From: an uncultured Gammaproteobacteria bacterium
Lineage (GTDB): Bacteria > Patescibacteriota > Patescibacteriia > Magasanikbacterales > UBA922
NCBI GenBank assembly: GCA_964522435.1
Contig: CAZFUL010000004.1
Coordinates: 54,360-118,359, forward strand
Direction of reading: 5' to 3'
Length of the DNA stretch: 64,000 nt
The translations under genes were made by a program, and so were the position numbers. How positions within the stretch are numbered: position 1 is the first letter of the stretch; the number at the start of each line of letters is the position of its first letter. A model generated the notes under the pieces. The model ran no database searches. It was given only the letters and a program-made list of their open reading frames with translations, and was not told the origin of the DNA. This document shows, one piece after another, positions 1-64,000 of this stretch.

Positions 1-303
1 GATGCGTATACAGAATGGCAGGTAGAAACAAGATATCTCCATTATACCTTGTTGAAGGTGCGTATCCATACAGGGAGAACGCATCAAATTCGCGTGCATA
101 TGTATGCAAATGCGCATCCTGTTGTGGGAGACACCTTATATATGCAACGATCGTTTCTTCGCTATAACAACTTGCCACGGTTATTTTTACATGCGGCACG
201 CTTATCTTTTGCAGATAAAGAGGGAACTATTGTATCATACGAGCATCCTCTTCCAGAGGAACTCATTTCTTTTTTAGCGCATGCACGTCCGTATGTCTCA
301 TAA
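1..303 (+). CDS. RluA-family pseudouridine synthase, C-terminal fragment (5' end lies outside the window)
   Basis: The frame is open from base 1 and the window likely starts inside the gene. The translation ends with HTGRTHQIRVHM...LHAARLSF, the conserved C-terminal region of RluA/RluD-type pseudouridine synthases. Confidence 0.7.
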   Translation, partial: DAYTEWQVETRYLHYTLLKVRIHTGRTHQIRVHMYANAHPVVGDTLYMQRSFLRYNNLPRLFLHAARLSFADKEGTIVSYEHPLPEELISFLAHARPYVS

Positions 304-862
304 AAAATCTTTGATCATTATTTCTGGTCCTTCTGGGGCAGGAGAAGATTCTATTATTGATGGGATAGCTCATATACTTCCGATTGAACGGGTGATAACC
401 ACGACGACACGAGAGATGCGTCCGGGAGAATCACAAGCGAATCCGTATTATTTTATTTCTCAAAAAGAATTTGAACAAAAGATTGCAGAAGAAGGGCTCT
501 TTGAATATGCAAAACAATATAATGATAATTATTACGGGGTAACCAAAGAAGAAATACAACGGGTAGAAGAATCAGGGCGTATTGGAATTTGGAAGATTGA
601 TTATCAAGGGGTGATGAAAGCAAAAAAAGAGATTCCTGGTATTATTGCTATATTTATCTATGCGCCCTTGGCTATTTTAGAAGATCGTATTCGTCGTCGT
701 AGTCAGGTGTCCGAAGCCTATATTGCCGAGCGTATGGCCTATACCAAAGAGTGGATGCTCCATAGGGATATCTATGACTATGAAGTAGAGAATAAAGAGG
801 GAAAACTGGCTGAAACTATTGAGCAAGTGGTGGCTATTGTAAAAAAACATACGCTATCTTGA
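293..862 (+). CDS. gmk: Guanylate-kinase homolog with a non-canonical P-loop
   Basis: IISGPSGAGEDSII, then TTTREMRPGE...NPYYFIS..EF, and overall colinearity with Gmk. The internal ATG at 293 (MSHKKSL) is preferred over 281, which overlaps the upstream gene. The P-loop lysine is replaced (GAGEDS rather than GxGK[ST]). Confidence 0.7.
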   Translation: MSHKKSLIIISGPSGAGEDSIIDGIAHILPIERVITTTTREMRPGESQANPYYFISQKEFEQKIAEEGLFEYAKQYNDNYYGVTKEEIQRVEESGRIGIWKIDYQGVMKAKKEIPGIIAIFIYAPLAILEDRIRRRSQVSEAYIAERMAYTKEWMLHRDIYDYEVENKEGKLAETIEQVVAIVKKHTLS

Positions 863-987
863 CAAATATCCCTTTGTATATTACACTACGACCACATAAA
901 AATTATTACTTATCTATTAGTGATGTTGCGTGTTCCTGACAGCCTCAGGGGAAAAACAACCCAACCTCTCCCTCTATCATTTTCCCT

Positions 988-1365
988 ATGGAAGATATTC
1001 GCCACGCACTTAAACCTGGCATGATTGTCAAAGTGCACCAAAAGATTAAAGACGTAAATAGCAAAGGAGAAGAAAAAGAACGTATTCAGATTTTTGAAGG
1101 AATTATCCTTGCTATCAAACACGGAAAAGAACATGGAGCAACATTTACTGTGCGCAAAGACGCAAAAGGGTATGGGGTAGAAAAAATCTTCCCAATCAAC
1201 TCTCCGGTAGTTGCAGCAGTAGAATTGGTTCGCCAAATGAAAGTAATTCAAGCGCGTCCATACTTTATCCGAGACTATAAGAAAAAATTAAAAGAAATCA
1301 AACCAGAAAAAAAAGCAGCTACTCCAACAAAAGTAACTGAAACGGTTGAAGAAGCCTCTGTCTAA
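988..1365 (+). CDS. rplS: 50S ribosomal protein L19
   Basis: MIVKVHQKIKD...IQIFEGIILAIKHG...FTVRK...GVEKIFPINSP matches the L19 family over the whole length. Confidence 0.93.
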   Translation: MEDIRHALKPGMIVKVHQKIKDVNSKGEEKERIQIFEGIILAIKHGKEHGATFTVRKDAKGYGVEKIFPINSPVVAAVELVRQMKVIQARPYFIRDYKKKLKEIKPEKKAATPTKVTETVEEASV

Positions 1366-1381
1366 TACCGAACTGTATATA

Positions 1382-1417
1382 TAAAAACCCCGCACCATAC
1401 TGGTGCGGGGTTTTTTG
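1382..1417. terminator. Bidirectional rho-independent terminator between rplS (+) and uvrA (-)
   Basis: aaaaaCCCCGCACCatacTGGTGCGGGGtttttt: a 10-bp GC-rich stem flanked by an A-run and a T-run. Confidence 0.8.
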
Positions 1418-1436
1418 TATCGAGACTGTCTGGCGA

Positions 1437-4262
1437 TTAAAGCCCCATTTCTTTTAAGTAAACACCGGTGACACTGGTTTTAGATTTTATAATATCTTTG
1501 GGTGTACCTGTGGCTACAATGTCTCCACCTTTATTTCCTCCTTCTGGACCAAGGTCAATAATCCAGTCAGCACTTTTAATAATATCCAGGTTATGTTCAA
1601 TAGTAATAACCGTATTTCCTTTATCCACCAGTTTTTGAAGTACCTCTAATAAGCGAGTAATATCTTCAAAATGTAAACCGGTTGTTGGCTCGTCTAAAAT
1701 ATATAAGGTATTTCCCGTAGAGCGACGAGACAGTTCGGTTGCAAGTTTAATACGTTGCGCTTCTCCCCCAGAAACAGTGGTTGCTGGCTGCCCTAAGTGA
1801 ATATAGCCCAAGCCAACATCTCGCAGAATTTTTAATTTTTCTGAGATAGCTGGGATATCGTTAAAAAATTTATGTGCTTCTTCTACGGTCATTTCTAACA
1901 CGTCAGCAATGTTTCTTCCACGATAATGAACATCGCGTGCTTCTTTATTGTATCGTTTTCCTTCACATTCATTACACTCAACAAAGACATCACTCAAAAA
2001 TTGCATAGGGATACGTCGGTAGCCTTCACCTCCACAGGCTTCACAGCGCCCACCACCTTTTACATTAAAGCTAAACATACCAGCATCAAAGCCACGCATT
2101 TTTGCTTCTGGTTGTTCTGCAAACACATCACGAATGGTCGTAAATAATCCGGTATAGGTCGCCGGATTACTGCGAGGCGTACGGCCAATGGCACTTTGAT
2201 CAATAGAAATAACTTTATCAATATGATCAATACCCGTAATTTTTTTGTGAGGACCTGGTTCTGCTTTTGCGCGATAGAATTTTTTTGCTAAGGCACGTGC
2301 AAGGGTATCAATAACCAGACTAGATTTTCCTGAACCAGACACCCCGGTGACACAAATAAAGGTTCCCAAAGGAAAGGTTGCATCAACATTTTTTAAATTA
2401 AATGCGGTCGCTCCTGTAATAGTAATATTTTTTTTATTTCCCGTTCTATATTTTTTTGGTGCTTCAATATGTTTTTTTCCAATTAAATATTGCCCGGTTA
2501 ATGATTTTGGTGATTTTTTAATTTGGGCCGCAGTTCCTGTAGCAATGATTTCTCCTCCATATAATCCTGCACCAGGGCCAACGTCAATGACATAATCAGC
2601 AGATTCTATTGTTGCTTGATCATGCTCAACCACAATAACCGTGTTTCCCAAATCACGAAGCATTTTAAGGGTGTCAATTAACTTCAAATTATCTTTTGGA
2701 TGAAGCCCAATAGAGGGTTCATCTAAAATATAAATAACATCGGTTAACCCGGTAGAGAGTTGTGTTGATAAGCGAATACGCTGTGCTTCTCCTCCAGAGA
2801 GTGTTGTGACAGAACGATTTAAGGTTAAATAGGGTAAGCCAACCGCACAAAGATTATCTAGGCGAGCATAAATTTCTTTGGCAATAGGTTTAGCAATCTC
2901 TAATTGTTCTTTGGTAAGAAGGGCTAAAAATCCTTTTTTGTTGGTAGTTGAAAAAAATTCATAGGTATCTTCAATACTCATTTCTACAATATCGGCAATA
3001 CTTAAATCATGAATTTTTACAAAAAGAGATTCTTTCTTTAATCGTTTGCCATTACAAATAGGACAATCTTTTTCACGCATGTATTGCTCTATTTCTTTAC
3101 GGATATATTCTGAATCTGTTTCTGCATGGCGATGAATCAAATTGGGGACAATACCATCAAATGTCATTTTTTTACTGCCCACTTGGTAGCTTTGATCTTC
3201 TGTCCCATAATACAAGATATCCATGACTTTTTGGGGTAACTCTTTTACTGGCGTATGAACAGAAAAGTCATGTTCTTTTGCAACGGTTTCTAACAGTTGT
3301 TGATAATGCGATTGATTTCCTACAATACGTGTCCATGGTTGAATAGCGCCTTCTGCGAGAGTTAAGCGAGGATTGGGAATCACTAAGTCTGGTTCTACAT
3401 CTAACGTATAGCCAAGTCCGGTACAACGAGGACAAGCACCGTAGGGACTATTAAAGCTAAAACTGCGTGGTTCGATGGGGTCAAAAATACGGTTGGTATG
3501 AGAAGAATAGGGAAGCGTAGAATAACGAGTTTCATCTCCCTCGCTGGTTTCTACAATAAGAAATCCGTTGGATAATTCCAACCCTTTTTCAACTGCGCCT
3601 GGAATATTTAATTTTTTTCCTGAATCAATGCGTGCAATAAGCACATCAATATCATAGCTTTTTTCTGGATCAAAACGATATTTTTTTACGTCTTTCAAAC
3701 GCATAAGCACGCCGTTGACGCGAACCGTTTCAAATCCAGATTGTTCTACATTTGCAATAAGTGCTTTTGGTTTTACGCGTTGCTGTTGATTTAAGGGAGA
3801 AAAAATAAGCAATTCTCCTTCATATGTTCTTGCTTGATTTCTAATGATTTCAATAATTTCTCCAGCACTTTGGTGCGTCACGAGCGTATTTGTATCCGGA
3901 TCATACTGCACCCCTAAGCGAGCAAATAATAAACGAAGATAATCGTAAATTTCTGTTGTGGTACCCACCGTTGAACGAGGGTTTTGTGACACGTTTTTTT
4001 GGTCAATCGCAATGGTCGGGGATAAGCCTTTAATTTCATCAACATCTGGTTTATCTTGGATATCCATGAATTGGCGTGCATAGGCAGATAAACTTTCTGC
4101 ATAGCGACGTTGTCCTTCTGCGTAAATGGTATCAAAGGCAAGGGATGATTTTCCTGATCCAGATAGTCCGGTGATAACCGTGAGTTTGTTTTTTGGGATA
4201 GTAACCGAAACATTTTTTAGGTTATGCACCCGGGCGTTTTTAATACTGATTTCATTCTTCAT
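1437..4262 (-). CDS. uvrA: Excinuclease ABC subunit A
   Basis: [23 protein letters not shown]; two ABC ATPase modules (LSGGEAQR appears twice); zinc-finger cysteines; 941 aa. Confidence 0.97.
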
Positions 4263-4268
4263 AGATGG

Positions 4269-5657
4269 TTATTTAAATCCAACGTCGGCATAAATTTTTC
4301 TTCTGAGGTCATCATCGCTCAGGCCTCCGAAAATAGGGTTATTATTATCAATGTCGGTAATGGCACTTACGTCAATTTGCTCTCCGCTCAACTTACCCGT
4401 AGTTACTTCTTCTAAGGTGTAAAGGTATTTTTTTATGTCTGGATTAAATTTTATTACTTCAAATGCGGCATCATCACCCAGATCTTTTCCTCCTCGTCCG
4501 ATAAAATGATTTTCATCATCTGGATCATTGTTTTCATCCATTTCAAATCGCCAGACAAAACCACGGAAAAATTCTTTTTGCAAACACGTGCTTTCTACTA
4601 ATGAGGGTATCCCTTGTTTATCATCGAATGTCAGGGTGACGATATAATTATTTCCTACGGTTTGTGTATTGTCTCGTGAGGGAATAGGAAAGAGCGTTCC
4701 ATTAATACAGAGCCCGTATAATTCTGTTTCCCCTTCATCGATGGGTGGCGTATCCCAGGCTTCTGTTAATAAATCAGGAAAGAGTGTGAGGCCATTATTA
4801 ACGACTTTAGCCACCATATCGCCTCGATAACATTTATCTTTGGTAGAGTCTCGTTCTTGTGGGGCACATATATGGTTTGGCTCACAACTTACCCCGCGGC
4901 AGGTAAGGTTACCAGATCCTTCGGGAATATAGATACTGCCACAGGCAGAGGGACGTTTTTCTTGAGAAAGAAAGGTTGGGTTTTTGATGCGTTTATCGGT
5001 TTCTTTTGGATCAAGTTGCTCTTGTTGTTCTTTAAAAAACGCTAAGTCTACCGTGGTTTGATTACAATATTTTGGTGTTAATTCCGCAGGGTTAATTAAC
5101 CAAATTTGGGGTAAACGTAAATTAACGGTGCGGGGATTAATGGTTTGCAGAATGGTGTAGGATAACGCGAGGATAATGAGTCCAATAATAGCTCCTTTTA
5201 TGCGTGTTTTGGCAGATTCAATAGTCGCACTATTTCCTCCAGAAACTGTCCACTGAAGTCCGGCAATAATAATAATGATGACGGCAATAATGGATGCAAT
5301 AATAAATCCGTATTGATATATATATTGTAAAAATTCTCCGATGTTTGAAAATTCATTTTTTCCGCCAAAACTTATAGCGGTAAGACTTTGTCCTGCGGGG
5401 AGACAAAATCCTAAATCTTCTCCTGTGCTATTTTCTGCGGCACCAGTTTTTTTTAATCCACCACAGGCTGCTACTGTTTCGCTTGATTGATAAAATCCTT
5501 TAGTAACCTCTGTTTCCGTAAGACCATATTTACTTCGGGTGTCATGGCATTCTGTTCTGGTAAAGCAACGGTTGTCTACGGCATGACCCGCTGTGGGAAT
5601 AAGAAAGAATACAACACAGGATAATGCGACAGCGATTCGAAGGGATAACGGATACAT
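4269..5657 (-). CDS. Cysteine-rich secreted/membrane protein of unknown function
   Basis: N-terminal signal peptide [26 protein letters not shown]. Many Cys residues. Two central hydrophobic segments ([19 protein letters not shown] and [15 protein letters not shown]). Sits 6 nt downstream of the dsbA-like gene on the same strand. Confidence 0.55.
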
Positions 5658-5663
5658 AGAGAA

Positions 5664-6431
5664 TTATTTATTCAACGAAGATAAAATAAGAGATTCCCAA
5701 TCTTGAAGAGAAATAACGCCTTCTACTTTGGTTTGGTTGATAATATAGGTTGGTGTGCCGCGTACACCAACGGTAATACCGTCTTGAATGTCTGTTTGCA
5801 CTTGAGTATATGTTTCTGTGTTTTCAATACAGTATGCAAAACTGGTGGTAGGAAGATTGAGATTTTTTGCATAAGATAAGAGTGCGCCATCCGTAAGAAC
5901 CTTTGTACTAAAGAGTTGTTGATAATAGGGCCAAAACGCTTGTTGGTTATGGGCACACTGCGCCGCGCGAGCGGCAATGTTTGCTTGCGGATGAATTTGC
6001 TCAATCGGGAAATGCTTAAAGACAATTTGTACGGCAGGGCCAAATCGGTCACGGATTGTTTCAAAAGTTGGGTATGCTTCTTGGCAAAACGGGCATTCAA
6101 AATCAATAAACGCAATAATAGTTACCGTTGCATCAGGATTACCATATTGTGGGTTGTGAGGACGAATGATGGTTTTTGCATCGATGGATACGGTATCTGA
6201 TTGGTCAACCGCGTTAGGTGCCACGGTAAATTGAGAAGAAAATTGTTTATTTAAGGCTTGTTTGGCAGCTTGGTCACCATATTTTTGCACCCACAAATAG
6301 TACCCAAACAAGATAATAAACACGATAACACTTATGGTAATGATCCCCAAAAACACAAAGAGCAGCATCTTTCCAACCGTAGGTGGTTTGGCAGAGGGGG
6401 GTGTCGAGATTGATCTCTTGGGTCCTTCCAT
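5664..6431 (-). CDS. DsbA-family thiol:disulfide oxidoreductase, membrane-anchored
   Basis: N-terminal TM segment (LLFVFLGIITISVIVFIILFG). Thioredoxin-fold active site FECPFCQ (CxxC). Length and motif spacing fit the DsbA/BdbD family. Confidence 0.75.
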   Translation of the reverse strand: MEGPKRSISTPPSAKPPTVGKMLLFVFLGIITISVIVFIILFGYYLWVQKYGDQAAKQALNKQFSSQFTVAPNAVDQSDTVSIDAKTIIRPHNPQYGNPDATVTIIAFIDFECPFCQEAYPTFETIRDRFGPAVQIVFKHFPIEQIHPQANIAARAAQCAHNQQAFWPYYQQLFSTKVLTDGALLSYAKNLNLPTTSFAYCIENTETYTQVQTDIQDGITVGVRGTPTYIINQTKVEGVISLQDWESLILSSLNK

Positions 6432-6521
6432 AGAATATATTGAGAATGCGTATAGTATAGCATAGTTTGGTAAAAGTCAACATAATCGTGGTCTTGGGTG
6501 CTCTATATTCATAATACAGCC

Positions 6522-6550
6522 TTGACTTTTTCTCTCTTTTTTTCTATACT
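6522..6550 (+). promoter_or_regulatory. Sigma70-type promoter for the rpsB-tsf operon
   Basis: TTGACT (6522-6527), a 17-nt T-rich spacer, then TATACT (6545-6550). This is an exact consensus-like -35/-10 pair. Confidence 0.65.
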
Positions 6551-6556
6551 ACGCCC

Positions 6557-6736
6557 ACTTTATATTTATTTCTCACCCACCTACGCCTCGCAAGCTCGGC
6601 TTTGGTGGGCAAGCCCGTCTTGTTCATTAAGATGATGAACATGGGCAAGCCCAGCATAAACGATCTCAAAAAGGCAAAATATTCCTCTATCTGACCACTC
6701 AGATAGCATGGGCGGGGAGGCAAAAGGAATTATTCT
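6557..6736 (+). promoter_or_regulatory. Long structured 5' leader of rpsB (candidate autoregulatory element)
   Basis: A roughly 180-nt untranslated leader with a duplicated GGGCAAGCCC motif. It contains CCCACC...GGTGGG pairing and the hairpin GTTCATtaagatgATGAAC. GGGAGG lies 14 nt upstream of the ATG. Confidence 0.4.
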
Positions 6737-7486
6737 ATGAAAAAAGCAGATATTTTATCACTGCTTAAAGCAGGAGCTCACTTTGGGCACCAAACATCTC
6801 GATGGCATCCAAAAATGAAGCCATTTATCTTTACCGAACGTCAAGGCGTTCATATTATTGATCTTGAAAAAACAATTGATCAATTAGAAGAGGTACTTGC
6901 ACAAGTAACAAAAATGGCAGCAGAAGGCAAAGTTATTTTGTTTGCGACCACAAAACCACAAGCAAAAGATATTGTAAAAGCAGCAGCAGAACGTTGTGGC
7001 ATGCCATACTTAATTGATCGTTGGTTAGGTGGTATGTTGACCAACTTTCCTGAAATGAAAAAATTAATTGCAAAATATAACTCGTTAAAAGAACAACAAG
7101 CAACGGGTGAATTAGAAAAATATACCAAAAAAGAACAATTAGATATTTCAAAAAAATTAGAAAAAATGGATACCTATCTTAGCGGGTTAGTATCTATACA
7201 AAAAATGCCAGACGTTATCTTTACTCCTTCAGTACAACGAGAAAAGACCGCAATGTTAGAAGCAAATCGTATGGGAGTAACGGTTGTGGGTGTTTGCGAT
7301 ACCAATGCAAATCCTGATCGCGTAGATTATGTAATCGCTGCAAACGATGACGCGGTTCGTTCTATTGAACTTATGGTGAATTTAGTTGCAGATGCTATTG
7401 TGGAAGGAAAAAAAGAATTAGAAAAAAATAAAGATATCTCTAAAAAAGACATGAGTGCTGTTCCTTCAAAAGAACAAGCAGCGTAG
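6737..7486 (+). CDS. rpsB: 30S ribosomal protein S2
   Basis: MKKADILSLLKAGAHFGHQTSRWHPKM...VHIIDLEKT is the canonical S2 N-terminus. Confidence 0.95.
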   Translation: MKKADILSLLKAGAHFGHQTSRWHPKMKPFIFTERQGVHIIDLEKTIDQLEEVLAQVTKMAAEGKVILFATTKPQAKDIVKAAAERCGMPYLIDRWLGGMLTNFPEMKKLIAKYNSLKEQQATGELEKYTKKEQLDISKKLEKMDTYLSGLVSIQKMPDVIFTPSVQREKTAMLEANRMGVTVVGVCDTNANPDRVDYVIAANDDAVRSIELMVNLVADAIVEGKKELEKNKDISKKDMSAVPSKEQAA

Positions 7487-7574
7487 GTTGTTTTCTTCTC
7501 GTACACTTAATTTGTCACAGGTGATATAGGCTAGGCCTGTATCATACTATCCTGTGTCTGATACGTGATACTAC

Positions 7575-8246
7575 GTGTCAGTAAGTATTCTTAATACTAT
7601 GTCTATTTCTGCTCAAGATGTCGCAACCCTTCGTTCTCAAACAGGCGCAGGGATGCTTGATTGTAAAAAAGCGCTTGATGAAGCGGGTGGAAACATGGAA
7701 AAAGCCACAGATATTTTACGCAGTAAAGGAGTCGCAAAAGCGGCAAAACGTGCAGGTAAAATTACTGCAGAAGGTATGGTAACCAGTTATATTCACGGCG
7801 GACGCGTTGGTGTCTTGGTGGAAGTAAATTGTGAAACTGACTTTGTGGCAAAAAATGATTCATTTAAAACGCTTGTTGGTGATATTGCCATGCATATTGC
7901 TGCTGTTTCTCCACGCTACGTCTCTCGCGATGAAGTTCCTGCTGATGTGGTTGAACGAGAAAAAGGAGTATATGCAGAACAATTAAAACAAGAAGGCAAG
8001 CCAGCTGAGATGGTTGAAAAAATTGTTCAAGGAAAATTAAATAAATTCTTTAGCGATATTTGTTTGTTAGAACAAGCATTTATTAAAGATGAAGAAAAAA
8101 CCGTTGAACAATTATTGGTAGAAAAAACTGGTGAAATTGGAGAAAAAATTACGGTTCGTCGCTTTGCTCGCTATGAAGTGGGTGAAGGAATTGAAAAACA
8201 AGTGAGTGATTTAGCAAAAGATGTTGCAGAACAACTTGGTGCCTAA
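7575..8246 (+). CDS. tsf: Elongation factor Ts
   Basis: VATLRSQTGAGMLDCKKALDEAGGNMEKATDILRSKG is the EF-Ts N-terminal UBA-like motif. It sits immediately downstream of rpsB, as in the classic operon. Confidence 0.95.
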   Translation: MSVSILNTMSISAQDVATLRSQTGAGMLDCKKALDEAGGNMEKATDILRSKGVAKAAKRAGKITAEGMVTSYIHGGRVGVLVEVNCETDFVAKNDSFKTLVGDIAMHIAAVSPRYVSRDEVPADVVEREKGVYAEQLKQEGKPAEMVEKIVQGKLNKFFSDICLLEQAFIKDEEKTVEQLLVEKTGEIGEKITVRRFARYEVGEGIEKQVSDLAKDVAEQLGA

Positions 8247-8260
8247 CCAGTATCTCTCAA

Positions 8261-8298
8261 AAAAAATAAAAACCCTCGATTATATCGAGGGTTTTTTT
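8261..8298. terminator. Bidirectional intrinsic terminator between tsf (+) and the DHH phosphoesterase (-)
   Basis: aaaaaaaataaaaaCCCTCGATtatATCGAGGGttttttt: an 8-bp stem flanked by an A-run and a T-run. Confidence 0.8.
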
Positions 8299-9448
8299 AT
8301 GCATGAATGTTTGTATTCAACAGCGCTGTTACATGATTTTCTGCGTCAATAAGAGACATGTTTTCAAGGATAAATGATACGCGTTTTTCATCACCTTGTT
8401 TGTTGGGAATATCTGCAAGCAGAGCAAGGGCATTCAATCCTTTTTCTGCGTGTAAGACGCCATGAATATCTTTTCCGTCCCCATTATCATGGTGTTCATG
8501 CAAAAGGAGAATCATTTTTTCTTCCGGAGAGTTCACAATAAGTTCATCAATAATATCATAGAGCTCATGCTCGCTGGCGCCGGAGCGGATAAAGTCTTCT
8601 CGGGTAATGGTACTTTTTACCAAGCCAATACTTTTGTCATAATTCATGTGCGCGAGCGCTTGTCCCCATAAGCGGAGCATGGCCAAGCTTTTTGTTTGGT
8701 ACAGGCGTTTAATAATCGCTTCTCGGTCTGCTCCCATATCAACGAGTTTGCTTGCGGTAGAGAGGGTATGTGGTCGAATATTATTCGATTTAAAACTCTG
8801 TGTTTTGGCAATCATGCCAGTGAGTAATGCGGTTGACATAGAGATATTTACACTGGGTGCATCAATATGTAACAAAAGATCCGTAAGCAATTCTGCGGTG
8901 GAACTCGCGGTAATATCTATAAGGGGAACATGACCAAAGTGGTCATTATTTGCATGATGGTCAATATTGATAACTGGCACAGTAAAAAAGAGTTCGGTGT
9001 TTTTTGTATATACCGTACCGAGAGAAGAGAGATCTGGTGTATCAAGAACTATAATAAGATCATGACGAAAGGCTGATTGCGCAGTTTGAATATGCTCCCG
9101 AGTTAAAAAGCCACTTTCTGGGGTGATAAAAATGTGCAGCTGTTTATCTCGGATGTCATAATTTAATTCCTCTACACCCGCATCCATCACATCAATCGTG
9201 ATCATGAATTTTTGTAAGTGGGGTACTTTTGGGAGTATGTGATCAGTACCTTCTAAAAAGCTAAATTTTTTCGGAAGAACAAAACCATCTGACACCACAT
9301 CCACTTGTTTTCCTTTGTGACGCAAAAAAAGAGCCAAGGCTGCGGCACTTGCAATAGCGTCTCCTTTCGTATCCCGTCCAAAGGTAATAAGAATATGACG
9401 GGCGTCTTGTATCAGTGTTTCTATTTGTTCATGACGGCTTTTTGCCAT
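8297..9448 (-). CDS. DHH-family phosphoesterase (NrnA-like oligoribonuclease/pAp phosphatase)
   Basis: DHH motif region (NIDHHANN). DHHA1-like C-terminal part. About 380 aa, typical of NrnA. Confidence 0.75.
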   Translation of the reverse strand: MAKSRHEQIETLIQDARHILITFGRDTKGDAIASAAALALFLRHKGKQVDVVSDGFVLPKKFSFLEGTDHILPKVPHLQKFMITIDVMDAGVEELNYDIRDKQLHIFITPESGFLTREHIQTAQSAFRHDLIIVLDTPDLSSLGTVYTKNTELFFTVPVINIDHHANNDHFGHVPLIDITASSTAELLTDLLLHIDAPSVNISMSTALLTGMIAKTQSFKSNNIRPHTLSTASKLVDMGADREAIIKRLYQTKSLAMLRLWGQALAHMNYDKSIGLVKSTITREDFIRSGASEHELYDIIDELIVNSPEEKMILLLHEHHDNGDGKDIHGVLHAEKGLNALALLADIPNKQGDEKRVSFILENMSLIDAENHVTALLNTNIHA

Positions 9449-9574
9449 AGTAATAGCGTATATTCAAAGCGATAGAGGATCCTATCATGGCACTTTTCCT
9501 CTGTCAAGGGATGTTTTAGCTTGAATTTTATATGGTATTACGATAGGATGGTGAGGTATAACATATGTTTTATG

Positions 9575-12301
9575 AAAGATTTGCCAAAGGCCTACGAGCC
9601 AAAACTCTACGAAGATGATATTTATAAACAATGGGAAGAAAGTGGATTATTTAATCCAGATGTTTGTGTTGAAAAAGGTGTCACGAAACAAGATGCGAAG
9701 GCCTTTAGTATTGTCTTACCACCGCCCAATGTGACGGGAACCCTGCATATGGGCCATGCGGCGATGCTTGCGATTGAAGACGTTATGATTCGCTACCACC
9801 GGATGAAAGGGGATAAAACCTTGTGGTTGCCAGGGACAGATCATGCAGCGATTGCGACAGAATCAAAAGTAGAAAAATTGCTTATTGATGCGGGAACAGA
9901 AAAACCAAAAGAAATTCTTGGGCGTGTTGAGTTTTTGAAAAAAGTCGATGTCTTTGCGCAAGAATCTCACGACACCATTGTTGGGCAGGCAAAAAAAATG
10001 GGTGCTTCGCTCGATTGGACCAGAGAAGCGTTTACCTTAGACGAGGTGCGCAATAAAGCGGTACGAAGCGTCTTTAAAAAAATGTACGATGATGGACTTA
10101 TTTATCGTGGGGATCGCATTGTCAATTGGGATCCAAAAATGCAATCAAATGTTGCGGATGATGAAATTGAATATAAAGAAGAACAAAGTGAATTTTACTA
10201 TTTTCAGTATGGGCCGTTTGTTATTGGGACGGCTCGCCCAGAAACAAAATTTGGTGATAAATATGTCATCATGCATCCAAGTGATGAACGCTACGCGAAA
10301 TACAACCATGGCGACATCTTTACTTGTGAGTGGATTAATGGACCAATTACGGCAACAATTATTAAAGATGAGGCGGTAGACCCTACCTTTGGTACGGGAG
10401 TTATGACTATTACGCCTTGGCACTCCGTGGTGGATTTTGAATTAGCAGAAAAATACAAGCTTGATAAAGAGCAAATTATTGATATGGATGGACGATTGCT
10501 CCCTATTGCGGGTGCCTTTGCTGGCATACCAATAGCCGAGGCACGAAAAAAGATTGTTGAACATTTAGACAAAAAAGGATTAGTCGTAAACATAGAAAAA
10601 AATTACGTTCATAATGTTGCCGTAAATTATCGTGGTGGGGGAGTAGTAGAACCGCAAGTTCGCAAACAATGGTTTATTGATGTGAACAAAAAATTTGTTC
10701 TACCACACTCACAGATTACAGGCATTCACCATGGTCAAGAAGTAACGCTAAAAGAATTGATGCAAACGGTTGTTCATAATAAACAGGTTAGCATTCTTCC
10801 AGAGCGATTTGAAAAAACCTATTTTCATTGGATAGATAATTTGCGTGACTGGTGTATTAGTCGCCAAATTTGGTATGGTCATCAAATTCCCGTGTGGTAC
10901 AAAGGAGAAGAGATATTTGTTGGTGATGCTGCACCAGAAGGTGATGGATGGACACAAGATCCGGATACCCTTGATACTTGGTTTTCTGCTGGACTTTGGA
11001 GCTTTTCTACCCTGCTCGATAAAGACATGAAAGAGGGAGAAACATTTGAAGAGTGGGTTGCCCGCTCAACGGACTTGAAAGATTTTCACCCAACATCTGT
11101 CCTTGAAACAGGCTATGATATTCTGTTCTTTTGGGTTGCCCGCATGATTTTAATGACCACCTACACCCTTGGCCAAATACCGTTTGAAACAGTGTATCTA
11201 CATGGCTTAGTGCGAGATGATCAAGGAAGAAAAATGAGTAAGACGCTCGGCAATATCATCAACCCCCTCGACATGATTGAAAAATATGGGACAGATGCAA
11301 CCCGTCTTTCTCTGTTGATTGGCTCAACACCAGGAAATGATGTCAAATTGTCTGAAGAAAAAATTGCAGGATTTAGAAATTTTACGAATAAATTGTGGAA
11401 TATCAGTCGGTTTATTTTGTTGAATATTGACCAGCCTAAAAAAGATGTAGAATTGCCAGAAATTAAAACATTAGCTGATGCAGCGATTCTTTCCAACCTA
11501 GGGAATCTTTTGCTTTCAAGTCTTATTGAAACACATAGGTATTCTGCTGCGGGCGAAGAATTAAGAGATTTTACTTGGAATGAACTTGCTGATAAATATT
11601 TAGAAATTGCAAAATTTGAAGAAAATAAATCAGAAGTACTTAACTATGTACTTAATACAATTTTAAAATTGTGGCATCCCTTCATGCCATTTGTTACTGA
11701 GGCAATTTGGAAAGAAATATATGGTGAAGACGAAATGTTGATGGTTGAACAATGGCCAGTTATTAATATACCACATTCTCCTTCTATCTTAGATGCGTAT
11801 AACGAATATATTAGACTTGATTATTATCCTCAGGACGTCCAGAATCTTTGGCAGAATCTTTGGGATGTAATTACCTCTATTCGTTCTCTTCGTTCTGAAA
11901 AAGGAATAGCTCCTTCCGTCAAATTATCTGTATATATTATTACAAAGGAATACCAAACATTATTTGAAAAAAATAAATCAGTTATTGAAAAATTAGCTCG
12001 ATTAGAATCACTTTCGGTCGTATCAGAATTAGAAAAGACAACAAGTATCGCTTCGGTAGTTGTTGGTGCGTCTGAAGTTTGTATTGACTTTAAGGGGGCA
12101 ATTGACCTTTCTGCTGAAAAGATTCGTATCCAAAAAGAAATCGACCACGTTGCTCCGTATGTTACGGCGCAAGAAAAAAAATTGGCAGGAGATTTCGCAA
12201 AGAACGCACCGGAAGCCATTGTCGAAAAAGAACGACAAAAATTACAAGAAGCCCAAGAAAAATTACAGCTTTTACAAACACAACTTGATCAATTGAAATA
12301 A
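9575..12301 (+). CDS. valS: Valyl-tRNA synthetase
   Basis: Class I HIGH motif PPPNVTGTLHMGHA. KMSKTLGN. C-terminal coiled-coil (LQEAQEKLQLLQTQLDQLK). The start is chosen at MKDLPKAYEPK, which matches the usual ValS N-terminus. The longest ORF starts at 9521. Confidence 0.93.
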   Translation, partial: KDLPKAYEPKLYEDDIYKQWEESGLFNPDVCVEKGVTKQDAKAFSIVLPPPNVTGTLHMGHAAMLAIEDVMIRYHRMKGDKTLWLPGTDHAAIATESKVEKLLIDAGTEKPKEILGRVEFLKKVDVFAQESHDTIVGQAKKMGASLDWTREAFTLDEVRNKAVRSVFKKMYDDGLIYRGDRIVNWDPKMQSNVADDEIEYKEEQSEFYYFQYGPFVIGTARPETKFGDKYVIMHPSDERYAKYNHGDIFTCEWINGPITATIIKDEAVDPTFGTGVMTITPWHSVVDFELAEKYKLDKEQIIDMDGRLLPIAGAFAGIPIAEARKKIVEHLDKKGLVVNIEKNYVHNVAVNYRGGGVVEPQVRKQWFIDVNKKFVLPHSQITGIHHGQEVTLKELMQTVVHNKQVSILPERFEKTYFHWIDNLRDWCISRQIWYGHQIPVWYKGEEIFVGDAAPEGDGWTQDPDTLDTWFSAGLWSFSTLLDKDMKEGETFEEWVARSTDLKDFHPTSVLETGYDILFFWVARMILMTTYTLGQIPFETVYLHGLVRDDQGRKMSKTLGNIINPLDMIEKYGTDATRLSLLIGSTPGNDVKLSEEKIAGFRNFTNKLWNISRFILLNIDQPKKDVELPEIKTLADAAILSNLGNLLLSSLIETHRYSAAGEELRDFTWNELADKYLEIAKFEENKSEVLNYVLNTILKLWHPFMPFVTEAIWKEIYGEDEMLMVEQWPVINIPHSPSILDAYNEYIRLDYYPQDVQNLWQNLWDVITSIRSLRSEKGIAPSVKLSVYIITKEYQTLFEKNKSVIEKLARLESLSVVSELEKTTSIASVVVGASEVCIDFKGAIDLSAEKIRIQKEIDHVAPYVTAQEKKLAGDFAKNAPEAIVEKERQKLQEAQEKLQLLQTQLDQLK

Positions 12302-12302
12302 T

Positions 12303-13550
12303 ATGTCTGTATCCACAAACAAAGAACAGATTGCCGCACTTCTTAGCCGGGGAGTAGATGAAATTATTGGCAAAGAAGACTTAGAAAAAAAATTACAGAG
12401 TGGCAAACAACTCCGTATTAAGTTAGGGATAGATCCAACCAGCCCACATTTGCATTTGGGGCGCTCTATTCCCTTATTAAAATTGCGTGACTTTCAAGAA
12501 CTTGGTCACAAGATTGTGTTTATCATTGGCAATTTTACCGGCGTCATTGGCGATACCTCTGATAAAGACAGTGAACGCCCGATGCTTGAAGACAATACGA
12601 TTGCGCATAATATGAAAGAATATGCGGCACAAGCAGGAAAAATTATTGATTTAGATCAATGTGAAGTACGCTACAATAGTGAATGGTTATCATCACTCAC
12701 CTACGGAGAAATTGGCCGACAAGCGAATGCCTTTTCTGTTGCAGAATTTATTGCCCGCGATAATATTAAACGTCGGCTTGATGATGGAAAGCGAGTATCA
12801 TTGCGCGAAATGTTGTACCCCTTAATGCAAGGCTATGATTCTGTGGCGGTACAGGCAGATGTAGAATTGGGTGGAACAGATCAACGCTTTAATTTGCTTG
12901 CGGGCAGAGTGTTGCAGCAAGAATACAAACAAGAACCACAAGCCATTATCATGGGGCCACTTGTTGAAGGAACAGACGGGCGTAAGATGAGTTCTAGTTG
13001 GGGGAATACCATCAATGTCACAGAATCTCCCAATGAGATGTTTGGCAAAGTGATGAGCATTCAAGATGAATTAATTATCAAATACTTTAGCCTTATGACG
13101 CGTGTGCCTATGGAATTGGTACAGCAATATGCACAAGACATGAAAGAGGGCGCGAATCCAAAAGAATATAAAATGAAATTAGGATTTGAACTTGTGCGAT
13201 TTTACCATTCAGAAGAAGCCGCACATTTAGCCAATGCCTATTTTATTGACACCTTTGCAAATAAACAAATTCCTACAGAAATGCCTTTGATTAGACCTCA
13301 AAACTATAAGTTGATACCTACTTTGGTTGAGAGTGGTCTTGCAAAAAGTACTTCAGATGCATTACGTTTAATTTCTGGTGGAGGCATTAAGGTTAATGGA
13401 AAAAAAGTGTTTCCTTTTGTTCCTGTTAGTGAATTTAACGAGGATGGATCTGTCCCCGGTTATGATTTAAAACCAGGAGATACTGTTCAAAATTTGGAAC
13501 CAGGGGATATTATCCAAAAAGGAAAACGATTTTTTGTCCGAATCACGTAA
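12303..13550 (+). CDS. tyrS: Tyrosyl-tRNA synthetase
   Basis: GIDPTSPHLHLGRSIPL (HIGH-type), KMSSSWGN (KMSKS), and a C-terminal S4-like domain. About 415 aa. Confidence 0.85.
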   Translation: MSVSTNKEQIAALLSRGVDEIIGKEDLEKKLQSGKQLRIKLGIDPTSPHLHLGRSIPLLKLRDFQELGHKIVFIIGNFTGVIGDTSDKDSERPMLEDNTIAHNMKEYAAQAGKIIDLDQCEVRYNSEWLSSLTYGEIGRQANAFSVAEFIARDNIKRRLDDGKRVSLREMLYPLMQGYDSVAVQADVELGGTDQRFNLLAGRVLQQEYKQEPQAIIMGPLVEGTDGRKMSSSWGNTINVTESPNEMFGKVMSIQDELIIKYFSLMTRVPMELVQQYAQDMKEGANPKEYKMKLGFELVRFYHSEEAAHLANAYFIDTFANKQIPTEMPLIRPQNYKLIPTLVESGLAKSTSDALRLISGGGIKVNGKKVFPFVPVSEFNEDGSVPGYDLKPGDTVQNLEPGDIIQKGKRFFVRIT

Positions 13551-15279
13551 TAGTTTATCTGTAATTATGTTAGAACAACACCTTATTCAGCTTCTCACAT
13601 CCCTCGGTATTCCTGAGCCGTTGCAGTTATCAAAACCTCCCAAACAAGACATGGGCGACTATGCCTTTGCCTGTTTTGATATTGCCAAACAAACAGGAAA
13701 AAACCCTGCGGAGTATGCAAAGGAATTAGTTGAAAAAATACAAGAACAACACAATCCTCTTATTACCAAAGTGCAGGCATTTGGCCCGTATGTGAATTTC
13801 TTTTTGAATATAGAAGAGCTTGCCTTGCAGCTGCTTGCTGACATTCATACGCAAGGAAATAACTACGGAAAGCATTCTATCGGAAAAGGAAAAACATACC
13901 TTATTGAATTTGGTTGCCCGAATCCCTTGAAGGCGTTTCATTTAGGACATTTAAAAAATCTTATTACTGGTGAATCAGTGGCACGATTATTTGAACAGGG
14001 AGGCTACACGGTCGTACGGGTAAATTACCAAGGTGATGTCGGGATGCATGTGGCCAAAGCCTTATGGGGAATAGTTGATTGGAAAGAACAATTTGATGTT
14101 ATGGCCGAGATGCCACTCACGCAACGGGTGGAATTTTTAGGCAAAGCCTATGCGCATGGAGCTGCACACTATGAAAAAGATGATGCGTCAAAACAGGAAG
14201 TTGTGGCATATAATGATAAAGTATACGAAGAAGATCCATCAATACAAGAGATATATACAAAAGCGCGTGCATGGAGTTTGGCCTATTTTGATGATATTTA
14301 TACACGCATGGATACCCGTTTTGATCATTTTTATTTTGAATCACAAACAGCAATGCCAGGAATCGCATTGGTAAAAGAATATCAAACAAAACAGGTATTT
14401 GAAGAAGGAGAAGGGGGAGCGATTATTTTTCCTGGATCACGCTACGGCTTGCATGATCGGGTGTTTATTAATGGCAAAGGCTATCCAACCTACGAGGCAA
14501 AAGAAGTTGCCTTGGCGCAAGAACATTTTAAACAACAACCAGATAAAATTATTCACGTTGTTGGAAAAGAACAAACTGAATATTTTAAAGTAGTTATTGC
14601 AGCAATTGAACAAGTATTTCCAGATAAACAGGGAATTGAATATCACCTCCCTGGTGGCTTTTTGCAGTTAAAGGGAGAAGAAAAAATGAGTTCCCGTAAA
14701 GGAAATATTATTACTGGTGATGAGCTCATTGCCTTGGTAGAAGAAAAAATTGCTCGTCTCATGCGTGAGCAAGAAAAAGATACGGTAACACAAATAGATG
14801 ATAGCCAAGTACACACTATTGCGGCAGCCGCGTTAAAATATGCCATGTTAAAAGCAGATATTACGAAAGATATTGCGTTTGATATGGATGAGTCTGTCTC
14901 TACGAGTGGGGATAGTGGCCCATATTTATTATATACGGTTGCCCGCATTAATAGCATGTTAGCAAAAAACACTGCTGATACTGTAGCAATGCCCTTGGTT
15001 GTTCCAGATAGCTTGCATGATGAAGAAAAACAATTAGTCTTTATGTTGGCTGAATATCCGCAAACGGTTAACAAAGCACTCGAACACTATGATCCGTCTT
15101 TTGTTGCCAAATATCTTTTCTCGTTGGCGCAGGCATTTCACCGATTTTATGCTGCTTGTCCCGTATTGACAAGCGACCCTATTGAAAAACGCTTTCGTGT
15201 AGCGCTCGTTGAGAGTATTCAACAAACCATGACCAATGGCTTACATATTTTGGGGATTAAGACGGTATCCTCAATGTAA
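13534..15279 (+). CDS. argS: Arginyl-tRNA synthetase
   Basis: CPNPLKAFHLGHLKN (HIGH) and EKMSSRKGN. Has the N-terminal Arg-tRNA-binding add-on and the DALR-like C-terminus. The start may instead be the internal Met at 13567. Confidence 0.9.
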   Translation: MSESRNSLSVIMLEQHLIQLLTSLGIPEPLQLSKPPKQDMGDYAFACFDIAKQTGKNPAEYAKELVEKIQEQHNPLITKVQAFGPYVNFFLNIEELALQLLADIHTQGNNYGKHSIGKGKTYLIEFGCPNPLKAFHLGHLKNLITGESVARLFEQGGYTVVRVNYQGDVGMHVAKALWGIVDWKEQFDVMAEMPLTQRVEFLGKAYAHGAAHYEKDDASKQEVVAYNDKVYEEDPSIQEIYTKARAWSLAYFDDIYTRMDTRFDHFYFESQTAMPGIALVKEYQTKQVFEEGEGGAIIFPGSRYGLHDRVFINGKGYPTYEAKEVALAQEHFKQQPDKIIHVVGKEQTEYFKVVIAAIEQVFPDKQGIEYHLPGGFLQLKGEEKMSSRKGNIITGDELIALVEEKIARLMREQEKDTVTQIDDSQVHTIAAAALKYAMLKADITKDIAFDMDESVSTSGDSGPYLLYTVARINSMLAKNTADTVAMPLVVPDSLHDEEKQLVFMLAEYPQTVNKALEHYDPSFVAKYLFSLAQAFHRFYAACPVLTSDPIEKRFRVALVESIQQTMTNGLHILGIKTVSSM

Positions 15280-15293
15280 CTAGTACTAAGCTA

Positions 15294-15321
15294 TTGACAT
15301 AGTATTTATTTGTGCTATATC
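15294..15321 (+). promoter_or_regulatory. Candidate promoter upstream of pdaD
   Basis: TTGACA (15294-15299), a 16-nt spacer, then TATATC. Confidence 0.4.
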
Positions 15322-15357
15322 TTGTAGTGAGGGGATTTTTTATTTAACCTGTTTTAT

Positions 15358-15885
15358 ATGGATATTCACGTTGTTACCGGAAAAGGAGAAGGAACGACAT
15401 TGCTTTCTTCTTTTGATGCTGCGCTTAAAGATTCTGGTGTTTATAATTATAATTTAATTTACTTATCTTCGGTTGTCCCGCCACAAGCAAAGATTCAAGA
15501 TATTGGAAAATTGTTTGATCAACCAGGTATTCATGGCGATCGATTGTATGTGGTTATTGCAAGAGAGCAAAGTGATGTGGTTGGCACAGTGATTGGATCA
15601 GCGGTTGGTTGGTATCAGTTTGATAGTAGTGGCGCGGGTGTATTTGTGGAACATCATATACAAGGAACCCACATGGCCGATGTCTCTACGGAGTTAGAAC
15701 GACTTATTACCTATTCTGTTCGTGATCTTTGTCATGGACGCGGTATTCCCTTTGAAAAAGAAAAATGTCATTCAGCATTGTCTGTTATGACGGTGCAAAA
15801 TAGACCGGCAACAGTATGTGTCTTAGCGGTATTTCAACATGAACCTTGGCGACAACAACACAATTCCCACGTTTCCGGTGTTTAA
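15358..15885 (+). CDS. pdaD: Pyruvoyl-dependent arginine decarboxylase (PdaD/AaxB family)
   Basis: HVVTGKGEGTTLLSSFDAALKDSGVYNYNLIYLSSVVPPQAKI aligns with the PdaD N-terminus, including the Ser-Ser self-cleavage site (LSS|VVPP). Confidence 0.8.
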   Translation: MDIHVVTGKGEGTTLLSSFDAALKDSGVYNYNLIYLSSVVPPQAKIQDIGKLFDQPGIHGDRLYVVIAREQSDVVGTVIGSAVGWYQFDSSGAGVFVEHHIQGTHMADVSTELERLITYSVRDLCHGRGIPFEKEKCHSALSVMTVQNRPATVCVLAVFQHEPWRQQHNSHVSGV

Positions 15886-16792
15886 AAAATTATTATTAAG
15901 CGATCGTGAATTTTTTATCGAGTATACTCGTCGCTTTTTGCCATATTCAGATAGTAATTTTACCAGTCTTTGGACCTGGAATATTGAAGAACAAGTGGAA
16001 ATAAGTATATTGAACGGCAATTTGGTTATTCTTTTTCAAGATTATCTTACCAGAGAGCCGTTTTTTTATTTTATGGGGACCGAGCAGGTAGTGGAAACGA
16101 TAACAACCTTATTAGCGGAAGCGGCAAAACGGGGGTATACACCACAATTAAAATTAATTGGGCAAGAAGTAATTACGGCATTGCAACAAGAAATACAAGG
16201 GAACAATTCCCTTTCTTTTATCTATAGCGAAGATGAAGATCAACATGATTATGTGTACGATATGCAGCTGCTGAGTACTATGTCAGGAAAAAAATTACGC
16301 GGAAAAAAGAATTTTATTAATCGTTTTGAAAAAGTATACGCACAAGAAGCAAAGATTATCCGTTTAGATCTATCTGATAAAGCAATTCAAGAAAAAATTA
16401 TTCGTCTCTTTTTACGCTGGGCAAATGAGTCACAACAAGATACAACCGAAACAGCAAATGAACTGCAAGCTATCGGTCGATTATTGCTTCATCAAGATCA
16501 GTTTTCTTTGCATGCCGTGGGTATTTTTATTGATAGTGAATTGATTGCGTTTGCGATTAACGAATTTGTTACAGAAGAGTACGTTATTAATCATTATCAA
16601 AAAGCAATAACCAGCTATGTTGGCGTGTATCCATTTTTAATGCAGGCCATGAATCAGTGTTATGTGCAAAAAGGGTATCGCTACATGAATGCAGAACAAG
16701 ATTTAGGCCTCCCTGGGTTACGAAAATCAAAACAAGCCTATCAACCAATTTTTCAATTAAAAAAATATCGTATTACTTCAGCCACCGAGTAG
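15839..16792 (+). CDS. Hypothetical cytoplasmic protein
   Basis: 317-aa ORF with no family I can name with confidence. The true start is probably the GTG at 15878 (overlapping pdaD by 8 nt) rather than the ATG at 15839, which overlaps by 47 nt. Confidence 0.45.
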   Translation: MNLGDNNTIPTFPVFKKLLLSDREFFIEYTRRFLPYSDSNFTSLWTWNIEEQVEISILNGNLVILFQDYLTREPFFYFMGTEQVVETITTLLAEAAKRGYTPQLKLIGQEVITALQQEIQGNNSLSFIYSEDEDQHDYVYDMQLLSTMSGKKLRGKKNFINRFEKVYAQEAKIIRLDLSDKAIQEKIIRLFLRWANESQQDTTETANELQAIGRLLLHQDQFSLHAVGIFIDSELIAFAINEFVTEEYVINHYQKAITSYVGVYPFLMQAMNQCYVQKGYRYMNAEQDLGLPGLRKSKQAYQPIFQLKKYRITSATE

Positions 16793-16861
16793 GGTTGACA
16801 GAAATGGCATACTTTGCTAGCCTCTCTTCGCCAATCACGGCAACACACAAGGAGAAGCTCA

Positions 16862-17479
16862 ATGAGCTTGGCTGACATTGGATTTATCATGGTGTTGTTG
16901 TTCACCTTGCCCGAAGTTTGGGCAGAGTGGCTGCAAGGCCGGCGCATCCGATCGATGCAAACGGGCACCTCGGTGCCGGTGAGCACCAACTCCATTGACA
17001 TCGCAACCTTTTTTGCGTCGGCGATCTATGGATTGTTGTATCCGGGGTTCAGCTGGGCGTACTTTCTCAACGGTCTGTTGACTGGGCTGGCCTTTTTCTA
17101 CGTCGGTGTTGGACTCCGCAAGTATCGTCGTGCCACGTGGCGAAACTACGTACTGGATCTATTCCTCATCGGAAATTTAATCCTGATGGTCGTCGTGGAC
17201 CAAGGCAATCGCGAACTGCTCATGACGGGGTTTTTGCTCTATACCTTGATTGGCGAGAGCAAACTGCTTCATGAACTCTGGCGCGATGGACGAGGCGCGG
17301 TTGAGTTCAAGAAGGTTATGACCTGGTTGGTGAGCAACATCTCGTTCACCATCTATGGCTATGCAATACAAGACCCAGTGTTTTTGTATTGTTGCGGCGC
17401 CATCTCAGTGGTGCAAGCCATCCAGGTCGTCGTGTATCTTCGCGCACCACCACGCGAAGAAGAATCATCTGCGAGCTAA
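16862..17479 (+). CDS. Seven-TM small membrane protein encoded in a GC-rich island
   Basis: The sequence aaggag, 8 nt, then ATG (MSLADIGF...). About 7 hydrophobic helices in 206 aa. Composition is clearly GC-rich relative to the flanks. Confidence 0.5.
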   Translation: MSLADIGFIMVLLFTLPEVWAEWLQGRRIRSMQTGTSVPVSTNSIDIATFFASAIYGLLYPGFSWAYFLNGLLTGLAFFYVGVGLRKYRRATWRNYVLDLFLIGNLILMVVVDQGNRELLMTGFLLYTLIGESKLLHELWRDGRGAVEFKKVMTWLVSNISFTIYGYAIQDPVFLYCCGAISVVQAIQVVVYLRAPPREEESSAS

Positions 17480-17605
17480 GGCTCGTGTAGGAGTTGAAGC
17501 CATTGTGTTCAGGGTGGGGACACAATGGCTTCCCGAGGTTCCTTGTTTTTTCTCCATGTGCTATACTCTCTTTAGAATAATTATATTTAATTTATTGTAA
17601 GGGGT

Positions 17606-18427
17606 ATGTTGCACATTGCAAAAGACAGATACACCAAATTCATTATAGTTTGGGGAGCGCTCATGACAATATGGTGGTTGGTATTACACGCAGGAACCTT
17701 TAGTGAAAATCAATATTTAATTTTTGGTGCGGTATACGGAACCATTATTACCTTATTTGTTTCTTTGTTTGGTTTTTCTACCGCAAAATATTGGGGAGGC
17801 ATGAAAAGCATCATGGGCAAAGCAATATTTTTTCTTTCTGCCGGGGTATTTGCGCAATTTTTGGGTCAGTTAGTATTTAGCTTTTATAATATTATTTTAG
17901 GGGTCGAAGTACCCTACCCGTCTCTTGCTGATATTGGTTATTTTGGCAACATTCCGCTGTATGTGTTAGGAATTATCTATTTGGCACAGGCATCTGGATT
18001 AAAGTTGTCGTTGAAATCATTTGGATCAAAACTGCAAGCCGTATTTATTCCTATTATCATGATTGCTATTTCATATACGCTCTTTTTGCGCGAGTATGAT
18101 TTTGCGTCAAGTGATTTACTGACCATGGTATTAGATTTTGGCTATCCGATTGGACAGGGATTATATTTATCTATTGCCCTTGTTACCTATAGTTTGTCTG
18201 TAAAAACGCTTGGTGGTATTATGCGCAGCCGCATTGTATTTATTCTGGCTGCCTTTGTTATGCAATATTTAGCTGATTTTAACTTTCTATATCAACATCT
18301 GGTTGGCACCTGGTATAACGGTGGGTATGGTGATTATTTGTATCTTATCGCATATGTGTTTATGGGAATTGGTTTATTCCAATTGAGAGTAACCGCCCAA
18401 GCATTACGTGCTGAAGAAAAAAAATAA
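17606..18427 (+). CDS. Polytopic membrane protein, unknown function
   Basis: At least 7 hydrophobic segments. Preceded by a TATACT -10-like element at about 17558. Confidence 0.5.
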   Translation: MLHIAKDRYTKFIIVWGALMTIWWLVLHAGTFSENQYLIFGAVYGTIITLFVSLFGFSTAKYWGGMKSIMGKAIFFLSAGVFAQFLGQLVFSFYNIILGVEVPYPSLADIGYFGNIPLYVLGIIYLAQASGLKLSLKSFGSKLQAVFIPIIMIAISYTLFLREYDFASSDLLTMVLDFGYPIGQGLYLSIALVTYSLSVKTLGGIMRSRIVFILAAFVMQYLADFNFLYQHLVGTWYNGGYGDYLYLIAYVFMGIGLFQLRVTAQALRAEEKK

Positions 18428-18436
18428 TACTAAGCT

Positions 18437-18715
18437 ATGGATAGCATATACGAAAAAATCATTCGTGAAATCATCAAACAGCAAGAGATGATTGTTGGCT
18501 CATTAGCGTGGACCGAAGCAAAAAAAGTAGATGGGTTAGAAATTGCCGATGGACAGCTGGTGCGGGTTCAAGGAAATGATGAGAAAGTATTAGGCTTATT
18601 AGTCGAACAATATAAGCGTTTGTTTGGTCTTGCCTCTGTTGCGGTCTGTAAGGATGCGGTGAAATCATTATCAAATGAAACAAAGGATGTTCGACTTCCA
18701 GACATCTTAAAATAA
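18437..18715 (+). CDS. Small hypothetical protein
   Basis: 92-aa ORF, tightly spaced after the membrane protein. No recognisable motif. Confidence 0.3.
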   Translation: MDSIYEKIIREIIKQQEMIVGSLAWTEAKKVDGLEIADGQLVRVQGNDEKVLGLLVEQYKRLFGLASVAVCKDAVKSLSNETKDVRLPDILK

Positions 18716-18767
18716 TATCTATCGTGAACATAGTTCCCATTTCTTATAACAGACTGCTATTTTTTCT

Positions 18768-20333
18768 ATGGCAAGTATTGCTTCAAAAAAAACAAAAAGT
18801 GTATTTGCTGGTATTCGAGACAGTTTTGGTGGGAAGAAAAAAAATTTACAACAAGTAAATGAAAAATTATACGAACAAAATTTGGATTTAGCGATTCGTA
18901 ATAAAACACTTTCGTTACTGTATCGTTTATACGAAATCGCGACTGACTCTTTGGAAATAAATATTCTTTCTTCTCGTTTAGTAGATAATACCGCGGACGC
19001 CCTTAGCTTACCTTTTGTAAGTATTTTATTGGTGGACAAAAAAGAAAATTGTTTATCCATTGCAGCTTCAGCAAGCAATAGTGTTCCTAAAACAAATACC
19101 GTGCTTCAGGAGAAAAGAACGAGCTTGTTGCTTTCTACCGTAAAACATAAAAATAATTTATGTTTGCAAGCCTTGTTAAACGGAGAAAAAAAACAAACCC
19201 CGCATTTTTTTCATACCATGCAGCCTTTTTTTAGTACCAAAGCGTTCTCTGCCTTAAAACAACAAATGCATATTGAAACCGCACTTATTTATCCCTTACA
19301 AACAGCAAGAAAAAATATTGGGGTATTAGTTATTGGCTTAGATAAAGCCTATGATGATTTGACCATTTTTGACAAAGATTCTATTACCAACTTGGTGAAT
19401 GTATTTACGGTTGCGCTTGATAAATCTATTGTGTATGAAGATTTAAAACGAGCAAATAGTCGCTTGCAAATTTTGGATAGACAAAAAACAGAATTTCTTT
19501 CTATTGCATCACATCAATTGCGAACGCCTCTTTCTATTATTAAAGGATATATTGAACTTATTTCTGATGGTGCCTATGGACATGTATCTAAAAAATTAGA
19601 CGCGGTCTTAAAAGACATGGCAGATAGCAATGAACGCTTAGTAAAACTTGTCGATGACTTTTTAAATATTAGTCGTATTGAGCAAGGGCGGACAAAATAC
19701 TCGTTTAAAGAGCAGTCGATTGCGCCAATTATTCAAAGTGTAGTAGATGAATTATTACAGCGAGCTGAACAGGCCAATATAAAAATTTCTTGGAAAGGCA
19801 CAAAAAAAGGGAAAAAAGTATATATTGATGATGATAAAATTCGTCATATTATATTTAATTACGTCGATAATGCAATTAAGTATAGTGAAAAAGGGACTAT
19901 TAAAATTTTGGTAGATGAAGAAAATGATGGGATAAATGTTCGTGTGGTAGATGAAGGGTTTGGATTTGGCCCAGAAGATGAAGCAGCCTTTTTTCAAAAA
20001 TTTTATCGAGGAAAAAATGTCGAGGGGACAAACGTGAATGGAACAGGGTTAGGTATTTATGTGTGTCGTCAGTTTGTGGAAGCCCATGGCGGACATGTGT
20101 GGGCGCATAGTCCAGGACTAGGCAAAGGCAGTGAATTTGGCTTTTGGATTCCCATGCAAAAAACAAAAACTCATCAAATGATAGAAAAAATGTCTTCTAC
20201 GGAAAAACAACAAATTGTGAACCAATATGCACCACACGAAGACCTTCCTGTTGTTGCGCAAGGTCTTCTACCGACAGAAAATCCTCTTGTTCAAATAGAT
20301 CCTGCTGTTTCTCCATCTGCCTCTAGTGCCTAG
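18768..20333 (+). CDS. Cytoplasmic sensor histidine kinase (GAF-like N-terminus)
   Basis: H-box FLSIASHQLRTPLSIIKGYIEL. N-box VDNAIKYSEKG. G-boxes VVDEGFGFG and GTGLGIYVCRQFVEAHGG. No TM segment. No response regulator in the window. Confidence 0.85.
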   Translation: MASIASKKTKSVFAGIRDSFGGKKKNLQQVNEKLYEQNLDLAIRNKTLSLLYRLYEIATDSLEINILSSRLVDNTADALSLPFVSILLVDKKENCLSIAASASNSVPKTNTVLQEKRTSLLLSTVKHKNNLCLQALLNGEKKQTPHFFHTMQPFFSTKAFSALKQQMHIETALIYPLQTARKNIGVLVIGLDKAYDDLTIFDKDSITNLVNVFTVALDKSIVYEDLKRANSRLQILDRQKTEFLSIASHQLRTPLSIIKGYIELISDGAYGHVSKKLDAVLKDMADSNERLVKLVDDFLNISRIEQGRTKYSFKEQSIAPIIQSVVDELLQRAEQANIKISWKGTKKGKKVYIDDDKIRHIIFNYVDNAIKYSEKGTIKILVDEENDGINVRVVDEGFGFGPEDEAAFFQKFYRGKNVEGTNVNGTGLGIYVCRQFVEAHGGHVWAHSPGLGKGSEFGFWIPMQKTKTHQMIEKMSSTEKQQIVNQYAPHEDLPVVAQGLLPTENPLVQIDPAVSPSASSA

Positions 20334-20408
20334 GTTTGTTGTGTTTTATTTGATAATTTCGTATACTACCACTATTCTTATTTTTTATTTACTTTTGCCT
20401 ACTTTTGT

Positions 20409-20888
20409 ATGTTTCAAAAAAATTCTGATGAACAATATGTTGCTCCTCAATACGATATGCATGCTGCCGATGAAGTAGAAACCGTTGTTGGGCCTTCTGT
20501 TCAAGTGGAAGGTGATTTTGTTTCAGAAGGGAACATTGTTGTAAAAGGAATTGTTTCTGGAAGCGTAAAAACATCTCGACTCTTGCGTGTTGAAGAAGGT
20601 GCAAAAATTTTAGCACATGTTCGTGCAGGAAATGCGGTGGTCTCTGGGCATATTAAAGGCAATATGCGGGTAGAAGATACCTTAGAACTTACTGCAAGTG
20701 CACAAATTCTTGGAGATATTATTTGTCGAACCTTAGCCGTTGCCCCAGGCGCGTTGATTCACGGAAAAGTGAGTATGAATGGGGTAGAAGATATAGAAGA
20801 AGACAAACAAAAACGATCTCCACGCAAGAAACGATCAGCAGGAGATGATGATATGAAAGAGGGGGACGATGATGACATGGTCATGTAA
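20409..20888 (+). CDS. Bactofilin (polymer-forming cytoskeletal protein)
   Basis: A beta-helical repeat run (VVGPSVQVEGDFVSEGNIVVKGIVSGSVKT...LRVEEGAKILAHVRAGNAVVSGHIKGNMRVEDTLELTASAQILGDIICRTLAVAPGALIHGKVSM) typical of the bactofilin/DUF583 core. Acidic disordered tail. Confidence 0.8.
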   Translation: MFQKNSDEQYVAPQYDMHAADEVETVVGPSVQVEGDFVSEGNIVVKGIVSGSVKTSRLLRVEEGAKILAHVRAGNAVVSGHIKGNMRVEDTLELTASAQILGDIICRTLAVAPGALIHGKVSMNGVEDIEEDKQKRSPRKKRSAGDDDMKEGDDDDMVM

Positions 20889-20921
20889 GGTATTGCGCTT
20901 AGGAAGGCGGGTTCTCATTTT

Positions 20922-21698
20922 TTGTTGATACTTCTTATGTATGTATACTTATACGATACATTTTTGACGCATAAAGCATACGATGAAACGCTTAAAGAAG
21001 TGGAAACACGCCTTACGGATTTTGGTATTGCAGGAAAAATTATTCGTTTACAAAAATTTACCAATTGTGAGTTGGTGATTGAAGAAGAAATTCGTCGTGG
21101 GGCTACCACTATTATTATTGTTGGTGATGATCATACCTTTGGGCGTGTGTTATCACGGGCAGCGACCTGTGATATTTTATTTGGATTTTTACCCATGGGA
21201 AAAGAGAATAGTATTGCCCATGTATTAGGGATTCCTATTGGTGTTGATGCTTGTGATGTATTGGCACGGCGGAGAAAAATTCATTTGGATGTGGGCTGGG
21301 TAAATAATCGGTATTTTATTTCACAGCTACATATTCTTGCCCATGATATTCGCGTTACCTATGATGAACAGTTTTCTGTGTCATCATTAAATAAAAAAAT
21401 GGAATTAGTGGTGTGTAATTTACAACCTTTTGTTTGGAAAGGACGGGGAAAAGAATCATATGTGGTTCATCCACAAGATGGAAAGTTGGAAGCGTTTTTA
21501 CGGCCAGTAGCGAAAAAACGTCTTTTTTCTGATATTTATGAAGAGCCAAGTATTTTTCCCTTTGAAGAAATGGAAGTGGTGAGTGATACTCCCTTTGAAG
21601 TGATTAGTGATGGCTATTCGAGTAAAGAAAAAAAGATTGCTATTCGCTTGGCAAAGAATAAAATCAGTATGGTGGTGGGGAAGGAACGATCGTTTTAA
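20922..21698 (+). CDS. DAGK-catalytic-domain-like lipid kinase (YegS/DgkB-like)
   Basis: TTIIIVGDDHTFGRVL resembles the GGDGT nucleotide-binding motif of the diacylglycerol-kinase catalytic family. Homology is weak. Confidence 0.4.
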   Translation: MLILLMYVYLYDTFLTHKAYDETLKEVETRLTDFGIAGKIIRLQKFTNCELVIEEEIRRGATTIIIVGDDHTFGRVLSRAATCDILFGFLPMGKENSIAHVLGIPIGVDACDVLARRRKIHLDVGWVNNRYFISQLHILAHDIRVTYDEQFSVSSLNKKMELVVCNLQPFVWKGRGKESYVVHPQDGKLEAFLRPVAKKRLFSDIYEEPSIFPFEEMEVVSDTPFEVISDGYSSKEKKIAIRLAKNKISMVVGKERSF

Positions 21699-21758
21699 CC
21701 GTGTAACTCATTCCCTATTTACTTTTTTTTTAAAGTAGGATATCCTTTTTTCTATTAC

Positions 21759-21841
21759 GCTCAGGTGGCGGAATGGTATACGCGCATGCTTGAGGTGCAT
21801 GTGGGAGTAATCCCGTGGAGGTTCAAGTCCTCTCCTGAGCA
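21759..21841 (+). tRNA. tRNA-Leu (anticodon GAG), type II with a long variable arm; no encoded CCA
   Basis: Acceptor GCTCAGG/CCTGAGC. Anticodon stem CATGC/GCATG with loop TTGAGGT (U33, GAG, G37). 15-nt variable arm TGGGAGTAATCCCGT. T-arm GGAGG-TTCAAGT-CCTCT. Discriminator A. Confidence 0.85.
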
Positions 21842-21850
21842 CAACGAAAA

Positions 21851-21880
21851 ACAACCCAATTACTGTAGGGTTGTTTTTGT
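21851..21880 (+). terminator. Intrinsic terminator after tRNA-Leu
   Basis: ACAACCCaattactgtaGGGTTGTttttt. Confidence 0.7.
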
Positions 21881-22015
21881 ATCCCCTTGTATATTGACAG
21901 AAAAGGGGATATATGCTAGGTTTGTTCACCTTTTGCGCCAGGACATATTGCGCAAGGGTGTTCCCACAACTAGGGATAGGCATTGCCATCCCACACTCAA
22001 AGAAGGAGAACGTCG

Positions 22016-22459
22016 ATGAATCGACTGTTCGTTCTCGGAATGGTTCTCTGTCTCGCCGTCGTCGGCTGCTGTGGCAGCCAGCTTCATCCGGCCGAGAAGG
22101 AGAAGTCGGCGGCCACGCTCAAGGCCGAAGCGGCCACCCGCGAGCGTTACGCCAAGGCCCAGGCCGACCGCAAGGCCCAGGCCGAAGCCAACCAGGCAAA
22201 GCAGCAGCGCAAGCAGGAGGAGCAGCTCGCTGCTGCCCGTGCGGCTGAGGACCAGCTCAAGGCCGAGCGCTTGGCCAAGGAGGAGCTGCGTCAGAACCAG
22301 CAGAGCCTCTCTGTCGAGTATATCAAGCGCCACGCGCGGGAACAGAAGGTCTGGGACTGCCAGGCCAAGGCCCGCGAGAAGGGGCAAGACCCCATCAAGA
22401 CCTGCGGCCCGCTCTACCTGCCGAAGAAAAAGAAAGGACGCCTCGCGTCCAGCAACTAG
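22016..22459 (+). CDS. Coiled-coil lipoprotein (Ala/Gln/Lys-rich) encoded in a GC-rich island
   Basis: gaaggag, 7 nt, then ATG. MNRLFVLGMVLCLAVVGCCGS is a lipobox-type signal. The mature part is an AEAATRERYAKAQADRKAQAEANQAKQQRKQEEQLAAARAAEDQLKAERLAKEELRQ coiled coil. Strong GC3 bias, unlike neighbouring genes. Confidence 0.6.
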   Translation: MNRLFVLGMVLCLAVVGCCGSQLHPAEKEKSAATLKAEAATRERYAKAQADRKAQAEANQAKQQRKQEEQLAAARAAEDQLKAERLAKEELRQNQQSLSVEYIKRHAREQKVWDCQAKAREKGQDPIKTCGPLYLPKKKKGRLASSN

Positions 22460-22535
22460 GCTTCTTCGGCGCCATTGTCTCCACCTCGACGTATCGTCGG
22501 GGTGGGGGCATTCAAAAAAATATATGTTATCTGAT

Positions 22536-22558
22536 ACAGCCACGGGCTGTTTTTTTTA
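22536..22558 (+). terminator. Intrinsic terminator after the GC-island lipoprotein gene
   Basis: ACAGCCacgGGCTGTtttttttt. Confidence 0.7.
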
Positions 22559-22587
22559 TAACAAAAAACCCCGATGTCATCGAGGTA

Positions 22588-22994
22588 CTTTGTTGTTCAT
22601 CAGGCGTAAGCCGAATTTTGTCTCCCAATGAAATCATTGGGTGATGATCATTTCTCTTGTTCCACTATTGCTAGGGGAATCTAACGAGCGAACTTTTCCA
22701 ATGCCGATAAATCGGCAAGGGCTGCTCTTTCTCTCCATAGGGTTTACCACCCCCGTTCCTCGCGGATGGGGGAGTATATTTGCTTTTGTCTATAGGGCAA
22801 AAACATATATACACTTTTCACCTTTCTCCCGATGTAATCGAGATAGTATTGTCTCTGTGGCACTGTCCCGAACGTAGCGTTACCGATACGTTGGTGGGTG
22901 TTACCCACTATGTGATTATCTCCCAGAGGGAGATGAGAGTTCGGACTTTCCTCCCCGACCTAAGGGTAGGGGCGATCATCTGCTTGATGAACTG
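22588..22994 (-). ncRNA. rnpB: RNase P RNA (bacterial type, about 405 nt)
   Basis: The reverse complement reads GUUCAUCAAGC...GGGGAGGAAAGUCCGAACUC...GGGUAACACCCACC...CAGUGCCACAGAGACAA...GGUAAACCC...GACAAAAUUCGGCUUACGCCUGAUGAAC. P4 forms as AAG-U(bulge)-CCGAA with UUCGGCUU. A GG/CC to AA/UU compensatory change relative to E. coli supports the pairing. P1 is GUUCAUCA/UGAUGAAC. A terminator hairpin and U-run follow on the minus strand at 22562-22590. A TATAGT -10 and a TTGACC -35 lie upstream at 22999-23027. Confidence 0.88.
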
Positions 22995-22998
22995 GCAT

Positions 22999-23057
22999 AC
23001 TATAGCAAAAAAATGCGTGTTGGTCAAGTTGACCGTTTGCCTGTTTTTTCGTATGAT
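22999..23057. promoter_or_regulatory. Back-to-back divergent promoters for rnpB (-) and wbaP (+) sharing the palindrome GGTCAAGTTGACC
   Basis: Minus strand: TTGACC (+22022-23027 rc), a 17-nt spacer, then TATAGT (+22999-23004 rc). Plus strand: TTGACC (23029-23034), a 17-nt spacer, then TATGAT (23052-23057). Confidence 0.5.
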
Positions 23058-23086
23058 ACGCATAACGCTATTCCTTTTTTCTTGTT

Positions 23087-24505
23087 ATGAAACGATTTGA
23101 ACTCTTGTTTTTGTTTATTCAAATTCCTATTGATTTACTCATGTTATTGTGTGCCGCACTTACTGCGTATGCGCTTCGTTTTTCAGATTGGGCGGTAGGA
23201 TTGCGTCCGGTAATGTTTGATCTCACTATTGCCGAGTATCTGTCACTGCTTGCTATTGTTATTCCGTTGTGGTTGATATTATTTGCGATTGTTGGTTTAT
23301 ACAGCCCAAGCCCGTCCCGTCGTTTTGCAACAGATTTATTGCGCATATTTTTTGCAACCGCTGCGGTGCTTGCAGGGATTGCGTTATATGTGTTGTTTTC
23401 TCAACAATTATTTGATTCTCGCTTTCTTATTGCGGCTGGCTGGATATTGGCATTACTCTATGTAATGATAGGACGCTTTTTGGTTCGAGGGGTAAAAGGG
23501 ATTTGTTACCGAAGAGGAAAAGGATTACGACGTATTGTTATTATTGGACAAGATGCAATTGCCGATGAATTAGCCGAGACCCTCATGAAAAGAAAAGAAC
23601 TTGGCTATACTGTGGTGGCAGTGTTTGCTCATTTTACGGCGCATACCAAAAAAGAGGTAGACCAGCTGTCTCTTGATGAGGTGATTATGACAAATCCTCG
23701 CGCCAATGAAGAAGAAACCCTTTCGTTATTAGATTATCTGCAAGAACGGCATATTGCCTTTAAATATTCTGCAGATTTGTTTGCCACTATTGCAGCCAAT
23801 ACAACGATTCATCCCTTAGCAGGTATTCCTATTGTAGAAATAAAACCGACGAGATTAGAAGGGTGGGGAAGAATTGTAAAACGTATTGCCGACATTGTCA
23901 TTTCTTTACTGATATTGATTATCACGAGTCCGCTATTTCTTATTACGGGGATTATTATTTTGTGTGAAACCGGTCGTCCTATTATTTATAAAAATGAACG
24001 AGTGGGCGTCCGAAAAAAACATTTTTTTGTGTATAAATTTCGTTCGATGTATCAAAAAGATTCAACGGGTGCACAGTTTGGAGCGGATGGACAAAAGGCA
24101 TTGAAACGAGAACAAGAGTTGATTAAAGAAAAAAATAGTCGTTCTGGCCCTATTTATAAAGTACAAAATGATCCTCGGGTCACGCCCTTTGGCCGCTTTA
24201 TTCGTCGCTTTAGTATTGATGAATTTCCTCAATTTTTTAACGTTTTAAAAGGGAACATGAGTATTGTTGGTCCTCGCCCACATCAACCACGAGAAGTATC
24301 TGGATATGAAAAACGACATCGCTTGGCCTTTCATGTAAAGCCAGGGATTACTGGACTCGCACAAATTTCTGGGCGCAGTGATTTAAGCTATGAAGAAGAA
24401 ATGCGACTAGATATTCTGTATATTGAACGGTGGAGTATCTTGCTTGATATCATTATTTTTATTAAAACACCGTTTGTGTTGTTTAAGAGGAGAAAAGTGG
24501 AGTAA
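23087..24505 (+). CDS. Undecaprenyl-phosphate sugar phosphotransferase (WbaP/EpsL-type priming glycosyltransferase)
   Basis: N-terminal TM bundle, a central NAD-binding-like linker, and the C-terminal bacterial sugar-transferase motif DEFPQFFNVLKGNMSIVGPRP. Confidence 0.85.
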   Translation: MKRFELLFLFIQIPIDLLMLLCAALTAYALRFSDWAVGLRPVMFDLTIAEYLSLLAIVIPLWLILFAIVGLYSPSPSRRFATDLLRIFFATAAVLAGIALYVLFSQQLFDSRFLIAAGWILALLYVMIGRFLVRGVKGICYRRGKGLRRIVIIGQDAIADELAETLMKRKELGYTVVAVFAHFTAHTKKEVDQLSLDEVIMTNPRANEEETLSLLDYLQERHIAFKYSADLFATIAANTTIHPLAGIPIVEIKPTRLEGWGRIVKRIADIVISLLILIITSPLFLITGIIILCETGRPIIYKNERVGVRKKHFFVYKFRSMYQKDSTGAQFGADGQKALKREQELIKEKNSRSGPIYKVQNDPRVTPFGRFIRRFSIDEFPQFFNVLKGNMSIVGPRPHQPREVSGYEKRHRLAFHVKPGITGLAQISGRSDLSYEEEMRLDILYIERWSILLDIIIFIKTPFVLFKRRKVE

Positions 24506-24509
24506 GCCT

Positions 24510-25640
24510 ATGAAAGTAGCCCTAGTACATGATTATCTTTCTCAAGACGGTGGTGCCGAGCAAGTATTGCGCGCGTTTCACGAACTATGGCCAGAGGCGC
24601 CTATTTTTGTCTTGTTTCATGATAAAAAAAGTGTGCAAGGGTTTGAACACGCACATATTATTGAATCCTTTATTGCAAAGGTGCCTTTTGCAAAAAAGAA
24701 GTATCGCTGGTTATTACCCTGGATGCCGCTTGCAACAGAACATCATAATCTGCATGAGTTTGATGTGGTTATTTCTTCAACCAGTGCATTTGCAAAAGGC
24801 GTACTTACCAGACCTGAGACACTGCATATTTCGTATTGTCATACCCCAACACGCTATCTTTGGACAGACACACACGAATATTTGAGTGACTTAAAACTCA
24901 ATATTGGCTTAAAAACACTATTGCCTCGTTTAATGCACCGACTGCGGGTATGGGATAAAATGAGCGTTGATCGTGTTGATTATTTTATTGCAAATTCAAA
25001 TACCGTACGGCAACGAATTGCGAAATATTATCGTCGTGAAAGTGATATTATTTATCCACCCGTTGATACGGCGCTATTTTCTATTAGTAAAGAAAAAGAA
25101 CCATATTTTGTTGCTGGGGGTCGTTTAGTTCCCTATAAACGATTTGATCTTATTGTAGAAACGTTTAACCGCTTAGGATTGCCAATAAAAATTTTTGGCG
25201 TCGGACCAGAACTTGCCGCTCTCAAAAAAATGGCAAAACCACATATTGAATTTGTTGGGCGAGTATCCGACACACAAAAAGCGGCATTAATTGCACAGGC
25301 CCAAGCATTTATTCATCCACAGATAGAAGATCTAGGCATCACTCCTATAGAAGCAATGGCAAGTGGGGTTCCGGTAATTGCGTATGGGGTTGGTGGAGTA
25401 ACAGAAACTGTTATTCCCCAAAAAACAGGTATCTTTTTTTATGAACAACAGTGGGAATCGCTCTTTAACGCGGTGCAAGAGTTTCGTAGGTATAGCTGGG
25501 ATGCGCAAGCCATTTATGATCACGCGCAAAAATACAATAAAGAAACGTTTAAAAAAACCGTTAAAACGTATGTGGAAGGACGCTATGCTGCGTTTCAACA
25601 AGGGAGTGCCCGTTGTCAAATTGACATTCGTAGCTCATAG
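24510..25640 (+). CDS. Glycosyltransferase family 4
   Basis: MKVALVHDYLSQDGGAEQV N-terminus and a C-terminal GT-B EX7E-type region (GITPIEAMASGVPVIA). The start is set at the internal Met just after the wbaP stop. Confidence 0.8.
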   Translation: MKVALVHDYLSQDGGAEQVLRAFHELWPEAPIFVLFHDKKSVQGFEHAHIIESFIAKVPFAKKKYRWLLPWMPLATEHHNLHEFDVVISSTSAFAKGVLTRPETLHISYCHTPTRYLWTDTHEYLSDLKLNIGLKTLLPRLMHRLRVWDKMSVDRVDYFIANSNTVRQRIAKYYRRESDIIYPPVDTALFSISKEKEPYFVAGGRLVPYKRFDLIVETFNRLGLPIKIFGVGPELAALKKMAKPHIEFVGRVSDTQKAALIAQAQAFIHPQIEDLGITPIEAMASGVPVIAYGVGGVTETVIPQKTGIFFYEQQWESLFNAVQEFRRYSWDAQAIYDHAQKYNKETFKKTVKTYVEGRYAAFQQGSARCQIDIRSS

Positions 25641-25643
25641 CAT

Positions 25644-26780
25644 ATGAACATTGCTATTGATGGTCGCAGTCTCATGAGCTATCCTCGAACAGGCGTTGGG
25701 ACCTACACCTATGAGTTACTGCGTGCGCTGTTAGAACAACCAGATAGTACGCATACCTATTATATATTTTTTAATGCGTTCAAACCGCTCTCTGATCAGA
25801 TACCGTTGTTTGTAGGAGATCGTGTTCATATCGTGTACACTCGCTGGCCAAACAAATTGTTTCATCTGTTGGTATGGCTACGCATTATTGCCATTGATCG
25901 TCTTATTGAAAAAAAAATGAAGGTTCGGCTTGATTATTTTTTTTGTCCCAACATTCATATTACCCATATTGCGAAAACACCTGTCTTACTCACGATTCAT
26001 GATATATCGTTTGATATCTATAAAGAGTGCTACTCTTGGGGAAGACGAATTTGGCATGCGTTGGTACAGCCACGCGCGCAGGCAACGCGGGCGCATATGG
26101 TTATTACGCCATCCGAACATTCTCGACAGGATATTCTATTTCGTTACCAGCTTGATCCTAAAAACGTACAGGTTATTGTGCCAGGCCTTGCTATTACTGC
26201 TGCCATAAAAACAGAGCAACAACGAACAGCGGTTCTTGATCGTTTGTCTATACACCAACCCTATTTCTTTTTTTTGGGAACAATTGAACCAAGAAAAAAT
26301 ATTGAAATCCTGGTGCGGTCATTTATTAAAACAAATTTAGTGAGTAAGGGGTACCGTCTTGTGCTTGCTGGCTCTCTTGGCTGGAAAGAAAAAAATATAC
26401 TTCATCTTATCCGTACCACTCCTGGGGTTACCTGGATTGGCTATGTTTCTGAAGAAGAAAAAAATGTATTATTACAGCAGGCATCCGTGTTTGTGTATCC
26501 CTCTCTATACGAGGGATTTGGCTTTCCTGTGCTTGAAGCGCGTGCAGCCGGAATCCCTGTGATTACGAGCAATCGTTCATCTCTTCCTGATGTTGCCGGG
26601 GAGCATGCCTTATTGATCCATCCGGATAGTAGTGATGATCTTGCTTGTGCTATGATAGACGCCTGTAGCAGAACCGTTCCTCTGACGGATAGGGAAGTGG
26701 TACAAAAACAGTATTCATGGACAACCGCAGCGACACAACTGTCTTCTTTTTTTAACAGTACCTATGCGAATTGGCATTGA
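25644..26780 (+). CDS. Glycosyltransferase family 4
   Basis: EGFGFPVLEARAAGIPVITS GT4 signature. Confidence 0.8.
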   Translation: MNIAIDGRSLMSYPRTGVGTYTYELLRALLEQPDSTHTYYIFFNAFKPLSDQIPLFVGDRVHIVYTRWPNKLFHLLVWLRIIAIDRLIEKKMKVRLDYFFCPNIHITHIAKTPVLLTIHDISFDIYKECYSWGRRIWHALVQPRAQATRAHMVITPSEHSRQDILFRYQLDPKNVQVIVPGLAITAAIKTEQQRTAVLDRLSIHQPYFFFLGTIEPRKNIEILVRSFIKTNLVSKGYRLVLAGSLGWKEKNILHLIRTTPGVTWIGYVSEEEKNVLLQQASVFVYPSLYEGFGFPVLEARAAGIPVITSNRSSLPDVAGEHALLIHPDSSDDLACAMIDACSRTVPLTDREVVQKQYSWTTAATQLSSFFNSTYANWH

Positions 26781-27891
26781 CGCACGCATGCTTGGCCCTG
26801 GGTTTGGCCTTGCTCGCTATGTGCAACAATTAGTGATTCATTTAGAACAACAGGCAACAACGCATGAGTATGTGTTATTTATGCGCCAAGATAATTGGGA
26901 TGAGTTCATCCCAACCTCTTCTCAATATACAAAAGTGCTTGCAGACATCCCGTGGTATTCGCTGGAAGAACAAGTCGCTTTTAGTTCTATCATAAAACAA
27001 CACCACCTTGATCTCATGCATTTTCCCCATTGGAATGTTCCGTATATGTATACAGATCCGTATATTGTGACCATTCATGATCTGACCATGTTTCACTTTC
27101 CAAGACCTGAGGCTACGACCAAAGGAAAAGTAGAATTTTTTTTAAAAGATCAGGCACATCGAGCGCTGTTAAAAAGAATTGTGAAAAAAGCGCAACATAT
27201 TATTACCGCGAGTGAGTGGACAAAACAGGATATGCATAGGGCTCTTGCTGCCCCGCTTGAGCGTATGACTACCATATATCAAGCGCCGTTTACTGTTTCT
27301 GATCCCCAGATATTTTCTCCGAGGACACATCAGATTACTCAGCCCTATGTGTTATATGTGGGTGCGGCGTACCCGCATAAAAATTTGGATTGTCTTGTTG
27401 CCGCCTGGGCACAGTATGTTGAAAAACATGGGCAAACGCATCAACTCGTATTGGCGGGAAAAAGAAATTATTTTTATGATCGATTACTGGCGCTCTGTGA
27501 GGAGCGCTATGGGGATATTGGGATACGCGCTATTGGTTTTGTTCCCGATAATCAATTAGCGAGTTTGTATAAACAAGCTGCGCTGTTTGTGTATCCATCG
27601 TTATATGAAGGATTTGGTTTACCCCCGCTTGAAGCCATGCAACAAGGAACGCCGGTGATTGCTGCGCAATCCAGCTGCTTACCAGAGGTATTAGGAGAAG
27701 GCGTGTATTATGTCGATCCCTCTTCTTCGACACATATGGCGGATGCAATCAGTCGTGTGTTACAGGATGAAGAATTGCAGTTTCAGCTCAAGCAGCAGGG
27801 GAGAGCAGAAGTAACAAAATATAGCTGGGAGAGCTTGGCTCGGCAAACAGTACAGCTCTATACACGCTATAGCGCTCCCTTGAAAAAATAA
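26764..27891 (+). CDS. Glycosyltransferase family 4
   Basis: EGFGLPPLEAMQQGTPVIAA GT4 signature. Overlaps the previous gene by 17 nt (translational coupling). Confidence 0.8.
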   Translation: MRIGIDARMLGPGFGLARYVQQLVIHLEQQATTHEYVLFMRQDNWDEFIPTSSQYTKVLADIPWYSLEEQVAFSSIIKQHHLDLMHFPHWNVPYMYTDPYIVTIHDLTMFHFPRPEATTKGKVEFFLKDQAHRALLKRIVKKAQHIITASEWTKQDMHRALAAPLERMTTIYQAPFTVSDPQIFSPRTHQITQPYVLYVGAAYPHKNLDCLVAAWAQYVEKHGQTHQLVLAGKRNYFYDRLLALCEERYGDIGIRAIGFVPDNQLASLYKQAALFVYPSLYEGFGLPPLEAMQQGTPVIAAQSSCLPEVLGEGVYYVDPSSSTHMADAISRVLQDEELQFQLKQQGRAEVTKYSWESLARQTVQLYTRYSAPLKK

Positions 27892-27935
27892 GGGATTGTT
27901 GCTATACTATGCGAACTATTCATTGATTTTTTATT

Positions 27936-28685
27936 ATGGCAGCATTTTTTAACGCTATTTTATATCAACCTATTTTTAATCTGTTTGTTGGGCTTTATAC
28001 CGCTATTCCTGATGTGGGTGTGGTTATTGTGATTATTACCTTATTGATTAAGGTGTTATTGTATCCATCAACAAAAAAATCAATTATTGCGCAACGATCG
28101 TTGCAAGAATTACAACCAAAATTAGAAGAATTAAAAAAACAATATAAAGACAATCAACAAACCTTGGCGCAAGAAACCATGAAGATGTACAAGGAACATA
28201 AAGTGAATCCACTTGGTTCTTGTTTACCTATTTTGATTCAATTGCCAATCTTTCTTGCACTATATTGGGTGTTTAGAGACGGGTTAACAAGCGATAATTT
28301 TGAGCAATTATATTCGTTTATTCCGAATCCTGGCCATATTAACTCAATGAGTTTTGGTATTTTTGATTTAAGTAAACCGTCCATTGTTCTTGCGGTTCTT
28401 GCAGGGGGAGCACAATTTTTACAAGCAAAAACGCTTATGCGTCGTCGTCCACCAAGCGCGGCTGGAGATGGTGGTAAAGATGAAAGTATGATGGCGATTA
28501 TGAATAAGCAAATGCTCTATGTGATGCCCGTGATGACCGTGTTGATTGGGACGCAATTGCCAGGTGGCCTTTCGTTATATTGGTTTTTATCTACCTTGTT
28601 TACAGCGATTCAACAATGGTGGTTATTTAAAGATGGGGTAAAACCAGAAGATACCGGCGTGATTGAAGGAAAAATTGTATCATAA
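27936..28685 (+). CDS. yidC: Membrane protein insertase YidC, short Gram-positive/CPR-like form
   Basis: MAAFFNAILYQPIFNLFVGLY; a charged loop with QELQPKLEELKKQYKDNQQ; LPILIQLPIFLALYWV. 249 aa with no large periplasmic domain. Confidence 0.85.
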   Translation: MAAFFNAILYQPIFNLFVGLYTAIPDVGVVIVIITLLIKVLLYPSTKKSIIAQRSLQELQPKLEELKKQYKDNQQTLAQETMKMYKEHKVNPLGSCLPILIQLPIFLALYWVFRDGLTSDNFEQLYSFIPNPGHINSMSFGIFDLSKPSIVLAVLAGGAQFLQAKTLMRRRPPSAAGDGGKDESMMAIMNKQMLYVMPVMTVLIGTQLPGGLSLYWFLSTLFTAIQQWWLFKDGVKPEDTGVIEGKIVS

Positions 28686-28700
28686 TTACTATACCCAGAT

Positions 28701-28997
28701 ATGCGATTTACTATAAAACAGTTAAAAAAAATGACCGTTGAGACATTATCTGGGATTGTCTTAGGAAAAGTAGTAGATGTTGTTATTGATGATGAGGGAC
28801 AGCACATTGTCCAGTATGAAGTAAAAAGAAGTCTAACAACAGTATACCTCATTAGTCGGGATCAAGTGGCTTCGTTTGAGGCAAATAAACTATTTGTCTA
28901 CGATACAGCGCTAGGAAAAGAAGAAAAAAGAAAAATAGCTCCGACCAGTCGCAGAGCAATGGACCCTGCTGCGGCACTCGATACAGACTCTGCCTAG
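28701..28997 (+). CDS. Small hypothetical protein (possibly a PRC-barrel-like fold)
   Basis: 98-aa ORF directly after yidC, ending in a charged tail. Assignment is weak. Confidence 0.3.
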   Translation: MRFTIKQLKKMTVETLSGIVLGKVVDVVIDDEGQHIVQYEVKRSLTTVYLISRDQVASFEANKLFVYDTALGKEEKRKIAPTSRRAMDPAAALDTDSA

Positions 28998-29021
28998 TCG
29001 CCTACCCAGGCGACTTTTTTT
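28996..29021 (+). terminator. Intrinsic terminator
   Basis: AGTCGCCTacccAGGCGACTttttttt. Confidence 0.75.
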
Positions 29022-29023
29022 AT

Positions 29024-29986
29024 TTGTATCGTTGCGCTACACTAGGGGGGTCTATGATCCATCCTCTTGAACAATCTATTATACAAACGCTTGCGTATTT
29101 TTCTCTTTTTTCGTATCCACTGACGAAACGAGAATTGCAGCGCTACTTATTGAACATTGATGCGCAGATGAACGATATTGAGCAGGCGCTTATTTCTTTG
29201 CAGCAGCAACAACAAATTGTTGTAATATCTCAACATATTTGGTTAGCAAAAGAAAAAGATACTCCTCTCCTGGTTCGGCAACAGCGCTTTTGGTACGCAA
29301 AACAACGCCTCGATATTGCCAAACGGGCGGCAAAAAAACTTCGCTATATTCCCTTTATTCAGGCAGTGTTTGTGTGTAATCAATTACACATTACTGCGCA
29401 TAAGGGGAGTGATATTGATGTGTTCATTATTGTGAAGCGCAATCATATATGGATGGCACGTTTGCTTGCAACACTGTGGTTGAGTCTTTTAGGCATGCGT
29501 CGTCATGGCAGTACGATAGATAACCATATTTGTCTGAGTTTTTTTTGTACCGACGATGCGTTAGATATGGCTCGGGTTGCGCTTCCTGATGATATCTATC
29601 TTGCGTATTGGCTTGATATCTTGATTCCGGTGTTTGATCCCGATAGCTATCGAGAAAAAATAATACAAGAAAATGCTTGGGCAAAAAAGATGATACCCAA
29701 ATTAGGCCAGCCCCCACATATTGATACGCAGTGTATTCCTGACACGCGATACGCTGCCGCTATGCGTAGCATAGGAGAAAGGTTTTTGTATAGTTGGATT
29801 GGGAAAAAAATTTCCGCTTATAGTAAATATTTGCAAGTACAAAAAATGAAAAAAAACGTTCATAGCAAGCATGGTCAGACGAGCACCGATGTGGTGATCG
29901 ATGACACCATGTTAAAGTTTCATGAACGAGATCGTCGAGCCTATTATCGTGATGCATGGAAAGCTGTATGTAAGCGCTATGAATAA
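29024..29986 (+). CDS. Nucleotidyltransferase-domain protein (Pol-beta superfamily), hypothetical
   Basis: HKGSDIDVFIIV matches the minimal nucleotidyltransferase [GS]x(n)DxD signature. The rest is unassigned. Confidence 0.4.
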   Translation: MYRCATLGGSMIHPLEQSIIQTLAYFSLFSYPLTKRELQRYLLNIDAQMNDIEQALISLQQQQQIVVISQHIWLAKEKDTPLLVRQQRFWYAKQRLDIAKRAAKKLRYIPFIQAVFVCNQLHITAHKGSDIDVFIIVKRNHIWMARLLATLWLSLLGMRRHGSTIDNHICLSFFCTDDALDMARVALPDDIYLAYWLDILIPVFDPDSYREKIIQENAWAKKMIPKLGQPPHIDTQCIPDTRYAAAMRSIGERFLYSWIGKKISAYSKYLQVQKMKKNVHSKHGQTSTDVVIDDTMLKFHERDRRAYYRDAWKAVCKRYE

Positions 29987-30017
29987 TGAACTTGTTCACA
30001 AAAATATCTATTCTGTT

Positions 30018-31298
30018 ATGGAGCGAATCCTTTTTTATGGATGGCTTCTTTTTTTATTTGTCTTTCCCTGGCAAAGCATTTGGTTATTGCGCGAGGTATA
30101 TAGTGATGGCGTAAAATCGCAATATGCAACGCTCGGCATCTATGCAACCGAAGGAGTGATTGTGCTGTTGTTCATACTTGGCTTGTGTCTTTTTTTTAGC
30201 AAAGCAAACATAATACGATCCAAACGGCTTGGGTACGCTCGCGTTACTATAGTCATGCTCTTTTTCCTCTATGCTGCAATACAGTTAACACGCGCAAGCG
30301 ATCTGTGGCTAAGCGTCCAAACACTGCGGTATATGCTTGAAGCTGCTGCGGTTATATGGATAGGGCTGCATATGCAGCATGAGAAGCAGCAATCGCTTTG
30401 GGCACTCTTCTTTGGAATTCTTTTTTGTGCGATTATCGGTATGGTTCAATTTTTTACTCAAGAACGATTTTCTTCTGTGCTGTTGGGTATGCATGCGGCG
30501 CCTGTTTTTGAGGCAGGAACATCGGTGGTGGTTGATGCGACCGGGCGGTGGTTGCGTGCCTATGGTCTGTTTGCGCACCCAAATATCTTTGGTGGCAGTA
30601 TGGTGCTCGGGCTATTTGTTTGTACGCAGCTGCTCCTCTCCTATACAAAAAAAACAACACAGGGATTCCTCTTATTTGCCGGGGGAATATGTAGTGTTGG
30701 GCTGTACCTGAGTTATAGTCGTAGTGCGTGGCTTGCTGCTATGGTGTTGGGTATTGCTCTCTTGTTGCATATACAGGTACGGGAAAAAATAAAAACGTTG
30801 TTTCTTATCTATTGTGTTGTCTGGGGCATACTGACGGCATTGTTGCCATCCCTTATGCTCACGAGAATGTTTCCTGTGCGTATGCATGAAACAGCGTCAT
30901 TGCACGAACGAATTGCCGGGGGAGAAGAAGCGTTGCACCTCATTGCCCAAGCGCCGGTCTTGGGGGTGGGGATCGGTCACTACACCCAAGCGCTACAACA
31001 ATATATGCCTGATATGCCCATCTGGTATTACCAGCCAGTACATATGGTACCGCTGCTGTTTTTGGCAGAATGGGGGATTGTTGGACTGCTACTTGTTGCG
31101 GCACTGCTTATATATTTCTGTGTTAGTCAAAAAATAACGCAGAAGGTTGCCTGGAGTATGTTGCTTGTGCCTGTTGTTCCTATCATGCTATTTGATCATT
31201 ATTTGTATTCATCTTTTGCAGGGCTATTGCTGCTTTCTTTATGGATATTGCTTGTGCACAGCTATGTCCACAGCTTGTCCCCCTCTAACGCGGAATAG
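30018..31298 (+). CDS. O-antigen ligase/polymerase-like polytopic membrane protein
   Basis: About 10 TM segments with a large external loop (RMHETASLHERIAGGEEALHLIAQAPVLGVGIGHY) near the C-terminus, as in the WaaL/Wzy-like family. The start is uncertain (29922, 29979 or 30018). Confidence 0.5.
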   Translation: MERILFYGWLLFLFVFPWQSIWLLREVYSDGVKSQYATLGIYATEGVIVLLFILGLCLFFSKANIIRSKRLGYARVTIVMLFFLYAAIQLTRASDLWLSVQTLRYMLEAAAVIWIGLHMQHEKQQSLWALFFGILFCAIIGMVQFFTQERFSSVLLGMHAAPVFEAGTSVVVDATGRWLRAYGLFAHPNIFGGSMVLGLFVCTQLLLSYTKKTTQGFLLFAGGICSVGLYLSYSRSAWLAAMVLGIALLLHIQVREKIKTLFLIYCVVWGILTALLPSLMLTRMFPVRMHETASLHERIAGGEEALHLIAQAPVLGVGIGHYTQALQQYMPDMPIWYYQPVHMVPLLFLAEWGIVGLLLVAALLIYFCVSQKITQKVAWSMLLVPVVPIMLFDHYLYSSFAGLLLLSLWILLVHSYVHSLSPSNAE

Positions 31299-31530
31299 CT
31301 TCTTTTTGTTCATTGACAAAGAGCTGTTTCCATGAAAAAATACATACCTACAGAAAAAGCCCAACGGCGGCAGTAAACACATCTGTTTGTCATTTGATAT
31401 CGTGTTTTCGACAGGCATCACGGTATCTTGTAATGAGCGGCATGATGAGTTTACCGCCACCATTGGGCTTTTTTGTTCACAAAAGAAGCACTTGACAAGA
31501 AGACAACAGTTTGCAAAAATAGGGGTGATC

Positions 31531-31555
31531 TATCACTCTCATGTGTAGAGTGATA
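31531..31555 (+). promoter_or_regulatory. CIRCE-like inverted repeat (candidate HrcA-type operator) upstream of groES
   Basis: TATCACTC-N9-GAGTGATA. The arms are perfect 8 bp and the spacer is exactly 9 nt, as in canonical CIRCE (TTAGCACTC-N9-GAGTGCTAA). It lies about 30 nt upstream of the groES ATG and downstream of TTGACA (31492-31497). Confidence 0.5.
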
Positions 31556-31587
31556 CTACATATATTATTCATTAACCTAAGTATTAT

Positions 31588-33560
<1,973 letters not shown>

Positions 33561-33574
33561 TTCTCTTTTGTATA

Positions 33575-33602
33575 AAAAACCCCGACTCAATCGGGGTTTT
33601 TA
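33575..33602 (+). terminator. Intrinsic terminator after groEL
   Basis: aaaaaaCCCCGActcaaTCGGGGttttt. Confidence 0.8.
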
Positions 33603-33641
33603 GTTGCAGGAATTTATTAATTCTGTATACTGATACCTACT

Positions 33642-34754
33642 ATGACCTTTCACGAACTGCGTGATGGAGTTGATCGTATCCTCACCCAAATACAAGAATT
33701 AGAGCGGTTGTTACGTATTGCTCAAAAAAAAGAAACCATAGCGCAGCTTGTTGAACAAAGCGGAATGCCTTCTTTTTGGAATAATCCAGAAGAAGCCAAG
33801 CGTCAGTCACAGGTATTAAATGGACTCCAAACAACCGTACAGCGCTGGGAAACCATGGTAGCGGATGCACAAGATATTGATGGTTTTTTGACACTAGAAG
33901 GCGAGAGTATGTCTGAGGATGTACAAATGCAACTAAGTAAACAATATCAAGATCTTCAACAACGGTATGATGACTTATCGTTTCAAACGCTCTTGTCTGG
34001 AAAATATGATGATCACAATGCCATTGTGAGTATTCATGCAGGTGCGGGGGGAACCGAAGCGCAAGATTGGGCAAGTATGTTGTTGCGGATGATTATGCGC
34101 TATAGTGAATCAAAAGGCTGGCGAGTGACCTTATTAGACGAATCTAAAGGACAAGAAGCAGGAATAAAATCAGTGACGCTTCGTATAGAAGGATCCTATG
34201 CCTACGGCTATATACAGTCTGAACATGGGACGCATCGCCTGGTACGTATTTCTCCGTTTGATGCAGAGTCTATGCGGCACACCTCGTTTGCGAATATTGA
34301 AGTCATTCCAGAAATGGAAGCGCAGGAAGCTGTCACCATTGATCCAAAAGATGTACGTATTGATACCTTTTTAGCCAGTGGAAAAGGGGGACAAAGTGTT
34401 AACACCACCTATTCCGCGGTGCGCGTCGTGCATCTTCCAACCGGTATTGCCGTTTCTTGTCAAAACGAACGCTCGCAGCAACAAAATAAAGAAACCGCAT
34501 TTAAAATTTTGCAATCTAAGTTACAAGTCCTCCAGGATCAAGAAGAAGAAAAACAACGACAACAATTACGTGGCGAAGTAAAAAGTGCTGAATGGGGAAA
34601 CCAAATTCGCTCCTATGTCTTGCATCCCTATAAAATGGTGAAAGATCTTCGCACAAAAAAAGAAAGTACGAATCCGGAAGAGGTATTAAACGGAGAATTA
34701 GATGATTTTATGAGAGCATATTTACGCTGGAAAAAAGAAGGCCAAATAACCTAA
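33642..34754 (+). CDS. prfB: Peptide chain release factor 2 (contiguous, no programmed frameshift)
   Basis: The SPF tripeptide (RISPFDAES) marks RF2. GGQ motif SGKGGQSVNTTYSAVRVVHLPTG. Single uninterrupted 370-aa frame. Confidence 0.9.
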   Translation: MTFHELRDGVDRILTQIQELERLLRIAQKKETIAQLVEQSGMPSFWNNPEEAKRQSQVLNGLQTTVQRWETMVADAQDIDGFLTLEGESMSEDVQMQLSKQYQDLQQRYDDLSFQTLLSGKYDDHNAIVSIHAGAGGTEAQDWASMLLRMIMRYSESKGWRVTLLDESKGQEAGIKSVTLRIEGSYAYGYIQSEHGTHRLVRISPFDAESMRHTSFANIEVIPEMEAQEAVTIDPKDVRIDTFLASGKGGQSVNTTYSAVRVVHLPTGIAVSCQNERSQQQNKETAFKILQSKLQVLQDQEEEKQRQQLRGEVKSAEWGNQIRSYVLHPYKMVKDLRTKKESTNPEEVLNGELDDFMRAYLRWKKEGQIT

Positions 34755-34756
34755 CT

Positions 34757-35368
34757 ATGAACATTATTTCTGAACAAGCATATTCCTTGCCGGCAATTCT
34801 TACGGCAATACAAGAAGGCAAAACCATTGTCTATCCAACAGAAACCTGTTATGGATTAGGTTGTGATGCGACAAATGCGGCAGCCGTACAACAGGTTTTT
34901 GCCATTAAACAACGACAAAAAGAAAAATCGGTTCTTATGCTTATGGAAGATATTGCTATGGCAACAGACTATGTGATGTGGAATGACACCTTACAAAAGT
35001 TTGCTCGCCGTTATTGGCCAGGACCAGTGACCTTTGTTGCGTATAAACGCGAGGACGTGTGGTTGCCAGAAGGGGTTATTGGTGCTGATGATACCTTGGC
35101 ATTTCGAGTATCGAGTCATGGGGTTCCCACGGCGATTGTTAGCGCCCTCAAACGTCCACTTGTATCGACCTCGGCAAATATTGCATCGCACGCGAGTCCG
35201 TATGATGTGGAAACCATTATTCATGACTTTCAAGATCAGACCGCACAGCCGGATATTATTATTGATGCGGGAGCGCTTCCAGAACAAATGCCCTCTACCA
35301 TTGTGCGTGTAGAAGAAAGTGGTGAATGGGAAATTATGCGTCAAGGATCAGTAATTATTACGGAATAA
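34757..35368 (+). CDS. tsaC: L-threonylcarbamoyladenylate synthase (TsaC/YrdC family)
   Basis: IVYPTETCYGLGCDATN...VFAIKQR (YrdC signature). About 200 aa, single-domain form. Confidence 0.8.
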   Translation: MNIISEQAYSLPAILTAIQEGKTIVYPTETCYGLGCDATNAAAVQQVFAIKQRQKEKSVLMLMEDIAMATDYVMWNDTLQKFARRYWPGPVTFVAYKREDVWLPEGVIGADDTLAFRVSSHGVPTAIVSALKRPLVSTSANIASHASPYDVETIIHDFQDQTAQPDIIIDAGALPEQMPSTIVRVEESGEWEIMRQGSVIITE

Positions 35369-35380
35369 CTATTAGCTGCT

Positions 35381-36535
35381 ATGCGTCGTCCTGTTTCATC
35401 TGCGTTTATCTGGAGTATGTGTATTGCGGTAAGCATCACCGCTGCAGGGCTTATTTGTATATGGCAGTACGGAACAGAACAAGCAATAGAAGCAACAACC
35501 ACACAACTGCTGATACAAGAAGAAGCATTTGTACGACAGATAACACAACAAGAATCATTGTTGTGGCATGCGCAAACTCCTCCGGTAATAAAAGGAATCT
35601 ATTTGACAGCATACTCTGCAGGGAGTGCGGCAAAAAGAAAAGAAATGATTGAGTTGATTAGTACGACAGAATTAAATGCCGTGGTGATTGATATAAAAGA
35701 TTATAGTGGTGCGATATTATATGATAGCGACATTGCCCTGGTAGAAGAAATAGGCGCCGAGGATAATAGATTAGGCGACATTGCTAACGTGATTGCTGAA
35801 TTTCATGATGCGGGAATGTATGTGATTGCCAGACAAACCGTGTTTCAAGATCCGTTATTGGCACAAAAAAAACCCGAATGGGCGTTACAACAACTGGGTG
35901 GTGGTCTATGGAGAGATTATAAAGGATTAGCCTGGGTTGATCCCAATGAACAAGCCGTGTGGGAATACAATATGGCCATAGCAACAGAAGCCGCATCTCT
36001 TGGCTTTGATGAAATTAATTTGGATTATGTTCGCTTTCCCTCAGATGGCAATACCAGCCAAATTGTGTACACGCATACAGGGGAGAAACATGATGTGATG
36101 AAGGCATTTTATACCTATGTAGGCGATACCTTTGATTCGTTACAGGCCTGGGTTTCCTTAGATCTTTTTGGTTTTGTGATGGAACGCCATGATGGTATGA
36201 ATATCGGGCAGCGCTTAGAAGATGCGGTTGATACGGTTGATTATATTTCTCCGATGATGTATCCCTCTCATTATCCCTCAGGCCATTTAGGACTAGATAA
36301 TCCTGCTGCCGCACCATTTGTGGTTATTGATAATGGCATGCAAAAAGGGTTGCCCTATTTTGTTGATCGTCGGGCACAAGTGCGACCATGGATTCAAGCC
36401 TTTCATTTAGGGGCTCGGTATGATGCCGCAAATATTCGGGCACAAATTGATGCAATTGAACAGTATGATAATGCGGGTTGGTTGTTGTGGAATGCCTCTA
36501 ATCGCTATAGTAACGCAGGATTATTGCAAGAATAA
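35381..36535 (+). CDS. Hypothetical protein, possible TIM-barrel glycoside-hydrolase-like (GHL/DUF4015-like) with an N-terminal membrane anchor
   Basis: N-terminal hydrophobic segment. ...EINLDYVRFPSDGN... resembles the DY(I/V)RFP motif of DUF4015-type putative glycosidases. Low certainty. Confidence 0.35.
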   Translation: MRRPVSSAFIWSMCIAVSITAAGLICIWQYGTEQAIEATTTQLLIQEEAFVRQITQQESLLWHAQTPPVIKGIYLTAYSAGSAAKRKEMIELISTTELNAVVIDIKDYSGAILYDSDIALVEEIGAEDNRLGDIANVIAEFHDAGMYVIARQTVFQDPLLAQKKPEWALQQLGGGLWRDYKGLAWVDPNEQAVWEYNMAIATEAASLGFDEINLDYVRFPSDGNTSQIVYTHTGEKHDVMKAFYTYVGDTFDSLQAWVSLDLFGFVMERHDGMNIGQRLEDAVDTVDYISPMMYPSHYPSGHLGLDNPAAAPFVVIDNGMQKGLPYFVDRRAQVRPWIQAFHLGARYDAANIRAQIDAIEQYDNAGWLLWNASNRYSNAGLLQE

Positions 36536-36538
36536 CCT

Positions 36539-37369
36539 ATGGTATATACCCCAAGTACATTAAAAGAATTGTGTCAACGCTATGGGTTTTCTCCTTCAAA
36601 AGCCTATGGGCAAAATTATTTAATTTCAGAAAAACCCATAACCGCCATGATTGCCGCGGCCAATATTCAAAAAGAAGATGTTGTTATAGAAATTGGTCCT
36701 GGCTTTGGCATGCTTACGCACGCGCTTGCGCCGGTAGCAAAAAAAGTGATTTGTTTTGAAATAGAAAAACAATTGCAGCCATATTGGGATGAACATGCGC
36801 CAACCAATGTAGACATTATTTGGGGAAATGCTTTGCATCATCTCGCAAGCATAACGAAGGAGCTACAACGCTATAAAGTGGTCGCCAATGTTCCGTACCA
36901 AATTACGTCCCAGTTACTGCGTGTCTTGCTAGAATTAGATAATCCACCAGAAGATATTGTGGTTATGGTGCAAAAAGAAGTGGCAGAGAGAATGTGCGAT
37001 GCCCCTGGGTCTATGAGCATGCTGGCGGTGTCTGTGCAATATTATGGCGCTGTATCGGTAGTGATGAATGTCACCAAAGGAAATTTTTGGCCAATGCCAA
37101 AAGTGCATTCTGCGGTTGTTCATATTAAGATAAAAAAATCTGACTATACCAAAGAGCAAGAAGCGGCATTTTTTCGTCTGGTAAAAGTAGGATTCTCAAA
37201 TAAAAGAAAACAATTGCGCCACAATATTATGCATGCCTATCCTATTGATGATACGACTCTTCGAAAGATCCTTCATGATATTTCTGGATCAGATATGGTT
37301 CGTGCCCAAGAACTATCGATTGATCAATGGAAACAACTAACAAGCGCTCTTCAGCCATATCACCAATAA
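36539..37369 (+). CDS. rsmA: 16S rRNA (adenine1518/1519-N6)-dimethyltransferase
   Basis: YGQNYLI; SAM-binding EIGPGFGMLT; VVANVPYQITSQLL (NxPY-type catalytic motif). Confidence 0.85.
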   Translation: MVYTPSTLKELCQRYGFSPSKAYGQNYLISEKPITAMIAAANIQKEDVVIEIGPGFGMLTHALAPVAKKVICFEIEKQLQPYWDEHAPTNVDIIWGNALHHLASITKELQRYKVVANVPYQITSQLLRVLLELDNPPEDIVVMVQKEVAERMCDAPGSMSMLAVSVQYYGAVSVVMNVTKGNFWPMPKVHSAVVHIKIKKSDYTKEQEAAFFRLVKVGFSNKRKQLRHNIMHAYPIDDTTLRKILHDISGSDMVRAQELSIDQWKQLTSALQPYHQ

Positions 37370-37370
37370 T

Positions 37371-38258
37371 ATGTCTCTACAATATATTTTTTATTACGGC
37401 AGTTATCTGGTTTGGCCATTTCTTCTTTTATTATTGTGGCTTTGGAAAAAAAGATGGCATCGTTTGTTGCTCATCATTGGGTTGTGTTTAAGTATCTTGT
37501 TCATTGATGCGCGTTTTGTTGAGCCTCGCCTCATACAAATCAATGAGCACAGCTATCGTTTTCATGATACGGCAACAACCGCTCTTCGTGTGGCACTTAT
37601 ATCAGATATGCACATAGGGGTATATCGATCTTCGGCTTTTTTACAAAAAGAAATCGAAACAATTCAGGAACTGCAACCAGATATGGTGTTTATTGCAGGG
37701 GATTTTATTTATTATTTATCTGAAAAAGATGTGAGCACTGTTTTTTCTGCCTATCGGGAGTTGGGCATTCCTATATATGCCGTAGCAGGCAATCATGATT
37801 CACAACATCCTGGAGATATTGCGAGTGCTGTTATGCGAGAGCGGTTATCTGCGCAGGGGATTACCTTTATTGATAATACACAACAGACGATTACTCATGA
37901 AGGAAAAGAGCTGAGCATATTTGGTTTAAGTGATTTATGGGAAGGCACGATTGATTTTTCGGCACTCAGCGCAGTGGAAGAATCAGAAAATAGTTTAGTC
38001 CTCATGCATAACCCTGACACCATATATCATTTTCCCACAGAGTCAGCTGACCTCGTGTTTGCTGGCCATACCCATGCGGGACAAGTGCGTATTCCATGGC
38101 TCTATCGTTTTGTTATTCCGAGTCAGTATGGATTTGATAACGGATGGTACGAAGTAAAACATATGGATTTGTTTATTACTGCCGGGACGGGTATGGTTGG
38201 GATACCCCTGAGATTTTTGAATCCGCCACAAATAGAGCTATTTACCTTGTGGTTGTAG
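37371..38258 (+). CDS. Membrane-anchored calcineurin-like metallophosphoesterase
   Basis: N-terminal TM pair. Metal-binding motifs ALISDMHIG, GDFIYY, GNHD, GHTHAGQ. Confidence 0.75.
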   Translation: MSLQYIFYYGSYLVWPFLLLLLWLWKKRWHRLLLIIGLCLSILFIDARFVEPRLIQINEHSYRFHDTATTALRVALISDMHIGVYRSSAFLQKEIETIQELQPDMVFIAGDFIYYLSEKDVSTVFSAYRELGIPIYAVAGNHDSQHPGDIASAVMRERLSAQGITFIDNTQQTITHEGKELSIFGLSDLWEGTIDFSALSAVEESENSLVLMHNPDTIYHFPTESADLVFAGHTHAGQVRIPWLYRFVIPSQYGFDNGWYEVKHMDLFITAGTGMVGIPLRFLNPPQIELFTLWL

Positions 38259-38280
38259 TTGACCTTTTTGTCTATGACTA

Positions 38281-38317
38281 AAAAACCTATGCCGCTACCT
38301 GCGTAGGTTTTTTTATA
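38281..38317 (+). terminator. Intrinsic terminator
   Basis: aaaaACCTatgccgCTACctgcGTAGGTttttttt. Confidence 0.65.
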
Positions 38318-38342
38318 CAAAGTAAATTGTTCACACGTACCA

Positions 38343-38375
38343 TAATTGTTGGTCTGACAAATTTCTGGTATACTA
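38343..38375 (+). promoter_or_regulatory. Candidate promoter with an extended -10 for the 38398 operon (giant-protein locus)
   Basis: TTGTTG, a 17-nt spacer, then TGgTATACT (extended -10), about 25 nt upstream of the ATG at 38398. Confidence 0.45.
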
Positions 38376-38397
38376 CCAAGGATATTATTTTCTCATT

Positions 38398-39105
38398 ATG
38401 GATGAGGTTACGCGTTCGACCACACCACTGAGCACGCATCAAAAAGCAGGCTTTGTGCTCTTGCTTGTTTTTGGTTTATTGGCTGTTGGATTAGGAGCCT
38501 TACAAATGAGAAATACGATTTATAGTCCCTTTGCCTATAAATCACCAACTACGATCGCGCGTACCACAGAGGATTTATTACAAGATGAAACAATTCGATT
38601 ACAATCAATTGATACGGATCAAGATGGTCTGAGTGATTATGAAGAATTGTATTTTTATCAAACCAGTCCGTATATTCCCGATACAGATTCTGATGGCATA
38701 TCAGATAAAGCCGAATTAGATGCCTCAAGTGACCCTACTTGTCCGCAAGGAGCGGTGTGTGATGGCTCGGATCAATTTTTTACCTCACAAGCAAGTAGTA
38801 CCGCAACAACTCCTATGGGGATTCCAAGCGGGTTAGGGGCTGATGGTATTTTGCGCCAAGTAGATACGAGTATTGCGCAAGGTCAAGAAGTAGATTTGGG
38901 TGCGTTGCTTGGCAATGTTGACGCGGTACGAGAAATTATTGCGCAAACAGGAAAAATTCCCAAAGAACAATTAGACCAAATTGATGATCAAACATTATTG
39001 AATTTGGTTATTGAAATAATGGCAGAAGAAGAGACGTCACCGGCTGTCCCATTGCCGACAGAGGAAGCGTCTGCGTCAACAACGTTTGACACAACACTGC
39101 CTTGA
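38398..39105 (+). CDS. Membrane-anchored protein with two canonical EF-hand-type calcium-binding loops
   Basis: TM segment AGFVLLLVFGLLAVGLGALQM. DTDQDGLSDYEE and DTDSDGISDKAE both fit DxDxDGxxxxxE exactly. Acidic C-terminus. Immediately precedes the giant ORF. Confidence 0.55.
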   Translation: MDEVTRSTTPLSTHQKAGFVLLLVFGLLAVGLGALQMRNTIYSPFAYKSPTTIARTTEDLLQDETIRLQSIDTDQDGLSDYEELYFYQTSPYIPDTDSDGISDKAELDASSDPTCPQGAVCDGSDQFFTSQASSTATTPMGIPSGLGADGILRQVDTSIAQGQEVDLGALLGNVDAVREIIAQTGKIPKEQLDQIDDQTLLNLVIEIMAEEETSPAVPLPTEEASASTTFDTTLP

Positions 39106-39122
39106 TATTATCTAGCTACTTT

Positions 39123-42100
39123 ATGAGAAAATTGTTTCCTGTTGCTCTTGTCTGTCTTTTTATCATCATGCAATTGTTTGGGGTATTTTTATTTGCCCAA
39201 CCAGCAAAAGCAGTATTTGGTGCAGGAGATATATCTTTTGATCCTCAAGCCTGGATACAACGAGAGAAGCATTATGCCGGAGATAAAGTAGAAGCAACCG
39301 TTACAGAGAGTGTTTTGTCTGCGGTCATGGGTTCTTTATTACATGCAACATCCTACTTTACGAGAAAATTGGCCTATGACGCAGCACTCTATGTTGCCTA
39401 TGGGGGAAAAGGACAAGGGTCGTTAGCCTACAAAGAGGGGGCGGCTGCGTATTTTGAAAAAGTGTCTAAAGATACGGCGGCAGATGCTATTGGTGAGTTG
39501 GGAAAACCATTTGGTTTAAATTTGTGTCAGATTCCCGATCTTCGCTTAAATATTTTTCTTCAAGTTGGCTTATCTAACCGATTTGCCGTAGAACCCACCC
39601 CCAATTGTCGCTGGCAAGATTTAAAAGAAGGCGGTATTTTTGATGGGGCTGCCTGGGTACAACGTTATGGAACAGAAGAGGGATTAGCAGAAACCTTTAG
39701 TGCGACCTTAAGTGTTGATAATACTGATTTTGGTATTGCCCTAGGCGCCATTGGACAAATTAGTGATTTGCAAGCGGGCGCAGAAGCAGCAGCGCGTCAA
39801 GACAGAACAGAAGGGCAAGGCTTTAAACCGTTGACCAGTCTTATTTCAGGTGATATTAAAACTCCCGCACAAATTGTGCGAGAAGAAACAAATGCGTTGA
39901 CGGCAAAACATCAAGGAGAATTATCTGCTGGGCAAATTGCCGGTATTTATGGCAGTGGGTTAAAGCAAGTTCCTGCCATGGCCGCGTCTGTCTTTTTAAA
40001 TAGTTTAACAGCAACATTATTAAATCGTTTACTCACAGAAGGGTTATTTCCAGAAGGAAGTGATGCGCCGGGCTTTCAATCAGGGGTGTTTTCATATACC
40101 TCGTCGCCATTTACGCAAAATTCACGAGCAAGAAATGCGTTTAGCTTTTTATTAACTATTCGACCAGAACAGTTAACTAACTTTAACATTGTGGCAGAAT
40201 TTGCCGCATGTCCAGAACACCCTGGGTTAAATAATTGTGTTATTGATAGTGACTTACAACAAGCCTTGGTTCAAGCAAAATCTGGGACTCCCATGACAAT
40301 TCAGGAGGCAATAGATATTGGCTATTTAAATAAAGATTGGCCCCTTATTTCACCACGCAATAATCAACATACCATTGAAAATTGCCAAGTGGGAAGATAT
40401 TGCTATTCCAATATTCAAAAAATGAGAAAAGTTCGCATCTTGCCTTTGGGATTTGAAATTGCAGCATTGCGTTCTGATCCAGATAATCCCTGGACATTAG
40501 GTCAAGTGGTACAAGGATTTGAAAAATGTAGACGAGATGACCCAAATAATCCAGATGCAATAACACCTGATCCTGCGTTTCCTTTTTGTCATTTAATTAA
40601 TCCAAATTGGACAATTGCGGTACCGTCAACTCGTTGTGAATTAAATACCTATGGTCCACAATTACATGCAGAAGATTCTCCAAGTCGTCGTCGAGAATGT
40701 ATGGATATCTCTACCTGTTTGGCAAAAGGGCCAAATGGAGAATGTATTGATCATGGCTACTGTACAAAAGAAAAAAATGTTTGGGATTTAAATGCGGATA
40801 CTTGTCCTGCGTATTACAATAGTTGTGATACCTATACAAACACGGAAGATCGTTTTATTGCGTCATATTTAACACGCAGTTTAGATTTTGGTCAATGTAC
40901 TGCTGACACGGTAGGCTGTCGCGCATTTAGTTTAGAACAAATTGCCGAAGATAATTGGGAATCTTCTGCAGCGGACCGTCGATTAGCCTATGTTGCACAA
41001 GGAAGAAACGAACGGATTCACTTTACCGATGCGATTACTGCCATCAGTTCTGTTTGTAGTGCCGCAAGTGATGGTTGTCGTGCGTTTATCCCTGCCGCGC
41101 GTTATATTAATGGTTTGTTTGTTCAAAATGAACAAGGCGCATATCAACAACAAGAGGATACAAGTACGTTATTGCACTTGAAACGGGCACCAGACTATTT
41201 GGGTTGTTATGATACCAATAGAGCAGCGAATTCTCCAGAAATTAATTGGCCAACAACGGTACAAGAAGCACAAAATGTTGTTGCGCAAGATGCTCGATGT
41301 GATGCGTATGCGTCTGTTTGTGTGGAAGAAGAAGTTGGTTGTTCTGCCTATCAACCAACAGAAGGTGGTGTAGAAATACCTGGTGTTATTGGGGCACAAA
41401 ATGTTTGTGATGCAAGTTGTGTTGGGTATGATACCTTTAAACAATTGGGCTATGCTGATGTGGGACAAGGATTTGAAGATCCGGTATTTCCCTTGTACTT
41501 TATTCCTCGTATTGCAGAAGAACAAATGGCAGCACAAGGAACAATTTGTAGCGCAGAATTTGTTGGCTGTGACGAATTTACCAATCTCGATACTGTTGCA
41601 AATGGGGGAGAAGGCTTAGAATATTACACGTCGTTAACCCATTGTGAACAGCCAAGTGCTGATGGGGCAAATAGTCGGGTGTATTATTCTTGGGAAGGGT
41701 CTGTTCGTGAAGGATTCTTATTACAAACACATCGCGTTAAACCGATTGATGAACGAGATTTGAGTTATATTCAAGATACCTTAGAAATAGACGTTGACTT
41801 TAATTATTCTTTGGGTTCACCCATGTATGCGAATGATTCTCGCGATGCGCTTGCTAGTGCGTCTGCGCGTTGTAATGAACAAACCTATAACCTAAAAATA
41901 AATAATCCAGGTGATCTTAATAGTGCTCCAGATAACTGTCATGCGCTGTATGACACCGATGGGAATGTTTTTTATCGATTGGTTGGAGAATTAGTTGTGG
42001 TTTCTGATGCCTGTCATGCACTCCGAAAAACAGAGCCAGAAATTTATGCAGATACCACATTAGAACAACGTAGCTGTAGTGCTGATCGTGGAGAATGGAA

Positions 42101-45100
42101 TGCTGCAGAAAATAGTTGTACCCGTTGTGTGGGTGGTGGTGAATATCGTAATGGTGCTTGTATTTATTGGACTATTTCTGATACAACAACACAGTCACAA
42201 TCTTGTCCTGCACAAGCAAATGAATGTCGCGCGTATGCAGGAAACAATGCAGGAAATAGGGTAAATATTTTATCGCAACTTTTTGAACCAAGTAGTGAAG
42301 ATGCCAATGCCTTAGTGCAAGCCCAAGATGGATGGGAAGGATTAGTGGGCTCTGTGGTACGGGTTGTTTCTGATGCTAGTGATGTAGGGCTGCATTCATT
42401 ATTGTTAGAACAGGGCCGAGCGCGTATGCCATTATCTCCAACGAGCACGCCAGGACTGGTAAGTAATCAACGCTATGAAATAACGTTTTGGGCGCGCGGA
42501 GATGCGGGAACCATTCGTTTAGACGTCGTACAAAATAATAATCGACTTGCTACCTTTGCAGAGCAGGTGAGTATTGGAAATTCTTGGAATCGCTATCGTG
42601 TGGGACCTATTGATATTGGCACTATTGCCTCTGATCAACCGCTGTATTTGGTTATTACACCAAATGATGGAAACAACCGAGTATTTTTAGATACCTTTGT
42701 CTTTACTCGTATTCAAGATGTTGTGTACCTTACCAAGGATTCTTGGAAAACACCCGAAGGCTACAATGCGCCACTGTTGTGTGATGCGGTTCCCCAAGAT
42801 ACGCTTCCTGGCGAAGCATTGGGTTGTCGTTCGTATCAAGAAGTAAACGCAAAAGGGGTAAGCCGGTATGCAACTGGTTTTGAACGACTCTGTCGTGAAA
42901 AAGCGGTTGGTTGTATGCCCGTATGGGACACCTACAATACGGTAAGTGGGGAATCACCAGAGTTACCTCATGTGTATAATGTGTGGTGTGCGGGTAACGA
43001 AGGCGCAAATTGTGAAATTCGGGTAAATAATATTTTGCTTGGCGCTTGTGTTGTTGAACGTGGTTCAGTAAATAACGACGGGCAAAGTGGTTGTTATATT
43101 CGAGATAATGATAGTTTGGATATTGCCTTACCTCAAGGCATCACGATTGCGAATTTGCCTGCGGGATCTGTAAGTGATTCAACGGTGTACATTCCTGCGG
43201 ATACGCCAAGCTCAACACCCCTCTTTTTAGCGAATACAGAAAAACATCGTTGTCAGGAGTCTCAATTAGGTTGTGAACTAACCGGCGCAGAGCAACAATT
43301 ATTACCAGATCCAACGGTTGCTGTTTCTTATGAACACCAAGAAACACGAATAAAAAATGATCCTGCTTCATATAATGAGGTACTATGTAACGATACCTTA
43401 ATTGGTTGTGGAGAATTTGACCATGCGGGAGCACGCTCATTTTTTAGAGATCCCCGCTTTACTGGGAATGCTCTTTGTTCGTATCGAGAACAAAGCGACG
43501 ATGGACAAAATTATGGTTGGTATATTAATGACCAAAGTGTTGGTCGCTGTAGTCAGAGCGATACGCTTTGTCGTGAAGATGGAGACTGTTCTGGCGCAAA
43601 CGATCTTTGTGTGAGTAAGGGCAATGTTGCTTGTTATGACGATTTTGTTCAACGTGGTGGAGAATTTGGATTACGCAGTAATGGCTCTCCCGAGTACGCA
43701 GGCTTTGTTGGTACTTGCCCTGCGCAGTTTAACGAATGTACCCAATTGGTTGATCCAGAAGATACCTCAAATATTAATCCCAAAGGCCAACCGTACTATG
43801 TGGTATTTAACGATAAAATCACCAACAGATTAGGACAATGTAATACCGTCAGTCTAGAAGAGGGCTGTGTGTTATTTGATAAAACCGATGATCCAAATAA
43901 ATTGTATAATGCCTCAGCAACCTACGCATTGAGTACAACACAAGATCCTCCGTATGGCCCTGTTGCGCCAGTAACCACCGCAAGTAATAATGACCCAAGT
44001 AGTATTAATACGAACTTGTTATTAAAGGTAGATAGAGATAGAGCATGTAGTGAGTGGTTAGATTGTAAAAACTATGTTCCGGTTACTAATGCACAAGGAC
44101 AGCAAGAATTTTTGTGTTCACAGTATAAAGCCTGTGAAAAATTGAGCCCAGATGGTCGCTGTATTGGCTGGGTAGATGATTTAGCGACTCCAGAAGATAG
44201 AACACGAGCCACAGATCGCTTGACCTATGAACAATATATACAACGAGGCACGTCTTGGTATGCGGAAGAATTTAGTGGATATTCGTTATACGACAAATAT
44301 CAAATTACCAATTTAGCCCAACTTGCATTTAATTTTGAAGAATTAAACGACGACGTTGCTGCCGCGCTTGTGCCAGTAACAAATGAAACATTTATTGCTC
44401 GTGTGCTCGATGATCGGTTATTCCGTTATAACAATGCGGAAGATTTGGACTGTATTGATGAAACCGTGACCTCAACAGATTGGCTCTCCTGTGGATTTGA
44501 CAATCAAGGGTTATGTTATAGAAAAAAATGTGTGTATCCAATAGATGGTGGCTTTGGTTTGGATGAGGTTGATACCACAAATGTGGCAGATATTCAGCGA
44601 TCACTCAACTTGCTTGAAGCAAACTCATGTAAAGGTTTCCCTGAAGAAGAAAGTCCTTTTTCTCAACGGATTATTCCTCCAGGAGGCATTCTTGATAGAG
44701 TATCTCAGTATGGCCTGAGAAAAGAGTTTGTCAAATACAATCAGGGATATGCGAATATTAATGTTTGCCAAAGTGGTGAATGTTCTTGTGAGTATCAAAA
44801 GGTATCATACAATCATGGCGTTGTTGATTATATTTCGTTTAATGACGCTGCGCAATCAACAATTGTTGGAATTTGTTCCGGAGGAGACGCGACTACTGCG
44901 GGATTACCCTGTACTCGTGATAGTGAATGTATTGGGCGAGGGGCAGCGAATCAGGGTGATGTTGCTCAAACAGGGACCTGTAATTTAGTGCGCGAAACAC
45001 AAAGTGTCTTTGGCTTACGTGGCTTTTGTTTAGAGCGAGACCTTTCTCGTCCATCTCCAGTGGACCCAAGTGGTTATGAATGTCTTACCTGGTTACCAGT

Positions 45101-48100
45101 ACAAACCTCTGTTGGTCGTGCTGATATCTTTAACAGTTCATTAAGTGCGGGATATAACCCGACTCTTGATGCAGAATCTGGATTTGGAAAATTATATTGT
45201 AGTAATGGAAGTACCTACGAACGAGTAAATGCACAAGATAATGAACGTATTGTGGATGCGTTACGAGATATTGCAGGGAATGTGGCAAATAGTGAAACCA
45301 TATTTCCTCCACATAATATCACCACCTGTCAGGTAGACGCAGATGGACAATTTGGTGGCGCTGAACCGCCAACAGCATTTCATAGTTGGAATTGTGGCGC
45401 GGATGATGATAATGGTATGCCTGTATCATTTTTAACCTCTTGGGCGAGAAAATATTTGGATGTTTCTGCACAAGTGTTGCGTATTGAAACACCAATTACC
45501 ACACCAGAAGATGGAAAATTCTATAATGTGCATGGAAATATTCCTAACTATAATCCCTTAAATGGCGGAAATGCTGGTGGTGGTTGTGGTTCCGGAGATG
45601 ACAACGGCAGTCCTGCCTGTACGATTCATAGTTTTGGACCCGTGAGCATTAACAATGTTCTTGATTACGGAACTATTATGCATCCCCCACGCTATTGGGA
45701 TACGCCCCGAGACAGTTTGCTGCAGTGTAGTGGACAAATGTGTATTGATACGACAGCAGCCTGTGATGATAAAAATAATCCAGATTGTTGGATTCGTTGT
45801 GGGAATGAAGTATTACAACCAGGATATAATGGCCCGTTAGAAGAGGTGGGTCCTCGTACTATTCCAGAATGTGGCTACTCATATAAATCATTCTATTACA
45901 CTACCGGAAGCGGTGTTACTGTGGCGTCTCATCCCTTATCACCAGAATTTGCCATGTACCAAAGTAACCGTCCTGCAAATGATCCAGAACTCGATGATTA
46001 TGTGACTGATGCGCGAGGAAATAGTATTTTGAATCGCCAAGACATAGAAAGCGTGATAACAGAAAAAGAATTAAATCGCGTGTATTTCTTGATTACCGGG
46101 TTTCCCCATAATGCAGATGGTCGATTTCCTACGATTATGAGTGATCGGGTGTACCTTGACTTTTTGAAACTACAAGAACAAGGGCATGATATTCGGCCAA
46201 AATCTGTTCCTGTTGCGGATGGGCGAGAACAATATTTTCCATTGCTCAACAATGATTTTGTGGATGGATCTGTTTACAGTTATTTGTTAACCACGGAAAA
46301 CGGCGGTACCTTTACCTATGATGATTATGATGATTTAAATCAATTAAATGGTCATTTAGTTTCGTTAAAAGATCTTGAGCGTAATCGTATACACCATCGC
46401 TATGTCATGATCTATCATAAAGATGCGAATGAAGAGTTAGAAGGAAATTTGGGAGATGCGGGACGCATTCCGGATGTATTTAATGAGCGCAATACCGTAT
46501 GTGCAGAACGAAGTAGTAATTGGTTTGCCATTGGGATGGACTTTAATGAAGATGGTGAATTCTTGGGCTATATTACCCGGTTCTGTAATGGATTTGCGGC
46601 AAGAGTCGATGACGGAAATGGTATTCAATTTGCGGTGGTAGCAACTAAAAATGTGCAATGTCTAGAAATACAAGAAGTACATCGCTCCAGTGGGGTTAAT
46701 CCCTTACAAGATAGTACCAACAAAGCCTGGACAAATCGCTTGTGGGTCGGTGCCTTACAAACCCATCCAAGCAACAATTATCGTGGCATTGGAGCTGGGG
46801 TTCCGTTAAAAGAACAACAAGCAACGCCTTTTGGGTCATTAGCCATTCCATCAGCGGCGTTAGTTGAGGGACAATTATTTCCATTGAAAAATTATTACTT
46901 TGTTGATCCGGCAACTGATGGTATTCCTTATAGTTGTGGAAATGGAAATAGTGATGTGGATTGTTATTTACTGCGTAATGGAAATGAAAAACGCTTTAGT
47001 ACCTATCAATATCCACAAAACGTGGTGAGTATTCTTGATGGAAAAGGAGCAGCAGATGGTATTGCCGCAATTAACCAATTGTTTGCAAAATCATTTACCA
47101 TTTCTCGCTTACTAGAAGGACGGTTACGAACCGTTGCTGTTGGTACGGATATTTCGTATCAAGAAGGAATTGATGGGGGACGATTATTACCACAAGTATA
47201 TTCATTAAATCCGGTAACCTGTGCGCTCGGTCGTGATCATTGTACGCCGGCAGAAGCCAATGCCTTTTCATTAGGCAGACGAAATGGGGTGGCGAATGCG
47301 GATTATGATAATAATGGCATTCCAGACGAAGATAGTGATGGAGATGGACAAGCGGATGCGCTCATTGAAACCTCTGGCAGTTATGTTGCGCAATTACGCT
47401 TCTTCGCCTTTGCAGATGATAATCGCATGCCGCTTCGTCGTATTATGATTGATTGGGGTGATGGAGAAGATATTACCAATGAAAGTATCAAAGGCTTATA
47501 TAAAAATAGAAAACCGGTGTGTGAGGTAAGTAATGATCCAGGCAAGAGTACCGTGGGATTATGTTTAACTGCAAATAATCGTCCAACCGGCATGACTTGT
47601 AGTGATACGCAAGCCTGTATTGTTGGTCAACGCTGTGCTTTACCGGATGAACTCGATCGTTTGGTAGCAGCAGGTACCTTATCTGCGGAGTATGGCAGTA
47701 AACGTTTTGGTAATTTAGAACGCAGTTGTGAACAGGGCAACTTTGATTATTATCACGAATATGTGTGTCAACAAAGTGATATTGAGGCACATGTCGCGTC
47801 TGTCTCTGCTGGTGGCATTGGCTTACCCTATGTCCGACAAGTGGGTGGGTTAGAGGATCAAGAACGCTTAAATGCCTTAGGCTTTACCAATCAAGACTAT
47901 GTTTGTGTGTTTCAACCCAAACTGCAAGTCATGGATAACTGGGGTTGGTGTACAGGCAGCTGTGTGCGGGATTATGATCGTAATGGAAATGAAATAGGTG
48001 CTCCTCAGGTAGGGTGTTATGAAAATTTTAGAGACCCCGAGGCTGCTATAATATTTCAATGTTCATCTGATAATGTGGGTGGTCGTGATAATCCTTGGAT

Positions 48101-48155
48101 ATTATATAAAAATGAAATTATTGTTGCTCCGGCTCTTGAACCAGAAAGAGACTAA
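39123..48155 (+). CDS. Giant (about 3010 aa) cysteine-rich secreted protein, unknown function
   Basis: Uninterrupted 9-kb frame. N-terminal signal MRKLFPVALVCLFIIMQLFGVFLFAQPAKA. Very high Cys content with no low-complexity repeats. An internal beta-sandwich/CBM-like stretch (EITFWARGDAGTIRLDVVQNNNRLATFAEQVSIGNSWNRYRVGPIDIG...LYLVITPNDGNNRVFLDTFVF). A C-terminal acidic Ca-loop-like run (NNGIPDEDSDGDGQAD). The ATG at 39123 is preferred over the TTG at 39102. Confidence 0.85.
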   Translation: MRKLFPVALVCLFIIMQLFGVFLFAQPAKAVFGAGDISFDPQAWIQREKHYAGDKVEATVTESVLSAVMGSLLHATSYFTRKLAYDAALYVAYGGKGQGSLAYKEGAAAYFEKVSKDTAADAIGELGKPFGLNLCQIPDLRLNIFLQVGLSNRFAVEPTPNCRWQDLKEGGIFDGAAWVQRYGTEEGLAETFSATLSVDNTDFGIALGAIGQISDLQAGAEAAARQDRTEGQGFKPLTSLISGDIKTPAQIVREETNALTAKHQGELSAGQIAGIYGSGLKQVPAMAASVFLNSLTATLLNRLLTEGLFPEGSDAPGFQSGVFSYTSSPFTQNSRARNAFSFLLTIRPEQLTNFNIVAEFAACPEHPGLNNCVIDSDLQQALVQAKSGTPMTIQEAIDIGYLNKDWPLISPRNNQHTIENCQVGRYCYSNIQKMRKVRILPLGFEIAALRSDPDNPWTLGQVVQGFEKCRRDDPNNPDAITPDPAFPFCHLINPNWTIAVPSTRCELNTYGPQLHAEDSPSRRRECMDISTCLAKGPNGECIDHGYCTKEKNVWDLNADTCPAYYNSCDTYTNTEDRFIASYLTRSLDFGQCTADTVGCRAFSLEQIAEDNWESSAADRRLAYVAQGRNERIHFTDAITAISSVCSAASDGCRAFIPAARYINGLFVQNEQGAYQQQEDTSTLLHLKRAPDYLGCYDTNRAANSPEINWPTTVQEAQNVVAQDARCDAYASVCVEEEVGCSAYQPTEGGVEIPGVIGAQNVCDASCVGYDTFKQLGYADVGQGFEDPVFPLYFIPRIAEEQMAAQGTICSAEFVGCDEFTNLDTVANGGEGLEYYTSLTHCEQPSADGANSRVYYSWEGSVREGFLLQTHRVKPIDERDLSYIQDTLEIDVDFNYSLGSPMYANDSRDALASASARCNEQTYNLKINNPGDLNSAPDNCHALYDTDGNVFYRLVGELVVVSDACHALRKTEPEIYADTTLEQRSCSADRGEWNAAENSCTRCVGGGEYRNGACIYWTISDTTTQSQSCPAQANECRAYAGNNAGNRVNILSQLFEPSSEDANALVQAQDGWEGLVGSVVRVVSDASDVGLHSLLLEQGRARMPLSPTSTPGLVSNQRYEITFWARGDAGTIRLDVVQNNNRLATFAEQVSIGNSWNRYRVGPIDIGTIASDQPLYLVITPNDGNNRVFLDTFVFTRIQDVVYLTKDSWKTPEGYNAPLLCDAVPQDTLPGEALGCRSYQEVNAKGVSRYATGFERLCREKAVGCMPVWDTYNTVSGESPELPHVYNVWCAGNEGANCEIRVNNILLGACVVERGSVNNDGQSGCYIRDNDSLDIALPQGITIANLPAGSVSDSTVYIPADTPSSTPLFLANTEKHRCQESQLGCELTGAEQQLLPDPTVAVSYEHQETRIKNDPASYNEVLCNDTLIGCGEFDHAGARSFFRDPRFTGNALCSYREQSDDGQNYGWYINDQSVGRCSQSDTLCREDGDCSGANDLCVSKGNVACYDDFVQRGGEFGLRSNGSPEYAGFVGTCPAQFNECTQLVDPEDTSNINPKGQPYYVVFNDKITNRLGQCNTVSLEEGCVLFDKTDDPNKLYNASATYALSTTQDPPYGPVAPVTTASNNDPSSINTNLLLKVDRDRACSEWLDCKNYVPVTNAQGQQEFLCSQYKACEKLSPDGRCIGWVDDLATPEDRTRATDRLTYEQYIQRGTSWYAEEFSGYSLYDKYQITNLAQLAFNFEELNDDVAAALVPVTNETFIARVLDDRLFRYNNAEDLDCIDETVTSTDWLSCGFDNQGLCYRKKCVYPIDGGFGLDEVDTTNVADIQRSLNLLEANSCKGFPEEESPFSQRIIPPGGILDRVSQYGLRKEFVKYNQGYANINVCQSGECSCEYQKVSYNHGVVDYISFNDAAQSTIVGICSGGDATTAGLPCTRDSECIGRGAANQGDVAQTGTCNLVRETQSVFGLRGFCLERDLSRPSPVDPSGYECLTWLPVQTSVGRADIFNSSLSAGYNPTLDAESGFGKLYCSNGSTYERVNAQDNERIVDALRDIAGNVANSETIFPPHNITTCQVDADGQFGGAEPPTAFHSWNCGADDDNGMPVSFLTSWARKYLDVSAQVLRIETPITTPEDGKFYNVHGNIPNYNPLNGGNAGGGCGSGDDNGSPACTIHSFGPVSINNVLDYGTIMHPPRYWDTPRDSLLQCSGQMCIDTTAACDDKNNPDCWIRCGNEVLQPGYNGPLEEVGPRTIPECGYSYKSFYYTTGSGVTVASHPLSPEFAMYQSNRPANDPELDDYVTDARGNSILNRQDIESVITEKELNRVYFLITGFPHNADGRFPTIMSDRVYLDFLKLQEQGHDIRPKSVPVADGREQYFPLLNNDFVDGSVYSYLLTTENGGTFTYDDYDDLNQLNGHLVSLKDLERNRIHHRYVMIYHKDANEELEGNLGDAGRIPDVFNERNTVCAERSSNWFAIGMDFNEDGEFLGYITRFCNGFAARVDDGNGIQFAVVATKNVQCLEIQEVHRSSGVNPLQDSTNKAWTNRLWVGALQTHPSNNYRGIGAGVPLKEQQATPFGSLAIPSAALVEGQLFPLKNYYFVDPATDGIPYSCGNGNSDVDCYLLRNGNEKRFSTYQYPQNVVSILDGKGAADGIAAINQLFAKSFTISRLLEGRLRTVAVGTDISYQEGIDGGRLLPQVYSLNPVTCALGRDHCTPAEANAFSLGRRNGVANADYDNNGIPDEDSDGDGQADALIETSGSYVAQLRFFAFADDNRMPLRRIMIDWGDGEDITNESIKGLYKNRKPVCEVSNDPGKSTVGLCLTANNRPTGMTCSDTQACIVGQRCALPDELDRLVAAGTLSAEYGSKRFGNLERSCEQGNFDYYHEYVCQQSDIEAHVASVSAGGIGLPYVRQVGGLEDQERLNALGFTNQDYVCVFQPKLQVMDNWGWCTGSCVRDYDRNGNEIGAPQVGCYENFRDPEAAIIFQCSSDNVGGRDNPWILYKNEIIVAPALEPERD

Positions 48156-48160
48156 CAAAA

Positions 48161-48191
48161 TAAAAAATCCCGATTCAATCGGGATTTTTTA
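48161..48191. terminator. Bidirectional intrinsic terminator after the giant gene
   Basis: aaaaaaTCCCGAttcaaTCGGGAtttttt. Confidence 0.8.
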
Positions 48192-48269
48192 TAGGACAGA
48201 ACAGAAAATAGCTTTTCTCCTTTGTCCTTTCTCCCGCCACAGTGTTGTGGCGGGGGTTGCAGAAGAGCA

Positions 48270-48842
48270 CTACTCGGACATCGAGCAGGTGGCTTCTGCA
48301 GTCATTGTGGGTCGTTCCGCGAAGATGGGTGGTCCATTGGGGCTATCGCGATGAAAGTCCCAGGTACAGTCCACGTCTTCATTCAACGAGAGCCATCCAT
48401 ATCGAGGCGTGGCTTGAGCAGAGTGGCCACAATACGCCCATCCTTCACGCAAAGTGGTGGTTGGGCACATGCAGGCCTCTCCTTCGCCGTTGTTGTCGCT
48501 GTCGAGCTGGTCGGGGTTCGGCACCTCGGGGCAGTTGTCGCAGGCATCGCCTACGCCATCACCGTCCGTGTCGGTCTGGTCGGGGTCGGGGTCGGCGGGA
48601 CAAATGTCCTCGCCGTCCTCGATCCCATCCGCGTCGTCATCGGGGGGCGGTGGCGGGGGGCAGTCTTCGCTGCACTCCGGGGGAGTGACGAGACAGCCTT
48701 GGGCTTCGTCCGCCTTGCCGTTGCAGTTGTCGACGGGGGGCATGGTGACCCCCCGACGCGGCTCGGAGGGGTCACCCTCGTCGCCGCAGCCACTGATGAC
48801 CGCCCCGAGCAGGGCGGCCAGAACCAGCGCAAAATAGCGCAT
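48270..48842 (-). CDS. Lipoprotein with thrombospondin type-3 calcium-binding repeats, encoded in a GC-rich island
   Basis: AAGGAGG, 5 nt, then [23 protein letters not shown] is a lipobox signal. [13 protein letters not shown] linker. TSP3 consensus [34 protein letters not shown]. Extreme GC3 bias. The longest ORF extends to 48935, but the SD and signal peptide favour 48842. Confidence 0.6.
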
Positions 48843-48915
48843 GGTCGCCTCCTTGCCGTGTCGTACACGGCGTTGCAATGGGCCCGGGGCTTCCGGGCAC
48901 AGGGAAATGAAAGGT

Positions 48916-48963
48916 ATTATAGAAACATCGTCCATGAATTATTCATGCACATGTTTCTATAAT
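48916..48963. repeat. 48-bp nested palindrome at the GC-island/native boundary
   Basis: ATTATAGAAACAT-cgtc-CATGAAT-T-ATTCATG-cac-ATGTTTCTATAAT. The 13-bp outer arms are perfect. The 7-bp inner palindrome is concentric. There is one indel in the connector. Confidence 0.8.
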
Positions 48964-49307
48964 ACGTTCAGTTCTCCTTAGTCGAAGAAGGCAACAACGA
49001 TAGAATTCTTTTATTGAAAAAGAACAAGAGGTAAAATTATTCTGTATAAATTAACTATTTCAGCAAAATTTGGCTTTGTCAAGCGCTTTTTATTGTTTTG
49101 TGGATAACTTGGTTACGAATCTACATCTGCCTGCCGGTAGGCAGGAATGAACACTCATTTACAAATAACTACAAATGTTCTTCGACAATATTCGTAGCCA
49201 TTTGTAGATTGGCATGTATTCGTATATTCGGAAATAGTAGATTCGTAAACTGTCTGTATGTTTATACACTGCATACCTATGCGACCTATTCTGCCCCATT
49301 CGCTTAT

Positions 49308-49316
49308 GTGCTATAC
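49308..49316 (+). promoter_or_regulatory. Extended -10 promoter element for the VirB6-like operon
   Basis: TGcTATACT at 49308-49316, 22 nt upstream of the ATG at 49339. The -35 is weak. Confidence 0.4.
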
Positions 49317-49338
49317 TAGACACAGCTAACTGTTTTCC

Positions 49339-52293
49339 ATGGCTGAACACATAAAACAATTTACTCGCTTATCATATGCACGCATAGTCCGTCTGTTACC
49401 CAGTCGGCGTTTTCGCTTATTTAGTCTTATTTCTCTTGCACTTATTGTTATTTCTACGGTATTTATTTGGGCAGCACCTTCTTTTGCGCAAAATGTCCCG
49501 GTATCCGGAATTGGTGATGCCATTATTCGCTCATTGGTGTGGCTCATGCTGCAGTTGGCAACCGTGTTTATTCAGCTTACCATATTTTTATTGCGCTTTT
49601 TTATTTTAATTGCGGGGTATAATGATTATATTAATGCCCCGGTCGTATTATTGGGTTGGAACATGTTGCGTGATATTGCAAACATGTTTTTTATTGTGAT
49701 TTTAATGGTGATTGCCTTTGGCACCATGCTTGGTTTAGAACAGTATGAATGGAGAAAGTCATTGGTAAAGTTAGTTATTGCTGCCATTTTAGTCAATTTT
49801 AGTAATTTAATTGTGCAAGTCATGATAGACGTGGCACAAGTATTTACCATTACCTTTTTAAACGCGGTGGCTGGGGCAGCAGGGGGCAACCTGATTCAAA
49901 TGTTTAACTTTGATAAATTATTTGAAATTGTCGTTGGCAGTCCAGAAGATGTGAGTGGAGATTTACTCTTGAATTTGTTTGGGGCGGGCGTTATTTCGTT
50001 AGTGTTTGCGGGCATGGCCATGTTTACCATGCTTGCCTATGTGGTGGTGTTGTTAGCGCGTATGGTGGTGTTGTGGATGGGGATTATTTTGTCTCCCCTC
50101 ATGTTTATGTTTAGCGTATTACCGCAAACAAAAAAATATGCAGATGAATATTGGTCTGAAATAATAAATCATATTATTGCCGCGCCAGTGATGGTGTTCT
50201 TTTTGTGGCTATCGTTTGCTACCTTTGGGGGCAACCAAGGCGCTATTGCCCATATAGAAGATAATAATGCCATTAAAACAGCCCAAGGCAGCGGCTATTT
50301 ATCCAGTGCAGAAACCATAGGCGGCAGTAAACCGGCTATTGCGGGAATTAGTCAAGCGGGTACCCCAGAAAATATGGCTAATTTTGCAGTGGCCTTGGCC
50401 TTTTTATGGTTAGGGGTAGAACGGGTGCAAAAATTGGGCGTCAAAGGCGGCAGCTTACTATCAAAAGCAACCAACTTTGCTGGGAATGTTGCCACCATTG
50501 CGACCGGCTACGCTGCTGGCCGTTGGTTAGTTGGCAAAGGCACTGATGCGAGTATTGGATCACTCAAATATGTTGGGAATAGAATTCCTTTGGTTGGGGG
50601 TGCATCACTTAAAAATTATGGCGCAGCAATTTCGAGTACTTTTCAACGCAAAGGTGCGTTGGGCGTGTTAACTGCCGGAAATTTTTCTGGTATTGGTGGG
50701 GCGCAGAGTAAAATTAGAGCATCTGAACGAGCAAAGAACTGGGAAGAAAATGGCTTCTACAAAGGGACCGGTGGTCGTGCGGTTGGTTGGTTGGCCGCGC
50801 GGGTGTGGGAACCGTCTGAGCGAGCAGAAAAGCGGAGTCAAGATTGGGCTGCGGCGGCTGAACGCGTGAAAAAAATCCAAGAAGAATCATACTCAACCAG
50901 TGGCAGTCGTGCGGGGCAAGCAAAATTAGATGCCACTGTTGAGTTGAAAAAAGTAGAAGAAAAAGCAGCAGCAAAAGGAGCGCAAAAAATAACAGAGCGG
51001 CTAAAAGAAGCACGAGAAATTAAAGAAATTTATGACAAGTTAAAAGATCAAAATAATCGTCTTCCTGCGGACACACAACGCTCTGAAAAAGAATTACGTG
51101 AGCAAACACAAGAAGCGTATTTAGAAAAAGTAGCGCGCGAAAAAGGAGCTTCTACCAAAGAAAAAACACAACGCTTATTAGAACGTGATGGAGGGGTCGC
51201 AAGTCGTTTAGAGTTAGCAAATAAAGTCGCGACTGAAATTAAATCGACGGTGGGCTCAAAAGCGGCAAGTGAAGAAGGGGATATGAAAGAGCGTCATTTT
51301 ATTGAAGAAGAACAAGCAAGAGCGCGAGATAAAATTCGTGCAGGACTAAATTTACCAGAAATTCATTTGCCTGCTTTCCGAGATAGATATCAAAAAGAAA
51401 TTGAAGAATCCATGTCTGGGTTAAATTTTCGTGAAATTACGCGTCAAGCAGGTAATTTTATGGCACAAGGGTTACGTTCTCCAGAAATTGCTCGTGCGGC
51501 GGCAGCAACGCTGTCTGTGGCAATGAAACGTGGCTCAGAAACCGGGATGGCTGCCTTTAATGAAATGTTAATAGGCTTAGGCTTTGATGATAATGCCGCA
51601 CAAAATGTTGCCGCAGATGATATGCAAGGAAAACAACGTTTGTTGTTATCTGCATTATTGGGTGAGCGAGTAACTGAAACAGATAATCTTGATCAAAAAA
51701 TGGCAGAATTTGAACAAAAAGTAGGTGGGCCAGAAGCTGCCCAAACTATTTTAAAAAATTTGGATAGTAACCTTAAAGTCGCGGCAGCTGATGGTGCGGT
51801 AAATATGGCTGGGTTGTTTGATGACCGAACCGTCGATGCAAATGGTAAATTAAAAATAAAATTAGAAACAGACACTGCGAAATTTAAAGGAAATCGTATG
51901 TATGCCGCTAATGTAAATAATATTACCAAAGCGACTGGAGTAGAGGATATGATTGGTGAAAAAGGTACCTTACAAAAAACAAAACGTGATGCGCAAGGAA
52001 GAAAAATCTTAGATAGTGCCGGTAACGCGATTATGGAAGACGATATTCAAGCACAAGAACAATTGGCAACATTCTTAAATTCTGCGAAGCAAAATACACG
52101 GTTTAGCTCATTTTTTGTGGAATCAATTGTGAGATTAAATCAAAATGATCAAGCCGGCTTACGAAAAGTATTAGATAAACTGAATCAAGAAGCGAGAGCT
52201 GCAATAGAAAAATTATTAACCGCTCCATCCCCCACAGGTTCCGCTGCAGCTGGAGGTGCACCAATTGGACCTGGTCCTGGTGCCGGACCATAA
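49339..52293 (+). CDS. VirB6/TrbL-like polytopic membrane protein with a long charged coiled-coil C-terminal extension
   Basis: At least 6 TM helices in the first 350 aa, in a TrbL/VirB6-like arrangement. They are followed by about 600 aa of K/E/A-rich predicted coiled coil and a Gly/Pro/Ala tail (GSAAAGGAPIGPGPGAGP). Lies in the VirB4 operon. Confidence 0.45.
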   Translation: MAEHIKQFTRLSYARIVRLLPSRRFRLFSLISLALIVISTVFIWAAPSFAQNVPVSGIGDAIIRSLVWLMLQLATVFIQLTIFLLRFFILIAGYNDYINAPVVLLGWNMLRDIANMFFIVILMVIAFGTMLGLEQYEWRKSLVKLVIAAILVNFSNLIVQVMIDVAQVFTITFLNAVAGAAGGNLIQMFNFDKLFEIVVGSPEDVSGDLLLNLFGAGVISLVFAGMAMFTMLAYVVVLLARMVVLWMGIILSPLMFMFSVLPQTKKYADEYWSEIINHIIAAPVMVFFLWLSFATFGGNQGAIAHIEDNNAIKTAQGSGYLSSAETIGGSKPAIAGISQAGTPENMANFAVALAFLWLGVERVQKLGVKGGSLLSKATNFAGNVATIATGYAAGRWLVGKGTDASIGSLKYVGNRIPLVGGASLKNYGAAISSTFQRKGALGVLTAGNFSGIGGAQSKIRASERAKNWEENGFYKGTGGRAVGWLAARVWEPSERAEKRSQDWAAAAERVKKIQEESYSTSGSRAGQAKLDATVELKKVEEKAAAKGAQKITERLKEAREIKEIYDKLKDQNNRLPADTQRSEKELREQTQEAYLEKVAREKGASTKEKTQRLLERDGGVASRLELANKVATEIKSTVGSKAASEEGDMKERHFIEEEQARARDKIRAGLNLPEIHLPAFRDRYQKEIEESMSGLNFREITRQAGNFMAQGLRSPEIARAAAATLSVAMKRGSETGMAAFNEMLIGLGFDDNAAQNVAADDMQGKQRLLLSALLGERVTETDNLDQKMAEFEQKVGGPEAAQTILKNLDSNLKVAAADGAVNMAGLFDDRTVDANGKLKIKLETDTAKFKGNRMYAANVNNITKATGVEDMIGEKGTLQKTKRDAQGRKILDSAGNAIMEDDIQAQEQLATFLNSAKQNTRFSSFFVESIVRLNQNDQAGLRKVLDKLNQEARAAIEKLLTAPSPTGSAAAGGAPIGPGPGAGP

Positions 52294-52312
52294 GGATCTA
52301 TCGTAGAGAGAT

Positions 52313-53386
52313 ATGTCTATGACCAAAGAAATTTTTTCTCAAATTCAACCACTCTCTTCTAGTCAGCTGCGTGAAGCCGATGATCTTTTTTTTGAGTTAC
52401 GTGGTTCGATAGAAGAAAGCGAAACACTGTGGCAAGCCCTAGACACAGGAATTGCCTCAATGAATGCTGCAACGCTGTATACCTTTCGTCAGAGTTATTT
52501 GCGTTGGTATACCATACTGAGTTGGGATTTGTTATTGAGTAGAAGTAAAGAGGTTCTCCCAAGAATATGCCAAACAACACTGGTGACTGCGGTAAGAGAA
52601 GATATTCCTGTTTGGAAAAAATTTATTGAGTATTTGCATAGTAATAGTTTGGACGAAGATGATATGCAAGCGGTGTATGCAACTGTTCGCGATCTGTTAC
52701 TTCGGTCTGATCAAATTGTTTGTTATCTTAAAGGTGAAGCAGTTACCTTAGAAACCTATATGGTAACCGTGAGTTCTTTTGAACAACGCGAAGATACCTT
52801 AGGGTTATCGCAATACTATAGTGATGTGCAACATGCCTTAGTACAAGATGCTGAGGTGGTACATATAGAGGTGGATGCAAAGCAGATGATGGCATCTATT
52901 CAGGACTTTTTTCATTTTTTGCAAGGGGTATTGCCAGAAAATATTTTTTATATCGTGGATGCGCATATGTATCCACAAAAATATGATGAATCATTCCGCA
53001 ATGCACAACCCGCTGCTCCTATAACCGATATGGTTGATGATATGTTAGAAACAGCAGCAGCTGTTCCTGATTTATTGGATACCTGGGTAGCCCAAGTGTC
53101 AGCGCATAAAAGCGATATCATCGCCTGGTTGGCGAATGATCAAACACAAGAGCAACTTGTGTATGCCTGCCAATCCCTTAAAAATCCCGTACAAGCACGG
53201 CAACGCCTTGCGGCGACCTTTCAACAGGTATTTCCGGATATTCATGAACAAATGGACATTGCGGGGGCTATTGTCGAACTCGACAGCTTTTTGCAAGAAC
53301 AAGGGATAACAGCAACAAATGACTTTTTGTATTTTGATGATACGGATGCAGGATTTCATTGGCATGAAGAGTATAAAACACCATAA
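52313..53386 (+). CDS. Hypothetical acidic protein (T4SS-like locus)
   Basis: 357-aa ORF, 20 nt after the VirB6-like gene. No recognisable motif. Confidence 0.4.
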   Translation: MSMTKEIFSQIQPLSSSQLREADDLFFELRGSIEESETLWQALDTGIASMNAATLYTFRQSYLRWYTILSWDLLLSRSKEVLPRICQTTLVTAVREDIPVWKKFIEYLHSNSLDEDDMQAVYATVRDLLLRSDQIVCYLKGEAVTLETYMVTVSSFEQREDTLGLSQYYSDVQHALVQDAEVVHIEVDAKQMMASIQDFFHFLQGVLPENIFYIVDAHMYPQKYDESFRNAQPAAPITDMVDDMLETAAAVPDLLDTWVAQVSAHKSDIIAWLANDQTQEQLVYACQSLKNPVQARQRLAATFQQVFPDIHEQMDIAGAIVELDSFLQEQGITATNDFLYFDDTDAGFHWHEEYKTP

Positions 53387-53389
53387 TAT

Positions 53390-54445
53390 ATGCCTCAAGA
53401 CATGCACGCCTCACCTGCAACGATACCGGTAAAAAAAGAAGATGGAACAACGGTGCGGATGACCTTAGAACAATTACGCATATACCAAAAGCAACAAAAA
53501 CAACAATCTGTTGGTTCTTTGGCTTCACCAAGTAATCAAGTAAAAACGAATTCGTTACAATCGATTGCACAGCTAACAGAGCGGCTAAAACAAGGGGCAA
53601 TTGCTCGCCCCGTGCCACCCAAAGCACAAAGTACACCAGCAAAAAAAGAAAGCACATTGACCCTGCACGCAGTACAAAAAAAATTATCTCCTATAGCTAT
53701 TGATGCAGGTCAACAAGTAAACGACGTTGCAACCGCAAAACAAGAAGCGCTGGTATCACAAAAAAGTGCGGTTCCTGCGCTGCGCACCAAATCGATGGCA
53801 TTATCAACCACAACACCAGTACCCAATGCATTTATACAAGAAGCCGTAGCCCATATCTGGGATAAAGACGATCATGTATCGTTGTTAGATGAAACACTGC
53901 ATCAAGATTTTCTCGCACCTGCACAACCGTTGATGACAGCAACCGCTGCAGGAGCAACAGCAAAAGCGGGGGGACAATCCGCAGTTCCTGTACAAACTAG
54001 CTCAGCCCAATTTTCTGATACCACCATGCGACAATCGCTTCATACGCGTACAAGTATTCAAGATGTACAACCAAAAAAAATTGGGGTGGTGCCGCGAACG
54101 CTTGATTCCACGTATGAACAGACAAAAACAACAATGGGCCCGCTTGATGAGTTAGCCCAATTTACCGTGATAGATTTTCGCCGTTTATCAAAAACGCCCA
54201 TGGACGCTGCTGCGCAGATATTGAAAAAATTTGATATACTAAAACAAGAGTCGTACTTATTATATTTAGACGCAAGACAGGCATGGTGGAAAAGTCCGTT
54301 GTATACCCAATATATAGCGCTTATGACGAGCGCGTTACTGCAACTGCAACCAATCACCGAACTCTATGGATCGGCAGGGGATACCGAACAGCTGATGCAG
54401 GAAGAATATGAAGCGATTATTGCCATTAACCGTCGACTCAATTAA
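53390..54445 (+). CDS. Hypothetical Ala/Thr/Gln-rich protein (T4SS-like locus)
   Basis: 351-aa ORF, 4 nt after the previous gene. Low-complexity middle region. Confidence 0.4.
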   Translation: MPQDMHASPATIPVKKEDGTTVRMTLEQLRIYQKQQKQQSVGSLASPSNQVKTNSLQSIAQLTERLKQGAIARPVPPKAQSTPAKKESTLTLHAVQKKLSPIAIDAGQQVNDVATAKQEALVSQKSAVPALRTKSMALSTTTPVPNAFIQEAVAHIWDKDDHVSLLDETLHQDFLAPAQPLMTATAAGATAKAGGQSAVPVQTSSAQFSDTTMRQSLHTRTSIQDVQPKKIGVVPRTLDSTYEQTKTTMGPLDELAQFTVIDFRRLSKTPMDAAAQILKKFDILKQESYLLYLDARQAWWKSPLYTQYIALMTSALLQLQPITELYGSAGDTEQLMQEEYEAIIAINRRLN

Positions 54446-54448
54446 GCT

Positions 54449-54883
54449 ATGCAGCAATTTATTGTTCCACAATTTATTGATGTTGAAGATAAAATTTTTG
54501 GACCAATTACTACCAGACAGTTTTTGATTTTGCTCATAGCGGGAGGCATTATTTATTTATCCTTTGAATTATTTGATTTTGCCTTATTTCTTATTATTGC
54601 TATTTTTTTAGGCGGCTTTTCGTTGGTGTTAGCGTTTATAAAAATTAACGGACAAGCATTTCATTATTTTTTATTAAATATTTTTGAAAGTTTTCATAAA
54701 CCTGCTCGGCGTATGTGGCAAAAATCATATTCCAAAAAAGAATTGGATATGCTCCGAAACGCGGTTGTGGAATTTGTTTCAGAAAAAACAGCGGTGACGC
54801 CGGTGCGTCGTGAGCGTATTCGTGATCTATCTTTGCTGGTAAATACGGGCGGCTATTATCGTCCGGATGATGATATTGTGTAA
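54449..54883 (+). CDS. Small two-TM membrane protein, PrgI/VirB3-like
   Basis: 144 aa. Hydrophobic hairpin (FLILLIAGGIIYLSFELFDFALFLIIAIFLGGFSLVLAFI). Positioned just upstream of VirB4, as VirB3/PrgI are in Gram-positive T4SS. Confidence 0.4.
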   Translation: MQQFIVPQFIDVEDKIFGPITTRQFLILLIAGGIIYLSFELFDFALFLIIAIFLGGFSLVLAFIKINGQAFHYFLLNIFESFHKPARRMWQKSYSKKELDMLRNAVVEFVSEKTAVTPVRRERIRDLSLLVNTGGYYRPDDDIV

Positions 54884-54889
54884 AGCACT

Positions 54890-55576
54890 ATGGCAAAAAA
54901 TCAAGCAAAAAAAACAGCAAATAAAAAAGCGTCAACACAAGCTCATCTTCCGATTGCCGAAGTAAAAGACAGTGTGGTGATTATGAAAGACGGAACACTG
55001 CGGGCAGTTATGATGACCTCGAGTATTAATTTTGCCTTAAAATCAGAAGATGAACAAAATGCCTTAATTTCTTCGTATGTGGGATTTTTAAATGGGCTTG
55101 ATTTTCCTTTACAAATCGTCGTGCAATCACGGCAATTACAAATTCAGCCCTACATTGATAAATTGTTGCAACGAGAACAAACGCAAAAAAATGAATTATT
55201 GCGCATTCAAATTGCCGATTATCGTGCCTTTGTGCAAGAGTTGGTAGATATTGGTCAAATTATGACCAAACGCTTTTATGTTGTGGTTCCCTATGATCCC
55301 TTATCAAATAAAAAGAAAAGTTTTTGGACACGCATGAAAGAAGCCTTAAAACCAACCGTGAGTATTCGATTAAAAGAAAAACGATTTTTAGAACGAAAAG
55401 AAAGTTTGCAAGTGCGGGTGCGTCAGGTAATTCAAGGATTAGAAAGTATGGGGCTGCAAGTAGTCCTCCTTGATACGCAAGCCTTAATTGAATTGTACTA
55501 CAGTAGTTATAATCCCGATATTGCCTTTAATCAACCCATGAGACCGCTCGATGAATTACAAATTGAAGAGTTGTAA
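54890..55576 (+). CDS. VirB4/TraC N-terminal domain, split from the ATPase by an in-frame TAA
   Basis: LPIAEVKDSVVIMKDGTLRAVMMTSSINFALKSEDEQNALISSYVGFLNGLDFPLQIVVQSR resembles VirB4 N-terminal regions. Same frame as 55586-57454, separated only by a TAA plus 9 nt. Confidence 0.5.
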   Translation: MAKNQAKKTANKKASTQAHLPIAEVKDSVVIMKDGTLRAVMMTSSINFALKSEDEQNALISSYVGFLNGLDFPLQIVVQSRQLQIQPYIDKLLQREQTQKNELLRIQIADYRAFVQELVDIGQIMTKRFYVVVPYDPLSNKKKSFWTRMKEALKPTVSIRLKEKRFLERKESLQVRVRQVIQGLESMGLQVVLLDTQALIELYYSSYNPDIAFNQPMRPLDELQIEEL

Positions 55577-55585
55577 TATACCTGT

Positions 55586-57454
55586 ATGGCATTTAAACCG
55601 ATTCAACAACATAATAACGAGCAAAAAAAACAACTCAAAGAGAGTGCTTTGCGTCGTTCAAAACAAGTACAGGAAGATGTAATTTCTCTTGAAGAGGAAC
55701 GGGTGTACCGAGAAGGAACCGTCACTATTCGTGATTTGATTGCTCCCTCTGCGCTGCGTATTGATTCTACCTATCTTCAGTTAGGAGAAATTTATGTACG
55801 CACCTTTTTTGTTGTTACGTATCCACGCTATATTGCGGTTGGCTGGAGCGCACCTATCCTCAATTTGAACATCACCATGGATATTAGCATGTTTTTTTAT
55901 CCGGTAACCTCTGGCATTATTTTAAAACAGCTTAAGAAAAAAGTAGGCGCGATTCAAGCACAAATTAGTTCTGATGTAGAAAAAGGAGCGCCCCGCGACC
56001 CCATGAGAGAAACGGCGTTACGAGATATTGAACAACTGCGCGATGATTTGACCCAAGGGGTGGAACATTTTTTTCAATTTGCCTTTTATGTCACGGTGTA
56101 TGGAAAAAATAAAGACGAATTAGACAAAATGTCTGAAACGGTTGAAAATATTTTTGGTTCTCGTTTGATTTACAGTAAACATGTGTTGTATCAAGCAGAA
56201 CAAGGATTTACGTCTACACTGCCACTCGGACTTGATGAACTCATGATTCAGTTTAACATGAATTCGTCTCCTATTGCCTCGTCATTTCCTTTTATTTCTT
56301 CTGAGTTAACGAGTGATGATGGTATTTTGTATGGGATTAATCGTCATAACAATAGTCTTATTTTATTTGATCGCTTTTCACTGCAAAATGCGAATATGGT
56401 GGTATTTGCTACTTCTGGTGCAGGAAAGTCCTATGCCGTAAAACTAGAAGTATTGCGTAGTCTTATGATGGGGATTGATGTTATTATTATCGATCCAGAA
56501 AAAGAATATGAACACTTAACAGAAGCGGTCGGTGGAACTTATGTCAACATTTCGCTTTCTTCAGAAAGCATGGTCAATCCATTTGATTTACCCCGTCCAC
56601 TCGCCGGGCAACAAATTGCGACGGAAGATATTATCCGCAGTGCCGTCATCACCATTAAGGGCTTGATTCGTATTATGTTTGGTCAAATGACCACGGAGCA
56701 AGATTCTATTATGGATCGCGCGCTGTTGGAAACCTATGCCAAAAAAGATATTACGAGTAGTGCAGACTTAAGTCGTGTTGAACCCCCAATCATGCAGGAT
56801 TTGCTCGATGTGTTAGAAGGAATGCAAGGCGCAGAAGAATTAGTCGTAAAATTACAAAAATTTACCACAGGAACATTTTCTGGGTTGTTTAATGCGCCCA
56901 CAAACGTCAACATTAATAATCAATTAGTGGTATTTAGTGTTCGTGATTTAGAAGATGAGCTTCGTCCCATGTCTATTTATTCGTTGATTAATTATATTTG
57001 GAACGTGGTGAGAAGTGAAAGAAAAAAACGTTTGCTTATTATTGACGAAGCCTGGTGGCTCATGACCAATGAAGATAGTGCAAAATTTATTTATGCGCTG
57101 GTAAAACGTTGTCGCAAATATTATTTAGGGGTAACGACTATTACCCAAGACGTGAATGACTTTTTAGGCTCGCCCTATGGCCGCGCTATTGTGACCAATT
57201 CTGCATTGCAATTACTACTTAAGCAATCACCTGCCGCAGTTGAGCTGGTACAAAAAACCTTTATGCTCACAGAAGGGGAGCGCTATCTGTTATTAGAAAG
57301 TGCCGTGGGAGAAGGGATTTTCTTTGCCGGATTAAAGCATGCGGCAATTAAAGTGGTTGCGTCCTATACAGAAGATCAGTTGATAACATCAGATCCAAAA
57401 CAATTATTGGATATTGAACGGGCGAAAAAAGAATTTGAACAAGAAATGAAGTAA
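55586..57454 (+). CDS. Type IV secretion/conjugation ATPase, VirB4/TraC/PrgJ family (C-terminal two-thirds)
   Basis: Walker A VVFATSGAGKSYAVK. Walker B LLIIDEAWWLM. VirB4-type middle domain (TYLQLGEIYVRTFFVVTYPRYIAVGWSAPILN). Lacks about 200 N-terminal residues, which the upstream ORF supplies. Confidence 0.9.
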   Translation: MAFKPIQQHNNEQKKQLKESALRRSKQVQEDVISLEEERVYREGTVTIRDLIAPSALRIDSTYLQLGEIYVRTFFVVTYPRYIAVGWSAPILNLNITMDISMFFYPVTSGIILKQLKKKVGAIQAQISSDVEKGAPRDPMRETALRDIEQLRDDLTQGVEHFFQFAFYVTVYGKNKDELDKMSETVENIFGSRLIYSKHVLYQAEQGFTSTLPLGLDELMIQFNMNSSPIASSFPFISSELTSDDGILYGINRHNNSLILFDRFSLQNANMVVFATSGAGKSYAVKLEVLRSLMMGIDVIIIDPEKEYEHLTEAVGGTYVNISLSSESMVNPFDLPRPLAGQQIATEDIIRSAVITIKGLIRIMFGQMTTEQDSIMDRALLETYAKKDITSSADLSRVEPPIMQDLLDVLEGMQGAEELVVKLQKFTTGTFSGLFNAPTNVNINNQLVVFSVRDLEDELRPMSIYSLINYIWNVVRSERKKRLLIIDEAWWLMTNEDSAKFIYALVKRCRKYYLGVTTITQDVNDFLGSPYGRAIVTNSALQLLLKQSPAAVELVQKTFMLTEGERYLLLESAVGEGIFFAGLKHAAIKVVASYTEDQLITSDPKQLLDIERAKKEFEQEMK

Positions 57455-57475
57455 CTATATTTATACTATATATCT

Positions 57476-58054
57476 ATGGAATTTTCAGAAAAAAAACGAG
57501 TGATTATATTTATCTCCGTTATTGTCGGATTACTTGCCGCACTCGTCCTTATTATATTGGTTGTATTGCGGATGCGTGCAAACAGTCCAACAACTACGAT
57601 CGAAAATACCGATACGGTAACAGCTCCGCTCGGTGATACCTTTACTGGAACAGAAGGGTTATTGCCTCCTCCTGTTGAACCGGTTGTACCAGAAGATGCA
57701 CAAGAACGTTATGTAAAACAGGTATCAGAAATTTTTGTAGAACGTTTTCAAACCTATTCTTCTCATAATGATAATAGTCATATTAATGATGTGCTTGGCT
57801 TAGTTACCACACGTATGGCTGCTTGGGTAGAAAGTCAAACAGCTACCCAACAACGAGATTATCAAGGAGTAACAACACAAGTTATTTCTCGTCGTGTTAC
57901 TTCATACACCGCAAATAGCGCTGCAACCGTAACGATTGGTGTACAACAAGTGGTAGAAGATACGACAGGACAAAAAACAGTGTACAAAAATGGACGAGTG
58001 GAATTATTGTTTACTGATGGAGAGTGGAAAGTAGATGGATTATTTTGGGAGTAA
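57476..58054 (+). CDS. Bitopic membrane protein (VirB8/TcpC-sized), hypothetical
   Basis: N-terminal TM segment (VIIFISVIVGLLAALVLIILVVL) then a roughly 150-aa extracytoplasmic domain. Last gene of the T4SS-like operon. Confidence 0.35.
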   Translation: MEFSEKKRVIIFISVIVGLLAALVLIILVVLRMRANSPTTTIENTDTVTAPLGDTFTGTEGLLPPPVEPVVPEDAQERYVKQVSEIFVERFQTYSSHNDNSHINDVLGLVTTRMAAWVESQTATQQRDYQGVTTQVISRRVTSYTANSAATVTIGVQQVVEDTTGQKTVYKNGRVELLFTDGEWKVDGLFWE

Positions 58055-58143
58055 GTATTTATTATGGGCTCATTGAAGCTATACAGCTGCGATGAGTAAG
58101 GGCCTGCCTATGCCTTTCAGGCTTCGGCAGGTAAAAGGGGCAT

Positions 58144-58863
58144 ATGAAAAAATATATTCAAAAAGTATATGAGGAAGTATGGGCATACCTATTTCCTCTT
58201 TTTTGTGTCGTTTGTAAGCACGAGGGAGGGTTACTCTGTGGTCGTTGTCAAAAAGACATTGATCTTAACGCTGTGTTTGCTTGTCCGTATTGTCATAAAA
58301 CAACCCGAGCAGGAGAAATCTGTCCTGCTTGTATCTCTCATACGACCGGGCTAAGCCAGGTAGTAAGTTTCACAAAGTATCAAGAACATACTGCCATGGA
58401 TAAGCTCTTGCACGCCTATAAGTATGCGTATCAAGAATCCGTACTTCTTTTATATCGTCAATTATTTACGGATTTTTTTGCGCGCTTTCCTGAACTGTAT
58501 GCAGGTGTAGACTATCTTGTCCCAATTCCATTACATCGGCGTCGTTTTGCAGAACGAGGGTTTAATCAATCGGTGGGAATTGCAAAAGAACTCGGAGCCG
58601 TACGCAATATGCCCATGCATGATATGCTTTGCCGAAAGCGCTATACCAATCAGCAAGCGCTGCTTTCTCAACAAGAAAGACAGGAAAATATGCAGGATGC
58701 TTTTGCACTATTACCAAAAAAAGAAGCGCTTATTTACGGAAAGCGCATCCTCTTGGTTGATGATGTGTATACAACTGGCGCCACGATGCAAAGTGCTGCA
58801 GCAGTACTAAAAAGCGCTGGGGCAAAAGAGGTGTGTGGGTTTACGATACTCAGATCCATTTAG
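58144..58863 (+). CDS. comFC: ComF-family competence protein/phosphoribosyltransferase
   Basis: Double CxxC zinc ribbon (CVVCKHEG...CGRCQ...CPYCHK...CPAC) and the PRTase motif ILLVDDVYTTGATM. Confidence 0.8.
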   Translation: MKKYIQKVYEEVWAYLFPLFCVVCKHEGGLLCGRCQKDIDLNAVFACPYCHKTTRAGEICPACISHTTGLSQVVSFTKYQEHTAMDKLLHAYKYAYQESVLLLYRQLFTDFFARFPELYAGVDYLVPIPLHRRRFAERGFNQSVGIAKELGAVRNMPMHDMLCRKRYTNQQALLSQQERQENMQDAFALLPKKEALIYGKRILLVDDVYTTGATMQSAAAVLKSAGAKEVCGFTILRSI

Positions 58864-60689
58864 TGAACCTGTTGTTCTTCATGAAAGGCGAGGATGGTGC
58901 CAACAAAAAGTGCGCCATACTCATCATAGAGTGCTCGGGTCATGCCGGGAACTTGCTGCATGTGTTCTTCGTTAACTGGCATGTGTTTGGCCATGTGTGC
59001 CAGCATGGTATCGTTCATCATGACACAAATGCGTTGTTCATCTTCTGCAATTTCTTTTCGTAGTCGCAAAAGGGTATCAAAAAGTTGCGTATTTTTTTCT
59101 TGTGGGGCCTGCGTAGTATATGATGGATATTGTTGAGAGATACTTTCGTACGCATTCTGAACAAATACGGATAAACTAATTGTTCGTTCTCCACATAAAA
59201 TTTCTTTGCCTTTGTTGGTAAGTTGTACTATAGCGGTATCTTTTTTGTGCGGTTGGATCACCCCTAATTGCTCTAACTCCTGAATATAATATTGCCAGGC
59301 AGATCGAGAGAGTTCTTTTCCACAACCAAATGTTTGTAAGGCGGTATATCCCTGGGTAAGGAGTGTGGGGTGGTACTCACCCAAAAGGATAGCAATAATG
59401 GTTGCTGTATGAGCATCGGTACCCAGCCGAGCAATGGCAGAACAAATTTTTTGGGTAATAATGGTGCCATCTATATAGGCACCAGATTCTTCACAGCGAT
59501 CGCAGGAACCACAACGGTCTTTTGCGCTTTCATCAAAGTATTCAAGTAACAGTTGCCTTCGACAGAGTTTGGTAGAAGCATAGGCATACATGTCAGAAAG
59601 TTTCTTTTTTTGAATAGCACTATTGGCTGTTTGCTCAATCATTGGCTCAATCATTTTAATATCCGCTTTACTATAAAAGAGCAAGGCATCACTCGCTTGC
59701 CCATCTCTGCCTGCACGACCAATTTCTTGATAATAGCCTTCAATATTTTTTGGCATGTTGTAATGAATCACCCAACGAATATCTGGTTTATCTATACCCA
59801 TACCAAAAGCAATCGTCGCGCATAAAACGGGAATTTCTCCGTTCATAAACGCCTGTTGCACTGCAGAGCGTTCTTCTGCGGTAAGACCCGCATGATAATA
59901 CCCAGCCCGAATGCCTTGCTCACGGAGTTTTTGTGCAAGAAACTGGGTTGATTTTCTACTTAAGGTATACACAATGCCATTTTTCCCGGGGCGTTCTTGA
60001 ATAAATGATAACAAGGATTCAAATCGTTTTTGTCCAGGAAGGGCGCGTAAGTAAATATTTGGTCTATCAAAAGAGGTGGTAAACACCACTGGTTGTTTTA
60101 ATGCAAGTTGGGTAACAATATCTTGTTTGGTCGTCGCGTCTGCGGTGGCGGTTAATGCTAAAAAAGGTGTTTGTTGATAGATGGATCGAATAGTTTTAAT
60201 TTTGGTATATTCTTTTCTAAAATCATGCCCCCAGGTAGAAACACAGTGCGCTTCATCAATCGCAACAAGACTGACTTTCAATCGCTCGAGGAGCGACAAC
60301 ATATCTGCAGAAACAAATTTTTCCGGAGACACATAGAGTAATTTTACTTCTTGTCGTAATAATCGGTTAATAACCTCTTGCTGGGCATCACTATCAAGAC
60401 TACTGTTTATGTAGGCTGCGCCAATTTTTTTTTCTGTGAGTGCCTGTACTTGGTCCTTCATGAGAGAAATAAGCGGAGAGATAACAATGGTTATTCCTGG
60501 TAGCATGAGTGCCGGGATTTGGTAACAGAGCGATTTGCCTGCTCCTGTTGGCATAAGCACCAGTGCATCTTTTTGCGCCAAGACGGTATCAATAATATCC
60601 TTTTGTGGAAAACGAAACTCCGGTAAGCGGAAGTATGTTTCTAAGTAATATTGTGGCGTTCGCTCGTACATATGGGCATATTGTATCAT
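58860..60689 (-). CDS. recQ: ATP-dependent DNA helicase RecQ
   Basis: MPTGAGKSLCYQIPAL; DEAH box VAIDEAHCVSTWGHDFR; RecQ zinc-binding cysteines (CRRQ...CGSCDRC); HRDC-like C-terminus. Confidence 0.93.
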   Translation of the reverse strand: MIQYAHMYERTPQYYLETYFRLPEFRFPQKDIIDTVLAQKDALVLMPTGAGKSLCYQIPALMLPGITIVISPLISLMKDQVQALTEKKIGAAYINSSLDSDAQQEVINRLLRQEVKLLYVSPEKFVSADMLSLLERLKVSLVAIDEAHCVSTWGHDFRKEYTKIKTIRSIYQQTPFLALTATADATTKQDIVTQLALKQPVVFTTSFDRPNIYLRALPGQKRFESLLSFIQERPGKNGIVYTLSRKSTQFLAQKLREQGIRAGYYHAGLTAEERSAVQQAFMNGEIPVLCATIAFGMGIDKPDIRWVIHYNMPKNIEGYYQEIGRAGRDGQASDALLFYSKADIKMIEPMIEQTANSAIQKKKLSDMYAYASTKLCRRQLLLEYFDESAKDRCGSCDRCEESGAYIDGTIITQKICSAIARLGTDAHTATIIAILLGEYHPTLLTQGYTALQTFGCGKELSRSAWQYYIQELEQLGVIQPHKKDTAIVQLTNKGKEILCGERTISLSVFVQNAYESISQQYPSYTTQAPQEKNTQLFDTLLRLRKEIAEDEQRICVMMNDTMLAHMAKHMPVNEEHMQQVPGMTRALYDEYGALFVGTILAFHEEQQVH

Positions 60690-60759
60690 GCTTTTGTATT
60701 CGCAAAAAAGGTGAGTTATATGCTATTCTATACACAGAGTTATAGACAGTTTATTCTTA

Positions 60760-61188
60760 ATGGCACCGCCATACTATATGTCATATTCATTAGGACAGTT
60801 GAGTCTTATTTACCTTGGGTCTACGGTTGTTTTTTTCGCAATCGATATGCTCTGGCTAGGCGTTATTGCCAAGTCATTTTATCAAACACAGCTCGCGGCC
60901 TTTATGGGGCCGGTAAATTGGGTTGCTGCGATTATCTTTTATTTGGTGTTTATTATCGGGATTTTATTTTTTGTTTCGTTACCGGCAGCAGAAACTGGCT
61001 TGTGGTATAAAGCGTTACTCTATGGGGCGTTATTTGGCTTTTTTACCTACGCCACCTATGACCTAACCAATTTTGCTACACTCAAAGATTGGCCATTTAT
61101 TGTGGTTGTTGTTGATATGATTTGGGGGATGGTTATTACCTCAACCGTCGGGTTAGTTGGTTATTTCATTGCGCGATGGATTGCGTAA
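60760..61188 (+). CDS. Small four-TM membrane protein (DUF2177-like), hypothetical
   Basis: 142 aa with four hydrophobic helices. Directly upstream of the photolyase and overlapping it. Confidence 0.45.
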   Translation: MAPPYYMSYSLGQLSLIYLGSTVVFFAIDMLWLGVIAKSFYQTQLAAFMGPVNWVAAIIFYLVFIIGILFFVSLPAAETGLWYKALLYGALFGFFTYATYDLTNFATLKDWPFIVVVVDMIWGMVITSTVGLVGYFIARWIA

Positions 61189-61189
61189 T

Positions 61190-62554
61190 ATGATTGAATC
61201 AGAACGGATTCATGTGCTTAATACACAGCCCCGCCAAGAGCAGGGAAGCTATGTTGTGTATGTTATGCAAGCAGCACAACGAGTGGAATATAATCATGCC
61301 CTTGAATATGCCATTCGTATGGCAAATACAAAAAATTTGCCCCTGGTGGTATATAGTGAACTTATCGATACGTATCCTGGTGAAAATTTGCGGCACTACA
61401 CCTTTATGATTGAAGGGTTGCGGGAGGTTGTTGTGTCGCTGAAAAAACAGGGGATTCAAACGGTGGTGCATTATCAAAAAAGTAAACAAAAGACAACAGA
61501 TCTTCTTTTGTTGTCTGCGCAAGCGTATGCTGTTGTTACGGATATTGGCTATACTCGTTTTCAACGAGAGTGGCGAGCACGCTATGCCAAAAAGATTTCT
61601 TGTGAATTCGTGGGGGTAGAAACAAATGTCGTGATTCCTGTAGCGGTTGCCTCACAAAAAGAAGAATATGCGGCAAAAACAATTCGTCCAAAAATACACA
61701 AGCAACTAACAAGATATCTTGTACCACTGCGTCATAGCAAGGTAAAACAGTCAAGTGTATCACTTTCTTTTCACTCCTACGATATATACAGCGAACAGGT
61801 GTTTAGCGATGTTCCTTTTAATAAAGAGGTGACGTCTGTTTCACGATATTTTTCTGGCGGAACAAGTGAGGCAAAAAAATGGTTAACTCTTTTTTTTCAA
61901 AAAAAATTAGCTACCTATGCGGATACCCGCAATGATCCGAGTGAACAAAGCCTGTCCTGCATGAGTCCGTATTTGCATGCTGGGCAAATATCACCCCTCT
62001 ATATTGCCTTGCAAGCGCACAAACAAGCACAGAGCGCGGTGGATGTGTTTTTAGAAGAGCTTATTGTGCGCCGAGAATTGGCAATTAATTTTACCTGGTT
62101 TCAACCGAACTATGATAGCTATGACTGTCTCCCGGACTGGGCAAAAAAAACCTTAGATGCCCATCGTGCTGATACACGGGAATATGTGTATAGTCAAAAA
62201 CAATTTGAACAAGCACAAACCCATGATCCGTATTGGAATGCGGCGCAAAGAGAAATGCTCATAACCGGCAAAATGCATGGCTACATGCGCATGTATTGGG
62301 GGAAAAAAATACTTGAATGGGCAAAAACACCAGAAGAGGCGTTTCGTATTGCGCTGTATCTAAATGATACCTATGAATTAGATGGAAGAGATCCCAATGG
62401 CTATGCCGGGGTTGCCTGGTGTTTTGGAAAGCATGATCGTCCCTGGTTTGAACGGGAGATTTTTGGTCAGGTGCGCTATATGAATGCTGCTGGACTCAAA
62501 CGAAAATTTGCTATTGATGCGTATGTCGCATATGTTCATTCACTAACAGCATAA
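61190..62554 (+). CDS. phr: Deoxyribodipyrimidine photolyase, class II
   Basis: C-terminal FAD-binding block NAAQREMLITGKMHGYMRMYWGKKILEW and the class II layout. The start is set at the Met immediately after the upstream stop. Confidence 0.85.
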   Translation: MIESERIHVLNTQPRQEQGSYVVYVMQAAQRVEYNHALEYAIRMANTKNLPLVVYSELIDTYPGENLRHYTFMIEGLREVVVSLKKQGIQTVVHYQKSKQKTTDLLLLSAQAYAVVTDIGYTRFQREWRARYAKKISCEFVGVETNVVIPVAVASQKEEYAAKTIRPKIHKQLTRYLVPLRHSKVKQSSVSLSFHSYDIYSEQVFSDVPFNKEVTSVSRYFSGGTSEAKKWLTLFFQKKLATYADTRNDPSEQSLSCMSPYLHAGQISPLYIALQAHKQAQSAVDVFLEELIVRRELAINFTWFQPNYDSYDCLPDWAKKTLDAHRADTREYVYSQKQFEQAQTHDPYWNAAQREMLITGKMHGYMRMYWGKKILEWAKTPEEAFRIALYLNDTYELDGRDPNGYAGVAWCFGKHDRPWFEREIFGQVRYMNAAGLKRKFAIDAYVAYVHSLTA

Positions 62555-62557
62555 TAT

Positions 62558-63334
62558 ATGGAAATAGATTCTTTTTTATGGGTATGCGCAAGCATATTCG
62601 TGTACATGACGGTAGGATTTATCATCTCTGTGCTGCGTAAGCGCAATGATATTGCGGATATCTTGTGGGGCATAGGGTTTATTGTTGCCATGCTTGTGGC
62701 AACCCTGTTGCAAGATGTATTTACCACGCGCATGCTCCTGCTTGGTATATTAGTGTCACTGTGGGGAATACGGTTAGCTATTCATATAGGCACCCGCAAC
62801 AAAGGAAAAAAAGAAGACTTTCGTTATGCGCAGTGGCGCAAAGATTGGGGAAAGTGGTTTTTATTGCGCTCATATGCCCAAGTATTTTTATTACAAGGAC
62901 TGTTGTTAGTTGTGGTTGTGTCACCTGTTATCTTGAATGCCATGTATGACGCGGCATGGAAATGGTCGTGGCTCGATAGTCTTGGGCTTGTTATTTGGAT
63001 GATTGGTTTTTTCTTTGAAGCCGTAGGGGATTATCAACTGCGGTCGTTTTTGGCAACAAATAAAAAAGCGGGTACTATTATGCAGAGTGGGTTATGGCGC
63101 TATACCAGACATCCAAATTATTTTGGCGAAGTGACCTTATGGTGGGGAATTGGGATTATTGCTTTTTCTGGAACAGGTATGGTGCTATCATTTGTTGGGC
63201 CGGTCGTGATTAGTTATTTGATCTTGTTTGTTTCTGGGGTGCCGTTACTCGAGAAAAAGTATGCAGGCAATGCGGCGTTTGAAGCATATAAAAAGAAAAC
63301 ATCCGTATTTTTTCCCTTGCCGCCAAAAAAATAA
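62558..63334 (+). CDS. DUF1295/steroid-5-alpha-reductase-like membrane protein (ICMT/PEMT-like fold)
   Basis: YTRHPNYFGE motif with surrounding TM helices. Confidence 0.55.
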   Translation: MEIDSFLWVCASIFVYMTVGFIISVLRKRNDIADILWGIGFIVAMLVATLLQDVFTTRMLLLGILVSLWGIRLAIHIGTRNKGKKEDFRYAQWRKDWGKWFLLRSYAQVFLLQGLLLVVVVSPVILNAMYDAAWKWSWLDSLGLVIWMIGFFFEAVGDYQLRSFLATNKKAGTIMQSGLWRYTRHPNYFGEVTLWWGIGIIAFSGTGMVLSFVGPVVISYLILFVSGVPLLEKKYAGNAAFEAYKKKTSVFFPLPPKK

Positions 63335-63372
63335 CGTACTCGAGTACCGTATTATGTAATTTCTCTCATGCT

Positions 63373-64000
63373 ATGAAAAAACAATCTGTTAGGAGTAATT
63401 TAAAGAAATATAGCCGACCACTCGCTGGTATTGTGGCTATGGTAATACTCTCTGGTTGTACACAGCAAGCACCATCGTATAATAATCTGTCTGAAACAGG
63501 GGTCATAACGAGTGGTCCTGAGGATACAGTCATTGTTCCCTCAGGAGAGGATGTCATTGTTGAAACAACAAATACGAGACCATCTGATGCGGATAGAGAC
63601 ACCTTTGAAATAATTAATCGATATTATTCAAAGGACAACAATCACGGTTTTATGAATGGCCATAAGATTGAAGGCAGTGATGGAAAAACATTTTCGTATA
63701 TTGCAGACTTTTATACAAAAGATAAAAATTTTGTATTTTATGGCAATGCAAAAATTGACGGAGCTGACCCAGATACATTTGAATTTTTAAATTTTCATTA
63801 CGCCAAAGATGCACATCATGGGTATTTTGATGGAAAAAAAATTGAGGGCAGTGATGGCGCTAGTTTTGAGGTAATTGATCTTGATTATGCCAAAGATATC
63901 CATACGGTTTATTATTTTGGAGAAAAAAAGATAGGGCAGAGCAGTAGTTTTATCAAATTAAACGATTCCTACGGAAAAGATAGTGACTATGCTTATTATA
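63373..64000 (+). CDS. Lipoprotein with DKNYY-family repeats (3' end lies outside the window)
   Basis: Signal peptide with lipobox ILSGCT. Tandem roughly 30-aa repeats of the form Y.KD.NH.YF.G.KIEG(A/S)D..TFE (DKNYY-type). The frame is open to the window end. Confidence 0.6.
   Translation, partial: MKKQSVRSNLKKYSRPLAGIVAMVILSGCTQQAPSYNNLSETGVITSGPEDTVIVPSGEDVIVETTNTRPSDADRDTFEIINRYYSKDNNHGFMNGHKIEGSDGKTFSYIADFYTKDKNFVFYGNAKIDGADPDTFEFLNFHYAKDAHHGYFDGKKIEGSDGASFEVIDLDYAKDIHTVYYFGEKKIGQSSSFIKLNDSYGKDSDYAYY

Follow-up and report, generated by a model that had tools for sequence, protein, structure and literature searches.

A TrsD-like gene and a VirB4 ATPase gene separated by an in-frame TAA in a type IV secretion locus of Patescibacteria

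Genes at the locus

The DNA analyzed here (the window) is a stretch of 64,000 nucleotides from contig CAZFUL010000004.1 of the Patescibacteriota assembly GCA_964522435.1. Its forward strand carries two consecutive open reading frames (ORFs), at positions 54890-55576 and 55586-57454, both of which start with ATG in the window sequence; because both start positions equal 2 modulo 3, the ORFs are in one reading frame. The first is a TrsD-like, or "TraC-like" (PF26593), gene of 228 aa, a stand-alone homolog of the N-terminal portion of VirB4, and the second is a VirB4-family ATPase gene of 622 aa, without the extreme N-terminal region of the fused VirB4. The junction consists of the TAA stop codon (55574-55576) and a 9-nt non-coding spacer, tatacctgt (55577-55585), and translation straight through from 54890 to 57454 gives 855 codons with a single stop symbol. 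The initial annotation had described this pair of ORFs in the same frame, parted by TAA and 9 nt, and the sequence, the ORF list and the translation all confirm the description. A scan for promoters and terminators between 48000 and 59000 showed no enrichment over shuffled sequences and no signal at the ORF junction.

The neighboring genes considered here are all on the forward strand. At the head of the operon, a gene at 49339-52293 encodes a 984-aa candidate VirB6-type channel subunit with a weak TrbL/VirB6-like region (Pfam PF04610 TrbL, E 7.8e-4, 19.7 bits, under the cutoff of 25.9); it was detected in 3 of 80 related loci, in a search restricted by flanks of 4 kb. It is followed in the operon by a gene for a 357-aa protein with no Pfam match (52313-53386), which tblastn found in 13/80 related loci, in every case upstream and in the same orientation, and by a gene for a conserved 351-aa protein, likewise with no Pfam match (53390-54445), whose order and strand are kept in 79 of the 80. 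The latter is directly 5' of the gene for a small PrgI-family (VirB3-type) protein (54449-54883; Pfam PF12666, 35.2 bits, cutoff 27), and the PrgI gene is directly upstream of the TrsD-like gene in 80/80 related loci. On the 3' side of the ATPase gene, a conserved 192-aa protein with no Pfam or NCBIfam match (57476-58054) has a downstream counterpart in 56 of the 80 loci, and also in the close relative L083. A ComF-family phosphoribosyltransferase-like protein (58144-58863; TIGR00201 comF, E 6e-30, under the cutoff; Pfam Pribosyltran 40.1 bits with a cutoff of 26.3, DZR_2 25.7 bits, just under 27) is encoded downstream in 57/80. The kept gene order is 351-aa gene, PrgI, TrsD-like, VirB4, 192-aa gene, ComF. 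The locus is flanked by housekeeping genes (for GroEL, a release factor, KsgA, RecQ, tRNA synthetases and RNase P), and no relaxase or coupling protein (T4CP) was found among the scanned window ORFs, a set that leaves out four ORFs between 26764 and 31298. This is the gene content of the MPF-FATA-related chromosomal type IV secretion system (T4SS) cluster of Patescibacteria, with PrgI, TrsD-like and VirB4 clear and VirB6 weak.

The initial annotation had also pointed to the missing Shine-Dalgarno (SD) sequence in front of both ORFs. This is true but uninformative, because the whole window is devoid of SD use: across its 44 likely genes we found no sign of it, the mean energy of the anti-SD duplex 5' of starts being -1.2 kcal/mol compared to -1.8 kcal/mol at random positions, and only 9 of the 44 genes have a 4-nt SD core or better.

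Domain content of the two proteins

Both ORFs are colinear with four full-length VirB4/TraC profiles. In the NCBIfam profile search, the short ORF matched positions 92-233 of 894 in NF045975, and the long ORF matched positions 273-892; the corresponding segments were 4-176 of 792 and 236-724 in TIGR00929, and 11-104 and 172-728 of 752 in NF045971, the CD1110-family VirB4. The last match of the long ORF (347.5 bits, E 1.5e-103) exceeds the cutoff of 325, although the profile is not covered at full length by one polypeptide. The colinearity with full-length VirB4 that the initial annotation had supposed is thus borne out in domain content, the profiles dividing the N-terminal portion and the remainder between the short and the long ORF.

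For the short ORF, the match to NF041427 (TrsD/TraD) covers profile positions 5-158 of 201 with 31.1 bits (E 1.9e-7), far under the curated cutoff of 200, so that the protein falls outside this narrow staphylococcal subfamily and is only remotely related to TrsD proper. Precomputed Pfam annotation places PF26593.2 (TraC-like) on the identical database protein and on all 120 best relatives, and at 228 aa the window protein stands alone, directly upstream of a VirB4-type ATPase without that region. Each of the best 120 relatives in the database is 222-247 aa long, and the best 150 cluster representatives among 1.8 billion proteins span 124-443 aa, none of them VirB4-sized. A phmmer search of the PDB sequences with the short ORF gave no match even at E 10, and therefore a comparison of folds was needed. 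The top 14 Foldseek matches of its AF2 model in the PDB are all TrwK/VirB4; it should be noted that the model is of moderate confidence (pLDDT 64) and that the best Foldseek E-value, 4e-3, is weak.

The long ORF matches P-loop_TraG, AAA_10 and DUF87 in Pfam, and the VirB4 C-terminal domain of PDB 4AG5 with E 5e-44. Regular expressions run on the translation located both nucleotide-binding motifs intact, Walker A (ATSGAGKS, residues 275-282, at 56408-56431 of the forward strand) and Walker B (LLIIDE, residues 483-488, at 57032-57049, same strand). The best 120 relatives of this ATPase in the database are all 600-647 aa long, and the nearest, at 79-85% identity, carry the names Magasanikbacteria or Patescibacteria.

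The junction in related loci

We surveyed 77 related genome loci holding both genes, which together with the window gave 78 junctions; the titles of most of these loci name Magasanikbacteria, other Patescibacteria candidate groups or unclassified metagenome-assembled genomes. In all 77, the TrsD-like protein and VirB4 are encoded by separate genes, and the TrsD-like gene lies between PrgI/VirB3 and VirB4. The stop codon of the first gene is TAA at 46 of the 78 junctions, TAG at 22 and TGA at 10, and the spacers range from 1 to 472 nt. Spacer length modulo 3 divides the junctions into 26, 32 and 20, the 26 being in frame. Adjacent genes are expected to share a frame one third of the time, and the survey value is 26/78; the shared frame in the window is therefore best taken as a coincidence. 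The downstream gene was assigned an ATG start at 77 junctions and a GTG at one, and in most related loci the tblastn alignments of the ATPase reach its first residue, where an ATG is conserved. The 120 best matches of each ORF, the 150 representatives and the 77 loci include no ortholog with an uninterrupted ORF. At 15 of the 78 junctions a single in-frame stop is the sole break between the ORFs, and each of these would trip the same "split VirB4" flag.

The closest relatives (L083, L084 and L085) have amino acid identities of 79-84%. Their TAA is aligned with that of the window, as the initial annotation had proposed to check, with TAG or TGA taking its place in other loci. The spacer is 3 nt in L083 and L084, and 8 nt and out of frame in L085, which indicates that indels not a multiple of three are tolerated here. 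In comparisons with the closest relatives, dN is 0.11-0.15 with saturated dS for both genes. Because dS is saturated in three of the four pairwise comparisons, only one explicit dN/dS can be given, approximately 0.05 for the short gene compared to L085 (dN 0.12, dS 2.65). An alignment of 32 sequences contains 56 invariant columns. Both the TrsD-like and the VirB4 genes are under strong purifying selection.

Viewed locally, one in-frame TAA followed by three sense codons, between halves colinear with VirB4, could be read as a recent nonsense mutation that cut a single VirB4 gene, making the central ATPase a pseudogene and the apparatus dead. The comparative data refute this reading and leave it a negligible probability: there is no fused close relative, all 77 loci with both genes have the stop, and it is aligned in the nearest of them, so that the break is not specific to one lineage and the orthologs are not uninterrupted, the conserved ATG gives the second gene its own start in most loci, and both halves, with intact ATPase motifs, are under strong purifying selection. 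There is also practically no room for a TAA that arose by an error of sequencing or assembly, a proposal for which there is no specific support. The stop sits where every ortholog stops, the nearest relatives, which come from independent samples, have an aligned TAA too, and an accident would need to rebuild the normal gene boundary of the family. The identical proteins in the database are probably from the same assembly and do not count as independent confirmation of the TAA. Programmed readthrough of the TAA, yielding a fused full-length VirB4 beside or instead of the separate products, would draw on the shared frame, on a spacer without a second stop and on the 15/78 orthologous junctions that look alike. 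Nevertheless, we regard it as extremely unlikely. The in-frame fraction is exactly the chance expectation, L085 is out of frame, spacers reach 472 nt, and overlaps occur in Firmicutes; taken together, these facts show that the frame is not under selection. Neither frame nor spacer is conserved, and the downstream ORF has a start of its own in the survey. To our knowledge, TAA is reassigned in no bacterial genetic code, which also speaks against readthrough, as does a class-I release factor gene within the window.

The headline of the initial annotation, in which a lone in-frame TAA cuts VirB4 in two, finds no support in this comparison, as the related loci are all split, with varying frame, spacer and stop. 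Of its four explanations, a genuine two-subunit VirB4 is the correct one, the split being universal in the related loci examined; the other three (a pseudogene made by a nonsense mutation, readthrough of the stop, an error of sequencing) are unsupported in view of a split conserved in every such locus. It had also named the observation that would settle the matter in favor of a stable two-gene arrangement, namely orthologs with a conserved split and a separate ribosome-binding site: the conserved split is there, and the separate site is not, there being no SD use window-wide.

Interpretation and known systems

We conclude that the two ORFs are, with high probability, genuine genes, each translated on its own, and that they belong to the chromosomal type IV secretion locus of monoderm type (MPF-FATA-related) that is typical of Patescibacteria; the organism is a Magasanikbacteria-like member of this group. 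On sequence evidence, both genes are intact, conserved and under purifying selection, and the split is old and occurs widely. The TAA is the ordinary stop of the first gene and the 9 nt a usual short spacer; the first gene encodes a TrsD-like/"TraC-like" protein with homology to the N-terminal part of VirB4, and the second the rest of VirB4, i.e., the remaining N-terminal region and the Walker-type ATPase domain. The two would be translated separately, the second gene probably by termination-reinitiation coupling or by SD-independent initiation, as for most genes of the window. In the R388 inner-membrane complex, the N-terminal domain of VirB4 docks through VirB3. By homology and gene order, the TrsD-like protein would be a detached N-terminal module of VirB4 that may dock the hexameric ATPase at the membrane via the PrgI/VirB3-like protein.

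Alternatively, the genes might be separate and the TrsD-like protein an accessory factor, for instance an assembly chaperone or a regulator, that retains the ancestral fold and is not a VirB4 module. The C-terminal extensions that bring some TrsD-like relatives to 300-443 aa are consistent with such a role, which we nonetheless consider unlikely given the invariable place of the gene between PrgI/VirB3 and VirB4 (77/77 loci, and Firmicute elements as well), an ATPase that is missing precisely the part of the profile contributed by the small protein, and a fold model that matches the N-terminal region of VirB4. It is highly improbable that the division into N-module and ATPase is put to functional use, through differing stoichiometry or timing on the PrgI/VirB3 platform, or that rare readthrough makes a minor fused isoform in the in-frame third of lineages, this one among them; the sequence data contain no pointer to either.

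Under the two-gene reading, this T4SS-like locus has an unbroken central ATPase and deserves annotation as an intact locus, with a TrsD-like protein and VirB4. Two intact, conserved genes also imply that the apparatus should be regarded as functional. The TrsD-like/VirB4 junction warrants no flag as pseudogene, frameshift or candidate for recoding. The value of the result is mainly as a negative: approximately one in five orthologous loci gives the same false alarm, which makes the family a calibration case for scans that look for in-frame stops between colinear halves.

Compared to the fused VirB4 proteins (NF045971 CD1110, TIGR00929 VirB4/CagE, and TrwK of R388, PDB 7O41/8RTB), the two ORFs jointly span the profiles in colinear order, 4AG5 and TrwK are matched by the ATPase domain, and the model of the N-protein matches TrwK chains; the difference is that in the window a break within the N-terminal region leaves two polypeptides, of 228 aa and 622 aa. 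The order PrgI, TrsD-like, VirB4 is also found on Staphylococcus, Pontibacillus and Clostridioides plasmids, and replicons of S. aureus, Pontibacillus and C. difficile share the split, in S. aureus as trsD followed by a DUF87 ATPase. Staphylococcal TrsD/TrsE (TraD/TraE; pGO1/pSK41, the pGO1 subclass of MPF-FATA) resemble the window pair in that a VirB4-N homolog of approximately 220 aa immediately precedes a DUF87 ATPase of approximately 670 aa, with the trsD gene 3' of a gene for a small membrane protein. However, the resemblance is distant (25% identity, E approximately 0.8 in tblastn), and the staphylococcal genes belong to a conjugative system carried on plasmids, whereas the window locus is chromosomal and has no relaxase among the scanned ORFs.

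The closest parallel is the chromosomal T4SS of Patescibacteria. Guglielmini et al. 2014 make no mention of TrsD in their main text. For Patescibacteria, Quinonero-Coronel et al. 2025 (PMC12102498) reported 2,272 homologs of TrsD, with 1,664 of them adjoining virB4, described TrsD as remotely homologous to the N-terminus of VirB4, and noted an association of comF with the T4SS in the class ABY1. A TrsD homolog is listed there as essential in Southlakia epibionticum ML1, the locus of which is cited in the same paper from Wang et al. 2023. The window locus shares with these systems (PMC12102498) a stand-alone TrsD-like gene next to virB4, PrgI/VirB3 upstream, comF nearby, and a setting amid housekeeping genes with no relaxase or coupling protein in the scanned window ORFs. 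It differs from them in nothing substantial, the in-frame 9-nt spacer being a local accident, and the two-gene arrangement of TrsD-like protein and VirB4 is the ordinary one, already published for Patescibacteria.

The VirB4 junction and its two open reading frames

We re-read the junction and found it as the initial annotation had described it. The TrsD-like gene (54890-55576, + strand, 228 aa) begins with ATG at 54890 and ends with TAA at 55574-55576 in a mechanical ORF list; the spacer tatacctgt (55577-55585, +) precedes the VirB4-family ATPase gene (55586-57454, + strand, 622 aa), which begins with ATG at 55586. The two start codons share a phase, and translation straight through the junction meets a single internal stop. 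The ATPase carries a Walker A motif (ATSGAGKS, 56408-56431) and a Walker B motif (LLIIDE, 57032-57049).

The claim that both ORFs are colinear with full-length VirB4 holds for four profiles with ordered, non-overlapping matches. The TrsD-like protein and the ATPase cover, respectively, positions 92-233 and 273-892 of NF045975 (894 positions), 4-176 and 236-724 of TIGR00929 (792 positions), 11-104 and 172-728 of NF045971, the CD1110 family (752 positions; ATPase 347.5 bits versus a cutoff of 325), and 116-181 and 275-352 of Pfam TraC_F_IV (375 positions). The ATPase also matches the sequence of the VirB4 C-terminal domain crystal structure, 4AG5 (E 5e-44), and that of TrwK. The TrsD-like protein matches NF041427 (TrsD/TraD, small conjugative transfer proteins) with E 1.9e-7, over profile positions 5-158 of 201 and far under the cutoff. 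Its AlphaFold2 model is of moderate confidence (mean pLDDT 64, pTM 0.52), and when it is compared with the PDB by Foldseek, the first 14 ranks all go to TrwK/VirB4 chains from the R388 system (probability 0.97-1.00, E 4e-3 to 7e-2, TMq 0.38-0.45, roughly 190 columns aligned); the hits below them are unrelated proteins of low probability. The predicted resemblance to TrwK/VirB4 is supportive but not strong.

Conservation of the two-gene arrangement

A single in-frame TAA in VirB4 can be read as a recent nonsense mutation, a pseudogene, conserved readthrough, a sequencing error or a boundary between two genes. All of the best 120 of 5,791 significant relatives of the TrsD-like protein (65-100% identity) are 222-247 aa long and carry PF26593 ("TraC-like") in precomputed Pfam data; all of the best 120 relatives of the ATPase (78-100% identity) are 600-647 aa long, and the named sources of both sets are Magasanikbacteria or Patescibacteria. 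When 1.84 billion cluster representatives were searched exhaustively with the TrsD-like protein (HMMER), 2,377 matches resulted, and the best 150 (124-443 aa) include no protein of VirB4 length. Longer TrsD-like proteins do occur: the HMMER representatives include some of 300-443 aa, C. difficile BI1 encodes one of 322 aa (L086, 3360-4328), and a Salinigranum plasmid one of 336 aa (L087, 3447-4457). The homologous region is N-terminal in many longer representatives, which thus have an extra C-terminal extension, and nearer the C-terminal end in some.

Scanning one genome per species yielded 80 loci, 77 with both genes, and hence 78 junctions including that of the window. Their titles name Magasanikbacteria, Uhrbacteria, Falkowbacteria, Buchananbacteria, Nomurabacteria, Paceibacter or Parcubacteria; the remaining titles are generic or evidently wrong. 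Many MAG records with this Patescibacteria-type locus (e.g., L001, L006, L009, L013, L014, L016) are titled 'uncultured Gammaproteobacteria bacterium', which looks like systematic mislabelling in submissions. The first gene ends in a stop codon at every junction (TAA 46, TAG 22, TGA 10), and the chosen start of the second gene is ATG in 77 of 78, matching residue 1 of the window's ATPase in most loci. Spacers range from 1 to 472 nt (at most 13 nt in 47, exactly 1 nt in 14), and their lengths modulo 3 are distributed 26, 32 and 20; the 26 in-frame junctions are one-third of the total, as expected if frame is irrelevant. Fifteen junctions have a single in-frame stop between the ORFs and are indistinguishable in look from that of the window. 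The exceptional GTG start, in L051, directly follows tandem heptamers accctaaaccctaaaccctaaa (CCCTAAA repeats, telomere-like) at the 3' end of an 82-nt spacer (about 4664-4745).

In the nearest relatives, L083, L084 and L085, which come from independent sequencing runs, the TAA aligns to that of the window. Identity to the window is 79% (L083, L084) and 84% (L085) for the TrsD-like protein, and 85% (L083) for the ATPase. Spacer length is 3 nt in both L083 and L084, 8 nt in L085 and 9 nt in the window; the genes of L085 are therefore out of frame, and only non-coding sequence tolerates indels whose length is not divisible by three. In both genes dN is 0.11-0.15 and dS is saturated, the only computable pair having dS 2.65 and dN/dS 0.05; 56 columns are invariant in an alignment of 32 TrsD-like proteins.

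Recent nonsense mutation, pseudogene status and conserved readthrough are all excluded by the lengths of relatives, the junction survey, the nearest relatives and selection, which also leave no need to suppose a sequencing error. Disruption of VirB4 or of the apparatus, raised by the initial annotation, is contradicted by the conserved split, the variable frame and the purifying-type dN relative to dS. Both genes are intact and conserved, the ATPase retaining its catalytic motifs; a stable two-gene arrangement with an undisrupted apparatus is virtually certain. The two-subunit reading is supported by the separate genes of the 77 loci, and this arrangement is already described (PMC12102498).

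Operon context and translation initiation

The order conserved in most related loci is a 351-aa gene, a PrgI-family gene (VirB3-type, PF12666), the TrsD-like gene, virB4, a 192-aa gene and ComF. The operon begins with a gene for a 984-aa protein with a weak VirB6/TrbL-like match. The 351-aa gene (53390-54445; 79 of 80 loci) and the conserved 192-aa gene (57476-58054; 56 of 80) are without family assignment. The ComF-family gene (58144-58863, +) follows the VirB4 operon and the 192-aa gene in 57 of 80 loci; comF is common in ABY1-class loci (PMC12102498).

The surroundings are chromosomal housekeeping genes (guanylate kinase, UvrA, S2, EF-Ts, Val/Tyr/Arg-tRNA synthetases, GroEL, release factor, Sua5, KsgA, RecQ, photolyase), and the window ORFs scanned showed neither a relaxase nor a coupling protein. 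Short overlapping mechanical ORFs cluster at 21.9-23.1 kb because RNase P RNA (bacterial class A, 22592-22991, - strand, 155 bits, a 400-nt match to a 367-position model) and tRNA-Leu(GAG) (21759-21842, +) lie there. Pfam yields no match for a giant ORF just upstream of the T4SS operon (39102-48155, +; 3,017 aa, listed with a TTG start). A gene for a 235-aa protein carrying a bacterial TSP3 repeat (38398-39105) precedes this ORF, and a strong hairpin (48160-48192) follows it. Its product may act as a surface or adhesin-like partner of the T4SS; the ORF was not detected in the 4-kb flanks of related loci. A 462-aa protein encoded some 50 kb away from the VirB4 locus (4269-5657, -) has a T4SS_pilin domain (PF18895, 31.7 bits, over the cutoff), and its gene adjoins one for a DsbA/thioredoxin-like protein (5664-6431, -). 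Patescibacteria are reported to have a VirB2-like pilin component, and the 462-aa protein may be this component, with its gene at a distance from virB4.

As first noted, both ORFs lack a convincing Shine-Dalgarno sequence, but this is a trait of the whole window. Across 44 likely gene starts, no Shine-Dalgarno usage was detectable by anti-SD duplex energy (best duplex at -20 to -3, mean -1.2 kcal/mol versus -1.8 ± 2.6 at random positions), and a 4-nt core occurs in only nine; initiation in the window must be largely SD-independent. Consecutive operon genes from 52293 to 57476 are 3 to 21 nt apart, and many gene pairs in the window are separated by at most 10 nt. This tight spacing and the modal 1-nt spacer among relatives suggest translational coupling; SD-independent or coupled initiation is suggested genome-wide.

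A possible role of the TrsD-like protein and known systems

The N-terminal module that is present in cis in fused VirB4 proteins would here be supplied in trans by the TrsD-like protein, which would tie the ATPase to the membrane protein of PrgI/VirB3 type whose gene lies immediately upstream. This link is drawn by analogy with the R388 inner-membrane complex (7O41/8RTB), in which the VirB4 N-domain contacts VirB3. We consider such a detached module somewhat more likely than not. The principal biological alternative is that TrsD-like proteins serve some other function, as accessory factors. TrsD is without assigned function (PMC12102498), and Wang et al. 2023, as cited in the same paper, list the TrsD homolog of Ca. 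Southlakia epibionticum ML1 as essential.

Quinonero-Coronel et al. 2025 describe TrsD as a remote homolog of the VirB4 N-terminus and reported 2,272 TrsD homologs in 2,221 assemblies of Patescibacteria, with an association with virB4 in 1,664 cases; elsewhere, TrsD occurs in the pGO1 subclass of MPF-FATA (PMC12102498). Our tblastn search of plasmids with the TrsD-like protein matched 116 records, mainly from Bacillus, Clostridium and Staphylococcus, plus haloarchaea. In S. aureus, 16 nt separate an annotated trsD (223 aa) from the downstream gene for a 670-aa DUF87 ATPase; in Pontibacillus, the gene for a 274-aa protein extends past the start of that for a 621-aa "VirB4-like conjugal transfer ATPase, CD1110 family"; and C. 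difficile BI1 encodes, in this order, a PrgI family protein, a 322-aa protein and a 640-aa ATP-binding protein.
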